From the NCBI GenBank assembly GCA_041743105.1, contig JBGTNI010000050.1, positions 16,529 to 80,528 of the forward strand: a stretch of DNA of 64,000 nucleotides, in the 5' to 3' direction. Numbering within the stretch: the first letter of the stretch is position 1; each line of letters begins with the position of its first letter. The translations under genes and the position numbers were made by a program. Positions 1 through 64,000 of the stretch are shown here, in pieces. The stretch is from Mycobacteriales bacterium. Lineage in GTDB: Bacteria > Actinomycetota > Actinomycetes > Mycobacteriales > QHCE01. The notes under the pieces were generated by a model. That model saw only the letters and a list, made by a program, of their open reading frames with translations, made no database searches and had not been told where the DNA came from.

Positions 1-21
1 CATTGTCAAAGGTGTTCTTCT

Positions 22-1332
22 TTGGCGGAAGTCCCTGAAGTTGGAGCGGTCAATGGAAGCAGTAAGTTAAAGCGGGTGACACCGTTCAGCGCGCCCAAAG
101 GCACCTACGATGTGCTCCCACCGACCTCCACCACGTTTCTGAAGGTGGTGGACACCCTCAGCGCCGCCGCGCGGCGCGCCGGTTATGGCTACATCCAGAC
201 CCCGATGTTCGAAGACACCGCGTTGTACGAGCGGGGCGTCGGCGAATCCACCGACGTGGTCACTAAGGAGATGTACACTTTTATCGATAAGGGCGGGCGT
301 TCGCTATCGCTGCGGCCCGAGGGGACCGCGGGCGTGATACGCGCCATTGTTGAGCACAATTTGCTATCTGGGCAACTCCCGGTGAAGTTGTGGTACACCG
401 GTCCGAACTTTCGCTACGAGCAGCCGCAATCTGGTCGATACCGCCAACATGTGCAGGTGGGGATAGAAGCGGTCGGTATCGATGATCCTGCGTTAGACGC
501 CGAGGTGATCGCGGTCGCGGTCGCGGGGCAACGGGCGCTAGGGCTGTCGCAGGTTCGATTGCTGCTCAATTCACTGGGCGATGCTAACTGTCGTCCGGTA
601 TATCGAGAACGCCTGCAGGAGTTCCTGGCCGGTTGTGAGTTGGACGAGGCAACCCGCGCACGGGCGGCGATCAACCCGCTGCGAGTCCTCGACGACAAGC
701 GCCTCGAGGTCGCCGAGCAACTCAGTGGAGTACCACTGATGACTGATTACCTGTGCAAGGAATGTCGCGAGCACTACGACGCGGTGAGGTCAGCCCTGAC
801 TTCACTGGGCGTCGAATGGGAAGAGGCCCCTGCGTTAGTGCGGGGCCTGGACTACTACACCAAGACCACGTTTGAGTTTCGGCATGACGGTTTAGGTGCT
901 CAAGCCGCGGTTGGTGGTGGTGGTCGGTACGACGGCTTAGTAGCCGATATTGGTGGACCTGAGCTCTCCGGCGTTGGGTTCGGGCTAGGGGTAGACCGCT
1001 ACATGCTTGCCTTAGCGGCGGAGGGTATTGGGCCTACTGACAGTGCTCGATGCCAGGTGTTTGTGGTACCGCTGGGGGCGGCGAAGGCGGCTGCGGTGGA
1101 GCTCGCAGGGACGCTACGTTCGGCGGGAATCGCCACAGACTTAGCCTACGGCGATCGTGGTCTCAAAGGCGCTATGAAGGCCGCGGACCGTTCTGGCGCC
1201 TCGTACGCTCTGTTGCTCGGCGAACGGGATCTGCGCGACGGCGCCGTCGCTATGAAAGACCTAGCCAGTGGAGAGCAACACTCCGTCGCGCTGCCCGACA
1301 TTGTGATTCGTCTGAGGGAGAAGCTTTCGTGA
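22..1332 (+). CDS. hisS: histidine--tRNA ligase
   Basis: 436-aa ORF with recognisable class II HisRS blocks ([27 protein letters not shown]) and a C-terminal anticodon-binding region. The TTG start at 22 is uncertain. The stop overlaps the aspS start. Confidence 0.9.
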
Positions 1333-3107
1333 TTGTCAGTAGTACCGAGCAGACCTTGCCCCAATACCGCACCGCGCGTGCGGGTGAGCTTGCAACCAGC
1401 GACGTCGGCCGTACCGTCACGCTGGCCGGATGGGTGGCGCGCAGGCGCGATCACGGCGGCATGATCTTCATCGACCTGCGTGACGCCTCCGGTTATGTCC
1501 AAGTAGTGCTCCGCGAGGACTCCACTGCCCACTCGCTGCGAGCCGAGTTCTGCGTACAGGTCACCGGTGAGGTCACAGCGCGCCCGGCGGGCAACGAGAA
1601 CCCAGAACTTGCCACCGGCGCCATCGAGCTCATTGCGGGTGAGCTACGCGTGCTCAGCGAGGCTGCGCCGCTGCCGTTCCCGATCGACGGTCAGAGTGCC
1701 GGAGAGGTAGGGGAGGAGGCGAGGCTCAAGCATCGCTACCTGGATCTGCGACGCGCCGGACCAGCGGCGGCGCTGCGAATGCGTTCGCAGGTCAACAAGG
1801 TAGGCCGGGCGGTGCTGGATCGTCACGGCTTCACCGAGATCGAGACCCCCAACCTCACTCGATCGACGCCAGAAGGTGCCCGAGACTTCATCGTCCCGGT
1901 TCGCCTGCAACCGGGACATTGGTACGCCCTGCCACAATCGCCCCAGCTTTTCAAGCAGTTGCTTATGGTGGCCGGGATGGAGCGGTACTACCAGATCGCC
2001 CGGTGCTTTAGGGACGAAGACTTCCGGGCAGACCGGCAGCCTGAGTTCACCCAACTCGACCTGGAGATGAGCTTCGTCAACCGCGACGAGGTATTGGCCG
2101 TGGCAGAAGATGTGATCTGCGCACTGTGGCAAGACATCGCGGGAGTCGCGCTGTCTCGCCCCTTTGTCCGGATGCGGCACGCCGAAGCGCTGCGGCGATT
2201 TGGTTCCGACAAGCCCGACACACGTTTCGGTCAAGAGCTCACCGACGCTACGTCGTACTTCGCTAACACCACCTTCCGGGTTTTCCAGGCTCCGCACGTG
2301 GGTGCGGTGGTGATGCCCCAGGGCGCCAGGCAGACCCGCGCCGAACTCGACGGCTGGCAGGAGTGGGCCCGCGCGCGCGGCGCGAAAGGCCTGGCTTATG
2401 TGTTGGTGGACGCCGACGGCGGCCTCAGTGGCCCGGTGGCCAAGAACCTCTCAGAGACCGAACGCGACGGACTAGCGGCTCTGGTGGGAGCCGCTCCCGG
2501 CGACGCGATCTTCTTCGCCGCCGGCGATCGCCGGGGCGCGCTGGAGCTTTTGGGCGCGGCCCGGCTGGAGATCGGTCGGCGCTGCAACCTGATCGACGAG
2601 ACAACCTGGAACCTGTTGTTCGTGGTGGACTTCCCGATGTTCGCCCCGACCGACGACGGCTGGACCGCCGAACACCATCCGTTCACTGCCCCGACGCCGG
2701 ACTGGGTAGATCGTTTCGACGCCGAGCCCGCACATGCCCTAGCCGATGCCTACGACCTTGTGTGCAACGGGTCGGAGATCATGAGCGGCTCGGTGCGGAT
2801 CCATCAGTCGGAGCTGCAGCGACGGGTCTTCGACGTTATCGGGCTAACGAAAGACGAGACCGAGGCCAAGTTCGGATTTCTGCTCGATGCCTTCGCCTAC
2901 GGACCACCGCCGCATGCCGGAGCCGCGTTGGGCTGGGACCGCATTGTTGCCCTGTTGGCGGGTGTGGATTCCATTCGAGAAGTCATCGCATTTCCGAAGG
3001 TGGCCTCCGGTGGCGATCCACTCACGGGCGCGCCCACACAGATCCCCGCCTCGCAGCGCAAAGAAGCGGGCATCGACGCCAAGCCGGAGGAAACTGTGGG
3101 TCGGTAA
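1329..3107 (+). CDS. aspS: aspartate--tRNA ligase
   Basis: The tracked ORF opens at 1050, but the AspRS-like sequence begins at the in-frame GTG at 1329 ([18 protein letters not shown]..), which overlaps the hisS TGA (GTGA). Motifs seen: OB-fold N-terminus, [29 protein letters not shown]. Length 592 aa. Confidence 0.9.
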
Positions 3108-3122
3108 ACTTTCGCCAAGTTC

Positions 3123-3518
3123 CTATACGGCGATAATGTCGAGCACCTTGTTTAAGCCTTTAAAATCATCGACGTTGCGGGTGAAGAGCGGTACCTCATA
3201 GGCAAGGGCGGTAGCTGCGATCAGAGCATCAGCAACGCGCGCGCGCGGTTTCCGATCCGCCTTGCGAATAAGGGCGTACACGCGGCCGTAAGCGTGGGCG
3301 GCACGCGAGTCAAAAGGCACAACGTCGAAGGTTGACTCGCTCCACTGCAAACGCTCTTGACGTATGGCCTGCTCCACAACATCTCTCGTCGCAAGTGGTC
3401 CCGCCGCCAGCTCAGCCAAGGTGATACTGCTGATAACCAGCTCGTCGGCCAGCGTCGAGACATTGACTTTTGCCGCATCGATGATGACCGAGGTATCGAG
3501 CATGCCTTTGGTGGTCAC
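3123..3518 (-). CDS. vapC: PIN-domain toxin (VapC family)
   Basis: 131 aa. N-terminal LDTSVIID and C-terminal TRNVDDF acidic PIN signatures. 4-nt overlap with the upstream antitoxin ORF. Confidence 0.8.
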   Translation of the reverse strand: MTTKGMLDTSVIIDAAKVNVSTLADELVISSITLAELAAGPLATRDVVEQAIRQERLQWSESTFDVVPFDSRAAHAYGRVYALIRKADRKPRARVADALIAATALAYEVPLFTRNVDDFKGLNKVLDIIAV

Positions 3519-3763
3519 GGTAGCTCCGGATCAAGGTATTCGTCGACGTCTGCACGAAAACGAGCCGCGTCTATCCAGGGCGCGGTAGCCGCGTACGCGG
3601 CGAAATCGTCGCGGGATGCTGTTTTCTTCTTATGCTCCAGCGGGCGGAGTTCGGCCACTGGAACCTTCCCGCTAGCGATGATGTACGTTTCGCCGGCAAT
3701 GACATCACGAAGTATTTTCCCACTGTCATTGCGCAGCTCTCGCTGCGTAATTGTATGCGTCAT
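3515..3763 (-). CDS. Phd/YefM-type antitoxin
   Basis: 82 aa. N-terminus ITQRELRNDSGKILRDV..GETYIIASGKVPVAEL is typical of Phd/YefM antitoxins. Translationally coupled to the PIN toxin. Confidence 0.75.
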   Translation of the reverse strand: MTHTITQRELRNDSGKILRDVIAGETYIIASGKVPVAELRPLEHKKKTASRDDFAAYAATAPWIDAARFRADVDEYLDPELP

Positions 3764-3783
3764 GTCGCAAGCTTAGCATCTCG

Positions 3784-3803
3784 TGCTACATATTGCTACA
3801 TAT
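3784..3803. promoter_or_regulatory. tandem 10-bp direct repeat (TGCTACATAT x2), putative antitoxin operator
   Basis: Two perfect adjacent copies lie 21-40 nt upstream of the antitoxin start at 3763 on the minus strand. Confidence 0.35.
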
Positions 3804-4250
3804 TGTGAAACTGTCGGCATCGACGTTGGGCCGGATCGATATCGGAGGGTTGAGTGCGGCGTGAAATTCGTTGAACAACTGATGCGACCAGCATGCGATG
3901 AGAGGTTGCAGTAGGTACAACTGGCGCCTATGGCGATACACGAGCAGAAGCGACCATGGCCCTGCCCCTAGCTTTGGAGTGCCGTCTGCCCCGCCTTTTG
4001 GTGCCCGCGGTGCATTACTTGGGCTGGTCCGAGCCACGTAGCTGCATCCACCGCAGAAAGGCCCCGGTTGCGTCGTCCCGACCTAGCAAGAACACCTAGT
4101 GAGAGAGCTGAGGCTGAGAAGGCCATAGGTCGCGCTCTGAGCAACGCTACGCGTGAGCTACGTAGCGGCATTGCACGACCCGGGCGGGCGAGGTGGGCTA
4201 GGATAAGCATCAGCCGCCCGAGCACGGCAGGCTGGAGCTACGGGAGATCC

Positions 4251-4595
4251 ATGAGCTATGACCAACCGCCGGGAGCATCGCCTTATGCGAGTCCGCAATA
4301 TCCGACCGCAGCCGCATATCCGAGCTACGGTTCGCAGTATTACCCGCCTCCGCCGCCACCGCTCAATGGATGCGCGCTCGGCTCGCTCATAACCTCCATT
4401 ACGAGCTTGGTGTCGTGCATGGGTTTGATTAGCCCGGTGGGTATCGTCCTGGGCCATATCGCCCATAGGCAGATAAGAGAGCGCAATGAAACTGGCAAAG
4501 GGTTAGCGACGGCAGGAATCGTCGTCGGGTGGGTAGGTACCGCCCTGGTGCTATTGGCTGTCGCGGTCCTGGTCCCCCTTGAGCTGCTCACCTGA
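4251..4595 (+). CDS. DUF4190-like small membrane protein with Pro/Tyr-rich N-terminus
   Basis: ATG at 4251 preceded by GGGAG. PY-rich N-terminus followed by two hydrophobic helices with GIVLGHIA..R..ATAGIVVGWVG. The 5' extension of the ORF to 4068 looks non-coding. Confidence 0.6.
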   Translation: MSYDQPPGASPYASPQYPTAAAYPSYGSQYYPPPPPPLNGCALGSLITSITSLVSCMGLISPVGIVLGHIAHRQIRERNETGKGLATAGIVVGWVGTALVLLAVAVLVPLELLT

Positions 4596-4602
4596 AAGGA
4601 GG

Positions 4603-4652
4603 TTCAGGGAAAACGTTGCTAAATTACCCTCCTGAACGGCGTTTTCCCTGAA
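4603..4652. terminator. perfect 13-bp inverted repeat between convergent genes
   Basis: TTCAGGGAAAACG (4603-4615) pairs with CGTTTTCCCTGAA (4640-4652), directly after the stop at 4595. There is no clear U-tract, so terminator function is uncertain. Confidence 0.3.
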
Positions 4653-4676
4653 AATGTCCTGAGCCCTGAGATCGGG

Positions 4677-5050
4677 TTAGAACCAGAGTTGGTAGTTTGC
4701 GGAACGTGGCCGCACGGGTAGGTGCGGAGTCCCGTGTTGGCTATCGTCCAGGCAACTGCCAACACCATTCAGGTAGATCTTCAGATCGAATGTACCGTCG
4801 CGCCACTTGTGGACGCGCCACGCTTGAATGCTGAGGCTCCGACAAGGATTCTGTATGTAAGGGGGGTCTGTGTAGGGCCTTTCGCCTGATTAGTTGCCAT
4901 TCAGACACTCCCCAGTGTGCCTATTTCGGAAGGCCTGAGTGTTGGAAGCGCTAATTTCAATGGACGCTCCGTTGTCGGATATCTTCGCCAATTTACGACT
5001 GTCAGGTGATGCATGTGCCGACTCGATTGGGAAAACCACGGCAGGAATTC
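4677..5050 (-). pseudogene. remnant of small beta-trefoil lectin-like gene (paralog of 15904..16482)
   Basis: Nucleotide and protein similarity to the intact copy (ESAHASPDSRKL..FRNRHTGEC..WRDGT..CLDDSQHG..NYQLWF*). It has an in-frame TAA after ..CLNGN, at least one frameshift near the 3' end, and a 5' truncation at 5050. Confidence 0.6.
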
Positions 5051-5051
5051 A

Positions 5052-5090
5052 GGATCGAGGTTCCGATCTCGTTGGGGTGGTCCTGCTATT
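5052..5090 (-). pseudogene. fragment of SGNH hydrolase block V (..DHPNEIGTSIL)
   Basis: Near-identical at nucleotide level to the 3' end of giant gene B (CACCCCAACGAGATCGGAACCTCGATCCTG, compare 11790-11820). It is joined directly to the truncated lectin remnant. Confidence 0.55.
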
Positions 5091-5181
5091 GACGCCACCT
5101 TCGAGGAGTACAGCCTCACGCTGTACCACCTCGAAGGTGGACGGATCCCGGCTGCCAGCCGCCGGATGGCAGTATCCCTCG

Positions 5182-5727
5182 TCAGCCGACCGAGCTGAAC
5201 TTCCAACTATTGCTTCCACTCGCCCCGCAGGGATTGACACCGCGGATCGCGGTGAAGTAGAACACCGAGTAGCCGCCAGTGATGTGCCGATTTATCTCCA
5301 GGGTGCCCCATTGGTGTGGGTAGACCGTAAGCCCTGGCAGCGGGAAGTCTCCTCCTGCGTCATGGTGCAAGATCCTGCCGAATTCCATGGGCTGCCCGGC
5401 GCCGTTATACACCCGGACTCGCCGCACAAAGGACCCTCCCGGGCGCCAATTCCCCTCGAAGTACATGTGGGTGACCCCCGACGCGGCGCCGGTGCCGCAG
5501 TGTCCTTCGTTGATAGCGGCCCACACCTCGGTGAACCCTTCAGAGTTAACCGGTGAATGGTTGGTGTCATAAAAGCGCAGGCCACCGTTGGGTGGCTCGC
5601 TGGCGACGGCAGGTGTAGAACTCCCAACCAGCAGCGCGGCCAAGATTAGTACGGCGACCACGATCGAGTTTTGGCGGAATTTTCCCAGTTGTCGCGCTGG
5701 TTTCTTCTCTTTCATGATTTTCGACAT
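5182..5727 (-). CDS. secreted hypothetical protein
   Basis: 181 aa. Basic N-terminus, hydrophobic core and AVA-SEP, which looks like a Sec signal peptide. I recognise no family. Confidence 0.6.
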   Translation of the reverse strand: MSKIMKEKKPARQLGKFRQNSIVVAVLILAALLVGSSTPAVASEPPNGGLRFYDTNHSPVNSEGFTEVWAAINEGHCGTGAASGVTHMYFEGNWRPGGSFVRRVRVYNGAGQPMEFGRILHHDAGGDFPLPGLTVYPHQWGTLEINRHITGGYSVFYFTAIRGVNPCGASGSNSWKFSSVG

Positions 5728-5748
5728 TGGATTCTCCTTTCAGATTTG

Positions 5749-5935
5749 AGCCATTTACTCTCACATCACATGGTGCCAATGGATGGCTGTTAATGCTTCT
5801 CCGAAAAGACTCGTTATTGCGTCTACCGGAGGAGAGTCTTTGGCGCGTGCACCTCTATCGGAAGAAAGAGCTGAAGATCCGCCGCAAGCCAGATACTCGT
5901 GTGCGCCTTGACGTATGGTTCTGGCGCGAGAGCCC
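5749..5935. repeat. direct repeat copy 1: duplicate of the sensor-kinase promoter and 5' region
   Basis: Aligns by eye with 16555-16752 at about four-fifths identity with small indels. Shared strings include AGACTCGTTATTGC, TATCGGAAGAAAGAG, GAAGATCCGCC and CAGATACTCGTGTG. Confidence 0.75.
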
Positions 5936-6093
5936 TCACCACGACCCTGGCGGTCAAATTCTTATGGGCCGTACGCGGCAATGAACTTACGACAGGACGT
6001 CGATAAGCGCCGGTAGATACGACTAGTCCCGCCCATCGATTTTTGGAAGGATGGGTCGTTTCTTGGCCGCCTTAAGCCTCCGCAGCGGTTACC

Positions 6094-9000
6094 TCAACCG
6101 TGATCTCCACTGACCGGAATGTCTGGATCGACGCAGAAGTGAACTGTGGTGGGATTAGTGTCCGCGCCGTCCGTCGCACTCATATCCCAAGGGTTACCGG
6201 CCCGCCCCGAGGTTCTATCACACTCGTTAAACGGGTCATCGCCAGGATGGCGAGGCATATTGCTGAAGGCATTAAAGTCACCGGTAAGCAGCGGCTGCGC
6301 GGTGTTGCGCGGATGGCCGTCCTGTTCTATGGCCCGGCCGTTGTAGTACAGGTATTGGTTCGGCATCAGACTTGCCCGCAGGATCTCACTCCCTCGACCG
6401 AGGAAGGGTCGGTCACCGTTGAGACATACCCGGAAGTTCAGCTCCTGCCAGATAGGCGGCGCCCCGTTAAACAACGAACCTGGTACGACACCTAGCTGGA
6501 AAAAGGTCTCATAGATGTCGTTGGCCACCTCCTTGAGCCCCTGCGGGATCTCCGGTCGCGAATTCACCTGTTGCAGCCAGGCATCAACCCGAGCGCTTAC
6601 GTATCGGACACCGAGCATGGGCTTGTATCCCATGGAGCCACCCGAGGCGTAGAAGGTCTCGATGCAGTCGGTATTGGGCTCCTTGTAAATCACCGGCTTT
6701 GCCGCCGCGGGGGTATAGGCACGGCCGGGAAATATGCCGTCTTCGTTCGGCTGGGTGGCGGTGGGCTGGTGATTGTGTACATATAGGTCCTCTGTCGTGT
6801 AGGACAACAGTGGTGGGACGATGCCGTAATCTCGGTGGACACTGGTGAATGTTTCACGGACGAAGGTGGGCATGATCGTGTCAGCGGACCGATGGGTCCC
6901 CACCGTGTCGACGCTGCCCTCGACCAGCCGACCGTCCTCGCCCACTACATACGACACCACGACTTTGCTTTTGATCTTGTACACGTGGTCGTTGGAATCC
7001 AGGTTGGGCGGCTTTACAGCTGAGGTCGGCCGGTCCCGCCAGTCGTTGGAGAACAGCATCCACGCTGGAATGCTCTGACCGAGCGGGTGGTTCACCGGAT
7101 CGGTACCGGCGGCCACGACTTGGTCCTTCCACCGTCGCATGGCCGCCCGAGTCTGGGGCATCGTGCACGATTCATGGGGACCCGATATGCACTCACTCTT
7201 ATCCGCAACGCTGGAGGAACGCTCCAAAGCCCAGTCGTATAACGCTTGTCGACTTGCTAACGGACCGGCCAACCAGCTAGTTGGGAACGAGGTGTCCAGG
7301 TCGGTGTTCTCGTCGAAATGCGCATAGGCCTCCATGGTCTGCTCGACGTAGCGACCCGGCGCCGGTACGAAAGCTATCGCGTCCCACGCCACCGTGCCGA
7401 CACCTTCGGTTTTGTCCAGCGCGGTGACGTTGTCTAAGGCCACCTTGGCGTTGGATCCCAGTTGGTAGACGCCCAACGACTTCCAATGGTTGTAGTGCTC
7501 GTGTTGGTTGATAGTGCGCTGTTTCACCTCGCCGTTCGCGGTGGTGATCCGGTATACGGCAGACTCGGCGCCGGCGCCGGCCACTGGAATATGCGCTTTG
7601 ACTATGTATGGACCTGGCGTTAGGGCATTTGGCTGCCAGGTTCCGGTCACGCGGTGCGCAGGGTCGCGCGCCAATCGATTCCCGGTGAACCAGGTGTGGG
7701 CGCCGAAACCAGTGGCCACTTGATGGAAGTCGATGATACCCAACGGCGCGCCGGTCGTATCGTTTCCCACCTCGTAGCTGAAGGTGCCGGAGTTGGACCA
7801 GTTCCGGTTAGGGCAAAAGATGTTCGCGCTCGGGTCGGTCAGGTCGTCCACGATGACGGCGCGCGGGCCTAAGTCTGAGTCGCATTCCGGCTTCCACGGG
7901 TTGTTTCCAGCAGGCTCACTTGCCCCAGGCGGCTGGTTAAACGGTGAGCGCGCGCAATCCAACGAGCAGTTGGCCACCTCCACCGACTCGTGCCACCAGC
8001 ATCGGAAGTCGGCACGGGTACAACCCTGGCCCGTTTGAGTCGTGGGATCGCAGGAGTTGGCGGTGGAGCAAAACGCGGTACGCGATGGGTATCGCACCGC
8101 CGCGCCACCGGCGCTGCCCGGGCCGGGTATAGCGGGCAAGTAAGACGGCTCCCCCCGATAGTTACGGATCGGTGTCTCCGCCCATCCCAAAATGCGCTCC
8201 TGATATGCCCACCAGTTCGGATGTTCGGCATCGGCGTAGCTATCCCGTAGAAACACCGCACGGTTAGGCGGATAGTCGGAGTTGCGCGGGTTGTTGGTCC
8301 ATCCCAAGCCCCAGCGTCCACCGTCATCGGTACACGATGGTCCCGGGGTGCAGCCGGTAGGGTTGCCGAACCGAGCATCCGGCTGTACTCCGGAGTTGTA
8401 GGCCCACAGCGCGAGATACCAGTTCTCTACGTATGCCGGGTTGGAATCATTTAGCCGGATGTTTGCGGCGTAGAGCTGATTCCACTTCTGAGCCAGAATG
8501 TTCGCCCCCGCTTGCACGTTCGCTGCATAATCGATGGCTATCTTGGCTTTACCATTGGGAGAAATGCTGCTGTCGGTCACTCGCATGCCGGTAGTTACTT
8601 GAGCCACCCCATAGCCGCAGTCAGCTTTGGTGTAATCGATTTTGTCCAGCGTCCCGCGTGCTCCGTAATAGTCACCGATCACCGTATTGCCACCACTACC
8701 CGGTAGGGTGCGTCGCGAGGCATGCCGGTAAGCACTTTCCTGCGCCAGCACTCCGTTCATGACCGCCGGTGGAATATAACCTCCCGCCGGTTGTAGTTTC
8801 GGCAGGGAGAAATCGCTGCTTGGTGCGTATGCGGGCAGGCCGGAGGATAGGTAGTTCGACGGGCGAGCATTGGCGCCTACCAGTAAATTGCGCGGGGCCA
8901 TCTCCGCCGCCCAAGCGATCTGCTTGTTGGTTGCGCCATAGGCGGTGCGGCGTGGATCATTGCGTGGCACCGCACATGAGGGCGTAGCGGCTTCGCGCGA

Positions 9001-10287
9001 GTTGGCCCGTCCGTGCGGGCTGGGCTGTCCCGCCGGGTCTGCCGAACGCGGGGTAGCGGTAACCGCCGGTGTACCTGGAGGGACGGTCGCGTCTCCGGTG
9101 AGCAGCTCGCCGCTGCGGGCAGAGAACAGTCGCTTAATGGGGCGGAACGGTTTGGTTGAAGTGTCCTCTGCTGTCGCGGGAGCTTTTGGCTGGGTGGATT
9201 CGGAAGACGAAACCTCAGTGGTACTGCTCCATATGACCTTGCCCTCCGCGCTGACCGCCTCCACCGGCACCTTGCGTTCGGGACGGTCAGGTAATTGAAG
9301 CCGAGGTGCTTTGACTGTGGCGGTATCAGCTTGCGCGCGCGTAAGCCCGACCGTGACGGTGCGCTTTCCGGAGGCTGACAGCAGTTGGACGTCTTGAACA
9401 GGTCCTTCACCCATAGGGCGCAGCCGTGGCTGCCCGGAACGTTCGAGTTCCAACCTGTTCAGGGCCACGCTCTGGCCTCGCAGCACTAACACCTCCGCCG
9501 AGGAACCTGAGGCGGTGAGCGAAAATGGTTCTCCGGCGGTCCTGGCGACCGGCCGCACAGTGGTAGTGCGTCCGGTACCGGCAACCTCGATCACCTCTGC
9601 GCCCCGCAGAGCGAAAAGCCGATTGCCGACTGGGACGGCGTTGGTCAGCTGTCCGACAACTTCGGCTCGGGCGGTAATCCGTGCTGCGGCCGCGTCAGCA
9701 CGTAGCAACTCAGTGCGTTCCTGTTCAAAGCCCAAATGCCGTAGCAGAACCACCTCCGAGCCAGCGCCACAGCGCAAAGAGTGATACTTGAACGCAACTC
9801 CGCCGATCAGCGGGCGAACTTGCCCGGAGTCGACCGAGATCACGTAAGCCAGGGCACCGCGATCCAGCCGATCGGAGCGGTTCACTGCCCAGCGAGGCAG
9901 CACCGAGACAACCACCGATTTGTGGTCCCCGGTGACGCATTGACTGCCTAGCCAGTCGTCGCCATCGTAGCCGGCTGGTTGCACAGTAGCCAGCGGACGG
10001 AACGCGTAGCGCTCCTTCTCCCAGCCAATGGACAGGTGATAGCCATCGCCGTCACCTCGTCCTGTGACTAAAAAATCCGAGCCCCGCCACCAGTTGGGTT
10101 GGACGGTGGCTAAGTCGACACCCTGTTGCGGATCGGCGGCATCGGAGTTGGCTTGGGCGGTTTGCTGGCTTGCCAGCACGTCGGTGTAACTGGAGTTGCC
10201 CTGTGCCGGCAACGGCGTCCACGACAGCAGCGCCAGAGCTAGCAGGCTGAGCGCCAGCTTTCTGAGGGCAATGCGCTTGTTCGTCAT
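6094..10287 (-). CDS. giant secreted multidomain protein A: N-domain, SLT-like lytic transglycosylase, golvesin-like module, unassigned C-terminal domain
   Basis: I place the start at the ATG at 10287, preceded by GGAGGAA. Signal peptide MTNKRIALRKLALSLLALALLSWTPLPAQG. Lytic transglycosylase motifs AQES (about 8734-8745), GYGVAQVT and WAYNSG (about 8389-8403). Golvesin-like stretch VYRITTANGEVKQRTINQ..WKSLGVYQLG..VAWDAIAFVP. Length 1397 aa. Confidence 0.85.
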   Translation of the reverse strand: MTNKRIALRKLALSLLALALLSWTPLPAQGNSSYTDVLASQQTAQANSDAADPQQGVDLATVQPNWWRGSDFLVTGRGDGDGYHLSIGWEKERYAFRPLATVQPAGYDGDDWLGSQCVTGDHKSVVVSVLPRWAVNRSDRLDRGALAYVISVDSGQVRPLIGGVAFKYHSLRCGAGSEVVLLRHLGFEQERTELLRADAAAARITARAEVVGQLTNAVPVGNRLFALRGAEVIEVAGTGRTTTVRPVARTAGEPFSLTASGSSAEVLVLRGQSVALNRLELERSGQPRLRPMGEGPVQDVQLLSASGKRTVTVGLTRAQADTATVKAPRLQLPDRPERKVPVEAVSAEGKVIWSSTTEVSSSESTQPKAPATAEDTSTKPFRPIKRLFSARSGELLTGDATVPPGTPAVTATPRSADPAGQPSPHGRANSREAATPSCAVPRNDPRRTAYGATNKQIAWAAEMAPRNLLVGANARPSNYLSSGLPAYAPSSDFSLPKLQPAGGYIPPAVMNGVLAQESAYRHASRRTLPGSGGNTVIGDYYGARGTLDKIDYTKADCGYGVAQVTTGMRVTDSSISPNGKAKIAIDYAANVQAGANILAQKWNQLYAANIRLNDSNPAYVENWYLALWAYNSGVQPDARFGNPTGCTPGPSCTDDGGRWGLGWTNNPRNSDYPPNRAVFLRDSYADAEHPNWWAYQERILGWAETPIRNYRGEPSYLPAIPGPGSAGGAAVRYPSRTAFCSTANSCDPTTQTGQGCTRADFRCWWHESVEVANCSLDCARSPFNQPPGASEPAGNNPWKPECDSDLGPRAVIVDDLTDPSANIFCPNRNWSNSGTFSYEVGNDTTGAPLGIIDFHQVATGFGAHTWFTGNRLARDPAHRVTGTWQPNALTPGPYIVKAHIPVAGAGAESAVYRITTANGEVKQRTINQHEHYNHWKSLGVYQLGSNAKVALDNVTALDKTEGVGTVAWDAIAFVPAPGRYVEQTMEAYAHFDENTDLDTSFPTSWLAGPLASRQALYDWALERSSSVADKSECISGPHESCTMPQTRAAMRRWKDQVVAAGTDPVNHPLGQSIPAWMLFSNDWRDRPTSAVKPPNLDSNDHVYKIKSKVVVSYVVGEDGRLVEGSVDTVGTHRSADTIMPTFVRETFTSVHRDYGIVPPLLSYTTEDLYVHNHQPTATQPNEDGIFPGRAYTPAAAKPVIYKEPNTDCIETFYASGGSMGYKPMLGVRYVSARVDAWLQQVNSRPEIPQGLKEVANDIYETFFQLGVVPGSLFNGAPPIWQELNFRVCLNGDRPFLGRGSEILRASLMPNQYLYYNGRAIEQDGHPRNTAQPLLTGDFNAFSNMPRHPGDDPFNECDRTSGRAGNPWDMSATDGADTNPTTVHFCVDPDIPVSGDHG

Positions 10288-10312
10288 GGTTCCTCCGTAT
10301 GAACAGGTTGAG

Positions 10313-10864
10313 TCAGTAGTCCCAGACCATGTGCCTGGGGAGCGGGCCGTCGCACTCCCACTGTTGGGCGCGGACGCCGTTGCTGGTGCGCCCATCGGGG
10401 ATTTCTAGACACTTGCCACTGTGTGGACTAAATATCCAGGTGCGGCGAGGATTGGGTGGGTGGTCGATGTACGGCAATCGCCACAACTGGCCGGGCGCGT
10501 GGTCGACACATTGCCACTGCTGGAGTCGGGCGCCGTTGTGGGTGGCGGAGTCGGCGACCTCCAGGCATTTGCCGCTATGGACGTTAATGATCTTGTAATC
10601 GCGCCCGTAGTTCCCGTGGTCCTCTTTTTGGATCCACAGCCATACCTGACTCTTCAGTCCCGGAACACAGCTCCACTGCTGGACCGATGCCCCATCGTCC
10701 ATTCGGGAGTCGGCCACTTCCAGGCACTTGCCGCTGTGCACATTGACCAGCCGCGTCCAATCGGTGTCTCCGGGGTAGGCATATGCCGGAGTGCCCACCA
10801 GGAGCAAGGCCATTACAGCCAGGAGCGGGACCAGGACCGTCGCGCTACCACGATTCACGATCAT
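10313..10864 (-). CDS. secreted ricin-type beta-trefoil lectin
   Basis: 183 aa with a signal peptide ending PAYA. Three internal repeats of the form HSGKCLE(V/I).D....G...QQW.C (QxW-type). Confidence 0.85.
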   Translation of the reverse strand: MIVNRGSATVLVPLLAVMALLLVGTPAYAYPGDTDWTRLVNVHSGKCLEVADSRMDDGASVQQWSCVPGLKSQVWLWIQKEDHGNYGRDYKIINVHSGKCLEVADSATHNGARLQQWQCVDHAPGQLWRLPYIDHPPNPRRTWIFSPHSGKCLEIPDGRTSNGVRAQQWECDGPLPRHMVWDY

Positions 10865-10997
10865 CGCGATCTCCTTCGTTGAGGTACTCGGACGATTTTT
10901 CGTCCGTGCAGCATTAATATTGACCGGAGGTTGCGGCCCGCGCCTCTCTCACAGGAATGATTTCTTTGCTCTGTCAAAAGGGATAAGGTGCCGAGCG

Positions 10998-11135
10998 TCA
11001 GTAGTCGCATGGCATAGCGTGCGCTAGAACGTAAGGGTCCTCACATTGCTGCGCCCGTGCGTCATTAGCGTGACTGGAGTCGGCGATTTGCAAACATTTA
11101 CCATTGTTGAAACCACCGGAAATACTGTTGCTATT
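10998..11135 (-). pseudogene. C-terminal (gamma-repeat) fragment of a ricin-type lectin gene
   Basis: Translates as ..SISGGFNNGKCLQIADSSHANDARAQQCEDPYVLAHAMPCDY*. This is homologous to the end of 10313..10864, but no start or upstream repeats are present. Confidence 0.5.
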
Positions 11136-11153
11136 GCAGGCCCTGAGATCGGA

Positions 11154-11611
11154 TTAGAATCAGAGATTGGTAGTTTTGTGGGACATGGCTGCACGGGTGG
11201 GTGCGGAGTCCGTGTTCGCTATCGTCCAGAAAACCGCCTATACCACCACCCACGTAGACCTTAAGTTCGACGGTACCGTCGCGCCACGTGTGGACATACC
11301 ACGCTTGACGGGTGAGTGCCCCGCAAGGATTGTGTTTGTGAGGGCGTTCCGTGAAAGGCACATGACCTGGTGAGGTGCCATTCAGACACCCCCAGTGTGC
11401 CTATTCCGGAAGATCTGATAGCCGGAAACGCTAGCTTCAATAGACGGCCCACTGTCGGATGCCGTCGCCAATTTACGACTGTCAGGTGATGCATGTGCCG
11501 ACCCGACAGGGAGAACCAAGGCGGAAATTCCTACCATACATGTGATGATAAGCCTTGAGAAATGCCGAATGAGCGGACGCCAGACCACGTGAATTTTCTA
11601 CGAGCTAACAT
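11154..11611 (-). pseudogene. frameshifted remnant of small beta-trefoil lectin-like gene
   Basis: The signal peptide and SPDSRKL..FRNRHTGG lie in one frame, while ..WYVHTWRDGTVELKVY..LDDSEHGLRTHPCSHVPQNYQ lies in another. An internal repeat is missing and the 3' end is shifted relative to the intact copy. Confidence 0.6.
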
Positions 11612-11733
11612 CGTTCTCCTCCATTTCAAGAATCGGTCAACATACAAACAAGAAACTGGACTACTTGTTGGCGTCATGTGCGTTTGTGTCTCCTTTCTTC
11701 TGGCGTCTGGTTCGTTTCTTTGACGTTGCGGTC

Positions 11734-14700
11734 TCAGCCAGAGCGCCCGTAGCCGATCTGGGGCAGGCGAGCGCTTAACACATCGCCCAGGATCGAGGTT
11801 CCGATCTCGTTGGGGTGGTAAGATTGCTGGCTGATCACCGGATTGAATCCGGGAAAACCGCCCTTCTCTCCCTCGCCTTGGGTGATCTTCAGTACGCCCG
11901 CGTTGACCGCTTCGGGGTCACCACAAACACTCTTGCCTTCGAAGGATGCGATCGGGTCGGCAAAATGAACATCGATCTTCGGACTGGCTTGTAGGTCCTT
12001 GATCAACGCAGCGATCTGGTCATTCAGGAAGACCGCCATCCGGCCCATCCACTCGGCCTCGCTGGATTCTGGATGGAAGAACGCGGTTTGATCTGGCTGG
12101 CTGGTCTGGTCGCAGGAGGCGGTGAAAATCTTCACATACCCCATGACGACGATCTTCGCGTTCGGTGCGGCCTTGGCAACCTGTTCCAGGGCAGTCCTGA
12201 TGGACGGCACCACCCTGTTCAAGATTCTTTCTCGCACCAGAAGGTCGTGATGTTCCTGGCAGGAGAACCTGACGAAGCAATCCGTCAGGACGTCGGTGAA
12301 CTCGGCGTCGTTACCACCGATAGTCATGGGTACCAGAGTGGTGTCGGCGTCGAGGAACCCCTTGTCCAGTTGCGGGGGTTCGCGGAACTTGCCTTCCGCC
12401 GTTCTGCCGAAGGCGTTGCGGATCGGTTCCTCGCCGGGGCGCGGGCTGGGCAGCAAGTTGTGGGTCTGTGCCCCACTGCAAGCCAGGAGGTGGTAGTCGA
12501 TCGTGGGATCCCAGATGTCCGTGCGATACCCCACCGTGTGTTGGCTGCCGGGGAGACGCGCCTTGCGTGACCATGCCGCGTAGGAGCGGTGGCAGGCGTT
12601 CTGGTAGTTCGTCAGGCCCATCCGGTCGGATTCGGGGTAGTATTTTCCGCCGCTAGCCGGGGAGGCACCTTCACCGGCGGCGAAGGAGTCGCCGATTGTC
12701 ACGATCTGGTGCTGGGGCTTACCGGGCAAGGGCTGGAAAGCGATCGCGTCAAAGGCGATGTCCTCGGTGCCGTCCGGCTTGCCGCCGGTGATGCTGGTCA
12801 GATCAACCGCTGGGACGCCCGAAAACCGGAAGGCACCCAGCGGCACCCATCGGTTTTCCTCGGTGCGCTGCAACAGCGTCCGGTGCTTGGCGCCGTCCGC
12901 GGTGTGGACGGTGTACCGGGCCTGCTGGGTATGGGCGCCATGGTTAGGCATGTGCACCATTACCCGGGCCCAACCGTGGAGTTCTCGGTTCAGCCGCCAC
13001 TCGCCGTTGACCCGTAGCCGCTGGCCGATCTCGCCGTCTCGAGTATGGGAGAACCAGAAGTGGCCGCCGAATCCACCAGCGATTTGATGAAAGTCCACTT
13101 TGGACAAAAAATCACCAGTCTTGGCGTCGCGTTCGAAGTCCAGTCTGAAACTGCCGTCACTGCGGCGCGGGCACGGTGCCGAGGCCACTGCCGGGACATC
13201 GGCGGAGACGTTGTCGACGATGAGGACATTGGAAGGCAGGTCCTCGGTCTGACAGTTAAGGTTGTGCACCGGAACATCGGGTGGGTTGGGGTGGACACCG
13301 GCGTCGAACCGGATCTTTTCGTTGCCACAGTTGACCTCGCAGTCGTCTTTCCACCACGCCACGTCGTGCCACCAACATTTCAGGTCGTACTTACCGGTGG
13401 CCGGGTTGATGTGGCCGCAGTGGCTAGCCGGCTCCGGTTTCTGCCCGGGCTTGGTCGGCAGGACAGAAGGGTCGTCTGGGACAAATTTTTGCGTTTGATC
13501 GCAGTCGTTGGCGGCCTTGACGCAGAACAGAGTGTTTGGCGGCTTGACCGATAACTGCTGATCGGTGTTCCGCCACCAAGCTGGCTGGAAGCCCGCCCCG
13601 TTTTTCCCAGTCGTCTTGCCGATCGAATGGGCGGCCCAGCCCATGACCTTCTCGGGATATGACCAATCCTCTGGATGAGAGGCGTCACTTGGCCTGCCGT
13701 GCAGGAATGGTCTTCGGTTGATCGGATAGGGGGCGTTGGCTGGGTTGTTCATCCAGCCCAGCCCCCACGGTTCACCAGCCTTCTGCCTTGGATGGAAGCC
13801 ACTGTTGTATGCCCACACCGCCATGAACCAGTTCTCCAGCTTCGAGGGGTCACCTTCGTGGACCTTCATGCCATACGCGGCCTGCTCGTTCCACTTCTCC
13901 GCCAGGATCTGAGCGCCGGCGGCCAGGTTGGCGGCGTAGTCCACGGCGATGGCCCGCTGATGCAGCGGCGGACGGGGCTTCTCATCCGGTTTCTCTCTCC
14001 CCGCCAGGCGCATCCCGTCGGTGACCTGGGTGACGCCGTATCCACAGTCGGCGTCCTTCCAGTCCACGTCCCACTCCGATTCCTTACCCGACACCCGGAA
14101 CGGAATTCCGTAGTAGTTGCCGATCAGCGGATTGCCGGCCAGCCCTTCCACGGTGTGCCGGGATGCCTGCCACATATTCGACTCCTGGGCTGTGATCCCT
14201 AGCAGAACCTGGGCTGGGATCCGCCCCCCGCCGGCCAGCGGAACCAGTGGAAACATCTCCAGAGGTGCGTACGCGGGCAGCCCCGACCCCTTCCAATTGG
14301 CCGGCCGGTTCAGGTCCATCCGTCCCTGGGCAAGCATGTCGACAGCCCACTCCACCTGGTGTGGGGTCGGCTGATGTACCTGGGTGCGTACGTCCCCGCG
14401 CGGGACCGAGCAGCTCCGATCGGTATCCACCGGGTCGCCTGGATCTCCGGCTGCTGTGGGCGCGGCTGACGCCCGGGTGTCCAGGTTTGGGCTGAGCTCC
14501 CGCCCAGTCTGAGACTGCTCCGACTGCCGCTGGCTCGGGTGCACCGTGAACGCCAGGTCCTTGCCGGTGGATACCACGCGGGTGGAAATTCGTACCGGTT
14601 GAGCGTTATTCGGTGACGTGGAAAGCATCCTTGCGGATGTGACCGACTCGGATTCTGTCCGCAGCACCGCGATTTGACCAGTGGTGGAGACGCTGGAATC

Positions 14701-15681
14701 CGCCGGGATCTCTAGCCGGGCCACGGTGGATGGCAGCGGCCGCAACGATGAGGACGTGCCGGTGAGGAAAATCCTCCCGCCGGCGCCGGCGGCGAGTCCT
14801 ACCTCGTCGAGTCCGCCCTTAGCGAAGGAGCGAGTACCGGTATGGTCCACCCGGCGGACCCGGGCGGCGTCTCCTGCGTGGTCCATAAACCACACGCCTC
14901 CCGCTGCGTCGGGTCGCAGCGCGAATGGCGTCCCACTCGAACGCGCCAGCGGCTGCATCGAGCCGTCGGATTGCACGCGGATCACTCTGGAACCACTGGC
15001 CGCTACGATTCCCTTGGCGTCTGGGACCGCGGAGGTGACCTGTCCGGCCACCTTCACCGGTGTGGAGAGAGCCGCGGTGGCGGTGTCCACCCGTGCCAGC
15101 CTCGTCGCGCCGAGATCCTCGTCGCCAGCCTGGGTCAGGATGGCCTGTTCACCGACGCCGCAGCCGGGGTTGTAGTACGCCAAGCTGGACTGAATAGGTA
15201 GCTTGAGCACTGCCCCGCTGCGCAGATCTACGATGGCGGTGAAACCGCCCCGCAAGAACAACTCAGCCTTATTGGTGAAGGTGCGCGGCGCATACACCAC
15301 GACCAGCTTGTTGCCGGAACCAGTCACGCAGGCGTTGCCGATCCACAGGTCAGTCTCCAACCCCGGCTCCGACAGCGTCGCCGCGGTACGCCACGTGTAG
15401 CCGTTTTTTGCCTCGGCCACCAGCACATGCAAACCGTCCGCGTCACCCGTCGTCGTCCACGTCAGATCCTGGGATTGACGCCACTCCCGAGGGAGTACGG
15501 CATCACGCTGTCCCGCTTCAACGGTGGCCGGATCCCTGCTGTCAGCCGCCGGAACACTGGGGGTAGACGATGCCTGAGGTCCTGGGAGTAGCTGGTCTTT
15601 GGCTACCGACGCGCCAGCTGGTGGTGATATCAACGCTATCGACACGGCACATACCGTGAATATTTCCCGAACTCGAAACAT
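11734..15681 (-). CDS. giant secreted multidomain protein B: N-domain, SLT-like lytic transglycosylase, golvesin-like module, C-terminal SGNH/GDSL hydrolase
   Basis: ATG at 15681 preceded by GGGGGAG. Signal peptide MFRVREIFTVCAVSIALISPPAGASVA. Motifs TAQES (about 14170-14193), GYGVTQVT and WAYNSG (about 13798-13812). SGNH blocks GDSFAAGEG (about 12667-12705), ACSGA, GGND and YHPNEIG. Length 1315 aa. Confidence 0.85.
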   Translation of the reverse strand: MFRVREIFTVCAVSIALISPPAGASVAKDQLLPGPQASSTPSVPAADSRDPATVEAGQRDAVLPREWRQSQDLTWTTTGDADGLHVLVAEAKNGYTWRTAATLSEPGLETDLWIGNACVTGSGNKLVVVYAPRTFTNKAELFLRGGFTAIVDLRSGAVLKLPIQSSLAYYNPGCGVGEQAILTQAGDEDLGATRLARVDTATAALSTPVKVAGQVTSAVPDAKGIVAASGSRVIRVQSDGSMQPLARSSGTPFALRPDAAGGVWFMDHAGDAARVRRVDHTGTRSFAKGGLDEVGLAAGAGGRIFLTGTSSSLRPLPSTVARLEIPADSSVSTTGQIAVLRTESESVTSARMLSTSPNNAQPVRISTRVVSTGKDLAFTVHPSQRQSEQSQTGRELSPNLDTRASAAPTAAGDPGDPVDTDRSCSVPRGDVRTQVHQPTPHQVEWAVDMLAQGRMDLNRPANWKGSGLPAYAPLEMFPLVPLAGGGRIPAQVLLGITAQESNMWQASRHTVEGLAGNPLIGNYYGIPFRVSGKESEWDVDWKDADCGYGVTQVTDGMRLAGREKPDEKPRPPLHQRAIAVDYAANLAAGAQILAEKWNEQAAYGMKVHEGDPSKLENWFMAVWAYNSGFHPRQKAGEPWGLGWMNNPANAPYPINRRPFLHGRPSDASHPEDWSYPEKVMGWAAHSIGKTTGKNGAGFQPAWWRNTDQQLSVKPPNTLFCVKAANDCDQTQKFVPDDPSVLPTKPGQKPEPASHCGHINPATGKYDLKCWWHDVAWWKDDCEVNCGNEKIRFDAGVHPNPPDVPVHNLNCQTEDLPSNVLIVDNVSADVPAVASAPCPRRSDGSFRLDFERDAKTGDFLSKVDFHQIAGGFGGHFWFSHTRDGEIGQRLRVNGEWRLNRELHGWARVMVHMPNHGAHTQQARYTVHTADGAKHRTLLQRTEENRWVPLGAFRFSGVPAVDLTSITGGKPDGTEDIAFDAIAFQPLPGKPQHQIVTIGDSFAAGEGASPASGGKYYPESDRMGLTNYQNACHRSYAAWSRKARLPGSQHTVGYRTDIWDPTIDYHLLACSGAQTHNLLPSPRPGEEPIRNAFGRTAEGKFREPPQLDKGFLDADTTLVPMTIGGNDAEFTDVLTDCFVRFSCQEHHDLLVRERILNRVVPSIRTALEQVAKAAPNAKIVVMGYVKIFTASCDQTSQPDQTAFFHPESSEAEWMGRMAVFLNDQIAALIKDLQASPKIDVHFADPIASFEGKSVCGDPEAVNAGVLKITQGEGEKGGFPGFNPVISQQSYHPNEIGTSILGDVLSARLPQIGYGRSG

Positions 15682-15746
15682 GATCTCCCCCACTCCTAGC
15701 CATTCTGGTAGCGGACACTTATTCCTTGGTTGTCGTTAGGCCCGGC

Positions 15747-15886
15747 TCAGTAGTCCCATTGCGTAGTGTTCGGTAGGAGGTAAGGGTCCTCACATTGCTG
15801 CGCCCGTGCGTCATTAGCATGACTGGAGTCGGGCTATTTGCAAACATTTACCACTGTTGAAACCACCGGAGATACCGTTGCTGTTA
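15747..15886 (-). pseudogene. C-terminal fragment of a ricin-type lectin gene (second copy)
   Basis: About nine-tenths identical by eye at nucleotide level to 10998-11135. It ends ..QQCEDPYLLPNTTQWDY*. Confidence 0.5.
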
Positions 15887-15903
15887 CAGGCTCTGAGATC
15901 GGA

Positions 15904-16482
15904 TTAGAACCAGAGTTGATAGTTTTGTGGAACATGGCTGCACGGGTAGGTGCGGAGTCCGTGTTCGCTATCGTCTAGACACAGCCCGGTGTGTTGGTTT
16001 CTGAGTTCAATGTAAGAACCGAACGTGCGGATATACCAACTTTGGTAGGGAAGCGCGTTACAGTCCCACATGCGGAGTCCGTGTTCGCTATCGTCCAGGC
16101 AACTGTAGCCAATAAAACTCCGGTAGATCTTCAGTTCGACGGTGCCATCGCGCCACTTGTGGACGAACCACGTTTCAGTGCTGTTGTTGCCGCAAGGATC
16201 GTGCTTGCCAGGAAGTTCTGTGTAGGGCCTACTGCCTGGTTCGTAGCCAGCCAGACACCCCCCGGTGTGCCTATTCCGGAAGGCCTGAGCGTTGGAAGTG
16301 CTAGCGTCAATGGACGGGCCGTTGTCGGATACCGTCGTCAATTTACGACTGTCAGGTGATGCATGTGCCGACTCGATTGGGAGAACCAAGGCGGAAATTC
16401 CTACCATACAGGTGATGATAAGCCTTGAGAAGCGCCGAGTGAGCGGACGCCAGACCACGTGAATTTTTCTGCGAGCCAACAT
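15904..16482 (-). CDS. small secreted beta-trefoil (ricin-like) lectin-like protein
   Basis: ATG at 16482 preceded by GGAGGAG. Signal peptide ..ISALVLPIESAHA. Three repeats with (R)N.HTG.CLDDSEHGLR..C....Q.W, ending QNYQLWF*. Confidence 0.75.
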   Translation of the reverse strand: MLARRKIHVVWRPLTRRFSRLIITCMVGISALVLPIESAHASPDSRKLTTVSDNGPSIDASTSNAQAFRNRHTGGCLAGYEPGSRPYTELPGKHDPCGNNSTETWFVHKWRDGTVELKIYRSFIGYSCLDDSEHGLRMWDCNALPYQSWYIRTFGSYIELRNQHTGLCLDDSEHGLRTYPCSHVPQNYQLWF

Positions 16483-16554
16483 TATTCTCCTCCATCTCAA
16501 GAATCGATCAACACGCAAAATTAGACGAAACCAAGATGCTCCCATCTGAAATCA

Positions 16555-16752
16555 TTTCAGATTGAGCCGTTTCCTTTCACATAACATAGTGCCAACGAAT
16601 GGCCGCTAATACTTCTCCTAGAAGACTCGTTATTGCCTCTACCGGATGAGAGTCTTTTGGCGCGGAATATCTATCGGAAGAAAGAGATGAAGATCCGCCA
16701 TGAGGCAGATACTCGTGTGTGTGCCATGACGTATGGTCTGGGCATGAGAGCC
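16555..16752. repeat. direct repeat copy 2 (resident promoter and 5' region of the sensor kinase)
   Basis: Partner of 5749-5935, offset by 10806 bp. Confidence 0.75.
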
Positions 16753-18003
16753 TTGGTCAACCGGACAGCTAAGTCGTCGCGCCGTCATCCGAGGTGGATT
16801 GACGGCGCGGTCGCCGCCGTTTTGTTGGTTGCCGGTGTGACGGAAACCTATGGCTTTGTTGAACTGGGCGCTCAGGTCGCCCAAGCTAGAGGGTTACAAG
16901 TCGAGACGGCGTCGTTTTTTACCATCACCGCCCTCACTATGGCCATGGTGGCGCCGTTGGTGTGGCGGCGTCGAGCACCACTGACCGTGCTGGGGTTGAT
17001 CAGCGCGGTTCAACTGGTTTCCACGGTGGTATTCAAGCTGCCGATCACCAGCGCCACCATTGTGACACTGCTCGTTGCCGTCTACGGCGCGAGCGTTTAC
17101 GGAGCGCCGCGGTGGCGCACTCCACTACGGATAGTGGCGTTGATGACCCTGATGGCAGGAGGCGCCTACGAAATCATCTCCAGCGAGAGGCTAGAGGACC
17201 TCGGAATAACAACGGCCCGAATATTCTTTACGGTTTCCTCGGTGATGATCGACCTGTTTATCTTCGGGTTAGCGTGGGTGCTGGGCGATGTTGTGCGAAT
17301 CCGCCGGGTCCGCGAGGCGGAGCTGGAAACGCGCACCGCGCAACTGGAGATCGAGCGGGAGGAGAACGCCCGTCGGGCGGTGTTGGATGAACGGGTGCGC
17401 ATCGCAAGGGAACTTCACGACGTGATCGCCCACCACGTCAGCGTCATGGGAATCCAGGCTGGGGCAGCGCGCCGGATTATGCATGCTCAGCCAGATCGAG
17501 CAGCACAGGCACTTACCGGCGTCGAAGCCGCCAGCCGTCAGGCAGTGGCCGAGCTGCACCGGATGCTCGGTTTCTTGCGTCAGCACAACGACGTCGACAC
17601 CCTAGGTCCCTTGCCTGGTCTTGGGCTGTTGCAGGACTTGGTCGACCAGATGACCCACGCCAACCTCACTGTCGAAGTCGATATTGACGGCGAGCCAAGA
17701 GCCGTACCCACCAGCGTCGACCTCTCCGCCTACCGCATCGTCCAAGAAGCGCTGACCAACACCCTCAAACATGCCAACGCGACCGCCGCGGTGGTCACCC
17801 TGTGCTACCGAAGCGACGCCGTCGAAGTCGGTGTCGTCGACGATGGCCGCGGCGCCGGATCCAACGAACGCAGACAGGGCAATGGACTCGTCGGTATGCG
17901 CGAGCGCGTAGCCCTACACAACGGGCGATTCCAGGCGGGACCGCGACCAGAAGGCGGATTCGGCGTACATGCCACCTTCCCCCTACAGAAAGGCTCCTCA
18001 TGA
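16726..18003 (+). CDS. sensor histidine kinase (HisKA_3 / NarL-partner type)
   Basis: Multi-TM N-terminus, H-box RIARELHDVIAHHVSVM, and an HATPase region with N and G boxes (QEALTNTLKHA, DDGRGAG, GNGLVGMRER). The start is uncertain (ATG at 16726 or 16744; the ORF opens at 16633). Confidence 0.85.
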   Translation: MTYGLGMRALVNRTAKSSRRHPRWIDGAVAAVLLVAGVTETYGFVELGAQVAQARGLQVETASFFTITALTMAMVAPLVWRRRAPLTVLGLISAVQLVSTVVFKLPITSATIVTLLVAVYGASVYGAPRWRTPLRIVALMTLMAGGAYEIISSERLEDLGITTARIFFTVSSVMIDLFIFGLAWVLGDVVRIRRVREAELETRTAQLEIEREENARRAVLDERVRIARELHDVIAHHVSVMGIQAGAARRIMHAQPDRAAQALTGVEAASRQAVAELHRMLGFLRQHNDVDTLGPLPGLGLLQDLVDQMTHANLTVEVDIDGEPRAVPTSVDLSAYRIVQEALTNTLKHANATAAVVTLCYRSDAVEVGVVDDGRGAGSNERRQGNGLVGMRERVALHNGRFQAGPRPEGGFGVHATFPLQKGSS

Positions 18004-18662
18004 CTATCCAAATTCTGCTCGCCGACGACCAGGCCATGATCCGAACGGGCTTCCGCCTGATTCTGGAAGCAGAAGACGATCTGGAAGTGGTAGGCGAAGT
18101 CGAAGACGGTAAAGCGGCCATAGTCGCGGCACAGCGACTACAACCCGATGTGGTGCTGATGGACATTCAGATGCCCACCCTCGATGGGCTGGAGGCCACC
18201 CGCCTCATCGTGGCACCCAATGGTCAGACACACACCAAAGTGGTGATCTTGACGACGTTCGAGCGCGACGACTACATTTTCCAGGCCCTTCAAGCCGGCG
18301 CCAGCGGATTCCTACTCAAAAACGCCCCACCCGAAGACCTCATCGCCGCGGTGCGCATAGTGGCCGCCGGCAATGCCCTACTCGCCCCGTCGGTCACCCG
18401 TCGCATCATCGCCGACTACGCCCGCCGTCCACCCACCGCCGTCAACTCCGCCGCCATCAGTCAACTCACCGAACGTGAACTCGAAGTGCTGCGGCTACTG
18501 GCCACCGGCAAAAGCAACACCGAACTAGCCGCGGAACTCTATGTCGGAGAGGGCACCGTCAAAACCCATGTTTCCCATCTGCTCACCAAACTCGGTTTGC
18601 GCGATCGGGTCCAAGCGGTGGTCTTCGCCTACGAAACTGGCACAGTTCAACCGGGAGCTTAA
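18000..18662 (+). CDS. response regulator, NarL/LuxR family
   Basis: ATGA overlap with the kinase stop. REC domain (LLADDQAMIR..VVLMDIQMP) plus a LuxR HTH (LTERELEVLRLLATGKSNTELAAELYVGEGTVKTHVSHLLTKLG). Confidence 0.9.
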   Translation: MTIQILLADDQAMIRTGFRLILEAEDDLEVVGEVEDGKAAIVAAQRLQPDVVLMDIQMPTLDGLEATRLIVAPNGQTHTKVVILTTFERDDYIFQALQAGASGFLLKNAPPEDLIAAVRIVAAGNALLAPSVTRRIIADYARRPPTAVNSAAISQLTERELEVLRLLATGKSNTELAAELYVGEGTVKTHVSHLLTKLGLRDRVQAVVFAYETGTVQPGA

Positions 18663-18706
18663 GAAAAACCCAACCACGCGGCGGTGCCGACGAGAAAAGT
18701 TATGGG

Positions 18707-19618
18707 TTAGCTCAGGATGTCTTTGGTGTGGAACCGCCACCAGGCGACGGAGAAGAACGCCGTCGCATACACCAGCGCCACTAATGCCCCCTTAGTCATC
18801 TCCTCGGTCTGCACCGGCGTGGTGAGCAGACCTAGCCATGCCTCGCTGTAGAAGCTCGGCAGTATCTCGCGGACCACCCCAAGCGCGCTAATCACGCTGA
18901 AGATCTGTGTCACGATGTGGAACATGACCGCACCGCCCACCGCACCGATGGGAGAGTCGATGCTCACCGAGAGCAGAAACGCCAAGCCGGCAATCGGCAG
19001 GAAACTCACCCCGATGTACCCGGCGATCGCGCCAAGGCGCGGCAGCGCCGTGCCCGTGGGAAGATCCGAGCCCGTCGGCAACGCCAACGGATGCCAGCCG
19101 TACACCGCGGTGCCCACGGCCAACGCCGTTCCCACCAGCAGCAGAATCAATCCGACCGAGGAGATCACGCTCACCGCCCACTTGCTGGACAGCAGCTTAG
19201 AACGCGGCACTGGTGCCGTCAGCAAGTAGCGCAGGCTACCCCAACTGGCTTCGCTGGCCACCGTGTCGCCGAACAGCAGCCCCACCAGCACCAGGAGCAG
19301 AAACGACGCCGCCACCAGCGTGAACAGCGCGAAATTCAGTCCGCCCGCGGTAGCGGTATCGACCAGACCGTCGTAGGCACTGTCCTGTTCGTTGCTGCTG
19401 CTCCCGCTGGAGGAACCGAATTCGAAGGCAACTACCAGCAGTAGCGGTACGATCATTGCAAGGCCCGCCGCGATCTGGCTGCGACGCCGCCGCAGCTGAC
19501 GCACCAGCTCTGTGCGCACCGACAACGTGGCACCCGCCCGGTAGCGCCGCACCTCACCACCCTGGACCTCCGCTGGCCCAGAGGTGTCCTTGGCGACCGA
19601 TTCGCGTTGCGCGCTCAT
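18707..19618 (-). CDS. ABC-2 type transporter permease
   Basis: 303 aa with about six hydrophobic helices. 4-nt overlap with the upstream ATPase-fusion gene. Confidence 0.7.
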   Translation of the reverse strand: MSAQRESVAKDTSGPAEVQGGEVRRYRAGATLSVRTELVRQLRRRRSQIAAGLAMIVPLLLVVAFEFGSSSGSSSNEQDSAYDGLVDTATAGGLNFALFTLVAASFLLLVLVGLLFGDTVASEASWGSLRYLLTAPVPRSKLLSSKWAVSVISSVGLILLLVGTALAVGTAVYGWHPLALPTGSDLPTGTALPRLGAIAGYIGVSFLPIAGLAFLLSVSIDSPIGAVGGAVMFHIVTQIFSVISALGVVREILPSFYSEAWLGLLTTPVQTEEMTKGALVALVYATAFFSVAWWRFHTKDILS

Positions 19619-22600
19619 GCCGAACCTCCCACTCCGCTGCCTGCGGCTAGCGGAGTGCTGTCGTTAGCGGTACCGGAGTTGGCTGTGCCTGAGTCGGCTG
19701 TGCTGTTGCTGGCCACTAGCGCCAGGAAGGCATCCTCGAGCCGTCGCCGCGGCACAACCCGTTCGACCGCGATCCCGGCGGCCACGAGTTCGGCCACTAC
19801 CTCGCTACGGGCACGTTGTAGCGTCACCACTAAACCCTCGTCGCTAGATTCCACACCAGTCACACCCGGCAACACGCGCAGCAGCTGCGTGGCACGTTCG
19901 GTTTCGCTCACCTCGAACAGCACCGATGGCGAGGCGCCGATGACGTCGGCCACCGGTCCAGCCGCGATGCCGCGGCCCTGGTGCATCACCACAATGTGGC
20001 TGCAAGTTTGCTCCACCTCCGCAAGTAGATGGCTGGAGACCAGCACGGCCCGGCCCTCGGTGGCATAGTGCTGCAGCACGCTCCGCATCGCCGCGATCTG
20101 CGGTGGATCCAGGCCGTCGGTTGGTTCATCCAGCATGAGCAGCCGCGGCATTCCCAGCATCGCCTGTGCTATCGCCAGCCGCTGCTTCATGCCGTGGCTG
20201 TAGGTGCGTGCTTTACGGTCGATGGCCTCGCCCAGCGCGGCGATCTCCAGCACTTGCGCCATGCGCGAATCCTCGTTAGGGCGTCCCGTGGCCCGCCAGT
20301 ACAGCTCAAGGTTCTCCCGACCGGACAGGTGCGGCAGGAACCCCGGGCCCTCCACCAAAGCGCCTACGTCGGAGAGCACCGATGCGCCAGGCTCCACCCT
20401 GTGTCCGAAGATGAGCCCCGCCCCCGACGTAGGCGAGATTAGGCCCAACAACATGCGCAGCGTGGTGGTCTTGCCTGCTCCATTGGGACCCAGCAGGCCG
20501 ACTACCTGGTCTGCCTCGACGGTGAAGCTCATACCACGCACCGCGACAAAGCTGTCACGACCAAAGCCATCCCGATAGGTCTTACTCAGCTCCCGGACCG
20601 CCAGGGGCGTCTGGGCGAGCTCAGGTTCCACGACTCGTTCACCGCGCCGTCGGTGCCACCGCGTGGCGATCATGGCCACGACTATGCTTACGAGCACGAC
20701 CGCCACCGCGCCGCCCAGCGCGATGCGCCATTCCACGTTATCGACCGCGTCCGCGCGCACTGGAACCGACGGCAGGCTGATGTCCGTTCCTTCACCTGCC
20801 CCCGTATCCGGCAGTGCGATGCCGTATCGCGCCGGCTCGGTGGGGCCGCGGAAGGCCTGGTCCGCTGTGGCGACGACGAGTAGGAGTCGATGTCCGGCGT
20901 CGAAGGTGTGCGCCATCGCCGGCAGTGTCACCGACACCGGTCGCGCGTCGGCTTGGGTGCTCGATAGATCGGTCAGTCGCAGCGGCGCGGCCGCGTTCCC
21001 GACCAGCTGGGCACCACCACGCTCGTCCAGATCGTAGAGCTTGGCGAACAGCACCGCCGAGCCATTCTCCGACCAGATGCGCAGTCTCGCTTCCGGCGCA
21101 CCGACAACTGTAGTCGCCCTCGACAGTCGGGGGGACTGGAATCGGGCGTGCTGGCCGTTGATCTCCCGATCGATGCCAGTGATCCCGGGAACGCTGTCTG
21201 CAAGACCTTCAGCGGCGGTGAACAGGGCACCTAATCCGGGGAGCGACGACAGCGCCGCCGGTGTGCCGTCTGGCGGATTCGCGACCTGTTGTGGCGCGCC
21301 CGTCAGTCGGAGCTCTTGCGGCGCACCGACCCCGCCGAGTCCGGGATAGCGCGGCGCGGTGTAACTCAACGTCCTCACGCCCGGCTGCGCCACATTCACT
21401 CCGGAAGCCTGGGAGTAACTGAACGACGTGTCCGGGTGTACGCCTTTGTCACGCCGACCATAGTCGGTGAGGTAGTAGCTCAGCCATTCGTCGGTCAGGC
21501 TGCGCAGCCGATCCAGTTCGCCCGCCGATGGTGGGCCGGCGTCGTGCCCGCCGGTAAACCACGCCACCTTCACCGGTGTGCCGGCTCGAGCGATGCCGCG
21601 CGCGTTCGCGTCGGCTTCGCTCAGCGGGAACAAGGTGTCCTGTGTTCCCTGCAGCAGCAGCGTCGGGGCAGAGATTCGGCCGAGGATGCTGGCAGGGCTG
21701 GACAGTTGTAGCAACTGGGTGGTGCGTTCGCTTGCCTGCCCGGTGGTTGCCGAGTCCAGATACAGCTGGCAGATTTCGGCAGCGAGCCGATCGCAGGTGG
21801 GATCGGCCGCACCATCGACATCGGAGGAACCGCCTTCGCTTGCCACGCTGACGGGTGCCCGCAGCGCGTTGTTGCCGAACAGTGCTCCCGCCCAGGCGGC
21901 CTTGAACACGCCGCGCTGCGCGGTGTGGGTGGGGTCGGCAGTGTCGGAGGCGGTATTGGGGAAAAACGCACGCGACAAGTCGTTCCAGGTGATCTGGGGC
22001 ACCACGGCGTCCACGCGCTGGTCGTATCCGGCTAGCAGCAGTGCCAGTGCGCCGCCGTACGAGGCGCCGGCGGCGGCCACTCGAGGATCACCGCGGCTAT
22101 CCAGCGCGATGTCCTCGCGGGCGGCCAGCACATCGATTAGCTGGCGCGCGTCGTTGACTTCGTAATCGGGATGGTTCAAATGCACCCTGCCGCTGGAGGC
22201 ACCGAAGCCACGCGCGCTCCACGTCATCACCGCGTAGCCCGCCGTGGCCAGGCGTTCTGCCTCATCGGTCACGCTGCGCTTGGTCCCCCCGAAGCCGTGC
22301 GCCAGCAGCACGGCGGGGACGCGATGCTCGCTGCCGGCACGATCTGGCAGGTATAGCGTGGTGTCGAGAGTCACCGGTGCGGTTCCGTCTGGGCCGGAGT
22401 TCACGCGCAGGCGCTGTTCGTGAGCTCGAAATGAATCCTCCTCGCCGCCGAGCCACCACACCAGCCCTGCTATTAGCAGCAGCGTCGGCACGCCCATTGC
22501 CGTCCAGCGGCGCCAGTTGGTGGCGAACGGCTTAATACTGCGAGGGAAGACGAGTTTCCAGCGCTTGCGCTGCCGCTGCGACACGAACGGTAGCTCCTTG

Positions 22601-22626
22601 GCGTTGGGGATGGGTGTGTCAAGCAT
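19615..22626 (-). CDS. fusion protein: TM anchor, CocE/NonD (S15, X-Pro dipeptidyl-peptidase-like) alpha/beta hydrolase, TM helix, ABC transporter ATP-binding domain
   Basis: 1003 aa. TM1 is WTAMGVPTLLLIAGLVWWLGG. Hydrolase features are HGFGG and the nucleophile elbow GASYGG (about 22051-22068). TM2 is IALGGAVAVVLVSIVVAMIA. ABC motifs: Walker A GPNGAGKTT (about 20463-20490), signature YSHGMKQR and Walker B LLMLDEPT. Confidence 0.85.
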   Translation of the reverse strand: MLDTPIPNAKELPFVSQRQRKRWKLVFPRSIKPFATNWRRWTAMGVPTLLLIAGLVWWLGGEEDSFRAHEQRLRVNSGPDGTAPVTLDTTLYLPDRAGSEHRVPAVLLAHGFGGTKRSVTDEAERLATAGYAVMTWSARGFGASSGRVHLNHPDYEVNDARQLIDVLAAREDIALDSRGDPRVAAAGASYGGALALLLAGYDQRVDAVVPQITWNDLSRAFFPNTASDTADPTHTAQRGVFKAAWAGALFGNNALRAPVSVASEGGSSDVDGAADPTCDRLAAEICQLYLDSATTGQASERTTQLLQLSSPASILGRISAPTLLLQGTQDTLFPLSEADANARGIARAGTPVKVAWFTGGHDAGPPSAGELDRLRSLTDEWLSYYLTDYGRRDKGVHPDTSFSYSQASGVNVAQPGVRTLSYTAPRYPGLGGVGAPQELRLTGAPQQVANPPDGTPAALSSLPGLGALFTAAEGLADSVPGITGIDREINGQHARFQSPRLSRATTVVGAPEARLRIWSENGSAVLFAKLYDLDERGGAQLVGNAAAPLRLTDLSSTQADARPVSVTLPAMAHTFDAGHRLLLVVATADQAFRGPTEPARYGIALPDTGAGEGTDISLPSVPVRADAVDNVEWRIALGGAVAVVLVSIVVAMIATRWHRRRGERVVEPELAQTPLAVRELSKTYRDGFGRDSFVAVRGMSFTVEADQVVGLLGPNGAGKTTTLRMLLGLISPTSGAGLIFGHRVEPGASVLSDVGALVEGPGFLPHLSGRENLELYWRATGRPNEDSRMAQVLEIAALGEAIDRKARTYSHGMKQRLAIAQAMLGMPRLLMLDEPTDGLDPPQIAAMRSVLQHYATEGRAVLVSSHLLAEVEQTCSHIVVMHQGRGIAAGPVADVIGASPSVLFEVSETERATQLLRVLPGVTGVESSDEGLVVTLQRARSEVVAELVAAGIAVERVVPRRRLEDAFLALVASNSTADSGTANSGTANDSTPLAAGSGVGGSA

Positions 22627-22777
22627 GACAGCTGCCTATGACATCTCAGCACGTGCCGGATACACGGTACGCGCGGCGTTGACTCTGACGGAGTTGTTGC
22701 GGCATAAAACCAGACGTCCGACAGTTGCTGTGGGTAACCGAGCCACATAGCCGCGAAAGTGGAGAGGGAGCCATACG

Positions 22778-23698
22778 ATGCCAAGAGCTGTCAGATTCGA
22801 TGGGTACGGTGGGATCGATGTTTTACAGGTAGCCGAGGTAGATAAGCCTGTTCCCGGACCCGGGCAAATCCTCGTCAAGATGAAAGCCGCCGGGATCAAT
22901 CCGGGCGAGGCACTCATTCGTGAGGGCCTGCTGCATGACGTGTGGCCCGCGACGTTCCCTTCCGGGCAGGGCAGTGACCTTGCCGGGGTCGTGGAGGAAC
23001 TCGGCGAACGTGTCGAAAGATTCGCCGTGGGTGACGATGTTTTCGGGTTCACCGGCGCACGAGCCAGCCACGCCGAGTTCGTCCTCGTCGAGTCCAGCGA
23101 TCTCACCCATCGCCCGAGCAACGTTTCGCGGGAAGAAGCCGGCTCCTTGTTCGTCGCGGGAACGACGGCATATGCGGCGGTCCGGGCCGTGTCGATCGTT
23201 AAAGGTGACATCGTCGTCGTTTCCGGCGCCGCCGGCGGGGTTGGTTCGATTGCCGTGCAGTTAGCCAAGAACGCTGGAGCCACGGTGATCGGCCTGGCCA
23301 GTAAAGCCAATCACGAATGGCTCACCGACCACGGCGTGATCCCCGTTGCACATGGAGAGGGAGTCGCCGATCGTATCCGGTCCGCCGCCGATGGTCGGGT
23401 CGACGCCTTCATTGACACCTTTGGCGCCGGCTACGTTGAACTTGCGCTGGACCTTGGCGTCCGTCCCAACCGGATCGACACCATCATCGACTTCGCGGCA
23501 GCAGAGAAATACGGCGTCAAGGCCGAAGGAAACAGCGAAGCGGCAAGCACCGACGTACTTGCCGAACTTGCTGAGCTGATTGGTGAAGGACGCCTCGAGA
23601 TTCCGATCGCCAAGGTCTACCCGCTGGCCGAGGTCCGCGAAGCGTACCGGCAACTTGAACAGCGTCACACCCGCGGGAAAATCGTGCTCAAACCCTGA
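22778..23698 (+). CDS. NADPH:quinone oxidoreductase / zinc-type alcohol dehydrogenase superfamily (MDR)
   Basis: 306 aa. GroES-like N-terminus (GQILVKMKAAGINPGE) and a Rossmann motif VSGAAGGVGSIAVQLAK. Confidence 0.8.
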   Translation: MPRAVRFDGYGGIDVLQVAEVDKPVPGPGQILVKMKAAGINPGEALIREGLLHDVWPATFPSGQGSDLAGVVEELGERVERFAVGDDVFGFTGARASHAEFVLVESSDLTHRPSNVSREEAGSLFVAGTTAYAAVRAVSIVKGDIVVVSGAAGGVGSIAVQLAKNAGATVIGLASKANHEWLTDHGVIPVAHGEGVADRIRSAADGRVDAFIDTFGAGYVELALDLGVRPNRIDTIIDFAAAEKYGVKAEGNSEAASTDVLAELAELIGEGRLEIPIAKVYPLAEVREAYRQLEQRHTRGKIVLKP

Positions 23699-23737
23699 CG
23701 CGTGCCACTGCCGCCAGAGGGCCGATAGTGTCGGGCC

Positions 23738-24952
23738 ATGAGTGACTCCGTGCCACAGGCTCAGTCCCGATCGGTCAGGCCCACTACAACGGTCTTGGCG
23801 GATGCCACTGTGCCCTTGCTTCCCGACTACGCCGCAGCTGGACTCTGCAACCTGCTACCTTCCGCGGCCGCCAGTATCGGCGTAGCAGGCTACAACAACA
23901 CGCTTGACCTGCCCAGCTGCGAGCGAGTCTGCGTGCTGCTCATCGATGGGCTGGGCGCGAAAGCGGTGGCAGACCACTGGGCCGATGCACCCGCGCTCGC
24001 CGCGCTGCTGCGCGGAAGCTATGGCGATAGTGAGGTGCGCGCCCGGCAACTCACAGCGGGTTTTCCCAGTACGACCGGTGCCAGCTTGGCCTCCATCGGA
24101 ACCGGACTTCCGCCGAGCAGGCACGGTTTGGTGGGTTATCGGGTGTTGATCCCCGAGCGGGGTCGGCTGATGTCGCTGCTGCAGTGGGACGATGCGGTCG
24201 ATCCAGCGGTATGGCAGCCGCATCCCACTGTTTTCGAGCAGCTCGGCGAGGCCGGCATCGCCACGGCTCATGTTGCGTCGCCCGACTTTGCCGCTTCCGG
24301 GCTGACCCGGGCGGCGTTTCGTGGCGCACGGTATCTGGGCGCGCTGACTCCCGGCGAGCTGATTGCCGTCACCGCGGCGACGCTGCGCGAGGGAAACACA
24401 CCGATGGTGTTCAGCTACTACCCAGACCTGGATAAGACCGGCCACGGTCACGGCGCCGACTCGGCCGCGTGGCGGCACCAGCTGGCGGTGGTGGATCGAA
24501 TGGTCGAAAGGCTGATTGCCGAGCTTCCACCGGCTACGACGCTGGTGCTCACTGCCGATCATGGAATGGTCGACGTTGCGCCCGACGAGAAGCTGGAACT
24601 CGACTCTGCGCCCGGGCTGCTCGATGGCGTGTCGCTGCTGGGGGGAGAAGCTCGCGCGCGGCACGTGTACGCCAAGCCCGGCGCCGCGCCCGATGTACTC
24701 GCCGTATGGCAGGACAGCCTGGCCGATCGTGCGTGGGTTGTGAGTAAACAGGAGGCTATCGATCGGAACTGGTTCGGTCCCGCGATGCGGTCCGATGTAG
24801 TGGCGCGGATAGGAGACGTGGTCGCCGCGGCACGGCCGCGCGCGGCGCTTATCGCGCCCGTTGCCGAGCCACGCCAGTCAGCCCTGCGGGGGATGCACGG
24901 CTCGCTCACACCGAACGAACAGTTAGTGCCGCTGGTGACGGTGAGCCGTTAG
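23738..24952 (+). CDS. alkaline phosphatase superfamily protein (type I phosphodiesterase / nucleotide pyrophosphatase-like)
   Basis: 404 aa. Metal and nucleophile motifs LLIDGLG, FPSTTGASLASIGTG, DKTGHGHG and LTADHGM. Confidence 0.7.
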   Translation: MSDSVPQAQSRSVRPTTTVLADATVPLLPDYAAAGLCNLLPSAAASIGVAGYNNTLDLPSCERVCVLLIDGLGAKAVADHWADAPALAALLRGSYGDSEVRARQLTAGFPSTTGASLASIGTGLPPSRHGLVGYRVLIPERGRLMSLLQWDDAVDPAVWQPHPTVFEQLGEAGIATAHVASPDFAASGLTRAAFRGARYLGALTPGELIAVTAATLREGNTPMVFSYYPDLDKTGHGHGADSAAWRHQLAVVDRMVERLIAELPPATTLVLTADHGMVDVAPDEKLELDSAPGLLDGVSLLGGEARARHVYAKPGAAPDVLAVWQDSLADRAWVVSKQEAIDRNWFGPAMRSDVVARIGDVVAAARPRAALIAPVAEPRQSALRGMHGSLTPNEQLVPLVTVSR

Positions 24953-25114
24953 AACCGATGGCGCCAAGATTGAATGCCTACCTTGCAACTCCAAAACTAC
25001 ATGCGGGCAACGCCGCGAGGGTAGTCTCAAGTAGTGAATTGGTGATTAACACCTACCCAGCAAGCAGCACCTCCTTGAGCCCAGACGGAACCTAAACGGT
25101 TAGATAGGGAATTA

Positions 25115-25924
25115 GTGAAGCGTGACCGTGAAACTCCAAGGCCCCGTCGGGGGGGATATCAGCCCAGTTTGCGGTGGAAACGTCTAGCACATGTCACAGC
25201 AGGTGTTACTGTGGTGACTCTTGTTGCCGTAGTCCATGGCTATGCTCCGCCTAGCGTGGAACGCGGCACGGCGAGTTACTTTAAAGTTCCAGGCACGGAT
25301 ATCCAAGGTGTTCTAAAATGGGATTCTGGAATCAAAGCCCAGGTATGTTCAGAATTGTCTGAGTATGCTCCTAGAGTGCATTCCACAATATGGGCTTATA
25401 AACCAAACGAACCTGATCCAAATAGACAACTTTCTCCTGGCAGGACGGAGGTTGATCAGGGCCGTGTCACGGCCTTGCGCCCCGGGGGTAATAGCACCGC
25501 TTGTCGCGAATATGAAATACTTCAGCAAGAACAGCCACTGCCGCTAACTCACAATGAATCAAACGAACCGGTAGCAGTTGTATTAGATGTCGTTCCCACT
25601 AGTAAAGATATCTTAGACCCAGTATATAGATTCGTTTTTTCACGTGGGCCAGATGGCGAGCGTCTTGGTCATTTGATCAAGGATAGGAACATGCCTACGG
25701 TTCCGTGTATATATGATCAGTGCATGTTCTATAATGGGACCACATTCCTCACCCTTGGTCCTCTCCATCAAGCATGTGATCAGTTTGTGAGAGGGGTTAG
25801 TCCAGAAGCTCCAGCCGGAACTACGGTAACAGCACCTGGGCCATGGTCAGCCCCGTGTAGATACCACTCCGCAGTGGTATCCTTATCTTCCCCTCCGCCG
25901 TCGGCAAAACCATCAAGGCGGTGA
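25115..25924 (+). CDS. hypothetical membrane-anchored Cys-containing protein in a low-G+C patch
   Basis: 269 aa with a GTG start. Basic N-terminus and one TM helix (VTAGVTVVTLVAVV). I recognise no family. Two 60-nt lines I counted (25321 and 25561) give 45% and 42% G+C, against 75% for line 24601. Confidence 0.5.
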   Translation: MKRDRETPRPRRGGYQPSLRWKRLAHVTAGVTVVTLVAVVHGYAPPSVERGTASYFKVPGTDIQGVLKWDSGIKAQVCSELSEYAPRVHSTIWAYKPNEPDPNRQLSPGRTEVDQGRVTALRPGGNSTACREYEILQQEQPLPLTHNESNEPVAVVLDVVPTSKDILDPVYRFVFSRGPDGERLGHLIKDRNMPTVPCIYDQCMFYNGTTFLTLGPLHQACDQFVRGVSPEAPAGTTVTAPGPWSAPCRYHSAVVSLSSPPPSAKPSRR

Positions 25925-26582
25925 TGGCGGAAACGCAGGATCCCAATCCCGCCTCATGGAACCTGGATCGCACCGGGGGTGGGCCAGCAGGAATGACCAC
26001 GTGCAGAACCGAACTCGAACCCTCCAGATGAGCCCGTCAAAAAGTCCACTCGATCCCACCCATCACCGACAAACCTCAATCCACCGTACCAATGCACCGG
26101 ACCGATTTACTCGATTCGGATGACGGTAAACGTCTCAGCCAAGCGGCCAGTGGGGAGGCCGCATCGCGCCGCATTAGCGGCAAGTAGACCGCGGAGTGAC
26201 TCTTCCAAATCGGGTAGATGCGGGGCCGAACCATGCCAGATCTGTCGAGGTCGAGTACCCCATGCACTCGTCCGCATCCGCGCCGAGTGTGTGAGGGTGA
26301 AACGTAGCTCCGTCCGCACGGAGCCGCTCGGCTCCACACATTTCGGCGGCGGAACCTCGATCAGGTCCCCGGCAGACCCTCCGGTGGCTCCTGCCGCGAG
26401 CAGGTCGACGGTGGTGACTGGTCGTGATAGCACCGCACTCCGGGACGGGACACCCTTCGACCTCGCGCACACCGCCGGCTGCGCCATGAGGGCGATCGCT
26501 GGCTGTCTGCTGCTCGTCCACGGCACTCGTGCCAAGCTGGTGCTTCCGCTGATCGCCGCCCACAGCGGCAACGACAAATGCC

Positions 26583-28004
26583 CTAGACGGTCGACGATTT
26601 CGTCTGCTCCGGCGCTGGCAACGTTTGCTCGGCAGACTCAAGTGTGACGCGTGGCGGGGACTCGGCGGCGGCGCGCAGGAACTCCTGCCGGGGTTCGTGG
26701 ATCTCACCGAGCGCAACGATGTCACGTTTGAAGAACAGCCCGATGGTCCAGTCCAGCGCAATGCGCACCTTGCGGTTGAAGGTTGGCATCTTCGCGAGGT
26801 GGTAAGTGCGATGCAGCAGCCACGCGGGAAACCCCGACAGCTTAATGCCGTAGATCAGGGCCACGCCACGGTGCAGGCCAAGTCCCGCCACCGATCCGGC
26901 GTAGGTATGGCGGTAGTGCCGGAGTTTCTTGCCGCGCAGGGACGCCACCACGTTGGACGCCAGATGTTTGGCCTGCCGGATCGCATGCTGGGCGTTGGGT
27001 GCACAGTACTTTCCAACGCCTGCGGTGAGGTCGGGCACGGCGGCACAATCTCCGGCCGTCCAGACGTCGGTAGTACCGGGTACCCGAAGGTAGGTGTCGG
27101 CGCGCAGCCGCCCGCGCTCATCCAGTGGCAGGTCCGTGTCGCGAAGCATTGGGCTGGCTTTCACCCCGGCGGTCCAGATCAGCGTGCTGGTGGGGAACGT
27201 GCTGCCATCGGAGAGCTTGGCCACGCCATCGGTGACCGAATCCAGCCGAGTCTCTAGCCGAACGTCGATACCGCGTTTCCGTAATAGCTCCACGGTGTAG
27301 CGACCCATCTGCACTCCCACTTCGGGCAGGATCCGGTCGGTGGCTTCCACCAGCACCCACCGCAGCTCGGTGGGATGCAGCTTGCTCCATCGATTCTTGG
27401 TGTAGTAGCTGGCCACACTACGGCTGAGATCTTCCAACTCAGCTAGGGTCTCCACCCCGGCGTAACCGCCACCCACGACCATGAACGTCAACGCCCGTTC
27501 CCGCACCACCGGGTCGCCGGTAGAGGCGGCGATGTCAAGCTGCGTCAGTACGTGGTTGCGCAGCCACACCGCCTCGCCCACTGTCTTGATTCCAATGCCA
27601 CATTCGGCGAGCCCAGGAATCGGCAGCGTGCGGACAATCGAGCCGGGACAGACCACCAGGACGTGGTAGTTCAGCTCCCGCTGCTCTCCGGCAAGCGAGG
27701 TGAAGTACAGCGTTCGGTGTGCATGGTCGACTGCGGTGACGCGAGCGTTGATCAATTCGCAGCGCCGCAGCAGCCGCCGCAGCGAGACCACGACGTGGCG
27801 GGGCTCTAAGTTCCCGGCGGCGGTCTCGGGTAGGAACGGCTGGTAGGTCATATACGACTCGGGGTCGATGACCGTGATCTCGGCTTCGCTACGGGAAAGT
27901 TTGTGCTGTAGCCGATGTGCTACGTACATTCCGACGTAACCGGCGCCCACGATGACGATACGGGGGCGGGTGGTTCCGGCAGAGTTGCTGGGCGTCGGAT
28001 TCAC
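26583..28004 (-). CDS. ndh: type II NADH dehydrogenase (NDH-2)
   Basis: 473 aa. Two dinucleotide-binding motifs (IVIVGAGYVG and MVVGGGYAGVE) and TAGDCA. Confidence 0.9.
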   Translation of the reverse strand: MNPTPSNSAGTTRPRIVIVGAGYVGMYVAHRLQHKLSRSEAEITVIDPESYMTYQPFLPETAAGNLEPRHVVVSLRRLLRRCELINARVTAVDHAHRTLYFTSLAGEQRELNYHVLVVCPGSIVRTLPIPGLAECGIGIKTVGEAVWLRNHVLTQLDIAASTGDPVVRERALTFMVVGGGYAGVETLAELEDLSRSVASYYTKNRWSKLHPTELRWVLVEATDRILPEVGVQMGRYTVELLRKRGIDVRLETRLDSVTDGVAKLSDGSTFPTSTLIWTAGVKASPMLRDTDLPLDERGRLRADTYLRVPGTTDVWTAGDCAAVPDLTAGVGKYCAPNAQHAIRQAKHLASNVVASLRGKKLRHYRHTYAGSVAGLGLHRGVALIYGIKLSGFPAWLLHRTYHLAKMPTFNRKVRIALDWTIGLFFKRDIVALGEIHEPRQEFLRAAAESPPRVTLESAEQTLPAPEQTKSSTV

Positions 28005-28160
28005 GGCGAAGACACTGCCTTTCTGAGCTGTACTGCGATTTCTGGGGTTGCATTGCGATTCTGACCCGTATTGCGCGTGCCTCTAATGTTCCATAGGCCT
28101 AGCTTGCTACTTTCAGCTCACCCAACCGTGGTCGGACTAGACTTTCTTAGGAGGCCGCGC

Positions 28161-28592
28161 GTGCGTCGCCCGAACGTCGGAATGCATATCGGCGCTGCTG
28201 AGCTGGACTTAAGTGCCGCCGGCAGGCCGCCGTTGCAGGCACGGCGCTGGTGCATGATGGTGCTCGAATCCTGGAATATCCCGCCCTCCACCTCTGACGA
28301 TGCGATCTTGGCCGCAAGTGAGTTAGTTTCCAACGCGGTATTACATGCGCCGCCTGTACAGTTCATGCGGCTGATGCTGACCGATAGCCACCTGGTGCTG
28401 GAGGTGGTGGATTCGTCGCTTCAAGCACCGAAGGCTAAATCGCCGGACTTTTCATCCGAGAACGGACGTGGCCTGTTCCTCGTTGATCGCATCGCGGATC
28501 GATGGGGGAGTGAGTCGGTGCGCGACCGCAGCACCGGAAGACCCACGGGCAAGGTCGTCTGGTGTTTGCTGCGGCTGTCAGATCTGGGTTAG
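28161..28592 (+). CDS. HATPase-like ATP-binding protein (anti-sigma factor / RsbW-type Ser kinase-like)
   Basis: GTG at 28161 lies 6 nt after AGGAGG. Motifs ASELVSNAVLHA, LEVVDSS and ENGRGLFLVDRIADRWG. Confidence 0.6.
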   Translation: MRRPNVGMHIGAAELDLSAAGRPPLQARRWCMMVLESWNIPPSTSDDAILAASELVSNAVLHAPPVQFMRLMLTDSHLVLEVVDSSLQAPKAKSPDFSSENGRGLFLVDRIADRWGSESVRDRSTGRPTGKVVWCLLRLSDLG

Positions 28593-28638
28593 AACCCGCC
28601 TACTGCCGGCCGTGGCGTAGGCGGCTTAGGCTTCTACC

Positions 28639-29958
28639 ATGCAGTCAGCTGATCTATTCGATGCCGCAACGCCGTTGGAGCCAACGAGCGCACCGCTGGC
28701 GGTACGGATGCGGCCCCGGATACTCGACGAGCTGATTGGGCAGCGGCAGCTCCTGACTCCCGGTTCACCGTTGCGTCGGCTGGTCGAAGGTGACGCGCCC
28801 ATATCGGTGGTGCTATGGGGACCGCCAGGATCCGGTAAGACCACCATCGCGCAGATCGTGTCGCGAGCGACCCGACGTCGGTTCGCGCAGCTGTCAGCGA
28901 TCTCGGCCGGCGTAAAAGAGGTTCGTGCCGTGATCGAGCAAGCGCGACAGCATCGTGCCACTGGCGCGCAGACGGTGTTGTTCATCGACGAGGTACACAG
29001 ATTCTCCAAGACACAGCAGGATTCACTGCTAGCCGCGGTAGAGGACCGGACCGTCGCATTGATCGCCGCGACTACCGAGAACCCCTATTTCGCCATCGTT
29101 GCGCCGCTGCTGTCTCGGTCGCTGCTGCTCACCCTGGAACCGCTGAACGACGACGATATCGCCACGCTTATCGCCCGTGCGATCAGTGAAGAACGTGGCT
29201 TAGGCGGCGCTGTATCGGTCTCTCCCGATGCCCGAGCGCACCTGGTGCGTCTCGCGGCTGGCGATGCCCGGAAGGCGCTGACGGCCTTAGAGGCCGCCGC
29301 TGGTTCCGCGGCTGCCAAGGGTGAGACTGTCATCGACCTGGCAACCGTGGAGCAGGCGGTGAATCAGGCGGCGCTGCGCTATGACCGCGACGGAGACGCG
29401 CACTACGACGTGATCAGCGCGTTCATTAAGAGTATGCGCGGCTCGGACGTGGATGCGGCGCTGCACTGGTTGGCACGGATGATCACGGCAGGGGAGGATC
29501 CCCGCTTCATCGCCCGTCGCATCGTCATTTTCGCCAGCGAAGATGTGGGAATGGCCGATCCCACCGTGCTGCAAACCGCAATCGCGGCGTTTCATGCGGT
29601 GCAACTGGTGGGGCTGCCCGAGGCGCAGCTGAACCTCGCCCACGCGGTGATTCATGCCGCAACCGCACCCAAGTCCAACGGTGTTGTAGCCGCGATCGGG
29701 GAGGCCATGGCCGACATTCGGGCTGGCCGCACCGGCTCGGTCCCTGTCGCGCTGCGCGACGCGCACTACTCGGGCGCGGCCAAGCTCGGCCACGGCGATA
29801 CTTACCACTATCCGCACGATGACCCCTCTGGCGTCGTCGCGCAGCAGTACGCACCGGACGAGGCGCTGGAACGGCAGTACTATCGCCCGAGCACCCACGG
29901 TGCAGAGCGCGCCATAGCCGAACGCCTGGCCAAGCTGCGAAGCATCGTGCGCTCTTAA
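28639..29958 (+). CDS. rarA: replication-associated recombination protein A (AAA+ ATPase)
   Basis: 439 aa. Walker [10 protein letters not shown], Walker [10 protein letters not shown], and the MgsA C-terminal region ([22 protein letters not shown]). Confidence 0.9.
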
Positions 29959-30818
29959 GCCACCGCACGCGCGTTGGCGACGAATCGGGCCACGCGTTGC
30001 GGATCGACAGGTTCGGTGACCACGCCGCCGCGCTTGAAGTGCGTTCCGACGATCACACCATCGGCGTGTGCCAGAATCGCACTGACGCTATCGGCGGTGG
30101 CGCCGCTTCCCACCAGAACGGGCAGCGCTGTGTGTTCGGCGACGAGGTTCACATCGGAGATCGCAGTGGCCGATCCGGTGCGCTCTCCCGACACGATGAG
30201 CGCATCCGCCAGACCGCGCTCTGCTGCGTCGATCGCATGTGTTACCAACCCTCGGTCGGCCAGCGGTGCCGCATGCTTGACGCTTACGTCGGCGAAAATC
30301 GCTACCCGCGACTTCAGGGCGGCGCGAAGGCGGAGCGTTTCGTGGCTGGCTCCGACCAGCAATCCCTGCTCGCTGACCATCACGCTGGTATGCACATTCA
30401 CGCGGATGAACGTTGCGCCTGTGGCGGTAGCGATAGCTACGGCGGCACCGGCGTCGTTACGCAGTACGTTCACACCCACCGGCACGTCGCTGGCGACCAC
30501 GATCTCGCGAGCGATCGCTGCGATTGCCGCGATGGTTTCGGCCGGTACATTCGTGGGATAGAACGGCGCATCGTGAAAGTTCTCCACGATCACCCCGTCG
30601 ACCCCGCCAGAGGTGAGCGCGTCGAGCTCGGCGAGCGCGTGGTCGAAGATCGGCGCCATCGGCCCACCGAAGCGTGGCGCACCCGGTAGCGGGAGCAAGT
30701 GAATGACCCCAATCACCGGCCTAGCTGTCGGGAAGAACTGCTCAAGCTGCATGGCTGCGAGTCTGCCGTATTCGGGGCCCCATTGTCCCCCTTGATCGTG
30801 CAATGCGGTTCGCGGCAA
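29955..30818 (-). CDS. BtpA/SgcQ family TIM-barrel protein
   Basis: [29 protein letters not shown].. is typical of the BtpA family. An alternative start is the ATG at 30752. The stop is convergent with the rarA stop and overlaps it. Confidence 0.65.
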
Positions 30819-30843
30819 GCGACAGCTTGGCAGAACGTCTCGC

Positions 30844-31635
30844 TTGTATGGTGATGCCGTGGTCTTGGTTCATGAGGAAGGTCCTACGCCGGATTCGTTG
30901 TCGGCTCGCCGTGCCGAGCTGGCGCACAATCTGACTCGGGTGCGGGAGCAGATAGCGCAGGCGTGCCAGGCAGTCGGTCGGACTTCTACCGAGATCACGC
31001 TGATCGCGGTGACCAAGACCTTTCCGGCTTCCGATGTGGCACTGCTTGCCGCGCTAGGCCTGCACGACGTGGCGGAGAACCGTGATGATGAAGCTCGCGG
31101 TAAGGCTGCGCAGTTAAGCGGCTCCGGACTTCGCTGGCATTTCGTGGGTAAGCTGCAGCGCAACAAATGTCGATCGGTCGTTACCTACGCAGATGTGGTG
31201 CACAGTGTGGATCGGCCACAACTGATCGAGGCGTTGGCGCGTGCTTCGGGTGAAGTGCGCCAAAACCCGTTAGGGGTGCTGGTGCAGGTCGATCTCGACC
31301 ACGTTGGCTTCAGTCGCACATCACGTACTGGTCGCAGTGTGTCGGAGGATCCGACACGCCGACGAGGGGGCGTTTCGCCAGGTGAAGCTATTGAGCTTGC
31401 CGGTCGAATTCGACGGTACCCGGAGTTCGTGCTGCTCGGGGTGATGGGAATCGCACCGCAGCATGGGGACTCGTCAGCGGCATTTTCGCAGCTGAGGGAG
31501 GTTTCTCATCGACTACGTGCGCTGGAAGAAACGGCAAGCTGGGTTTCGGCGGGAATGAGTGGTGACCTGGCTCAAGCAGTTGCGGCCGGCGCGACACACG
31601 TGCGTGTCGGCAGCGCGTTATTAGGCATTCGTTAG
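30844..31635 (+). CDS. yggS: YggS-family pyridoxal-phosphate homeostasis protein
   Basis: 263 aa. LIAVTKTFP (PLP lysine), HFVGKLQRNK and MSGD..A..AGATHVRVGSALLG. It has an ~18-aa insertion after VQVDLD. Confidence 0.85.
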   Translation: MYGDAVVLVHEEGPTPDSLSARRAELAHNLTRVREQIAQACQAVGRTSTEITLIAVTKTFPASDVALLAALGLHDVAENRDDEARGKAAQLSGSGLRWHFVGKLQRNKCRSVVTYADVVHSVDRPQLIEALARASGEVRQNPLGVLVQVDLDHVGFSRTSRTGRSVSEDPTRRRGGVSPGEAIELAGRIRRYPEFVLLGVMGIAPQHGDSSAAFSQLREVSHRLRALEETASWVSAGMSGDLAQAVAAGATHVRVGSALLGIR

Positions 31636-31787
31636 TCGGTTAGATACTGTGGCGAGAGCGAATGACACTTGTGTCATTCTCACTCAGTCCTTCTGGGCTT
31701 GGATCGAGCCAGGACTGGCCGAGTGTGATCGCTAGTGTCGAGTAATTGCGCCGGATGACAAGCCGGACGTATACGAAGGGACCGCCG

Positions 31788-32414
31788 ATGGGATCGCTGC
31801 GGAAGGCGGGGGTATGGCTCGGCTTAGTCGAAGACGACGAAGCCCGGGCCTACGAGCGTGACTACGATCGCGCCCATGACCGGGTTGAGCGGCGCTCGGA
31901 CTCTTACGCCGACGACTATGCCGACGACCTTGAACTAGAAGAAGATTTCGACGAGCCTGCGCCGGCGGTTCCGCTGCGTCGAAGCACGTCCCGTACGCCG
32001 GGACGCTCTGCCGGAGCGAGTTCGCCGATGCTCACCCAGGACAACCTGGCATTGGCGCCGCAGGTCGCACTACGCGAACGTTCTACTGCCCTGGACGACG
32101 CCACCCGCAATGGCATAGCCGACGACGTGGACTCGGAGTACCGCATCACGACTTTGCACCCCACGACCTACAACGAGGCCCGCGTCATCGGCGAGCATTT
32201 CCGGAGTGCCACGCCGGTCATTATGAACCTTACGGAAATGGACGAATCGGACGCGAAGCGTCTTGTCGACTTCGCCGCTGGTTTGGCCTTTGGGCTGCGG
32301 GGTAGCATCGAGCGGGTAACAAATCGTGTGTTTCTGCTCTCGCCGGCTAACGTTACGGTTACAGCTGAAGCTAAGGCTCGGATAGCCGAGGGCGGATTCT
32401 TCAACCAAAGCTAG
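31788..32414 (+). CDS. sepF: cell division protein SepF
   Basis: ATG at 31788 after [25 protein letters not shown]-terminus and a conserved C-terminal domain ([36 protein letters not shown]). Confidence 0.85.
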
Positions 32415-32627
32415 GCCACCCACCAGAGGTCGCCGCCGGCGCCACGACTGCGCGGGACGCCCGGACCTGTCGCCTTGCCGGTGTACTCATGGCTGGGCTA
32501 GGCAAACCGCCGCCTCGGCCAGCGCGGTGTGCGAGACGACTATGAACTCACCGCAGGCAACCGCTTCCGCGGCCTTGGCAGTAACTTATTGACGAACGTC
32601 CTAAGACACCGTGGTTGGGAACCCTTC

Positions 32628-32924
32628 GTGTTGACTCTGCTGCAACTGCTGTTTCTCGCGCTTCACATCTTCGTGATCGTGCTGCTTGCGCGGTTGGTTG
32701 CCGACTATGTGTTGATGTTTTCGCGTCGTTGGCAGCCCGGTCGCGGTGCGGCGGCCGGACTGGAAATCGTGTGGAGTATCACTGATCCACCGTTGCGTGC
32801 GTTACGGAGGCTGATACCGCCGCTGCGGCTGGGACGTGTCAACCTCGATCTGGGGTTCCTGCTGTTGTTTCTGGCTGTGACGATCCTTGAACGAGTTGTC
32901 TTCCGACTGATGCTGTCGGCATAG
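32628..32924 (+). CDS. yggT: YggT family membrane protein
   Basis: About 98 aa from the GTG at 32628. Motifs ARLVADYV and DPPLRALRRLIPPL. Canonical position between sepF and divIVA. Confidence 0.75.
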   Translation: MLTLLQLLFLALHIFVIVLLARLVADYVLMFSRRWQPGRGAAAGLEIVWSITDPPLRALRRLIPPLRLGRVNLDLGFLLLFLAVTILERVVFRLMLSA

Positions 32925-33030
32925 ATCGTGACCGAGTCGACCACATAAAGTTGACGGGAGTTATAGCCGTTTCCGTGGGAAGCGGTATTCTCGACTCTGC
33001 CGATTAGATCAAGCGGTGCTAAGGAGAGTC

Positions 33031-33822
33031 ATGCCGCTCACACCTGCTGACGTTCACAACGTGGTTTTCAAGAAGCCGCCGATTGGTAAACGTGGCTATG
33101 ACGAGGACGACGTCGATGCTTTTCTCGACGAGGTCGAGCGCGAGCTTGCCCGACTGATCGAGGAGAGTAGCGAGGTCAAGGCGCACGGGGACCAGGCAGG
33201 CGCAAACGGTGCGTTGGCCTCCCCAGACGTTCGACGGCTAGCTGCCGAGAACACCGAGCTCAAGCAGCAGCTTGACCGGCTGCGTCAAGAGAAGCGACGA
33301 GCCGACCAGACGTTGCAGCAAGTGCAGCAGGAGATGGGATCCGGTGGCCCCCGTAGTAACGGGCTCACGGGCGAGACCACAGGTGAGCAGCAAGCCGTTC
33401 GAGTACTTATGATGGCACAGCGCACCGCCGATGAGCATCTGGCAGATGCTCATCGTGAGGCGGATAAGCTCCTAACTGAGGCTCGTTCGAAAGCAGACGA
33501 GCTCACACGCAACGCACGTAGCGCAGCTGAGCAGCTCGAACGCGATGCTCGACAGCGACACCAGGAGGCAATGGGCGGTTTGGAAGCCAAGCGCAGCACC
33601 CTGCAGAAGCACATCGAGGATCTAAAGGCCTTCGAGCGGGAATACCGGACCCGGCTCAAGGCATACTTGGAGGGTCAGCTTCGTGACCTTGACGTGCGTA
33701 GTCAGGCAGCGGAGTCCGATGGCGGTTCCCGTCCTTCCACCAATGGAGCAGGCAGCTATGCGCCGGCTTACGCGGGAGGCGCATCGTTCGGGCTGCCTGA
33801 CTCCAGGAGGCCGGCCGCATGA
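33031..33822 (+). CDS. divIVA: DivIVA/Wag31 polar growth determinant
   Basis: ATG at 33031 after [44 protein letters not shown] followed by coiled-coil sequence. Confidence 0.9.
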
Positions 33823-33857
33823 TGCGTGCTGGTGGTTGTTTGGCGAACTGAGGCGTT

Positions 33858-35060
33858 GTGGTTGTATTCAGCCTGCTAGTCATTGTGATCTCCGGTGGAT
33901 TGCTTGCCGTCGGCATTGTCAGCGGAGATGACATGCTGGTCATCGGTTCGATCGTGCTGAGCCTCGTTGCGGCTATCGTGCTGTTTATCGGGGTCTGGCG
34001 GCAGCGGGATCCTGATGTTGAGTCGTCGGTTGCGGAGTCGTTAGAGGCGCAGTCGCCGGAGGCGAAGTGGGCAGATGACGAGGCTTCTATGGCGGGCAGT
34101 GTTCCGGTGAGTGAGAACACTGTTCGCGGGAATACTATGTCCGGCAGGTGGGATGCCCCTTCGGAGCATCCGGTTTCACCGCCAGGACGGCTGTCGTCTC
34201 GGGTGTCAGACGATAACGCGTCGGCCTCAACCGATGCCGCTGAGCGGCAACACAGACGGGGGTCCACGCCGGTGTCGAAAGCCGATCATGCTGCCTGGGC
34301 GCGCTCGGCTGTGGCTTCCATCACCGACACGACCGCCGCAGATGATGCCGGCGCGATTATGCACGACCGGCGAACGAGTTCAGTAGATGTGGCAACTGAG
34401 ATTCCACAATTGATGAGCGCGAGCTCAGCACCGAAGTCGGTGCCCCAGACCGACCCGCCACCGGCGACTAGCCAGATCGACGTCCAAGCTGGTCCGACGC
34501 AAGTGACGGGGGAGCCCGCCGAGGTTAGCCAGCAGTCCGACCCGACAGCGCAGCAGCGACCTCCCGAGGCCGCGACGGAGGTGGGATTGTCCCGCCCGAG
34601 CGTCGCCGAGTCTATGGTGTCGGCTGTCGATGTGGCAGCGCAGCCGCAAGACCCAGTCGGCCGCGCAATCCCAGGATTGGCCGGCACTGAAGATCACGTG
34701 GCTCATGGCGCCGAACCTTCGGCAGCTAGCGGAACGGAGCTGCCACCCACGCAGACCGCTACCCAAGCGATCGGTGGCGACAACGCCGCCACTGACAATA
34801 GCGACGCTGTTGATGCCTATTCCGACCCTCCCGATGAGCCGCCAGCGGAGCTGTTGTTGTCCTATGAAGAGCGCCAGCTCAGTGACTGCACCACGGAAGT
34901 CCTCGTGGTAGACGGACGGCCGCGATTCCACCTCGAAGGCTGCCCGCATTTAGCCGATAAGGCAGGAGAGCCACTAGTGCTCTCCGAGGCAGCAGAGCTT
35001 GGCTTCACTTCGTGCTCGCTGTGCGCTGCCGCGACAACCGTGCTTGCCGCACGCCGGTAG
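33858..35060 (+). CDS. hypothetical membrane protein with disordered A/S/P/D-rich region and C-terminal Cys/His motif
   Basis: 400 aa. Two N-terminal TM helices, then a long low-complexity segment, ending ..FHLEGCPHLADK..LGFTSCSLCAA. Confidence 0.55.
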   Translation: MVVFSLLVIVISGGLLAVGIVSGDDMLVIGSIVLSLVAAIVLFIGVWRQRDPDVESSVAESLEAQSPEAKWADDEASMAGSVPVSENTVRGNTMSGRWDAPSEHPVSPPGRLSSRVSDDNASASTDAAERQHRRGSTPVSKADHAAWARSAVASITDTTAADDAGAIMHDRRTSSVDVATEIPQLMSASSAPKSVPQTDPPPATSQIDVQAGPTQVTGEPAEVSQQSDPTAQQRPPEAATEVGLSRPSVAESMVSAVDVAAQPQDPVGRAIPGLAGTEDHVAHGAEPSAASGTELPPTQTATQAIGGDNAATDNSDAVDAYSDPPDEPPAELLLSYEERQLSDCTTEVLVVDGRPRFHLEGCPHLADKAGEPLVLSEAAELGFTSCSLCAAATTVLAARR

Positions 35061-35188
35061 CGCGCCTGCCAGCGCTGTGCTTGTGCGACCGCCCGTTCTC
35101 CCTGCTTCGCGGGCCGTCGCAGGCGTGCTGCGTCCCGGGCTCTGTCGCTTTGGCTTACAGTCCAATTCTTTTCTTTTCGGGCGAAGAG

Positions 35189-35217
35189 TTGACACACACC
35201 GTTTTGACGGGTAATCA
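35189..35217 (+). promoter_or_regulatory. sigma-70-like promoter candidate (TTGACA-17 nt-TAATCA)
   Basis: TTGACA at 35189-35194, a 17-nt spacer, then TAATCA at 35212-35217, about 47 nt upstream of the ATG at 35264. Confidence 0.3.
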
Positions 35218-35263
35218 CAGCACATCGAAAGTTAACACCGTCTCAACTTTCTAAGGGGGCACC

Positions 35264-35791
35264 ATGACCGAGCACTCCACCGCGGTGCGTAACAACCTCC
35301 GCGGTAGTACCAAGCAACCCGTTCGCAGCAAGCCTCGTAACGGTCACCGGCACGGCGGCGCAGCCCAGCAAACCCCCCAGAGCGTTACCCCCACACCCGC
35401 CGATTTTGAGCCTGTTGCAGCTGAGTCCGACGATAAGGGCCGATTCGGCCAGATCCGGTCCGACCTCGTACTACGCCACACGCAGCTGCACGAAGAGTAC
35501 CGACTGGCGATGGCTGAGCTACGGACGCTTCAGCGCGATCGACACGCCGATGCCTCTGGCGACGATCAGGCCGATGCAGGAACCAAGACCCACCAGCGGG
35601 AGCAAGAGCTTACGTTGGCCCATGGCATCCTGGACCGTATCGAACAAGTCGAACGTGCGATCAGCCGGATCGACGAGGAAACCTACGGGCAGTGTGAGCG
35701 GTGCGGAAACCAAATACCGATAGCCAGGCTGGAGGCGTTCCCATCGGCGACGCTCTGCGTGGGATGCAAGCAACGTCAGGAACGCCGCTAG
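35264..35791 (+). CDS. TraR/DksA family C4 zinc-finger protein
   Basis: 175 aa. C-terminal CERCGNQI..(17 aa)..CVGC. Sits upstream of lspA, as is common in actinobacteria. Confidence 0.75.
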   Translation: MTEHSTAVRNNLRGSTKQPVRSKPRNGHRHGGAAQQTPQSVTPTPADFEPVAAESDDKGRFGQIRSDLVLRHTQLHEEYRLAMAELRTLQRDRHADASGDDQADAGTKTHQREQELTLAHGILDRIEQVERAISRIDEETYGQCERCGNQIPIARLEAFPSATLCVGCKQRQERR

Positions 35792-35925
35792 AAGGTCCCC
35801 GCCGGCGTTTTACTGCTCTTGAGCCGCCTTACCTTCGCTTTCTTACGCGGCGGCTCCTGCGGCCTTGGCAGAAACCTACTAGTGAACAACGGCGTTCTCG
35901 TCGTGCACGGGACATATTTGTCGCG

Positions 35926-36426
35926 ATGGCGCTGCTCGTCCTTGCATTCGATGCCGCCACCAAGGTATGGGTGGTCGCCCAGTTGATCGATCGGCCACCG
36001 GTAAAGCTGCTGGGCGGATGGGTGTATCTCACTCATCTGCGCAACACCGGGGCCGCTTTCAACATCGGGGACGGCTTCACAATACTGCTGTCGATTACGG
36101 CCATTGCGGTGGTGATCTATGTGGTGTGGTTATCACGGCGCCTTGTGTCGGGAACGTGGGCGCTCGCGTTGGGGCTGATCGCCGGCGGCGCTACCGGGAA
36201 CCTTGTTGACCGTTTGTTGCGGGCTCCAGGCCCCTTACGCGGCGGAGTCGTCGACTTCATCAGCATCGCCGACCCGTCGAATCCGCCGTGGCCGGTGTTC
36301 AATGTTGCCGATAGCGCATTGGTGGCCGGCGTCGCCGTGATTGTGACCTTGGAGCTGTTCCGGCGCAAGTCGGGCTTTCGCCCCCTGGGCAATCCGACAG
36401 CAGCTTCTAGGGGCGATGGCGCATGA
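35926..36426 (+). CDS. lspA: lipoprotein signal peptidase II
   Basis: Motifs FDAATK, NTGAAF, GNLVDR and FNVAD. The start is uncertain: the ORF is open from 35701, and the first ATG after the dksA-like stop is at 35926. Confidence 0.8.
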
Positions 36427-37355
36427 GTTTGCAGCGGAGTCTGCCCCTACCGGAAGGGTTAGCGGGAAGCCGTGTCGATCAGGCTCTCGCACGACTGTTC
36501 GGCCTCTCGCGCACGGCTGCCGCACGCATCGTGGAGTCCGGTGGCGTAGTCGTAGACGGCGTGGTTGTCGACAAGGCCGCGCGACTGCCGGCCGGCGTCT
36601 GGCTTGAAGTGAACCTCCCCGAACTCCAAACCCGGCCCGATGTGGTGACAGCGTCGGCAGTGCCGGGTCTAGAGGTACTGTTCGCCGACGAGCACATTGT
36701 GGTGGTGAACAAGCCCGTGGGAGTGGCTGCTCACCCGAGCCTTGGGTGGACCGGTCCCACCGTCATAGCGGGCCTTGTGGCGCTGGGTCACCGACTGGCC
36801 AGCGGCGGTCCGGCCGAGCGTCAGGGAATCGTGCACCGGTTAGATGTGGGTACCACCGGCGTTATGGTCGTTGCGAAGAGCGAGTCTGCGTATTCGGCAA
36901 TGAAACGAGCATTCGCTGCGCGCACAGTGCGTAAGTGCTACCACGCGCTGGTTCAAGGACATCCCGATCCCACGTCCGGCACCATCGACGCCCCCATCGA
37001 TCGACATCCGCGCCGAGACGCGATCTTTGCTGTGGTTGCCTCCGGTAAACCCAGCGTCACCCATTACCAGACGCTGGAGGCGTTCCCAGGCTTCACCCTG
37101 CTGGAGGTTACGCTGGAGACAGGGCGCACCCACCAGATCCGGGTGCACATGTCCGCGCTGCGACATCCATGCGCCGGTGACCTCGCCTACGGTGCCGACC
37201 CGACGCTTGCCGCCAAGCTGCGCCTGTCTCGGCAGTGGCTGCACGCCCGGCGTCTGAGCTTTAGCCATCCGGCTACCGGGGAGTCGGTGGAGTTCTCGGC
37301 ACCCTATCCCGACGACCTGGCGCAGGCCTTAGCGATCGTGCGCGCTGACGCTTAG
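36423..37355 (+). CDS. rluD: RluA-family 23S rRNA pseudouridine synthase
   Basis: ATGA overlap with lspA. S4-like N-terminus and catalytic [15 protein letters not shown], followed by ..[10 protein letters not shown]. Confidence 0.85.
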
Positions 37356-37618
37356 CCTCAATCGACAACGCCTGATGTTGTAGTCATACCATCGCAGCGA
37401 TGTTTATCGAACTCACTGATCGTCATGTAAACCCTATTGCCATGAGCGTGACCACAGGGCCGGTTTTGGGACCGAAATGCGGCCGTGCTGTCACGTTCAT
37501 GGCGTGATCCAGGCGAACTGCTCTGCGGGAGTCGGTCTGTTCAGCGCAGCCGGGTCGTTGGCTGCGGTTCTTAATCAGGTTGCCGATAAAAGTATGCAAA
37601 ACGTGGTACTATAAATAT

Positions 37619-37867
37619 ATGGATACCGTGACCAAGGTGACCGTGACTGTGCCAAGTCAACTCGTGCGTCAGCTTCGCGAAGGCGTGGGAGAGGGTAGGG
37701 CACGCTCAGTGTCGGCGTATATCACCGAAGCCATCGAGCAGAAGCTTGACCGTGACGACGACCAGACCGTGCTGGGTGAGATCCTCGCGGACCACGGAGA
37801 ACCCACCGCCGCGGAGAAGGCATGGGTTGTCGACGCCCTTTCCAAGATATATGGCAAAGCCGGATGA
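37619..37867 (+). CDS. ribbon-helix-helix (CopG-like) antitoxin
   Basis: 82 aa. VTVTVPSQLVRQLRE...SVSAYITEAIEQKL. ATGA overlap with the downstream PIN ORF. AT-rich upstream region. Confidence 0.65.
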   Translation: MDTVTKVTVTVPSQLVRQLREGVGEGRARSVSAYITEAIEQKLDRDDDQTVLGEILADHGEPTAAEKAWVVDALSKIYGKAG

Positions 37868-38244
37868 ACGGTGTCACCTTCGATGCCGGCGGACTTATCG
37901 CCATCGAGAAGGGCCGCTACGAGGTTGCCGCTCTTGCACAGAGCGTGCTCGCCCACGGTGACTGGATAGCAATTCCCGCTCTGGCACTGGCGCAGGTGTG
38001 GCGTAACGGCGCCAAGCAGGTGCGCCTTGCCCGGTTTCTCGCCCTTCGCGGTGTCGAGGTTGTCCACTTCACCGATGAATCCGCGAAACGTGTCGGAGAG
38101 CTCTGCGGTGTGGCGAATGTCTCAGATGTCGTTGATGTCTCAGTGGTGTGGTGTGCTCGGAAATATCGGCACAAGGCTGTCGTGACATCCGATCCCATCG
38201 ATATCGCGAGGATCGACCAGACGCTACGGCTGATCGTTGTCTAG
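37864..38244 (+). CDS. PIN-domain toxin
   Basis: 126 aa. FDAGGLIAIEKG.., ..DVVDVSVVWCA.. and VVTSDPIDI. Paralog of 59233..59616. Confidence 0.7.
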   Translation: MNGVTFDAGGLIAIEKGRYEVAALAQSVLAHGDWIAIPALALAQVWRNGAKQVRLARFLALRGVEVVHFTDESAKRVGELCGVANVSDVVDVSVVWCARKYRHKAVVTSDPIDIARIDQTLRLIVV

Positions 38245-38463
38245 CGCTCCGCTGGACGGTCAGCGGTTTCGTCCACGAACTTGACAGAATTGCTGTTTTG
38301 CCACCCAAAGCCGCGAAACTGTCGAGTTCGCCGACAGGAAGTTTGTTCTCAGCTCCTTACCATTTTCGGCCTTGCCGATGGCACCCGGCGTGGGTCCCAG
38401 CGCCGCGGAACGCCCGCTCTAAGCTAGGCAAGGAAGCGGGAGCAGGCGGGGGTGTCGTAGGCG

Positions 38464-41400
38464 GTGACTGGCGCGGGCAGAGACGGATTCGTGCACCTAC
38501 ATGTGCACACCGAATACTCCATGCTCGACGGTGCCGCCCGGTTACGAGACCTGTTCACCGAGTGCCAGCGGCAGCAGATGCCGGCAATCGCGATTACCGA
38601 CCACGGCAACATGTACGGCGCCTACGATTTCTACAGCCAGGCGCACAAGGCGGGTATCACTCCGATCATCGGGACCGAGGCCTACCTTGCTCCCGAGTCG
38701 CGCCTTTTCAAGCAGCCGGTGCGCTGGGGTCAGCCCAGCCAGAAAAGCGACGATGTCTCCGGAGCGGGCGCCTATACCCACATGACGTTGCTGGCCCAGA
38801 CCACCACAGGCATGCATAACCTGTTCCGGTTGTCCTCGCGGGCCTCGCTCGACGGCTATTTCCGTAAGCCTAGGATGGATGCCGAGCTGCTGGCCGAGCA
38901 CGCCGAGGGCATCGTTGCCACCACGGGCTGCCCATCCGGCGAGGTGCAAACCCGCCTACGGCTTGGCCGGTACGACAAAGCACTCGAAGCGGCCGGTCGT
39001 TACCGGGACATCTTCGGGTCGGAAAACTTCTTCGTCGAGATCATGGACCACGGTCTCGATATCGAGCGGCGGGTGCGCGACGGGCTCACTGACATAGCAC
39101 GCGTGTTAGACCTACGCTTTGTGGTGACCAACGATTCGCATTACACCTACGCCAGCGAACGCGAATCTCATGACGTGCTGTTGTGCATCCAAACCGGCTC
39201 CCAGCAGGCCGACGCTAACCGGCTCTCCTTCGATGGCTCCGGCTACTACGTGAAGTCGGCTGCCGAGATGCGCGCCATGGACTCCTCCGATATCTGGCGG
39301 CAAGGCTGCGATTCCACTCTGCTGATCGCCGAGCGAGTCGATGTCTCGTTCGCAAAACAGAACCTGATGCCACGTTTCGACGTACCTGAAGGGCATACTG
39401 AGGAAAGCTGGCTGCGTCACGAGGTCGAGCGGGGATTGGCACGGCGCTACCCCGATGGCGTAGACGACGAGCGTGCGCGGCGCGCCCAGTACGAACTTGA
39501 CGTCATCGTGCAGATGGGGTTCCCGTCCTACTTCCTTGTGGTGGCTGACTTCATTTGCTGGGCCAAAGAATCCGGCATTCGAGTCGGCCCGGGTCGCGGT
39601 TCGGCGGCCGGATGTCTGGTGGCGTACGCACTCGGGATCACCGACCTGGATCCGATCACGCACGGGTTACTGTTCGAGCGGTTCCTTAACCCGCAGCGCG
39701 TGTCCATGCCCGACATCGACATCGACTTCGACGAGCGCCGGCGCGGTGATGTGATTCGTTACGTCACGGCCAAGTGGGGCGAGGACAAGGTCGCCCAGAT
39801 CGTCACCTATGGCACCATCAAGGCCAAAGCCGCCGTGAAAGACTCGGCAAGGGTGCTCGGCTACCCCTACGCCATCGGCGACCGCATCACCAAAGCCTTC
39901 CCGCCGCCGGTCATGGGTAAGGACATCTCGCTGTTGGGGATCTTCGACCCCGGTTACGCGCGGTACACCGAAGCCAGTGAAGTTCGAGCGCTGTATGAGT
40001 CCGACAGCGATACCAAGCGGGTCATCGACACCGCCAAGGGTCTCGAGGGACTCATCCGGCAGGTAGGCGTGCATGCCGCGGGCGTCATCATGAGTGCCGA
40101 GCCACTGATCGATCACATCCCGGTCTGGAAGCGCGAAGCCGACGGTGCGATCATCACCCAGTTCGATTACCCGACGTGCGAAGAGCTCGGCCTGCTCAAG
40201 ATGGACTTCTTGGGTCTTCGCAATCTCACTGTCCTCGACGACTGCCTCGGCAACATCGAAGCCAACCGTGGCGAAACGGTGGACCTAGAGACGCTGCAGC
40301 TCGACGATCGCGCCGCCTACGAGCTGCTGGCACGTGGAGACACGCTCGGAGTCTTCCAGCTCGACGGCGGCCCCATGAGATCGCTGCTGCGTGCCATGCG
40401 GCCGGACAACTTCGAGGATATCTCCGCGGTGCTGGCGCTGTACCGGCCTGGACCGATGGGCGCCAACGCCCACAATGAATATGCCGACCGCAAGAACGGC
40501 CGCAAACCGGTAACGCCGATTCACCCCGAGCTTGCCGAACCACTTGCCGAGATCCTGGGCGACACGTATGGCCTGATCGTGTACCAGGAGCAGGTCATGG
40601 CCATCGCCCAACAGTTGGCGGGCTACTCGCTGGGTGCCGCGGACCTGCTCCGTCGCGCGATGGGCAAGAAAAAGAAAGAGATCCTAGAAAAGGAGTACGT
40701 CCCGTTCGCCGACGGGATGCGCATCGGAGGCTACTCCGACCAGGCGATCAGGACGCTCTGGGACATTCTGGTCCCGTTTTCCGACTACGCCTTCAATAAG
40801 GCCCACACCGCTGGGTACGGCCTGGTGTCGTACTGGACGGCGTATCTCAAGGCCAACTTCCCGGCCGAATACATGGCGGCACTGCTGACCAGCGTTCGCG
40901 ACGACAAGGACAAGATCGCGATCTACCTGGCCGAATGCCGGCGCATGGGTATCAAGGTGCTGCCACCGGATGTCAACGAATCCGATGCCGTGTTCACACC
41001 CCGCGGTTCCGACATCCGGTTCGGGCTCACCGCGGTGCGTAACGTGGGTGTCAACGTGGTCAGCTCGATCGTCGCAACCCGCGCCGAGAAGGGGGCCTTC
41101 GGCGACTTCTATGACTATCTGGGCAAGGTCGAGGCGCTGGGATGTAACCGCAAGACGGTGGAGTCCTTGATTAAGGCCGGAGCATTCGATTCGCTCGGCC
41201 ACACTCGCCGGGGCCTAGTTGCGGTGCACGCCGAGGCTATCGAGGCGTTTATGGGCACCAAACGCAACGAGGCGATCGGTCAGTTCGATCTCTTCGGTGC
41301 TGCTGGCGATGACGGCACCGACCTCGCCGCGACCATGGTTCCGGCTATTCCGCCTGGTGAGTGGGACAAGGCGCAGCTGCTGGCGTTCGAGCGAGAGATG

Positions 41401-41994
41401 CTAGGACTCTATGTCTCCGATCACCCCTTGCTCGGTTTGGAGCATGTGCTCTCGGCCGCGGCTGACACCTCGCTTGCCCGATTGGTCGAAGACAGTGTGG
41501 CCGACGGCACTGTAGTGACGGTCGCCGGCATCTTGTCCGCCGTCACCCGCAAGGTCACCAAGCAAGGCAAGGTCTGGGCGGCAACGTCGATTGAAGATCT
41601 CGACGGCATGGCCGAAGCCTTGTTCTTCCCGGCCACCTTTGAGCTGGTGGGATCACATGTCATTGAGGATCAGATCGTGGTGCTCAAGGCGCGCGTGGAC
41701 AAGCGCGAAGACGCGCCGAGACTGGTGGCACTGGACCTGTCGATTCCCGACGTGAGTAACCGCGCGGAGCACCCCTTGGTGCTTTCTGTTCCGCAAGCCC
41801 GCTGCGATCCGCGCTTGGTCGGGGCGCTCAAGGAGGTGCTGGGCACGCATCCCGGTACTACGGAGGTGCATGTACAACTGGTAGCCGAGCGCGGCACGAC
41901 CGTGTTCCGGCTGGGGGAAGGTATCCGGGTCGCGCCGTCGTCGTCGCTGATGGCCGACCTCAAGGCGTTGCTGGGTCCGGCAGGAGTGCGATGA
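38464..41994 (+). CDS. dnaE: DNA polymerase III alpha subunit
   Basis: 1176 aa. PHP domain [16 protein letters not shown], the palm and fingers region, and an OB-fold C-terminus. No intein-like insertion is apparent. Confidence 0.95.
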
Positions 41995-42605
41995 AGCCGT
42001 TGCTCTCCGCCCGTCTGCGGCAGGCCTGGCGGCAGCGGCGCGGTGTAATGGTCGCCGCTGGAGTCTTAGTCGCAGTGCTGACGGTCGTTGGCGCCGGGCT
42101 TGCCGTGCTCTGGTGGTGGTGGGGACCGCAGCTGGATATCATCGCTAGCCCTCGTGGTGCGCTGGTGGCCAATGAGCAGCCGGAAGAATACATTTCTTCC
42201 GACGGCCGATTCGGGTTGATCGTCGGAGTGACCGGTGTCGTTGCCGGCCTCGCGGCGTGGCTCGCGCGACGGTTTCGTGGTCCAGAGCTGCTGCTAGCAC
42301 TGGCGCTAGGAGCCTTCGCCGGCTCTTTGGTGATGTGGCAGCTGGGCGAGGAGATCGGCACTGTCCACGGTCAAGACATCGTCGACGCTATGGTCATGGG
42401 TGAAAGCGGTCAGGTTCCCATCGTCGAGCTACACGCCACAGGATTGTTGTTCCTACAACCGTTACTTGCGGTGCTGACGTACGTGGTGTGTGTCTCATGG
42501 TCGTCGACGCCTGACCTACGATCGACTCCGGCAGTCTTGCCGCCGGTGGGACCAGGTCGCGAATCCGTTACTGCTACAGATAACACCCCGGCACAGGTAA
42601 AATAA
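41991..42605 (+). CDS. hypothetical membrane protein
   Basis: 204 aa with an ATGA overlap with dnaE and about four hydrophobic helices. Confidence 0.55.
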
Positions 42606-42626
42606 GAAGTTTAGGCTAGGAGTGCT

Positions 42627-43265
42627 GTGAGCCTTATCCACCCGCGAGTAGCGGTATTGGACTACGGTTCTGGGAACCTTCGCTCGGCACAGCGAGCCTT
42701 ACAGCGCGTGGGCGCTGAGGTGACGATAACGAGCGACTTGGCTGCTTGTTCCGCCGCGGACGGGCTCGTGGTCCCGGGGGTAGGCGCGTTCGCCACCTGC
42801 GCTAGTGCGCTGCATACGACCGGCGCCGGGTCAATGATTGCTTCTCGGGTCGCCGCCGATGCCCCGGTATTTGGCATCTGTGTGGGGATGCAGGTGTTGT
42901 TCGACTCGGGTCATGAGCACGGAATCAGTGCGAAAGGCTTAGGTATCCTTCCCGGCGCGGTACGTCGGCTGCGCGCGGAGCGCTTGCCGCACATGGGATG
43001 GAATACCGTGCGGCCGGACGAGCCAAGCACGTTGTTCGCGGGGCTGGACGCGCAGACGCGCTGCTACTTTGTCCACTCTTATGCAGCATGCGACGATGAT
43101 GGTGCGCTGCGGGGTACCGCCGATTCAGTGACGTACACCGAACACGGTGAGCCGTTCGTGGCGGCGGTAGAGCGTGGCGCGGTTGCTGCGACGCAGTTCC
43201 ATCCGGAAAAGTCCGGGGAGACGGGCATGGCAGTGTTGCGGAACTGGGTCTCTAGCCTGGGGTAG
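42627..43265 (+). CDS. hisH: imidazole glycerol phosphate synthase, glutamine amidotransferase subunit
   Basis: 212 aa. VLDYGSGNLRS, GICVGMQ (catalytic Cys) and QFHPEKS. Confidence 0.9.
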   Translation: MSLIHPRVAVLDYGSGNLRSAQRALQRVGAEVTITSDLAACSAADGLVVPGVGAFATCASALHTTGAGSMIASRVAADAPVFGICVGMQVLFDSGHEHGISAKGLGILPGAVRRLRAERLPHMGWNTVRPDEPSTLFAGLDAQTRCYFVHSYAACDDDGALRGTADSVTYTEHGEPFVAAVERGAVAATQFHPEKSGETGMAVLRNWVSSLG

Positions 43266-43343
43266 CGCCCGGTTTGACACCTCTGAACCCTCAAATACGA
43301 GCTAAACTCAGGCCCCCTAACCAGTAGAATGTCGAGTTGAGCT

Positions 43344-44360
43344 TTGGCACCAGACACTGCCGACGGATCGACGGCCGCTCCCGGCAACCCGTGGAAGCGG
43401 ATCAGTGTTCCCGGGATCATGGTAAGTAGCATTCCAGCGTTCATTGCCATGGCGATTCTCCTCGCCTTCAGCAAGATTCCTGGCTTAGATACCTTGTCGG
43501 ACGTCTTCGAGGTTCTTATCGCCGGTTTACCGATCGTTATCGCGGCTATAGCTGCCCGCAAGGTATCTGGCGTGGATGAAGTCGGCGTGGTTGCCGGTGT
43601 AACCGCTGGTATTTTAGCCGTCGACGGCGGCATTCTTGGGGGTTTGATAGCCGGCATTCTGGCCGGGGTGCTGGCTAGCTATTTGCTGGCCTGGACTTTT
43701 GCCTGGCGTTTCCCAACCACTACAGCAAATATCGTGGCCGGCGGTGTCTCTGGTCTTATTCCCGGTCTTCTGGTCTACTACGTTCTCGCTCCGTTCACCA
43801 AAACCATCGGTGATGCCGTCAAGGTGGGCGTTGCTGAGCTACTTCAGTTCAATCCTCTCCTAGCCGGTGCCATGGCCGGAATCCTAATGTGGCCGGTTTT
43901 GATGGGAGGGGTTTATCACTCCGTCCTCCTCCCTATCATCCTGTTGGAGATGAGCGAGAAAGGCCATAGTTTTTTCGGGGCCATTGACATGGTTGCCCTG
44001 GTCATGGTCAGTCTAGGAATTACTTTGGCCAACGTTGTCGTTCCGCGAGCCAACAACGATCGCGTTCTTGCCGCCTCAGGTGCTGCGGTTAATTTCGGCT
44101 TCGGCACCTTCGTCGAAGCTTCCTACCCTTTTATGCTGGCCGATAAAAAAGTTTTCGCCGGTGCGTTAGTCGGTGGCGGGGTCGGCGGGCTGACTGTCGG
44201 AGCCACACACGCTGAGGCGACCGCGTATGTCCCGAGCGTTGTCGCACCGTTCCTCGCCACGAGCGCGTTCGGCATGTTCTTCGCCATGTTCGCTGCTTGT
44301 AGCGTCACTTTTGTGATCACACTGCTTACCAATATGTGGGCGTCGAGAGCCGCAGCGTGA
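43344..44360 (+). CDS. polytopic membrane permease, PTS EIIC-like (Fru/Mtl-type), with no EIIA or EIIB nearby
   Basis: 338 aa with about 9-10 TM segments. Gly-rich helices (GGILGGLIAGILAGVLASY) and a GGVYHSVLLPIILLEM segment resemble fructose/mannitol-family EIIC. Both the assignment and the TTG start are tentative. Confidence 0.45.
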   Translation: MAPDTADGSTAAPGNPWKRISVPGIMVSSIPAFIAMAILLAFSKIPGLDTLSDVFEVLIAGLPIVIAAIAARKVSGVDEVGVVAGVTAGILAVDGGILGGLIAGILAGVLASYLLAWTFAWRFPTTTANIVAGGVSGLIPGLLVYYVLAPFTKTIGDAVKVGVAELLQFNPLLAGAMAGILMWPVLMGGVYHSVLLPIILLEMSEKGHSFFGAIDMVALVMVSLGITLANVVVPRANNDRVLAASGAAVNFGFGTFVEASYPFMLADKKVFAGALVGGGVGGLTVGATHAEATAYVPSVVAPFLATSAFGMFFAMFAACSVTFVITLLTNMWASRAAA

Positions 44361-44405
44361 GTCACATCGTGGCACGCTTAACCTACTGTGGAGAAGTTAT
44401 GAGAA

Positions 44406-45002
44406 CTACAGCTTCCCTTTGGTGCTGGGCACGCCAATCACCCGGGAATCTGGTTCGACTGCGTCCCGCAGCGCCCGAGCCACTGCCTTGAACTGCGCCT
44501 CGGCGATGTGATGGGCGTCGCGACCGGAGCGCACCAACACATGTAACGCGATCTGAGCGTTGTTTGCAAAAGACTCCCAGACGTGGCGAACCAGTGTGCC
44601 CGCGAATTGCGGTCCGATCGTCGCAGTCTCCATCACGGCCGGCTCCTCGTGGACCAGATAGGTCCGGCCGGCCAGGTCCACTGACACCTGTACCAGCGCC
44701 TCGTCCAAGGGGACTAAGGAATCCCCAAAACGTCGGATGCCGGCCTTGTCTCCGAGAGCTTGCCGAAAGGTCTGACCGAGCGCGATCGCGCAGTCCTCGA
44801 CCGTGTGATGGGCATCGATATGCAAGTCGCCTTGGGCGTGAACAGTCAGATCGAAACAGCCATGTTTCCCGAGCTGCGCCAGCATGTGATCGTAGAAACC
44901 CACCCCAGTCTGGATATCGGTACGCCCCGCACCATCGAGGTCGATCTCCACCAGCACTTTGGTCTCGCCGGTCACCCGCTCCACTCTGCCGATGCGTCCC
45001 AT
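44406..45002 (-). CDS. hisB: imidazoleglycerol-phosphate dehydratase
   Basis: ATG at 45002. RIGRVERVTGETKV..DLDG, HHTVED and DAHHIAEAQFKA. The ORF extension to 45059 would overlap hisD. Confidence 0.9.
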   Translation of the reverse strand: MGRIGRVERVTGETKVLVEIDLDGAGRTDIQTGVGFYDHMLAQLGKHGCFDLTVHAQGDLHIDAHHTVEDCAIALGQTFRQALGDKAGIRRFGDSLVPLDEALVQVSVDLAGRTYLVHEEPAVMETATIGPQFAGTLVRHVWESFANNAQIALHVLVRSGRDAHHIAEAQFKAVARALRDAVEPDSRVIGVPSTKGKL

Positions 45003-45024
45003 CACCACTCCATACGTCGTCTCA

Positions 45025-46323
45025 CTAATCGGCAATCCGCACCCGTACCGCTGCGCCATGCGCTGGCAGATCCTCGGCCTCAGCCAATGTTATGACATGC
45101 CCGGCAACTCCGCTCAGTGCCGTCGCGTCGTACTCCACGACATGCGTGCCCCGCAGGAAGGTCTGTACCGAGAGTCCTGTGGAATACCGGGCGGACCCAC
45201 CAGTCGGAAGGATGTGGTTTGAGCCGGCGCAGTAGTCGCCGAGTGAGACAGGGGAGTAGTGCCCGATAAAGATCGCGCCGGCATTGCGTACCCGTGCGGC
45301 GACCTCTGGTGCGTCGCGAGTCTGTACCTCCAGATGCTCTGCGGCGTATTCATCCACTACCGCCAAGCCCTGCTCAATGTCGGTCACAAGCACTATCGCA
45401 GACTGCGGCCCGCTTAGCGCTTCCTGGACACGCTCGGTGTGCTTGGTTTTGGCGATCTGCCGCTCGAGCTCTGCCTCAACCGCCGCGATAAGCTCCGCAT
45501 CGGGCGTCACTAGAACGGACGCCGCGGCGGGGTCATGCTCTGCTTGGCTGATCAGGTCGGCGGCTAGGTAGACCGAGTTGGCGGTAGCGTCGGCAAGGAT
45601 CGCGATTTCGGTAGGTCCGGCCTCCGCGTCGATTCCTACCACGCCGCGTAGTAGCCGTTTCGCGGCGGTGACCCAGATGTTCCCCGGGCCGGTCACGAGG
45701 TCTACTGGGAGACACTCTTCCTCGCCGTCAGCGACCCCGTAAGCGAGCATCGCTATCGACTGCGCGCCACCGACGGAGTACACCTCCTCGACGCCGAGGA
45801 GCTCGCACGCCGCCAGCACCAGCGAATGCGGCAAACCCGTCTCGCGTTGCGGTGGAGAGACCACGGCGATCGATTCGACACCCGCGATTTGCGCTGGTAC
45901 CACGCTCATCACCACGCTGGACGGGTACACAGCCAATCCGCCTGGAACATAGAGACCCACCCGTCGTACTGGACGCCAGCGTTCGGTTACTCGACCACCA
46001 GCAACTACCTGGGTCGTGACATCCTCGCGACGCTGGTCGGCGTGGACCAGTCGTACACGTCGGATCGTTTCGGTCAGTGCCTCCCGGATTACCGGATCCA
46101 ACTGTTCCGCGGCCGCCCTGAGGGCCTCGCCTGGAACCCGCAATCGGGAAAGGGTCACATTGTCGAAGCGCTCCGTCGCGGCCCGCACCGCGGCAGCGCC
46201 GTCCTTGCGCACCGCCTCGATGATCGGCTGGACTTGCTCGGTTGCGTCCGAGACCTCCATCGCGGCACGTGGGAGGATGCTCCGAGGCGAGCGGGAGGAT
46301 TTTCGCAGATCGATACAACGCAT
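45025..46323 (-). CDS. hisD: histidinol dehydrogenase
   Basis: 432 aa. Motifs GLYVPGG, QAEHDP and [12 protein letters not shown]. Confidence 0.9.
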
Positions 46324-46502
46324 GGCGCTAGCCTAATGGACTGGTGGACCGGTCGCGCTGGCTCAGCCAGTGTTTAGAGGTCGCGTGTGAGATAGCCCGC
46401 ATTGTGTGCGGCACGGTAGCTCCCAGCCGCATTATCTCCCGTAATATCGATCGAATCTGGCATCGCCAACTTCTCGAACTTCTCCAGCCGTAGATAGGAC
46501 CC

Positions 46503-47588
46503 ATGACGTCAGTCCCGCCGCCGTTTGAGCGCGTTCAGAGGTTCATCGAGCTCGCCGAAGAGTTTGTCAGAGAGCAGGCCTTGGGCGTACTCAGCAAGGG
46601 ATATGCCGGTCTGGTCGCCTCGGTCCACGCTAATAAGCAGCTCCGCGAAATAGCACTACACGAAGGCATAGATGCTGTGCTCAAAAGCACAGACTCAGCA
46701 ATTGTCGAGCTGCGCAATAAGGCCAGAAGTGAGTTCGCTACTCCCGCCGAGCGGGGTGCTGAACAGGCAATGGGGGATCGGGTCTTGCAGACATTCCCCG
46801 ATGACGCTGTACTCGGGGAAGAGCTGGGTGCGCGGGGAAAGACGTCTCAGGACGGAGGCTCCGGCATCCGCTGGGTCTTCGACCCGGTAGATGGCACAAC
46901 CTCGATGTTGCGCACGGCTGTGGCGCAGGCGTACAGCATTGAGCTTCCCGATCCAGAGCCAGCTTTCGGGGTCACGATTGGGGTAGTCAGCGACGACAAA
47001 GCCGTTGCCGGAGTGGTGGCAGAACTCCGGCCCCGCCAGGATGATGGCCTGAAGGTTGATCGGCTGTGGGCAGGCGGTTCCGGTGTGCCGACCACCTGTA
47101 ACGGCACGTCGGTGATCGCGCGTCCGGCGGTCCCACTCGCCGAAGCCACCCTTACCTGTACCGCCCCTTGGGTGATGTTCGGCAAATCAGAGGAGCAGTG
47201 GGGGACCTTCCAGGCTTTGGAGGAGGCTGCTGCTCGCGTCATCACCGGGCAGAACTGTATCGGTTTCATGGAGCTGCTTGGCCGGGATGGTCGGTTTAAC
47301 ATCGCGTTTGAGCAAGATTTGACGCTACCCGATATCGCTGCTATCGGTCCGATTCTGCTCAACGCTGGGGTGGCAGTGACTGATATCCAGGGCAATCCGT
47401 TGCTGTTCGGTCCCGAACAGCAACGTCGCGGACACGAGTTCAGCGTGCTCGCCGCGCACCCAACGCTCTATAGGCAGGCGGCAGCACAGATACGATCCGG
47501 CCCGAATGGTCGATCCACCCGCGAAGCTTGGGGAAAGAAGGAGACTGGGGTAGATGTCAGGAAGTTCGATAAAGGCCCTGAGGTCTAA
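46503..47588 (+). CDS. inositol monophosphatase-family phosphatase; candidate histidinol-phosphatase
   Basis: 361 aa. IMPase motifs LGEELG and WVFDPVDGTTS, plus a degenerate C-terminal PDIAAIGPILLNAGV. Located between hisD and hisC. Longer than the roughly 260 aa I recall as typical for HisN. Confidence 0.65.
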   Translation: MTSVPPPFERVQRFIELAEEFVREQALGVLSKGYAGLVASVHANKQLREIALHEGIDAVLKSTDSAIVELRNKARSEFATPAERGAEQAMGDRVLQTFPDDAVLGEELGARGKTSQDGGSGIRWVFDPVDGTTSMLRTAVAQAYSIELPDPEPAFGVTIGVVSDDKAVAGVVAELRPRQDDGLKVDRLWAGGSGVPTTCNGTSVIARPAVPLAEATLTCTAPWVMFGKSEEQWGTFQALEEAAARVITGQNCIGFMELLGRDGRFNIAFEQDLTLPDIAAIGPILLNAGVAVTDIQGNPLLFGPEQQRRGHEFSVLAAHPTLYRQAAAQIRSGPNGRSTREAWGKKETGVDVRKFDKGPEV

Positions 47589-47618
47589 TCCGCCCCGTCA
47601 CAGATGAGGAGGTAACGC

Positions 47619-48725
47619 GTGGACATCCATGACGTCATCACCAGGCTGGCTCGTCCGCAGGTTCTGGCCCTGACGCCCTATAGCTCAGCCCGAAAGGAAG
47701 GCGAGCAGAACGAGGCGTGGGCGCATCACGACGCCAACGAGATGCTGTACCCGCCCTACCCGGACACCTCGGCGCAGGAGGGGCTCAATCGCTATCCCGA
47801 ACCGCAGCCGTCCCACCTGCTCGACATCTTCGCTCAGTACTTTGACGTGCCCCGAGAACAGCTGTTGCTTTCTCGCGGCGCGGACGAGGCGATCGACCTT
47901 CTCACGCGAGTCTTCTGCCGGGAAGGTGTCGACGCGGTGCTTATTCAACCGCCAACCTTTGCCATGTATGAGCACTCTGCGCATGTACAAGGCGCCGCCA
48001 TTCACGAAGTCCCGCTCCGTCCCGACAGTTTCCAGCTGGATGTACCCCGGATTCTTGACGCTTGTCGGAAGGACTCCAATATCAAGCTCGTTTTCATTTG
48101 CTCCCCGAACAACCCCACCGGGAACCTGATGCGACGAGAAGACGTGCTGGCGCTGAGCCGGCATCTGGCCGGTCAGGCAATGATTGTGGTCGACGAGACA
48201 TACGTGGCTTATTCCGGCCAACCGTCGCTTAGCGCCGAAATCGAGAAACATCCAAACGTGGTCGTGCTCCGTACAGTCTCGAAGGAGAACTCGCTTGCCG
48301 GAGAGCGATGCGGGGTCATGATCGCGCATCCAGAAATCATCAGTCTCACCGGCCGCATCCACGCGCCTTATCCACTAACCGCCTCCGCTATCCGCGCTGT
48401 TACAGAGGCCATGTCCGTCGAAGGTGTCGACTATGCCGGGCGGCTCCGCGAGCAGATCTTGCGCGATCGGGACGCGCTCGAACAGGCTTTAGCTACCTCA
48501 CCGGCTGTGCAGCGTATTTACCCTAGCGATGCCAACTTCCTGCTGCTGCAGACAGCTAACCCCAAGCTTCTAGTGCGGGTCATGGAGGAGAACCATATTA
48601 AAATCCGAGATCGCAGCGCGGTGGTGCCAGGGTGCGTGCGAATCTCTGTGGGCCGGCCAGAGCAGAACGAGCGACTGTTAGCTGTCTTTGCCGAATACGC
48701 CCGGCAGGCTACGCCAGCGCAATAA
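47619..48725 (+). CDS. hisC: histidinol-phosphate aminotransferase
   Basis: 368 aa. NPTGN, DETY and SKE.SLAGER (PLP lysine region), plus IRISVG. Confidence 0.85.
   Translation: MDIHDVITRLARPQVLALTPYSSARKEGEQNEAWAHHDANEMLYPPYPDTSAQEGLNRYPEPQPSHLLDIFAQYFDVPREQLLLSRGADEAIDLLTRVFCREGVDAVLIQPPTFAMYEHSAHVQGAAIHEVPLRPDSFQLDVPRILDACRKDSNIKLVFICSPNNPTGNLMRREDVLALSRHLAGQAMIVVDETYVAYSGQPSLSAEIEKHPNVVVLRTVSKENSLAGERCGVMIAHPEIISLTGRIHAPYPLTASAIRAVTEAMSVEGVDYAGRLREQILRDRDALEQALATSPAVQRIYPSDANFLLLQTANPKLLVRVMEENHIKIRDRSAVVPGCVRISVGRPEQNERLLAVFAEYARQATPAQ
48623..48720. repeat. 98-bp direct repeat copy 1 (authentic 3' end of hisC)
   Basis: 94 of 98 nt identical to 52753-52850 in the same orientation, by my hand alignment. 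Confidence 0.85.
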
Positions 48726-48798
48726 CCGTTCCTACCAGCCCATGTGGTGATGTGTTGAATTCTGTACGTTCATGTGAATTCAGGGTAGGATTCCGTGC

Positions 48799-49104
48799 AT
48801 GTTGACGGTAAATTTGACGGACGCCCGAGCTCGACTTTCAGACCTGGCCGATGAGGTGACCGGTACCCATGAGCATGTGACAATCACCCGTAACGGGGTG
48901 CCGGCGATGGTGCTGTTATCGGCCGACGAGTATGAAGGTCTCGTGGAGACTTTGGAGATTATGCGTGATCCGCAGGCTGTGGCGGATCTTCATCAAGCTC
49001 AAGCCGAGTATGAACGTGGCGAGGCGTATACGCTTGATGATCTTAATCGAATGATGGCGCAACGTCGTGCTCGCGAAGACTACGACCGGAAACACGCCGC
49101 GTGA
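48799..49104 (+). CDS. Phd/YefM family antitoxin
   Basis: 101 aa. VNLTDARARLSDLADEV..HVTITRNGVPAMVLLSADEYEGLVETLEI. Confidence 0.8.
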   Translation: MLTVNLTDARARLSDLADEVTGTHEHVTITRNGVPAMVLLSADEYEGLVETLEIMRDPQAVADLHQAQAEYERGEAYTLDDLNRMMAQRRAREDYDRKHAA

Positions 49105-49400
49105 ACCCACAGCACCAGCCGTTGTGGGAGGTGTGCATTCTGCCTACGGCGCTTCGTAAGCTTCAAATCGGTCCCCCAACTGGTCTGCCCTCGGCGGCGG
49201 CATTCGCTGCCTTGGAGCTCATTAATGGACCACTGAGCCGGAATCCTCACCAGGTTGGGAAGTCACTGCATGGGGGGCTCGCCGGCAAACGCGCCGCTAG
49301 GCGCGGTGATTACCATGTCATCTACCTCATTGACAACGACAAACACCTTGTCACCGTCTTTGACGTTGGGCACCGCGGTCACGTCTACCGCCGGAACTAG
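49101..49400 (+). CDS. RelE/ParE family toxin
   Basis: 99 aa. 4-nt overlap with the antitoxin. ..RRGDYHVIYLIDNDKHLVTVFDVGHRGHVYR. Confidence 0.75.
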   Translation: MNPQHQPLWEVCILPTALRKLQIGPPTGLPSAAAFAALELINGPLSRNPHQVGKSLHGGLAGKRAARRGDYHVIYLIDNDKHLVTVFDVGHRGHVYRRN

Positions 49401-49500
49401 ATTTCTACACCAGCAACGGGTTGGCATGGCCCATTTGGTTGATCCATCGCTTCGATAATCATGTCGTCAACATCGCCAAACGACAGCCGGATGTAGTCTT
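49398..49500 (-). pseudogene. C-terminal end of a class I/II aminotransferase gene, split by the transposon
   Basis: Reads (E)DYIRLSFGDVDDMIIEAMDQ..* on the minus strand. The continuation ..LLYEAKVITIPGNGFG.. lies at 52623-52745, on the other side of the element and in a different frame. Confidence 0.45.
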
Positions 49501-49544
49501 GGGATCCCCGTAGTACTCGCCGAAAATCGGGCGGATATGGCTGA
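49501..49544. repeat. terminal inverted repeat, left
   Basis: 42 of 44 nt match the reverse complement of 52579-52622. Confidence 0.85.
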
Positions 49545-49608
49545 CCGGGAGTTTCGCTAGCCAGGTTGCGGCTGAGCGTCGGTCTCGGCGGCCGCCACCT
49601 CGCCGTGC

Positions 49609-49744
49609 ACGACCGCTCGGCGACCTTGAGCTTGCCGCTGACCTTCTCCTCGAACACCTTAACGCAGATCGGGTCGAGGTCGTCGTGCTTGCGTTGGGTC
49701 TCCTGCTTGCTCGAGCTGACCCGCACGAGCCCGACGAGCGCCAT
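49609..49744 (-). pseudogene. tnpR: serine recombinase / resolvase N-terminal fragment
   Basis: MALVGLVRVSSSKQETQRKHDDLDPICVKVFEEKVSGKLKVAER matches the resolvase catalytic N-terminus (the VRVS-S-Q pattern), but similarity ends after about 45 aa. Confidence 0.6.
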
Positions 49745-50134
49745 CCCGGCCTCCCAATCGTCCGGAAAACGTGTTCGAAAACCGGTTGCAGCTCTACCTG
49801 CAAACGAACGGATTTCCGAACGCGGCGCTTTGGCGAAACGCCAGGTCGCGTCGCGCCGATGCTCGTTCGTGTTCGTGTTCGGCGAACGATCGTTTGTTGA
49901 ACAGAAGAGCTGTCGGTGCCGACGGTCACGATCCTGCGTCACCGGCCGCGCCGGGCGCCCTGTCTTCGGCGACTACCGACAAATCCTGTTCTGATTCTCC
50001 CGGCATCCCTAATTCAGCGAAACCGCCGCCAACGTCTCGGGGAACGGATGTCCTACCGGGCGTTCCGGGCCGAGCTTCTGCTCGCCGCGGGCGTCACGCA
50101 CTTGACGTTGACACTGTGACAAGGTCTTCACTGG

Positions 50135-50830
50135 GTGCAGGAGGTGGTTCCCGTCAACTCGACACACAGGAATTCACAGGACACGCGCCTGCTCGACGCG
50201 TTGGGCGCCGGAAACTCGTCGACGCGGCTCCAGGCGGCTCTGGCGGTTGGCACGCACTCCGACCTCGGCCTTGTCGGTGCGCTGGTGGCACGGTGCGCGA
50301 TCGAGCCGGACTTCTTCGTGCGCGACATGCTCACCTGGGCGTTGACCCGCTTCCCGTCGGAGATCACGGTGCCCAGACTCCGTGCGGAGCTCCGTTCCGA
50401 GCGCGCTCAGGCCCGAAGCCAGGCGTTGCATACGCTGTCCAAGATCGGGGACGGAAATGCGTGGCCCGCGATCACGCGGTCGTTGCTGCACGACGCCGAC
50501 GACGAGGTCGCGCGAAGCGCATGGCGTGCTGCCGTCGTCCTCGTGCCCGCTGGGGAACTGAAAGGGCTGGCCGCGGAACTGGCCGCACAACTCGGTCGCG
50601 GCGACCGGAATGTGCAACTGAGTCTCAGCCGAGCACTCGTCGCACTCGGAGACGTGATCGAGCTAGCCCTGCAGACGGGACTGGCGAGTGACGACCCGAC
50701 GGTGCGTGCGCATGCCCGCGCCACGGAGCGGCTCCTACGCGACCCGGATGCCGATTTCGACCCAGCCGTCGAGGAGGCGAAACGGATCGTCGCGCTCGGC
50801 CCGCAACGGGTCGAGGGAACAGCGTGCTGA
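50135..50830 (+). CDS. HEAT-repeat protein
   Basis: 231 aa. Repeated helical units with ..D..VR..A..AL.. periodicity. GTG start. Overlaps the downstream MerR gene by 7 nt. Confidence 0.6.
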   Translation: MQEVVPVNSTHRNSQDTRLLDALGAGNSSTRLQAALAVGTHSDLGLVGALVARCAIEPDFFVRDMLTWALTRFPSEITVPRLRAELRSERAQARSQALHTLSKIGDGNAWPAITRSLLHDADDEVARSAWRAAVVLVPAGELKGLAAELAAQLGRGDRNVQLSLSRALVALGDVIELALQTGLASDDPTVRAHARATERLLRDPDADFDPAVEEAKRIVALGPQRVEGTAC

Positions 50831-51852
50831 TCGGCGAGGTGGCACGCCGCTCGGGGGTGAGTACCCGGATGCTCAGGCACTACGACTCCCTCGGGCTGGT
50901 GCGACCAACAGGCCGCACCGTGGGTGGCTACCGCGAGTACTCCGCCGAGGACATTCGCCGGATCTTCCACGTGGAAAGTCTGCGGTCCCTGGGATTGTCG
51001 CTGCGACAGATCGGACGCGCCCTGGAGGATCCCGCCTTCGCGCCGTCCGCAATGGTCGGCGACCTCATCCGACGGACCGAAGACCGACTGAAGCGGGAGC
51101 AGGAGCTACTCGAGCGACTCCGTACGGTCGATGCCTCGGCGCCCTTCGCCTGGCAGGGCGTCCTGCGCATCGTCGAGCTCCTGCACGGGCTCAACTCGCC
51201 CAGTGCTGCGCGCCGACAGCAGACCGTCCTGGCCCCGGCCGAGGACGTGCCGGTTCCCACCGAGCTGCTGGCTGGGGCGATCCTCGCCGAATCCGATCCG
51301 AACGTTGCCGGCGCCCTGCGGTGGGCCCTCGCCCGGGCGGGCGGTGACGGTGTGGCGAGCGTGGCGTCCGGCGTGTATTCGGAGAACGTCGACATCCGGC
51401 GACGCGCGGTCCTGGCGATCGCCGAGATGTCCGGTGACGAGGCGAACGCGGTGCTCGCGGACGCACTCGGGGACCCGGACACGACGGTGCGCAGACATGC
51501 TGCTCTGGCATTGGGCACGCGTGGCGCGACCGCAGCCATGCCGACACTCGTCGGCATGGTGGTCGAGGGCACGAACGACGTCGAGGCGGCCGAGGTCCTG
51601 GGAACATTGTCACTGGACCCCGAGTGCGCGGACCGGATCATGAGTGCACTGGTCGACGAGCTCGCCGCACACACTGCGGACTCCGCGGTGCGGATACGCC
51701 TGACCCAGGCACTCGCCGAGATGCCGGCGACCATCGCGCTGAGCGTCCTGCAACAATTGGTCCACGACGATGATCGGGCTGTCGCCCTCATCGCCTCGGC
51801 CCTCGTGGGGGTGCTCGAAGAGAGTGGTCCAACGGTTGAGCCCGAGGCGTGA
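50824..51852 (+). CDS. MerR-family transcriptional regulator with C-terminal HEAT repeats
   Basis: 342 aa. MerR HTH IGEVARRSGVSTRMLRHYDSLGLVRP....GGYREYSAEDIRRI. C-terminal repeats DPNVAGALRWAL, ENVDIRRRAVLAI and DPDTTVRRHAALAL. Confidence 0.8.
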   Translation: MLIGEVARRSGVSTRMLRHYDSLGLVRPTGRTVGGYREYSAEDIRRIFHVESLRSLGLSLRQIGRALEDPAFAPSAMVGDLIRRTEDRLKREQELLERLRTVDASAPFAWQGVLRIVELLHGLNSPSAARRQQTVLAPAEDVPVPTELLAGAILAESDPNVAGALRWALARAGGDGVASVASGVYSENVDIRRRAVLAIAEMSGDEANAVLADALGDPDTTVRRHAALALGTRGATAAMPTLVGMVVEGTNDVEAAEVLGTLSLDPECADRIMSALVDELAAHTADSAVRIRLTQALAEMPATIALSVLQQLVHDDDRAVALIASALVGVLEESGPTVEPEA

Positions 51853-52028
51853 GCTGACCCGCCAGATCGAGCGGCAGCGCGAGTACGTGCGCGACACCGC
51901 CGCCTACGTCGACACCGAGGCCGTCTGGTCGATCGCGGCGACGATCGTGCTGCCGCCGGTGCTCGCGACCGCGATGGTGCGATCACTGTGACCAGGCCCG
52001 CCACGTCGGATCGAGCAACCGTGGGTGT

Positions 52029-52560
52029 TCAGAAGAGGGTGTCGCGCACGCGAAGCGGCCGGTAGCCGGTGGGGCCCGAGCTGGGCGAGTTCGCCTTCGA
52101 TGTCGACGTCGATGGAGCCGAAGAAGTTGATGTTCTCGCTGTGCGCTCGGGAAATGTGACCCAGGACCTCGTCGTCGAGGCACCGGCCGCGGCCCGCATC
52201 GAGCCCACGGCCAGGCCGTAGTACTCCGTCGTCCAGGCGGCCACGGCGTTGGTGACCAGAGTCAGGCACCACGCCTGTTCGGTCTGCTGTTCCAAGTGCC
52301 GCGCCCGGACGGTGCCCTCGTGGGCGTAGAGCAGGTCGCGTCTCAGCGCGTGCAGCGACTCGCCCTTGTTGAGCTGGCGGGAGATCCTGCGCCGGTAGGC
52401 GGGGTCGGCCAGGTAGCGGGCGGCGTCGATAGTGCGCCGTAACGCCCCGTACTCCTTGAGCGCGGCCGCGAGCGCGTTCTGCCGCCCCGAGGCGGACAGC
52501 TTGCCGACGAGCAGGGCCACCACCACTGGCGGTGCCGAGGACACCTTGTCCGGTACGAAT
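52029..52560 (-). pseudogene. tnpA: Tn3-family transposase C-terminal fragment with frameshifts
   Basis: ..RRISRQLNKGESLHALRRDLLYAHEGTV..EQQTEQAWCLTLVTNAVAAWTTEYY.. lies in one frame and ..HISRAHSENINFFGSIDVD.. in another. Roughly the N-terminal four-fifths of a full-length transposase is absent. Confidence 0.7.
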
Positions 52561-52578
52561 CCCAGCTCAGAAGCCTAC

Positions 52579-52622
52579 TCAGCCATATCCGCCCGATTTT
52601 CGGCGAGTACGACGGGGACCCC
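52579..52622. repeat. terminal inverted repeat, right
   Basis: Reverse complement is GGGGTCCCCGTCGTACTCGCCGAAAATCGGGCGGATATGGCTGA. Confidence 0.85.
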
Positions 52623-52745
52623 GTCTTCCTCAGTAGGCCGAACCCATTGCCCGGGATTGTGATCACCTTGGCTTCGTAGAGCAGGCGCAGTGTTGAGATA
52701 CAGCTTCTCCGAGCTCTGCACGACGGGCTGTTGTCCTTCGGCGGT
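52623..52745 (-). pseudogene. upstream part of the split aminotransferase remnant
   Basis: Reads ..STLRLLYEAKVITIPGNGFG.. on the minus strand and abuts the duplicated hisC 3' end. Confidence 0.4.
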
Positions 52746-52752
52746 GCCAGGG

Positions 52753-52850
52753 TGCGTGCGAATCTCTGTGGGCCGGCCAGAGCAGAACGAGCGACTGCTA
52801 GCTGTCTTTGCCGAATACGCCCGGCAGGTTGCTCCAGCGCCGGCAGGGTT
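52753..52850. repeat. 98-bp direct repeat copy 2 (orphan copy of the hisC 3' end)
   Basis: See 48623-48720. The four mismatches cluster near the 3' end. Confidence 0.85.
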
Positions 52851-52869
52851 GTCTGCCTAGGCCCTCGGA

Positions 52870-55314
52870 TTAGTCCAGCCGATCAGCGCGCCTGCCGGGC
52901 AGTTTGCTGGTCTGGCCGGGGTTAGCACTCGGGCGTCTGCCGCGAGCCAGCGGGGCGCAGCCAGCAGGTTGGCGCAGTTCCGGCGCAGGTGGTGCTGCTG
53001 GGATCGGCAGGGTGAGCGGCGAGCCGGTTTCGACGGTGATCTGTTTGCCGTGATGTGTGAGAAGCAGCGGGTCGCCGCTGAGCAGACGATAAGTCGCCTC
53101 CTGACCGGTTACCTCCACCGCGATCCGGCTGCCGCGAACGGCCATGCGGAACGCATAGCGGGACAACTGATCGGGCAGTCGTGGCGCGAAAGTGACGTCT
53201 CCACCTGTGTCCCGCATGCCACCGAAACCGGCTACCAGAGCCAGCCAGGCGCCGGCAAGCGCCGCGATGTGTACGCCGTTGCGCACATTGTCGTGCAGGT
53301 CGTGCAGGTCAGTGAGCGCGGTCTCTGCAAAGTAGTCGTAGGCTAACGCTAGGTCACCTACCTCCGATGCCATCACCGACTGGGTGCAAACCGACAGCGA
53401 CGAGTCCCGGACGGTACGCGCCTCGTAGTAGGCCATGTTGCGGGCCTTCTGTTCGGGTGTGAACGCGTCGCCACGTAGGTGCATTGCCAGCACAAGGTCG
53501 GCCTGCTTAATGACCTGCTTGCGGTACAGGTCGAAGTACGGGAAGTGCAACAGGAGCGGATATCGCTCAGGCGGTGTGCCCTCGAAGTTCCATTCGTCGT
53601 GCTCGGTAAAGCGTTCGGACTGTGGATGTACTCCGAGCACCTCATCGTAGGGCACCACCATCTTTTCGGCCGCCTTGTGCCACCGTGCGATCTCCGTGTT
53701 ATCCACATTTAGCCGTATCGCTATGTCGGGATGCCGCTGACACGCCGCGGCCGCGTCGAGCAGGTTCTGCTGCGCCATGAGGTTGGTGTAAACATTGTTG
53801 TCAACGATTGCGGTGTATTCGTCCGGACCGGTGACACCGTCTATGCGGAAGCCGCCATGTGGGTCGTGATGGCCCAGTGAGACCCACAACCGCGCGGTCT
53901 CGGTGAGCAGCTCCACGCCGTAGTCATGGTCAAATTCGGTATCGCCGGTAGCGGCCACATAGCGTGACACGGCGTTGGCGATGTCGGCACTGATATGGAA
54001 CGCCGCCGTCCCTGCCGGCCAGTACGCGGAGCATTCGTCGCCGTCGATGGTCCGCCATGGGAACAACGCGCCATTTTGGCCCAGGAGTTGAGCGCGCTCA
54101 CGAGCCTTGTCCAAGATGGAGTGTCGCCACTGCAATGCGTCTCGCGCGGCTTCGGGCATGGTGTAGGTCAGCACCGGGAGCACGAACGTCTCCTGGTCCC
54201 AGAAGGAGTGCCCGTCGTAGCCAGGACTGGTGAGTCCCTTCGCTGGAATAGGACGAGTCTCGCCACGTGCGCTGGCCTGCAGTACGTGGAACAGCGCGAA
54301 GCGGATCGCTTGTTGCAGCTCCTCGTCTCCATCGAGTTCGATGTCTGCCGAGTCCCAGAACTTGTCAAGGTAGGTTCGTTGCTCGGCGAGTAGTCCTTCC
54401 CAACCCGAGTGCATGGCGCCCGCCAGCGCGGCGTCCACCTGCGCCCGCAGCGCCGGTACCGAACGTTGACTGGACCATCCGTAGGCCAGGTACTTCGTGA
54501 GCTGAAGTTTGCCACCCTTGGGAACATCGGCGGCGACAGTAAGCCGCGCCAGGTCTCCTTCGGCGTGAACCGAGGTCCGCACTCCGTCCTCGGAGCGCAG
54601 CTCATGGTCCATCGCCGCCGCCATCCGTAAGCCCGATCGGGCTGTGTGGTGCACCAACACCGCCCAGTTGTCTTCGGCGGCGGCGAAGTCAGCCAACAGC
54701 GGTTGTTGTAGGTCGGCGCCCAACCGCGGGTCGATCAGCGTTAGGTTGGCGTTGCGGTCGCTGTCGATCGGTTCGTTCGCGAGTAGGTCCGACTGTGCAA
54801 CGAGCTGCAGCGGCTCATCCAGCGGCTGTACCTCGTAGCGAATTGCGGCGACCGCACGCTGAGTAAATGAGACCAGACGTTCGGTCGTGATGCGGACGCG
54901 GCGGCCGGTCGGTGACGTCCAGTCGGTGCTACGACGCAAGGTACCGCTGCGGAAGTCCAGCACTCGTTCATGAGCCGTGGTGGTGCCGTAGCGGAGATCG
55001 ACCGGCTCGTCGTCCACCAGTAGCCGGATAATTTTGCCGTCGGTGACGTTGACTGTCGTCTGACCGGCCTCGGGATAGCCGTAGCCACCTTCATCGTAGG
55101 GGATGGGCCGCGACTCGAAGAACCCGTTGAGGTAGGTCCCGGGCACCCCGCGGGGTTCGCCTTCCTCCAAGTTGCCCCGCATGCCCAAGTGGCCGTTGGA
55201 GAGCGCGAAGGTGGATTCAGTGCGCGCCAGCTCGTCGACATCGAGGCCCTGCCAGTGCAGCGCCCACGGAGCGACGCCGTAACCAGGCTTGGCGACACTT
55301 TGATGTTCGGTCAT
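52870..55314 (-). CDS. glycoside hydrolase family 65 phosphorylase (maltose/trehalose/kojibiose phosphorylase type)
   Basis: 814 aa. N-terminal ESTFALSNGHLGMRG, a catalytic (alpha/alpha)6 region (GLTSPGYDGHSFWDQETF) and a C-terminal beta domain. Confidence 0.9.
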   Translation of the reverse strand: MTEHQSVAKPGYGVAPWALHWQGLDVDELARTESTFALSNGHLGMRGNLEEGEPRGVPGTYLNGFFESRPIPYDEGGYGYPEAGQTTVNVTDGKIIRLLVDDEPVDLRYGTTTAHERVLDFRSGTLRRSTDWTSPTGRRVRITTERLVSFTQRAVAAIRYEVQPLDEPLQLVAQSDLLANEPIDSDRNANLTLIDPRLGADLQQPLLADFAAAEDNWAVLVHHTARSGLRMAAAMDHELRSEDGVRTSVHAEGDLARLTVAADVPKGGKLQLTKYLAYGWSSQRSVPALRAQVDAALAGAMHSGWEGLLAEQRTYLDKFWDSADIELDGDEELQQAIRFALFHVLQASARGETRPIPAKGLTSPGYDGHSFWDQETFVLPVLTYTMPEAARDALQWRHSILDKARERAQLLGQNGALFPWRTIDGDECSAYWPAGTAAFHISADIANAVSRYVAATGDTEFDHDYGVELLTETARLWVSLGHHDPHGGFRIDGVTGPDEYTAIVDNNVYTNLMAQQNLLDAAAACQRHPDIAIRLNVDNTEIARWHKAAEKMVVPYDEVLGVHPQSERFTEHDEWNFEGTPPERYPLLLHFPYFDLYRKQVIKQADLVLAMHLRGDAFTPEQKARNMAYYEARTVRDSSLSVCTQSVMASEVGDLALAYDYFAETALTDLHDLHDNVRNGVHIAALAGAWLALVAGFGGMRDTGGDVTFAPRLPDQLSRYAFRMAVRGSRIAVEVTGQEATYRLLSGDPLLLTHHGKQITVETGSPLTLPIPAAPPAPELRQPAGCAPLARGRRPSANPGQTSKLPGRRADRLD

Positions 55315-56069
55315 GCTTGTTCCTCCAGCAGCTGCGCAAGGTCGGAAACTACGATGTCGGCGCCATGGTCACGCAGCGCGGCGGCATGACCGGTGCCCTC
55401 GCCGTGCTCGTCGGTCTGCCGATCTACTCCGACCACATAACCGAAACGACCCGCCCGGCCTGCTTGCACGCCGGCGAGTGCGTCTTCGAACACCGCGGCC
55501 TGCTGTGGGGCAACTCCGAGTGCCGCTGCGCCGGCGAGAAAGGAATCGGGCGCGGGCTTACCGTTAAGCCCTTCGCGGGCAATGTAGATGCCGTCTATGC
55601 GCACTGTGACGTACTTGCCGAGCCCAGCGGCGGCTAGTACGACCTCGCCGTTGGCAGACGAGGTCACTACGGCTATAGCTAGACCGGCGTCCCGCGCCGC
55701 ATGCAGATATCGCACGGAGCCCGCGTAGGGCACCACGCCGTCGGTGCTGATGACTTCGAGCAGCTTTTGGTTCTTCCGGTTACCGATTCCGTTGATCGTC
55801 TCTGAGTCCGGTGGGTCGTCGGGGGATCCCAGCGGGAGCGCGATCTGTCGTGATTCCAGGAACGCGCGTACGCCATCGGCGCGCAGCCGACCATCGACGT
55901 AGCGCGCGTAGTCGTCGTAGGTGAACTCAGCCGTCTGCGGACCCACGTGCTGTGCAAGCACCGCGTCGAAGGTCTCTTTCCAGGCAGCGCGATGCACACT
56001 CGCGGTACTGGTGAGAACGCCATCAAGGTCGAAGAGGCAGGCGGTAATGCCGCCCGGCAATCCCATCAC
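55311..56069 (-). CDS. pgmB: beta-phosphoglucomutase (HAD superfamily)
   Basis: 252 aa. FDLDGVLT nucleophile motif, VTSS and EDALAGVQAG. 4-nt overlap with the GH65 gene. Confidence 0.85.
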   Translation of the reverse strand: MMGLPGGITACLFDLDGVLTSTASVHRAAWKETFDAVLAQHVGPQTAEFTYDDYARYVDGRLRADGVRAFLESRQIALPLGSPDDPPDSETINGIGNRKNQKLLEVISTDGVVPYAGSVRYLHAARDAGLAIAVVTSSANGEVVLAAAGLGKYVTVRIDGIYIAREGLNGKPAPDSFLAGAAALGVAPQQAAVFEDALAGVQAGRAGRFGYVVGVDRQTDEHGEGTGHAAALRDHGADIVVSDLAQLLEEQA

Positions 56070-56450
56070 GGCGACAGACGCTACCGGATGGTAAATATCG
56101 TTGTCGCGTCACTGGCATGTTACCCGTCTATTTCACACAGGTAAACGGGGGAACGGCGCGAGTAAGAGCTTTCGCTGCGGAATTTCACCGGCGGAATCGA
56201 TGGGCATGGTTGCGGCCGGCGGCAGCGGCGGCAGTCACGCCTCCTGCAAGTGATGTGAAGCATGCCATGGGCCGATTGTGGAGTATGAACGCAATGGTCA
56301 GCAATCCGGCGATTCATCGTGTCGCTTCAGGTAAGAGCAGCGACAGGGGGCAGCAGACTCATATGTGATTAGTGTGAGATGGAGGGATGAAAGGCGACGC
56401 GCGCGGTGTTGTCGTCCACAACGGCATACCTACAACAGGGCGGTTATTTC

Positions 56451-57389
56451 ATGGGCGCACGGATCTATGACGACGTCACGCAGTTGGTCGGCAACACGCC
56501 GCTGGTTCGACTGAATAAACTCGCTGCTGGTTCGGGCGCGACGGTAGCGGTGAAGCTGGAGTTCTATAACCCCGCCAATAGCGTGAAGGACCGAATCGGG
56601 GTAGCGATCGTCGATGCGGCGGAGCGCTCCGGCGCGCTCAAGCCCGGCGGCACGATCGTCGAGGGAACAAGCGGCAACACCGGCATCGCGCTGGCGATGG
56701 TGGGTGCGGCACGCGGATACAACGTCATCTTGACCATGCCAGAGACCATGAGCACTGAGCGTCGAGTGATGCTGCGTGCCTACGGTGCGCAGATCGTGCT
56801 GACGCCAGGACCGGACGGCATGCGCGGGGCGGTGGAGAAGGCGCAGGAGATCGTCGCCAACACACCGAACGCCATCTGCGCGCGGCAGTTCGCCAACGAG
56901 GCCAACCCCGAAATTCATCGCGTCACAACGGCGGAAGAGATCTGGACCGACACCGACGGAGAGGTCGACATCTTCGTCTCCGGTATCGGTACAGGCGGAA
57001 CCATAACCGGGGTTGGCCAGGTGCTCAAGGACCGCAAGCCGTCGGTGCAGATTGTGGGCGTTGAGCCCCTAGACTCGCCGATCCTTACCGGGGGCAAGGC
57101 GGGCCCACACAAGATCCAAGGCATGGGCGCTAATTTCGTGCCCGACATTCTCGACACCAAGATCTACGACGAAATCATCGACGTCAGTATCTCCGATTCC
57201 GTCGCGGTTGCCCGCAAACTTGGCACCGCTGAGGGCATTCTGGGTGGTATCTCTTCCGGCGCGATCGTCTGGGCCGCGCTTGAGGTGGCGAAACGTCCCG
57301 AAAATGCCGGGAAGCTTATCGTCGCGGTGGTCTGCGACTTTGGCGAGCGATACATCTCCACCGTGCTCTACGAACACATCCGCGACTGA
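56451..57389 (+). CDS. cysK: cysteine synthase A (O-acetylserine sulfhydrylase)
   Basis: ATG at 56451. [18 protein letters not shown] (PLP lysine), TSGNTG and GIGTGGT. Confidence 0.9.
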
Positions 57390-57390
57390 C

Positions 57391-57987
57391 ATGTGGCTCG
57401 TTTCTCGCCTGCGGGAAGACCTCGAGACCGCTCGCAACAACGATCCCGCCGCACCCAGCGGTCTCGAGGTTTTTCTCAGCTATGCCGGGGTGCACGCGAT
57501 GTGGTCGCATCGATTGACGCATGCCTTGTGGAAGCGTCGCCTACGACTGCCTGCCCGGCTCATCTCCCAATTCACCAGGTTTCTTACCGGTGTCGAGATT
57601 CATCCGGGTGCTGTTATCGGGCGACGGTTCTTTATCGATCACGCTATGGGCGTCGTTATCGGAGAAACCACGGAGATCGGCGATGACGTCATGCTCTACC
57701 ACGGAGTCACGCTAGGGGGCGCAAGTCTGGGGGGCCGGAGCACAGCGAACACGAAACGGCATCCGACGATTGAGAACGGCGTTACTATCGGTGCCGGTGC
57801 GAAGATTCTGGGGCCGGTGCGTATCGGCGCCGGGTGCGCTATCGGCGCCAATGCGGTCGTTGTCAAGGATGCACCGCAGGATTCCTTCTTAGTAGGCGTG
57901 CCAGCAGTGATCAGACCCCGATCCGAGAAACAGCACCAATTCGCTGTCGACCCGGCCGAATGGATCGACCCCGCGATCTACATTTGA
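57391..57987 (+). CDS. cysE: serine O-acetyltransferase
   Basis: ATG at 57391, 1 nt after the cysK stop. [31 protein letters not shown], followed by hexapeptide repeats. Confidence 0.9.
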
Positions 57988-58155
57988 TCGGCTTCGAAGG
58001 TGTCAAGCATCCGCTTCGGTGCTGTGAGCTGCCACGAATCCGTTCGGAGCCAGTAGTGCCTCCTTCTCTTCGAGGCTGTCGTCTTCGACAAACCCGTGAC
58101 AGCTCCCGGACCTGTCCGTAAGGACGGATGGAGCTACAACAGCATAACGCTGTAT

Positions 58156-58176
58156 ATGTAGTAACATGTGCTACAT
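58156..58176. promoter_or_regulatory. palindrome ATGTAG-N9-CTACAT overlapping the antitoxin start region
   Basis: Perfect 6-bp arms. Shares the CTACAT/ATGTAG half-site with the repeat at 3784-3803. Confidence 0.3.
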
Positions 58177-58471
58177 GACAGCTGTCGCTGAGCATGGTCG
58201 CTCGAACGTAGGGATGCGGGAGCTCTCCCAGCGGACCGCGCGAGTTCTGGCGCGGGTCCGTGCCGGTGAAACGGTGGAGATCACCGATCGAGGCAAGACG
58301 GTGGCACGAATTGTGCCGGCCACGAGCGACCGTTACGAGCAGTTAGTGGCGGCGGGAATAGTCCGACAGGCTAAACGACCATTTGATCCGAAGCACCTTC
58401 CGGAGCCTGCGGCGAACCCGACCGGCCGAGCTTCGGAGGAATGGCTCGCCGACTTACGTGGCGAGCGTTGA
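58166..58471 (+). CDS. Phd/YefM-type antitoxin
   Basis: ..VGMRELSQRTARVLARVRAGETVEITDRGKTVARIVP.. The start is ambiguous (ATG at 58166 or 58175). The stop overlaps the toxin ATG by 1 nt. Confidence 0.7.
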   Translation: MCYMTAVAEHGRSNVGMRELSQRTARVLARVRAGETVEITDRGKTVARIVPATSDRYEQLVAAGIVRQAKRPFDPKHLPEPAANPTGRASEEWLADLRGER

Positions 58472-58884
58472 TGCCAACACGTATTTACGTCGACACGTCG
58501 GCGGTAGCTAAGTTCTTCCTCGCCGAAAAGGAGACACCGGATTTACGCCAGTGGTTCTCCGGGCAGCCAGAGCCACATCTGGTGTCGTCCGCGCTGCTGG
58601 GTGTGGAGCTGATTCGACTGCTTGATCTGGTCAACCCGGCGGTGGTGAAGGCTGCGGAGTCGTTTCTCGCAGCAGATGTCGATATCGTCGAGATCACGCC
58701 CCCGATACTCGAAGACGCTACCCGCCTACCACCGCGGCGGTTGCGCACGCTTGACGCGATCCATTTAGCGACGGCACTGGATTTCGGAGACGTTCTAGAC
58801 GTCATCCTCACCTACGACAGGCTGTTGGCTGAGGCAGCTCGCGCGGCAGGCATGGAGATAGTCAGCCCGGGTGCGACCTGCTGA
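58471..58884 (+). CDS. vapC: PIN-domain toxin (VapC family)
   Basis: 137 aa. IYVDTSAVAKFF, SSALLGVEL, RTLDAIHLATA and LTYD. Confidence 0.8.
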   Translation: MPTRIYVDTSAVAKFFLAEKETPDLRQWFSGQPEPHLVSSALLGVELIRLLDLVNPAVVKAAESFLAADVDIVEITPPILEDATRLPPRRLRTLDAIHLATALDFGDVLDVILTYDRLLAEAARAAGMEIVSPGATC

Positions 58885-58943
58885 CGTTGAGAAAACGCGA
58901 CTGAGCTTGCTCCGCCGGGTAACTCAAATAAGAAGTCGCTCTA

Positions 58944-58979
58944 AATCCTACTGCGGTAGGTACATCCTGAGGTAGGATT
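58944..58979. promoter_or_regulatory. nested inverted repeats (AATCCTAC..GTAGGATT) upstream of the RHH antitoxin
   Basis: AATCCTAC at 58944-58951 pairs with GTAGGATT at 58972-58979, and there is an inner CCTAC-TGCG-GTAGG. It ends 6 nt before the ATG at 58985. Confidence 0.3.
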
Positions 58980-58984
58980 GCCCC

Positions 58985-59236
58985 ATGAAGGTCGACAAGA
59001 TGAGCATTTCGTTGGTGGATGACTTAGGGGACGCCGTGCGGAGCGCTGCTCGTAAATCTGGGGTGGGGCTATCGACGTGGCTAGCGCAGGCCGCAGCGGC
59101 AAAGCTCCGTGCCGAGGCGTTGAGTGAATTTTTGGATGATTGGGAACGTGTTCACGGACCGCTTACTCCCACCGAACTTGCGCGAGCCGAATACGAACTA
59201 GGTCTATATGCAGAGCATGAGAACAAGGCCGCATGA
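58985..59236 (+). CDS. ribbon-helix-helix antitoxin
   Basis: 83 aa. MSISLVDDLGDAVRSAARKSGVGLSTWLAQAA. ATGA overlap with the PIN ORF. Confidence 0.6.
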   Translation: MKVDKMSISLVDDLGDAVRSAARKSGVGLSTWLAQAAAAKLRAEALSEFLDDWERVHGPLTPTELARAEYELGLYAEHENKAA

Positions 59237-59616
59237 GCGCTCTCATCCTCGACGCGGGCGCTTTTGTAGCCGTTGATCGTCACGACCGGGGGATGCTAGC
59301 CAAGCTTCGTGCCGCACAGCAGCATGGCGTGGAGTTGCGGAGTAACGCTGTGGTCGTGGCTCAGGTGTGGCGAGAAAGTGGCGGTCGTCAAGCTAACTTA
59401 GCTCGGCTGCTGCGTGGCATGGACGTTTGCACGGTGGACGAAAAACGGGGCCGTCAAGCGGGGGTTCTTATCGGCAAAGCGGGTACCAGTGATCCGATCG
59501 ACGCCACGCTGGTCTTGATCGCCCGGTCGGGAGACCGCATTGTGACAAGTGATCCTGGTGACATTAGCCACCTCCTAACCACGGCGGGGATTCACGCCGT
59601 GGTTTCGACGTGCTGA
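59233..59616 (+). CDS. PIN-domain toxin
   Basis: 127 aa. LDAGAFVAVDR, VVAQVWRESGGRQANLARLL, DPIDATLVLIA and IVTSDPGDI. Paralog of 37864..38244. Confidence 0.7.
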   Translation: MSALILDAGAFVAVDRHDRGMLAKLRAAQQHGVELRSNAVVVAQVWRESGGRQANLARLLRGMDVCTVDEKRGRQAGVLIGKAGTSDPIDATLVLIARSGDRIVTSDPGDISHLLTTAGIHAVVSTC

Positions 59617-59722
59617 GTGGCAGTCGCCTCGCAGCGACAATGAGATCCCCCGGATGATATTGCCGCCAATAATGTCCTCTGTATGCTCGAGTCGCGCCGT
59701 TGAACGGCGGTCCGCCACGGGC

Positions 59723-62700
59723 CTAGACCTCCATCGCGGCGTCGAGGGCGCGTAACACTCGCTTCTCCGAGATCGGGTACTTCGTTCCCAGGGTTTGTGC
59801 GAAGTAGCTCACACGTAACTCCTCTAACATCCACCGCACCTCGTCAAGCCGCGATGCGGCTTCGGGTGAAGCGGTAGCTCGAGCGTTGCGATAGGTGGCT
59901 TCGAGCTGATGGAGCTGCACCATGAGCTCGTCATCGCGGTACGGAGCATCGGTGAGTTTCTGCAACCGATGCCGGGCGGCCCTCAGGTAACGCGCCAGGT
60001 CGGGCAGACGCGCCAGCCCGGTTTCGGTGACGAAACCGCGGTAATACAACCGGTCTCGTTGCGCCCGAATGTCATCGAGCGCCGCGCTCAGGCTGGCGTG
60101 TGGTTGCGTGCGGAGCTCGGATTCCAGCTCACTCGCAGCAGTCAGCACCGCGACGACGGCGTGCACCACCCGTTTCAGTGCATCAGGCAAGCCCGTCCGA
60201 ATCTGGTCACAGAGCTCGACGAAGTCCGACTCGTTCCATACCGGTGCAAGTGTCGCGGCCATCAGCACATCGACGGCGCCGCTTGCGCAGTCCTCCAGCA
60301 AGTCTTGAGCGCCGCGGTGCGGGCCGCTGCTCAGTAGCAGCTTCTCGCGGAGCCCCAGCTGGTCTGCAACCGGCTTGGTGGGAGCCGGCACCACAAGGCG
60401 GAGCAGCCGACGCGTCCCCGCCCACATCGCTTTCCGTTGCTCGGTTTCGGAGCGTAAAACTTCGATCGCGACACTGTCACCGTTATCGATCAGAGCCGGA
60501 AAGCCCGTGAGACGAAACCCGGCTCGATCGTGTTCGACCCGCTGCGGCAGCTCTCCGAAGTCCCAGCTACGCAACTCCGATCGCTCGACGCCGGCGGTAT
60601 TAGCCAGCGTCGTAGCCAGCACCTCACTCACCCGGTCGTGTAGTCGGAGCCGAAGCTCTGCGAGGTCTTTGCCTTCGGCCAGTACTCCACCGCCATCGCC
60701 ACACACGCGGAACGTGGTACGAAGGTGGCTCGGCAGGCTATCGAGATCCCAAGCATCCTCGCCGATAGCTGTCCCGCTCATGGCGGACAGCTCAGCGGCG
60801 ATCTCCCTAAGCACTGCACCGGGTTCGTCGGGCAGTTTATCCAGCAGCGTCGACACGTAGCCGGGGATTGGAACAAAGCCGCGTCGAATCGGTTTCGGTA
60901 ACGATCGCAGCAAGGTCGTGATGATTTCGTGCCGCAGTCCCGGCACTTGCCATGCGAGCCCGTCGCTGCGTAGCTCACCGAGCGCGGCCAAGGGCACGTC
61001 GACGGTGACGCCGTCATCGGCATCTCCGGGGGAGAAGACGTAGGACATTGGCACGTTTGTTCCGCTGGAAGTGGACCACACCAAAGGAAAGTCGTCGGGG
61101 TCGACGTCGGCTTTCGGATCACGTACCAACTCTGGGTCGAACGTGAGGAGCTCGGGCTCAGTCCGGCGCACCCGCTTCCACCAGCTGTCGAAGTGGCGGC
61201 CCGATACTACGTCGACGCCGATACGCTGGTCGTAGAAATCGAACAGCACGTCCTCGCCGGCTGCCAGGCCGCGGCGCCGGCTTCGTTCCTCCAGCTCCTC
61301 GACCTCTGCTAGTAGCCGCCTGTTGGCGTGAAAGAACTCGTGTCGAGTGGACCAGTCGCCTTCTACTAGTGCGTGCCGGATGAACAGTTCTCGAGCCAAC
61401 GGCGCATCCACCGTGGCGTAGTTGACGGGGCGTTGTGTCACGATGGGCAGCCCGTACAGCGTCACCCGCTCGTAGCCCATCACCGCGGCCCGCTTACTAC
61501 TCCAATGCGGCTCGCTGTACTGCCGTTTGACCAGGTGGCCAGCCAGAGGCTCGATCCATTCTGGTTCGATGGACGCCGCGGACCGCGCCCATAACCGGGA
61601 GGTCTCCATCAATTGAGCGGCCATGATCCATGTGGGTGGCTTTTTCGATAGCGAGGAGCCGCGCGGCAACGCGAATCGGGCGCCGCGTGCGCCTTGATAT
61701 TCACGTTTCTGGCTGTCGTACCGGCCGACGTGGGACAGCAACCCGGCCAGTACTGCACGGTGGATCTGCTGTGGTCCAGCTGCTTCGTCGTTCAGCGTCA
61801 AACCGAGTTCTGTGGCGATGTGGCGTAGCTGGGCGAACACGTCCTCCCATTCGCGCACCCTTAGGTAGTGCAGAAACTCGGTTTTGCAGAGCTTGCGAAA
61901 CCGGCTTGACGACAGCTGTCGTCGCGACTGCGAAAGATGGTTCCACAGGTTGAGGTAGGCGATGAGCTCTGAGTGAGGGTCGGCGAACCGGGCGTGGTGC
62001 GCGGCAGCGGCCTGCTGATGTTCGACCGGCTGTTCCCGGGGGTCTTGAATGGACATTCCCGCCACGACAATGAGCACCTCTCGCACGCAGTCGTGCTGCT
62101 GTGCCGCAAGTATCATTCGGCCGAACCGAGGATCGACCGGCAGCCGCGCCAGGCGACGCCCGATGTCGGTGAGGCTCCTGTCGTGGGGATCTTCCAGTGC
62201 GCCCAGCTCCGTCAACAGCGCGATACCGGTGGCGACGGCTCGGCGATCTGGCGAGTCCAGAAAAGGAAACGCCGCAATATCTCCCAAGCCGAACGCGATC
62301 ATGCGCAGGATCACCGACGCCAAGTTGGTGCGGACGATCTCGGGATCGGTGAAGGCAGCCCGTTTCTCGAAGTCGGCCGCGGAGTACAACCGGATGCAGA
62401 TACCGTCGGCGACCCGGCCGCACCGGCCGGCTCGTTGGTTCGCCGATGCCTGCGAGATCGGTTCGATGGGTAGCCGTTGCACCTTTGTGCGGTTGCTGAA
62501 TCGTGAGATTCGGGCCGTCCCCGCATCGATGACGTACCGAACTCCCGGCACCGTCAGCGATGTTTCCGCCACGTTGGTCGCTAGCACGATCCGGCGTTTG
62601 GAGTGCTCCCTGAAGACGCGGTGCTGATCGCTCACCGAGAGTCGCGCAAACAACGGAACCACGTCGGTGGCGGCAAGGTTCATCGTGGCAAGAGCGTCGG

Positions 62701-63646
62701 CTGTGTCGCGAATTTCACGCTCTCCGCTGAGGAACACGAGGATGTCACCGGGGCCTTCGGCCGTCAGTTCGTTCACCGCGTCGCAGATGCCTTGCGCCTG
62801 GTCGCGGTCGATTTGCTCGTCCGGATCGGTCAGCGGCCGGTACCGCAGCTCGACCGGATAGGTACGCCCAGACACTTCTAACACTGGAGCGCCGCCGAAA
62901 TGGCGGGAGAACTTCTCCGAGTCGATGGTGGCGGAGGTGATGATCAATTTCAGATCAGGTCGCTGGGGGAGAAGTCGTTTCAGGTAACCGAGCAGAAAAT
63001 CGATATTGAGGCTGCGTTCGTGCGCCTCGTCGATGATGATCGTGTCGTAGGCGTACAGCGACCGGTCTCGACCAGTCTCGGCCAGCAGGATGCCGTCGGT
63101 CATCACTTTGATGAGCGTTTCGTCACTAATCGTGTCGCTGTGCCGTACGACGTACCCGACTTGCTCACCCAGCTTCACCTGAAGCTCGGCGGCGATGCGT
63201 TCGGCCACCGTTGCGGCCGCGAGACGCCGGGGCTGAGTGTGTCCGATCCGACCCCGGATGCCGCGACCCAGTCCGGCGCAGATCTTGGGTAGCTGGGTGG
63301 TTTTTCCGGATCCGGTCTCACCCGCGACGATCACTACCTGATGCGTATTGATCGCGTGCGCGATTTCATCCTTCCGCGCGCTTACCGGCAACTCTGCCGG
63401 ATAGTCGATCGGGTTCAACGCCGCTAAAGCTTCGCGTCGAAGACCGGAGCGTTGTGCGGCGGTGTCGAGCTCGGCGCCGAGTCCGCGAAGCAGAACGGCT
63501 TGTTTGGCCTGATCGCTCTGGCGTCCAGCCGCGTCGAGACGACGACGAAGTCTACGTTCGTCGCGCAGCGACAGCTCAGGCAGTCGGATCGTGAGATCGG
63601 CAAGTGATGGAGTCACGGGGGATTTCTGTGGGATGAAGTAATCCAC
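59723..63646 (-). CDS. hrpA: ATP-dependent RNA helicase HrpA (DEAH-box)
   Basis: 1307 aa. GETGSGKTT, DEAHERS, SATID, TNVAETSLT and QRAGRCGR, followed by the long HrpA C-terminal region. Confidence 0.9.
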   Translation of the reverse strand: MDYFIPQKSPVTPSLADLTIRLPELSLRDERRLRRRLDAAGRQSDQAKQAVLLRGLGAELDTAAQRSGLRREALAALNPIDYPAELPVSARKDEIAHAINTHQVVIVAGETGSGKTTQLPKICAGLGRGIRGRIGHTQPRRLAAATVAERIAAELQVKLGEQVGYVVRHSDTISDETLIKVMTDGILLAETGRDRSLYAYDTIIIDEAHERSLNIDFLLGYLKRLLPQRPDLKLIITSATIDSEKFSRHFGGAPVLEVSGRTYPVELRYRPLTDPDEQIDRDQAQGICDAVNELTAEGPGDILVFLSGEREIRDTADALATMNLAATDVVPLFARLSVSDQHRVFREHSKRRIVLATNVAETSLTVPGVRYVIDAGTARISRFSNRTKVQRLPIEPISQASANQRAGRCGRVADGICIRLYSAADFEKRAAFTDPEIVRTNLASVILRMIAFGLGDIAAFPFLDSPDRRAVATGIALLTELGALEDPHDRSLTDIGRRLARLPVDPRFGRMILAAQQHDCVREVLIVVAGMSIQDPREQPVEHQQAAAAHHARFADPHSELIAYLNLWNHLSQSRRQLSSSRFRKLCKTEFLHYLRVREWEDVFAQLRHIATELGLTLNDEAAGPQQIHRAVLAGLLSHVGRYDSQKREYQGARGARFALPRGSSLSKKPPTWIMAAQLMETSRLWARSAASIEPEWIEPLAGHLVKRQYSEPHWSSKRAAVMGYERVTLYGLPIVTQRPVNYATVDAPLARELFIRHALVEGDWSTRHEFFHANRRLLAEVEELEERSRRRGLAAGEDVLFDFYDQRIGVDVVSGRHFDSWWKRVRRTEPELLTFDPELVRDPKADVDPDDFPLVWSTSSGTNVPMSYVFSPGDADDGVTVDVPLAALGELRSDGLAWQVPGLRHEIITTLLRSLPKPIRRGFVPIPGYVSTLLDKLPDEPGAVLREIAAELSAMSGTAIGEDAWDLDSLPSHLRTTFRVCGDGGGVLAEGKDLAELRLRLHDRVSEVLATTLANTAGVERSELRSWDFGELPQRVEHDRAGFRLTGFPALIDNGDSVAIEVLRSETEQRKAMWAGTRRLLRLVVPAPTKPVADQLGLREKLLLSSGPHRGAQDLLEDCASGAVDVLMAATLAPVWNESDFVELCDQIRTGLPDALKRVVHAVVAVLTAASELESELRTQPHASLSAALDDIRAQRDRLYYRGFVTETGLARLPDLARYLRAARHRLQKLTDAPYRDDELMVQLHQLEATYRNARATASPEAASRLDEVRWMLEELRVSYFAQTLGTKYPISEKRVLRALDAAMEV

Positions 63647-63835
63647 GGTTGGACCGGATGGGGTCGGACACCTTTAGTCCAACGCTGCTTGCTAGTTGTT
63701 CGACGAGCAATAGCATACCCGGCGTCGAGGAGGCGCGGTCGATATCGGGATGGGTGGCCACCGCTGAGGAAGCGCCGCCGAAATGACGGATAATTTCAAA
63801 TGCACCAAGCGTCTGGTGGTTGATAGCTTTGTTTC

Positions 63836-64000
63836 ATGACGCGGAGTCCGGTGGCCCGAGCCATGATCGTCTTACCCACAACATGGACTCGTCCGATTGA
63901 ACAGCTTTCCTACTCTGGAGGCGAGCAGTGGGAGCGACCCCCTTCGGAGATCCACGTTCCTGACCCATTACCAGCTGGTAGCCCGCCGCTGATCTGTGTG
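63836..64000 (+). CDS. 5' part of an unidentified ORF running off the window
   Basis: An ATG at 63836 opens a frame that stays open for 55 codons to the window end (MTRSPVARAMIVLPTTW..SPPLICV). It is too short to classify. Confidence 0.2.
   Translation, partial: MTRSPVARAMIVLPTTWTRPIEQLSYSGGEQWERPPSEIHVPDPLPAGSPPLICV

Follow-up and report, generated by a model that had tools for sequence, protein, structure and literature searches.

A duplicated hisC 3' end around a toxin-antitoxin insert in an uncultured Mycobacteriales genome: a possible scar of integrase-independent recombination

What kinds of event leave a copy of a gene's 3' end on either side of an insertion? In prophages, ICEs, IMEs and CIMEs, the 3' end of the target gene forms part of the direct repeats, with the copy on the insert side completing the gene and the original end displaced; CIMEs, decayed derivatives of integrative elements that retain attL and attR without integration genes, are a recognised class (PMC5704250). 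In experiments with E. coli plasmids and conjugation, single crossovers of circular molecules, as would be made by a RecA-type process, yielded duplications of the homologous segment of 109-950 bp, and classical homology-facilitated illegitimate recombination yielded an insertion plus a deletion (PMC3240628). Homologous joining on one side combined with illegitimate joining is likewise documented (PMC3240628, PMC5361080), and homology-facilitated illegitimate recombination is the process to which the displacement of effector-immunity modules at rhs, CDI and T6SS loci has been attributed (PMC5361080 and references therein).

The locus described here, which lies in a 64-kb stretch of DNA analysed as a whole (the window), resembles each of these systems in part. 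As in integrative elements, its repeats include the target 3' end and the insert-side copy completes the gene, and as in a CIME, integration genes are absent; unlike integrative elements, it had an original cargo of 891 bp, has no conserved ends, and carries a toxin-antitoxin (TA) pair that occurs at many unrelated sites. With a Campbell-type single crossover (PMC3240628) it has in common an insert bracketed by a duplicated homologous segment, of 102 bp in this case, no need of a site-specific recombinase, and one novel junction, as would come from circularisation; in contrast to the plasmid experiments, a circular intermediate, its donor and the proteins that recombined it all have to be postulated here. 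As at rhs, CDI and T6SS loci (PMC5361080), the module would have entered via conserved upstream coding homology, the resident 3' part is kept downstream as an orphan, and the site is a hotspot at which the downstream module changes from lineage to lineage, but the target is a housekeeping aminotransferase instead of a polymorphic toxin, the cargo is a predicted type II TA pair, and there is one displacement and no array.

The two copies of the hisC end

The neighbourhood belongs to the core chromosome (dnaE, his genes, cysK/cysE-like genes, hrpA), and its hisB/hisD and hisN-like/hisC synteny is common to the window and the related loci L001, L002 and L081. The hisC relatives are annotated as histidinol-phosphate transaminase. 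The features that define the duplication are the following.

47619-48725, plus strand: hisC, histidinol-phosphate aminotransferase, 368 aa, intact (Pfam Aminotran_1_2, E = 2.4e-49)
48619-48720, plus strand: repeat copy A, formed by codons 334-368 at the 3' end of the working hisC
52739-52860, plus strand: repeat copy B and its own tail, an orphaned, 5'-truncated hisC end reading ...AVPGCVRISVGRPEQNERLLAVFAEYARQVAPAPAGLSA and a stop
52870-55314, minus strand: glycoside phosphorylase/hydrolase gene of family GH65, oriented towards hisC (Pfam domains Glyco_hydro_65 N, m and C)

Both MAFFT and a repeat finder delimit one direct repeat, 48619-48720 against 52739-52840, of 102 nt and 95% identity, with five mismatches at 48622, 48678, 48709, 48711 and 48713 (ungapped comparison, offset 4120). 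The longest exact run between the copies is 55 nt, as against 15-16 nt in shuffled windows. The duplicated hisC end claimed in the initial annotation is thus real, and its 98-nt core at 48623-48720 has, in the ungapped comparison, the four mismatches given there. The second copy had been misplaced at 52753-52850: an offset of 4130 gives no match, and the true offset of 4120 sets the partner of the core at 52743-52840, so that the earlier coordinates were 10 nt too high.

Onward from the 102-nt repeat the two tails are unrelated in sequence. The working hisC closes with the short tail ...EYARQATPAQ-stop, and the coding remnant of copy B comprises 39 codons and a stop codon, separated by 9 nt from the stop of the convergent GH65 gene. 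An empty site in which hisC is followed by GH65 had been predicted, and it is obtained by joining hisC to copy B: the resulting hisC of 373 aa contains the orthologue-like motif RSAAVPG and ends at that same distance from GH65. The accompanying expectation, that inserted DNA with a hisC 3' end of its own lies between the working hisC and an orphaned end on the GH65 side, is borne out. The copies are 4,018 bp apart, of which 3,127 bp stem from a later transposon insertion; the insert before the transposon was 891 bp, made up of the TA pair and 209 bp with no detectable homologue.

Where the copies differ, B has the orthologue state at five of the five positions and A the odd one, so that measured against the orthologues A has five private changes and B none. 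As to the tails, the Q-stop of A groups with L089 and L096, and the long tail of B with L081 and L001/L002. A and B nevertheless have derived bases in common against all other lineages, from which it follows that they come from close relatives.

The toxin-antitoxin insert and its nested transposon

Between the two copies lie the following features.

48721-48798, plus strand: last codons of hisC (Q, stop), then a spacer of 73 bp that includes the conserved block TTGAATTCTGTAC, colinear with L089
48799-49104, plus strand: predicted Phd/YefM-family antitoxin gene, 101 aa (PF02604, E = 1.1e-19)
49101-49400, plus strand: predicted ParE/RelE-family toxin gene, 99 aa (PF05016, E = 2.2e-5), with a 4-nt overlap with the antitoxin gene
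49401-49500, no strand: first part of a 209-bp stretch of unknown origin, with a hairpin at 49418-49432, ending in GTCTT at 49496-49500
49501-52622, no strand: Tn3-family transposon, predicted to be defective, 3,122 bp, with 44-bp terminal inverted repeats and a GTCTT duplication
49501-49544 and 52579-52622: the terminal inverted repeats, 44 bp with 2 mismatches, the sole two copies in the window
49613-49824, minus strand: match to a plasmid resolvase (serine recombinase) gene, the frame keeping about the first 45 codons
50135-50830, plus strand: passenger gene, HEAT-repeat protein, 231 aa (PF13646)
50824-51852, plus strand: passenger gene for a 342-aa MerR-family regulator with fused HEAT repeats (PF13411, PF00376, PF13646)
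52029-52544, minus strand: C-terminal fragment of a Tn3-family transposase (PF01526 DDE_Tnp_Tn3, profile positions 255-367 of 389)
52623-52738, no strand: right GTCTT copy (52623-52627), then the remainder of the 209-bp stretch up to the novel joint with copy B

The Phd/RelE addiction module of the initial annotation is supported by both profiles (PF02604 with 70.4 bits against a cut-off of 29.8, PF05016 with 25.4 bits against a curated cut-off of 23), and a small antitoxin gene upstream of an overlapping toxin gene is the layout by which we predict a type II pair. The homologues of the antitoxin are of equal length and 69-91% identical, those of the 99-aa toxin adjoin the antitoxin at every locus, and the lengths of 101 and 99 aa are kept. 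The spacer at 48721-48798 is probably the promoter/operator region of the pair. Similarity to other copies begins at 48750 or at 48786, and homology among the copies stops at the TA genes, so conserved element ends are lacking. The pair occurs in at least six other contexts, free of integrases and of bracketing repeats, and is roving in nature; no repeats were found around the other TA copies or in the other hisC flanks, and no DNA match pointed to a plasmid source for the cassette. Its G+C content of about 56-60%, against 68-73% in the transposon (62-73% for 49501-52622), agrees with the uneven composition noted initially.

In the 209-bp stretch neither a homologue nor a domain was found in any frame, and the interval as a whole contains no recognisable RNA family. 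Promoter and terminator scans stayed at background level except at the hairpin after the toxin gene (49418-49432), which is terminator-like. An aminotransferase gene remnant had also been reported from the bracketed DNA. The candidate, a minus-strand ORF rejoined across the transposon (...YIRLSFGDVDDMIIEAM...), has no Pfam match at E up to 10, a best PDB match to an unrelated protein at E = 1.8, and no tblastn match among all loci, and an exhaustive HMMER search of 1.84 billion representative proteins returned only the contig's own ORF. We accordingly do not uphold this remnant; the sole aminotransferase fragment is copy B.

Members of the Tn3 family have terminal inverted repeats of about 38-48 bp beginning GGGG, a 5-bp target-site duplication, a DDE_Tnp_Tn3 transposase of about 1,000 aa and a resolvase. 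The nested transposon noticed at the outset has its place in this family: like elements on Mycobacteriales and Streptomyces plasmids, it has 44-bp repeats beginning GGGG (91-93% identical to inverted repeats on actinobacterial plasmids), a 5-bp duplication (GTCTT at 49496-49500 and 52623-52627), tnpA and resolvase fragments that are 81-85% identical, and passenger regulator genes. Unlike them, it lacks most of tnpR and about 2.3 kb of tnpA, a deletion deduced by comparison with NZ_CP109568.1; the tnpA fragment is a 171-aa ORF with 81-85% nucleotide identity to plasmid tnpA 3' ends, as compared with about 1,003 aa for the product of the complete plasmid gene, and neither transposase nor resolvase is intact. 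The resolvase stretch has no Pfam match but is 82% identical at the nucleotide level to 'recombinase family protein' genes of Nocardia and Streptomyces plasmids. Nucleotide identity is 74% to Nocardia farcinica over 50101-51803, and 82% to Streptomyces plasmid genes in the MerR/HEAT gene. Given the missing parts of tnpA and tnpR, the element would be incapable of autonomous movement, and judged by its sequence we take it for a defective Tn3-family derivative. We considered it as the cause of the hisC-end duplication and rejected it, as it has a 5-bp duplication of its own and lies wholly within the 209-bp flank. The TA insert came first and the transposon after it.

Could the arrangement have arisen in the computer, as a metagenome assembly chimera of two strain haplotypes? 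The source is a single NCBI contig of 118 kb that stands alone in its protein clusters, its close relatives are all MAGs, and the longest exact run between the copies, 55 nt, equals a common assembler k-mer size. A chimera at the repeat would nonetheless give one copy, not two with unique sequence on four sides, and the 52738/52739 junction must be present in real molecules. Moreover, the same 5 bp are duplicated on both transposon flanks, which chance would produce about once in 1,000 cases, and the window has no further copy of the inverted repeat. We thus hold a chimera to be highly improbable.

Relatives of the locus and proposed routes of entry

Relatives and the empty site were sought with hisC among genome contigs, with a codon-degenerate pattern of the repeat among viral and metagenome contigs, and in a database of 5.8 billion proteins. 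No hisC nearer than 85% identity was found in the genome contigs, the viral and metagenome contigs or the protein database, and the nearest relatives (85%, 83%, 80% over a partial sequence, and 71% identical) each have a different flank. Synteny in fact breaks at the hisC 3' end in all of the relatives, six different neighbours being seen downstream, and in no relative was GH65 found to adjoin hisC. The repeat pattern is absent from the viral contigs, and its one carrier among the metagenome contigs is an ordinary hisC. A same-species empty site or donor haplotype was sought and none was found, so that the route and the direction given below are proposals.

A second lineage, the metagenome contig L089, has a hisC-like tail and then, after about 71 bp of spacer, the same TA pair, with a phd gene of 86% identity and a stop codon in the same alignment column as that of the window hisC. 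The L089 contig is 538 bp long, so the upstream ORF is seen over 16 codons, at 60% DNA identity and below significant BLAST length; longer contigs of this lineage, sought via the toxin protein, were not found. With the upstream gene identified as hisC over these 16 codons, the incoming arrangement appears to occur elsewhere as ordinary contiguous DNA, and since the tail of A, the spacer and the TA pair are colinear with L089 from inside hisC, their junction was probably not made in this genome. The same colinearity speaks against a local origin in which the hisC end was duplicated in tandem, the copies diverged and the TA pair was inserted between them. Such an origin would explain two copies in direct orientation with 95% identity, but not the unrelated tails past the repeat, and the five derived states are all found in copy A, which is under selection, while the unconstrained B has none, the opposite of what post-duplication decay would give. 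It is very unlikely in our view.

An integrative element at the hisC 3' end, with a replacement copy of that end in its attP, is the reading under which the repeats would be attL and attR, and what is left would be a CIME-like remnant with the TA pair alone, the integrase and transfer genes having been lost later; excision in trans by a related integrase could then occur. A homology block that runs from within a gene to near its 3' end, followed by a replacement tail, is also how the attP of integrases targeting 3' ends looks, and integrase genes can be lost. The direct repeats of 102 nt and 95% identity do take in the target 3' end, the working copy has an alternative tail, copy B resembles the resident end, and the same left junction in L089 is as expected of an element family that uses the site; CIMEs, moreover, are an established class (PMC5704250). 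Against this stand the 891 bp of the insert, the lack of conserved element ends past the TA genes, the TA pair's other contexts without att-like repeats or integrases, and the distribution of the repeat pattern in viral and metagenome contigs. In addition, Pfam searches of all ORFs and of six frames of the non-transposon DNA detected neither an integrase nor a remnant of one, confirming the initial statement that the bracketed DNA has no intact integrase; none was present among the ORFs checked elsewhere in the 64 kb, tRNA genes are absent from the window, and no trace of a recombinase was seen apart from the resolvase fragment of the nested Tn3-like element. As a CIME has no integrase by definition, this absence rules out an autonomous element but is compatible with a CIME. 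Of the attL/attR proposal, then, the repeat, the resident-like copy B and the rebuilt hisC-GH65 site stand, while the site-specific origin gains no positive evidence.

On balance we favour an integrase-independent, homology-driven displacement of the hisC end, to which we give an even chance of being correct, over a decayed site-specific island, which is possible but rather unlikely. The route and the direction of transfer that we infer would start from two haplotypes of the hisC end and its downstream flank in very close relatives, one with a long-tail hisC directly before the convergent GH65 gene, the other with a short-tail hisC (...AQ-stop) and then the Phd/ParE pair. About 1 kb of the second, namely the TA pair with the last 100 bp or so of hisC before it and some 0.2 kb of flank after it, would have entered a genome of the first by recombination via the hisC homology, most simply through a single Campbell-type crossover of a circularised fragment, the circularisation of the 1-kb fragment being assumed, or alternatively through homologous recombination at one end and illegitimate joining at the other. 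Either route would duplicate the 102 bp, place the incoming tail on the working hisC and leave the resident end orphaned at GH65, and the transposon would later have inserted into the 209-bp flank with its 5-bp target duplication. Class I aminotransferases need a conserved C-terminal strand, and loss of a TA pair is penalised; on these general grounds the arrangement would persist because hisC depends on that strand (...CVRISVG...) and because shedding the pair is costly. The layout, with 102 nt of homology at one boundary and, at 52738/52739, a novel joint whose microhomology does not exceed 3 nt (CGG), fits homology-driven entry and also recombination between attP and attB, and the CGG says nothing for either route.

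The polarity of the exchange could also be reversed. In that case short-tail hisC, TA pair and flank would be the residents, and the GH65 side would have come from a close relative, with the homology anchor further to the right and the left end, in hisC, joined illegitimately downstream of the TA pair as an insertion plus deletion; recombinants through the hisC homology would lose the TA pair and may be counter-selected. The short-tail hisC end, which in L089 precedes the TA pair and which L096 has as well, may be native to the subclade, the joint at 52738/52739 is novel, with at most 3 nt of homology, and one-sided homologous plus illegitimate joining has precedent (PMC3240628, PMC5361080). 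On the other side, the GH65, beta-PGM-like and cysK-like genes do not stand out from the window in G+C or GC3 and hence bear no foreign mark, the five private changes in A and none in B fit both polarities and so lend no positive support, and GH65 lies beside hisC in no relative. We regard the reversed polarity as quite doubtful.

Implications

Homology-driven displacement, then, is the reading that we carry forward, and the locus has the look of an ordinary scar of recombination in the genome of an uncultured member of the Mycobacteriales, with nothing to show that it was formerly a self-integrating island. The event classes involved have all been described, so no new question is opened. It would be of greater importance if a site-specific element mobilised in trans were proven: the 0.9-kb unit would then be an integrase-less, CIME-like cassette targeting the hisC 3' end in uncultured Mycobacteriales, composed of a replacement end, Phd/ParE and a short right arm, moved in trans, with the TA pair as sole payload and as a stabiliser against deletion across the 102-bp repeat. 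This we consider improbable.

If our reading is true, the locus is a natural example of a small TA cassette entering a core chromosomal operon without a dedicated recombinase, riding on the end homology of an essential biosynthetic gene and leaving the old end orphaned. It would also single out the hisC 3' end as a hotspot of recombination in a clade of Mycobacteriales about which little is known: the six lineages each have a flank of their own, and three have TA pairs.

The hisC locus and its duplicated 3' end

In the window, the his genes are split over 42627-48725: the plus strand carries hisH, the minus strand hisB and hisD. hisC is divergent from hisD and hisB, and is preceded and partnered on the plus strand by a gene of the inositol-monophosphatase family that may encode a histidinol-phosphate phosphatase. 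The features downstream are as follows.

47619-48725, plus strand: hisC (Aminotran_1_2)
48619-48720: repeat copy A, hisC codons 334-368
48799-49104: Phd antitoxin gene (Pfam match at curated threshold)
49101-49400: ParE/RelE toxin gene (Pfam match at curated threshold)
49501-52622: Tn3-family element of 3,122 bp, with 44-bp terminal inverted repeats beginning GGGG
52739-52840: repeat copy B, an orphaned hisC end

Alignment yields one direct repeat of 102 nt at 95% identity, bearing out the 98-bp duplication of the hisC 3' end reported in the initial annotation. When compared without gaps at an offset of 4120, the copies differ at 48622, 48678, 48709, 48711 and 48713, so that the count of four within the 98-nt core was also correct. 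The second core, however, lies at 52743-52840 and not at 52753-52850, a 10-nt slip, since the offset of 4130 that those coordinates imply gives no match. The longest exact run common to the copies is 55 nt, compared with 15-16 nt in shuffled windows. After copy A, hisC has two further codons (Q, stop), and a 73-bp spacer separates it from the antitoxin gene. Copy B is in the hisC frame from about 52741, reads ...AVPGCVRISVGRPEQNERLLAVFAEYARQVAPAPAGLSA*, and has 9 nt between its stop and that of the convergent GH65 gene. If hisC is joined to copy B, the result is a 373-aa protein with an orthologue-like RSAAVPG motif, and this join would correspond to the empty site that the initial annotation predicted. 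No such site was found, because no same-species genome was; the closest hisC relative (L081) is 85% identical.

Where do the two copies come from? In an eight-way alignment they have derived bases in common against all other lineages, and both therefore derive from lineages that are very closely related. Where the copies differ, B agrees at all five sites with the nearest orthologues (L096, L081, L001, L002), whereas A stands apart, its base being present in L003 at one site and in L089, a short metagenome contig (ENA ERZ27251177, contig k141_500510), at one site. The stop position and final Q of A match L096 and L089, while the long tail of B resembles L081, L001 and L002. That the unconstrained B lacks private changes, while the selected A has five, speaks against duplication of the hisC end in situ followed by decay, which we regard as very improbable. 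The comparison instead argues for the joining of two pre-existing alleles. That the polarity is reversed, with the GH65 side as the incoming DNA, seems to us unlikely.

Elsewhere in the window, a unit of ~0.35-0.7 kb occurs three times in direct orientation at 74-94% identity (4758-5117, 10998-11597, 15747-16467). It adjoins two very large minus-strand ORFs with Golvesin_C domains (6094-10395 and 11734-15693, the latter also with a GDSL lipase domain) and a ricin-lectin ORF (15904-16545), and has the appearance of a family of tandem paralogous genes whose leader regions are conserved.

Contents of the bracketed interval

The addiction module proposed for the bracketed DNA is present, the Phd and ParE/RelE genes both scoring above curated Pfam thresholds. 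Upstream of the antitoxin gene, a 13-nt block, TTGAATTCTGTAC (48755-48767), is shared unchanged with L089, with a second GAATTC 14 nt downstream; the block may serve as the operator through which the pair is autoregulated.

The nested transposon was likewise confirmed by its inverted repeats and by a GTCTT duplication on both sides. Inside it are part of a resolvase gene, a HEAT-repeat gene, a MerR-HEAT gene and a Tn3-family transposase gene reduced to its last ~160 codons; tnpA is short of about 2.3 kb relative to a Nocardia plasmid copy, and a Mycobacterium plasmid relative has the full gene of about 1,003 codons. Its repeats, flanks, gene fragments and tnpA deficit make the element a defective Tn3-family transposon that was inserted later. 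Its passenger pair (50135-51852), a HEAT-repeat gene and then a gene that fuses HEAT repeats to a MerR-type DNA-binding domain, also occurs in Nocardia farcinica and on Streptomyces plasmids at 74-82% nucleotide identity.

With the transposon removed, the repeat copies are 891 bp apart, separated by the toxin-antitoxin (TA) pair with its spacer and 209 bp of unknown origin. The minus-strand ORF of this 209-bp stretch, rejoined across the transposon, superficially recalls an aminotransferase C-terminus. The stretch had no Pfam match in any frame at E up to 10, and the ORF gave no meaningful match in the PDB, none by tblastn against all fetched loci, and only its own contig's ORF call when 1.84 billion representatives were searched exhaustively with HMMER. 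The aminotransferase remnant described earlier is thus unsupported, copy B being the only aminotransferase fragment. No Rfam family matched in the interval.

The hisC 3' flank and the TA cassette in related genomes

The contig that holds the window is an NCBI record of 118 kb. Close hisC relatives are few; each comes from a MAG or metagenome contig, and most of these carry the label Mycobacteriales. Amino-acid identity is 85% for L081, 83% for L001 and L002, 80% for L096 (partial) and 71% for L003; the L089 comparison covers only its 16 visible codons. The syntenic arrangement of hisB and hisD on one strand, opposite the IMPase-like gene and hisC, is kept in L001, L002 and L081, but in none of them does homology extend beyond the hisC 3' end.

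Genes found 3' of hisC
Window and L089: Phd/ParE pair
L001, L002: another RelE/Phd pair and a Uma2-like gene (L001:11165-12336, L002:11163-12334)
L081: DUF222/HNH-type gene (L081:3533-5044)
L003: secreted proteins (L003:11011-12497)
L096: hisH, directly (L096:856-1488)

The hisC 3' end is thus a recurrent synteny breakpoint, with TA pairs there in three of six lineages. In L089, ...FEKYAHKVASAQ* precedes the pair at a distance of about 71 bp, an order colinear with ...FAEYARQATPAQ* and its 73-bp spacer in the window; the phd of L089 is 86% identical to that of the window, and the 16-codon tail fits the hisC tail consensus. This colinearity suggests that in a second lineage, too, the TA pair follows a short-tail hisC in ordinary contiguous DNA, as judged from those 16 codons.

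The Phd/ParE pair recurs, with the same gene lengths (101 aa and 99 aa) and 68-86% DNA identity, in at least six unrelated chromosomal settings in related genomes.

Other settings of the Phd/ParE pair
L083-L086, L093: after a ferredoxin gene, before a TetR gene (L083:6001-6602, L086:256-857); L083 and L001 belong to the same MAG
L082: between an alcohol dehydrogenase gene and a VapBC pair (L082:6001-6602)
L087, L088: between glpF and glpD (L087:6001-6602)
L094: adjoining rpoZ (L094:1698-2299)
L090, L091, L095: other places

DNA homology among the copies is limited to the stretch corresponding to window 48750/48786 through 49392/49402. None of the other copies examined has an integrase beside it or repeats bracketing it, and a DNA search found no plasmid carrying the cassette. 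In these settings it is a bare cassette, with no adjacent recombinase or flanking repeats.

Proposed displacement of the resident hisC end

A direct duplication around an insert has the topology that a circle produces on Campbell-type insertion, and such insertion can be achieved by an integrase (attP x attB) or, equally, by a homologous single crossover. Circular molecules recombining via short homology were found to produce just such duplications, of 109-950 bp, whereas classical homology-facilitated illegitimate recombination yielded insertion with deletion (PMC3240628). In T6SS and rhs loci, too, a module entering via upstream homology is proposed to displace a resident 3' part (PMC5361080).

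The initial annotation read the locus as a stranded integrative element. That reading is borne out in part: the locus does have a replacement 3' end, and its native-type end is displaced, but nothing shows an integrative element. The bracketed DNA has, as had been noted, no intact integrase, nor any remnant of one. The missing integrase, the tiny original insert, the want of conserved element ends, a roving TA pair, a flank that differs in every relative and the occurrence of the incoming haplotype elsewhere lead us to favour, at about an even chance, displacement of the resident hisC end driven by homology and independent of an integrase. A decayed integrative element at hisC, a CIME in the terms of PMC5704250, is retained as a distinctly weaker possibility, because anatomy alone cannot separate it from homologous displacement. 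Both appear likelier than reversed polarity, duplication in situ or an assembly chimera. The last is highly doubtful: the transposon's two flanks are linked by their matching 5-bp target duplication, and a chimera formed at a repeat would have left a single copy instead of two. Every component of this arrangement of hisC, TA pair and transposon belongs to a known kind.

Follow-up and report, generated by a model that had tools for sequence, protein, structure and literature searches.

A probable defective Tn3-family transposon with an intact HEAT-repeat gene pair in an actinobacterial aminotransferase gene remnant

Introduction

Within the 64-kb stretch of actinobacterial DNA analyzed here (the window), a 3,122-bp segment (49501 to 52622) lies between two long inverted repeats that are themselves flanked by the same pentanucleotide. 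The locus raises the question of whether a single transposon inserted at this place and, if so, whether it can still move. Tn3-family transposons have terminal inverted repeats (IRs) of 38 to 40 bp or longer, a DDE transposase (TnpA) of approximately 1,000 residues, and a resolvase plus its res site (PMC7157771), and actinobacterial examples have GGGG tips with 5-bp direct repeats (PMC6305408, Table 3). The family includes two kinds of non-autonomous derivatives, TIMEs (Tn3-derived inverted-repeat miniature elements) and MICs (minimal insertion cassettes), the latter known from Xanthomonas as cassettes without transposition genes (PMC7157771). An earlier note had described the segment as a Tn3-family element with intact ends and dead transposition genes. 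We consider it highly probable that it is a defective Tn3-family transposon, predicted to be of the replicative type that moves through a cointegrate, that inserted into the remnant of an aminotransferase gene and then decayed in place.

Results

Direct reading of the sequence and a repeat finder both placed the IRs at 49501 to 49544 (+ strand, the tnpR side) and 52579 to 52622 (− strand, the tnpA side). They are 44 nt long, complementary at 42 of 44 positions (95%) as previously described, and separated by 3,034 nt. On the same window the repeat finder also returns many inverted repeats of 14 to 27 nt. A search for the 44-mer allowing up to 3 mismatches recovered the two arms and nothing else in the 64 kb, with no match in 100 shuffles, and a looser search of the 64 kb (up to 12 mismatches in 40) revealed no further copies. 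The sequence GTCTT abuts both IR tips (49496 to 49500 and 52623 to 52627); the chance probability of such matching 5-nt flanks is approximately 1/1024.

Exact matches to the 25-nt core of the IR lie beside Tn3 transposase genes at 64 genome loci, spread over many actinobacterial genera. The IR is also approximately 90% identical to the ends of L003, an intact transposon with an intact TnpA between them. The proposed Tn3-family affiliation of the ends is thus borne out, and by these sequence matches they are assigned to a Tn3-family lineage widespread in Actinomycetota, with the 44-nt end sequence GGGGTCsCCGTAGTACTCGCCGAAAATCGGGCGGATATGGCTGA. It would be extremely improbable that the IRs and flanks match by chance, or form a structural palindrome unrelated to transposition, since the only point in its favor is that short GC-rich repeats are common in general, against the empty shuffles and the exact core beside Tn3 transposase genes in 64 genomes.

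Length (at least ~38 bp), a GGGG start, and relatedness to known ends are all found here, apart from the left tip, which reads GGGA at a position where G occurs in 60 of 67 family ends. The right arm has the GGGG tip; its position 12, an A in 61 of the 67, is C. Each IR therefore has one private substitution at a conserved position, and the ends, described before as intact, are both present but altered. The inner part of the IR is GGCGGATATGGCTGA and does not have the ...CGCTAAG ending of transposons such as Tn6516 and Tn6517 (PMC6305408, Table 3). A literature search with the IR core sequence gave 0 matches.

The possibility that GTCTT belongs to the repeat itself in other copies, which would speak against a target duplication, was checked against the related ends. 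Outside the GGGG the sequence differs at all 64, which indicates that GTCTT is a target-site duplication and not part of the repeat. Relatives have 5-bp duplications of their own, TTTTC for L003 and CATGC for the L026/L027 ends.

Removal of the element together with one GTCTT restores a reading frame, ...IPGNGFG..TEEDYIRLSFGDVDDMIIEAMDQ, that aligns across the junction to residues 339 to 378 of the aspartate aminotransferase 1GD9 (E = 2.9e-5), with one manual frameshift correction approximately 10 to 20 nt right of the junction. At the nucleotide level the reconstructed empty site reads ...CGACAGCCGGATGTAGTCTTCCTCAGTAGGCCGAACC.... This alignment identifies the predicted target as the remnant, a C-terminal part, of an aminotransferase gene whose frame is restored by the removal of the element. 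The 5-bp duplication is thus seen in the scar, in the duplications of relatives, and in the restored aminotransferase C terminus. No uninterrupted target site turned up in the relatives examined, so the case for a target duplication draws on the scar, on comparison within the family, and on the reading frame that is restored. Neither of the adjacent genes, PhD and ParE, had an exact-protein match; the nearest ParE homologues reach 72% identity at most and lie in other contexts. In JGI metagenomes no exact match to the 24-nt left flank was found. The GC content is 67.7% in the element versus 61.9% in the window.

The interior was read against the layout of the lineage, which on the − strand runs IR, tnpA, cargo, res, tnpR, IR. 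Intact relatives encode a TnpA of approximately 1,000 aa whose gene begins within the element, about 100 nt from the IR, and points inward, and such an inward tnpA adjoins the IR in L001, L003, L009, L019, L027, L048, and L070. In L003, for instance, the IR lies at 15001 and tnpA at 15145 to 18159, and the 1,004-aa product aligns over its full length with the Tn4430 transposase (E = 1e-137).

The 3′ part of tnpA is kept at 52029 to 52517 (− strand; PF01526 and tblastn), with its stop codon at 52029 to 52031. The coding block from 52517 to 52032 corresponds to TnpA residues 843 to 1004, is 67% identical to the L003 TnpA there at the amino acid level, and matches PF01526 with E = 2.8e-30 (profile positions 255 to 367 of 389). 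Compared with intact relatives, it has indels at 52194/5 (−2), 52189 (+1), and 52077 (+1), and small indels put approximately 37 codons out of frame. The earlier description of tnpA as a frameshifted C-terminal fragment of about 170 codons holds for this block, but codons ~63 to 80 are also kept, at 52514 to 52566 (− strand; 88.7% by blastn to L003 15330 to 15382 and L001 8778 to 8830). They are joined in frame to residue ~844, with the junction peptide ...PPVVVA|LLVGKL..., across a deletion of approximately 2.29 kb (junction 52514 to 52516) in which residues ~81 to 843 were lost. Between these codons and the IR lies tnpA-side subterminal sequence (GTAGGCTTCTGAGCTGGGA..., 52567 to 52578, − strand), identified by comparison with related ends, after which approximately 0.22 to 0.29 kb are missing, the tnpA start codon included.

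The orientation of tnpA had been called atypical. This does not hold, given that an inward tnpA is native in L001, L003, L009, and L027; together with the position of codons ~63 to 80 between the IR and the C-terminal block, it points to the native layout with two internal deletions. By its sequence the gene belongs by descent to the ~1,000-aa PF01526 transposases but does not encode a functional one. In annotation, the locus should be treated as a pseudogenized mobile element and its 171-aa "transposase" open reading frame (ORF) as debris. In the protein collection this ORF forms a single-member cluster from one contig. A protein search with the remnant gave only proteins of 110 to 190 aa, which brought up a conserved short form of TnpA as a candidate. 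It was rejected, as the list of hits is length-biased (full-length TnpAs that are 85 to 90% identical, those of L001, L003, L009, and L027, score equally well and were not retrieved) and the N termini of the short hits differ.

For tnpR, reported before as reduced to about 45 codons, the 5′ remnant was found (codons 1 to 44, 49744 to 49613, listed as 49613 to 49744 on the − strand; 84% identity to the intact L004 resolvase by tblastn) and includes the catalytic-serine motif VRVSSSKQ. The last ~19 codons are kept as well (AVVHGEVAAAETDAQPQPG*, with the stop), in a segment at 49545 to 49613 (− strand) that also includes subterminal sequence and whose match in L023 is the stretch from the IR to the 3′ end of the resolvase gene. 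Mapping against L023 showed that the core was lost in a 394-bp deletion with its junction at 49613/49614. The transposition genes are thus dead, as had been claimed: both tnpR and tnpA are deleted, and tnpA is frameshifted.

When aligned with the sequences that lie upstream of tnpR in L023 and L004, the window shows three conserved blocks (49767 to 49782, 49800 to 49823, and 49869 to 49902) with TGTTCG/CGAACA half-sites, the distal block forming a palindrome at 49876 to 49903. Homology to the relatives ends just past this distal block. On the basis of conservation and half-site symmetry, 49767 to 49903 is a putative res site, kept intact. As read from these alignments, the resolution module here consists of the two pieces of tnpR and the three upstream blocks matching relatives.

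These remnants also bear on whether the segment is one element at all. Two solo ends left by separate events, or the product of a rearrangement (intramolecular transposition or an inversion, for example), might bracket unrelated DNA, and the three internal breakpoints of a rearranged interior and the different subterminal sequences of the two ends would fit that reading. Different tnpA-side and tnpR-side subterminal classes are, however, normal in the lineage (L023 and L027), and the genes between the ends keep the order and orientation of the intact layout. Since a single insertion is also favored by the match between the 5-bp flanks and by the aminotransferase frame that is restored, we regard this reading as very unlikely.

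Between the tnpA stop and the res-like region lie two intact ORFs on the + strand. The first (50135 to 50830) encodes a HEAT-repeat protein of 231 aa (PF13646, E = 6e-9), and the second (50824 to 51852), whose start overlaps the stop of the first, encodes a MerR-type helix-turn-helix (HTH) fused to HEAT repeats, 342 aa in length (PF13411, E = 1e-15; PF13646, E = 4e-15). From sequence, the cargo is an intact two-gene operon of a HEAT-repeat protein and a predicted MerR-HTH/HEAT-repeat regulator. Comparison of the cargo with PADLOC and NCBIfam gave generic MerR and HEAT matches only, and gene 2 matched no NCBIfam equivalog above its cut-off. No informative homologue of the spacers at 49905 to 50076 and 51853 to 52028 was seen in any of the loci retrieved.

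A metagenome scan guided by the MerR-HEAT protein returned 46 loci, approximately 40 of them with the gene pair, in which gene 1 always lies beside gene 2. Relatives of gene 2 reach 97% nucleotide identity in soil metagenomes. None of the ~40 other cargo-pair loci has this Tn3 backbone or IR, and no parent element with the same cargo was found among them. The pair came to this locus by horizontal transfer. A protein identical to that of gene 1 occurs in Logan contig L077, which is 100% identical and ends inside the IR; by this match it is probably the same locus. The same organism is present in Logan runs SRR28170461 and SRR28170472.

Discussion

The closest intact counterparts of the element are L003, a 12.7-kb element of the Nocardia sp. 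NBC_01377 plasmid NZ_CP109568 with its own 5-bp duplication, and L001, a mer transposon of the Mycobacterium sp. SMC-4 plasmid NZ_CP079871 with ends of the same lineage. In both, as in the window, tnpA sits next to one IR and points inward, and the cargo follows its stop codon; at its 3′ end the gene is 81 to 84% identical to the window copy at the nucleotide level. Unlike the window copy, which is approximately 3 kb shorter by loss, they have a full-length TnpA (1,003 to 1,004 aa) and other cargo (mer genes; TetR/ADH/TPR genes), and L003 has a tyrosine recombinase where the window copy has a serine resolvase remnant. The tnpR side is better matched by L023 (contig JBOHGX010000386 of a Pseudonocardiaceae metagenome-assembled genome), which shares the tnpR-side end, serine resolvase (approximately 87% amino acid identity to the L004 type), res-like region, and tnpA 3′ end (85 to 91% nucleotide identity), but has an intact tnpR and different cargo between the tnpA stop and res.

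With Tn3, Tn21, and Tn501 the element has in common the GGGGTC tip, the 5-bp duplication, a transposase of the DDE_Tnp_Tn3 type, and a serine resolvase gene, tnpR, preceded by a (here putative) res of several subsites. In those transposons the tnpA 3′ end abuts an IR, whereas here the 5′ end adjoins it and the IR is 44 nt long. The 44-nt end marks a large actinobacterial Tn3 lineage of unusual order (IR, tnpA, cargo, res, tnpR, IR) in which the stretch from the tnpA stop to the distal res block is where cargo is swapped. The comparison leaves the current understanding of Tn3-family biology unchanged.

With tnpR and tnpA dead, the element is non-autonomous. Judged by its sequence, self-movement is impossible and movement would occur only with a cognate TnpA in trans; the substituted GGGA tip may make even this less likely. 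The earlier note had likened the element to TIMEs (PMC7157771; Szuplewska et al. 2014, cited there). The likeness to TIMEs and MICs lies in Tn3-type IRs around DNA without a working transposase, dependent on TnpA in trans. TIMEs are a few hundred base pairs long and gene-free; as a class they lack coding capacity and are multicopy, whereas this element has 3,122 bp, two intact genes, pseudogene debris, and one copy in the window. MICs have no transposition genes and are found in multiple copies. The window element is functionally equivalent to them in having no working tnpA or tnpR, but in structure it is a full transposon that has decayed, still carries pieces of both genes, and is seen once. 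The non-autonomous state proposed before therefore stands, and mobilization in trans is unsupported.

A cassette of the MIC kind, already deleted on arrival, mobilized in trans by a full-length TnpA, and serving as an active vehicle for the HEAT/MerR-HEAT pair, would explain why both IRs, the subterminal regions, the res-like region, and the cargo are kept; it has a precedent in the Xanthomonas MICs (PMC7157771), and many intact TnpA genes of the lineage could act on it. We nevertheless consider it unlikely. Copies at other sites with different duplications, the mark of such mobilization, were absent from the collections searched: neither the plasmid collection nor the 64 genome loci, the 46 metagenome loci, or the protein collection contained another copy with these deletion junctions. 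The identical contig breaks inside the IR and is probably this same locus, the ~40 other cargo-pair loci have neither this backbone nor this IR, and the 64-kb window has no cognate tnpA. The frameshifted debris and the private IR substitutions, one of them in the GGGG tip, also stand against it.

Decay in place is the most likely history, and we infer the order, insertion first and decay second, from the sequence. The ancestral element would have been approximately 6 kb long, with IR, inward tnpA, cargo, res, tnpR, and IR on the − strand. Tn3-type transposition would have carried it into the aminotransferase gene remnant and duplicated GTCTT, as the scar and the behavior of the family suggest. 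After insertion, the 394-bp deletion would have taken the tnpR core, and two deletions (~0.2 to 0.3 kb and ~2.3 kb) the tnpA start and residues ~81 to 843; small indels would have shifted the frame of the tnpA tail, and one substitution would have arisen in each terminal repeat. Both ends, the res-like region, and the intact two-gene cargo operon would be the survivors. The element is an ordinary genomic fossil, a decayed copy of a mobile element common in soil actinobacteria. There is a slim chance that it is more than that: its ends, subterminal regions, and res-like site could let resident full-length relatives mobilize the HEAT/MerR-HEAT cassette, and TnpA-binding ends could give local transposition immunity.

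Decayed copies are very common in the lineage, and different, independent tnpA deletions were found in other genomes (L036, L037, L049, L055, and L065). As a separate observation, the large tnpA deletion begins within 3 nt of the same nucleotide as an unrelated remnant in L126, a shared start that could mark a breakage hotspot in tnpA.

Terminal repeats and target duplication

The arms of the element, at 49501-49544 (GGGATCCCCGTAGTACTCGCCGAAAATCGGGCGGATATGGCTGA) and 52579-52622, were paired by a repeat finder as a 44-nt inverted repeat (IR) matched at 42 of 44 positions, and GTCTT abuts both tips (49496-49500 and 52623-52627). Allowing up to three mismatches, the 44-mer occurs at only two sites in the window and at none in 100 shuffles; a looser mismatch scan of the window added no further IR copies. 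These ends and flanks are as the earlier note had described them.

A plasmid collection was queried with each of the two ends and with the whole element, giving many actinobacterial matches (Rhodococcus, Nocardia, Pseudonocardia, Embleya, Mycobacterium, and Arthrobacter). Among the intact relatives the best, L003 on plasmid NZ_CP109568 of Nocardia sp. NBC_01377, has an IR at 15001-15041 that is 90% identical to that of the window, an annotated Tn3-family transposase of 1,004 aa reading inward from it (15145-18159), a second, inverted IR at 27724-27686, and TTTTC at each flank. The L003 TnpA can be aligned from end to end with the solved Tn4430 transposase (E = 1.3e-137). Across 185,579 species-representative genomes, a 25-nt IR core was found exactly in 64 loci from many Actinomycetota genera. 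The repeat starts with GGGG in 52 of the 67 ends, and the sequence outside it differs in essentially every one of these loci. Since the outer flanks vary by locus, while TTTTC in L003 and CATGC at two ends on one Streptosporangium contig (L026 and L027) are paired, GTCTT lies outside the repeat proper, in a lineage that generates 5-bp duplications. This bears out the Tn3-family ends and target duplication proposed earlier, and we hold the identification of the element as a Tn3-family insertion with high confidence. The lineage fits what has been published on the family, namely, IRs of 38 to 40 bp or longer, a DDE TnpA of ∼1,000 aa, and a resolvase plus its resolution site, res (PMC7157771). 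In actinobacterial members, the tips are GGGG and the direct repeats are 5 bp long (PMC6305408, Table 3).

At position 4, G is present in 60/67 family ends but the left arm reads A; at position 12, A is present in 61/67 but the right arm reads C. Both differences between the arms are private changes at strongly conserved IR positions. Because the GGGG tip matters for the catalytic steps of Tn3 and gamma-delta transposition, the left end of the element may be impaired.

Two other arrangements of these ends were observed. In Longimycelium tulufanense (L055, 3449-4736), two inverted IR copies 1.3 kb apart enclose only TnpA residues 1-342, with unequal 5-bp flanks (TTCCA versus CAATG); the pair is either a mini-derivative or a set of rearranged ends. 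Different Streptomyces species have an 8-nt outer flank in common (gccgtctc in L021/L038, acccagtc in L025/L069), which suggests a single insertion that is either inherited or carried by a plasmid or island common to the two species of each pair.

Insertion target

The uninterrupted target was not found through homologues of the adjacent genes or left-flank matches in JGI metagenomes. When the flanks are joined with a single GTCTT, the − strand reads ...IPGNGFG..TEEDYIRLSFGDVDDMIIEAMDQ... and aligns across the junction to the C terminus of aspartate aminotransferase (1GD9, residues 339-378; E = 2.9e-5, after one frameshift correction 10 to 20 nt right of the junction). This alignment through the junction indicates that the element lies in a truncated and already frameshifted aminotransferase remnant and that its excision would restore sensible sequence. 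The pseudogene (− strand, 49397-49500 plus 52628-52720) retains only the last ∼45 to 50 codons of a class I/II aminotransferase.

The surroundings contain a 102-nt direct repeat, 95% identical (48619-48720 and 52739-52840), which is the duplicated 3′ end of a histidinol-phosphate-aminotransferase-like gene (47619-48725). Between the copies, ∼4 kb holds a PhD/ParE toxin-antitoxin pair (48799-49400; GC content of the region, 55.8% versus 61.9% for the window), the aminotransferase remnant, and the transposon, and no integrase. The arrangement looks like the result of an earlier insertion at the 3′ terminus of the aminotransferase-like gene, in which a substitute 3′ end was supplied.

Decay of the transposition genes

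Subterminal sequences fall into two classes across the family. The right end of the window is of the tnpA-side class (GTAGGCTTCTGAGCTGGGA...), and the left end is of the tnpR-side class (CCGGGAGTTT..., as in L008 and in L023, a Pseudonocardiaceae MAG contig, JBOHGX010000386). Inward from the right tip, the IR and ∼12 to 16 nt of subterminal sequence are followed by tnpA codons ∼63-80 (52566→52514; 88.7% nucleotide identity to L003 and to L001, the mer transposon of Mycobacterium sp. SMC-4 plasmid NZ_CP079871) and by TnpA residues 843-1004 (52517→52032). Compared with intact relatives, ∼0.22 to 0.29 kb is missing together with the tnpA start, as is ∼2.29 kb of tnpA at 52514-52516, the latter deletion being an in-frame fusion of ...PPVVVA to LLVGKL.... 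Small indels at 52194/5, 52189, and 52077 put ∼37 tnpA codons out of frame, and the Pfam match covers only positions 255-367 of the 389 in the catalytic-domain profile. The frameshifted C-terminal remnant of ∼170 codons reported earlier is thus confirmed, with codons ∼63-80 kept in addition. Its orientation had been misread as atypical, given that tnpA adjoins the IR and reads inward in seven relatives (L001, L003, L009, L019, L027, L048, and L070) and that this arrangement is the rule in the lineage.

A conserved short form of TnpA, raised by the exclusively short protein matches to the remnant, was rejected. Full-length TnpAs 85 to 90% identical exist yet are absent from that search, so the list is length biased and uninformative on a short form. 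An ENA forest-soil contig (L126, 1400-1889) carries a tnpA 3′ remnant, 84% identical in nucleotides to the window, without an IR and joined to unrelated DNA beside a DUF805 gene. It starts within 3 nt of the large-deletion junction (52517), a match that is partly ascertainment, as hits were chosen to be short and to cover the whole query; the common breakpoint may be coincidental or may mark a hotspot of breakage immediately ahead of the LLVGKLSAS motif.

In L023, the order is IR, ∼20 nt, tnpR 3′ end, tnpR 5′ end, and res, relative to which the window lacks 394 bp at 49613/49614. What is left of tnpR is codons 1-44, close to the ∼45 noted earlier and still with the VRVSSSKQ serine motif, and also the last ∼19 codons and the stop. 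Putative res blocks with TGTTCG/CGAACA half-sites lie upstream of tnpR at 49767-49782, 49800-49823, and 49869-49902 and are conserved with L023 and a further relative, L004.

History of the element

In the best reading, a full-length element would have entered this site through replicative transposition of the Tn3 type, with GTCTT as its scar, and would afterwards have decayed in place. Three separate deletions, the indels, and the IR substitutions argue for this, as do the different, independent tnpA deletions in other genomes (L036, L037, L049, L055, and L065). Arrival in an already deleted form, mobilized in trans, is unlikely: no second copy with the same deletion junctions was found in the plasmid collection or the 64 genome loci, the tnpA-remnant open reading frame (ORF) is a single-member protein cluster on one 118-kb NCBI contig, and the window holds no other tnpA or resolvase, all of which point to decay in place. 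Logan contig L077 matches 49515-51228 at 100% identity and stops within the IR, and Logan contigs from the same organism stop within the 102-nt repeat; all are reassemblies of this one locus and not additional copies.

By descent, the element is a Tn3 family member. With tnpA and tnpR dead, it amounts functionally to a non-autonomous cassette; structurally it is neither a TIME, to which it was likened earlier, nor a clean MIC but a decayed transposon. Its kind is already well known; the particular cargo and the particular copy appear undescribed.

Cargo

Backbone homology extends as far as the tnpA stop codon (52029) on one side and, on the other, to directly past the distal res-like block (49903-49905), a palindrome according to the repeat finder. 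This places the cargo bay between them, and L023 has different cargo in the same bay. The ancestral order on the − strand is IR, tnpA, cargo, res, tnpR, IR, and the size before the deletions was ∼6.1 kb (3,122 + 394 + ∼0.25 kb + ∼2.29 kb). Toxin-antitoxin passengers lie next to res site I in other Tn3-family members (PMC7157771), and the bay boundaries and the L023 swap fit passenger exchange there.

The cargo comprises two intact, overlapping ORFs, a HEAT-repeat protein of 231 aa (50135-50830) and a MerR-type HTH plus HEAT-repeat protein of 342 aa (50824-51852), by domains a predicted transcription regulator and a repeat-domain partner. No NCBIfam equivalog or defense-system model fits either. 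Both genes are adjacent in ∼40 soil-metagenome loci (nucleotide identity up to 97% over 50077-51846) and are present on Nocardia farcinica and Streptomyces plasmids, forming a conserved module. None of these soil-metagenome and plasmid loci has this Tn3 backbone, and in the closest (L082, 34-3243) the pair lies between an IS transposase fragment (DDE_Tnp_1) and a truncated serine resolvase. A recombinase fragment also stands beside the pair on a Streptomyces plasmid (L005, 3619-3921), and mobile DNA of several kinds seems to carry the pair. A 73-aa ORF (51770-51991, + strand; ...YVDTEAVWSIAATIVLPPVLATAMV...) without a family match overlaps the 3′ end of the MerR-HEAT gene, fills most of the spacer that precedes the tnpA stop codon, and may be a piece of an earlier passenger gene.
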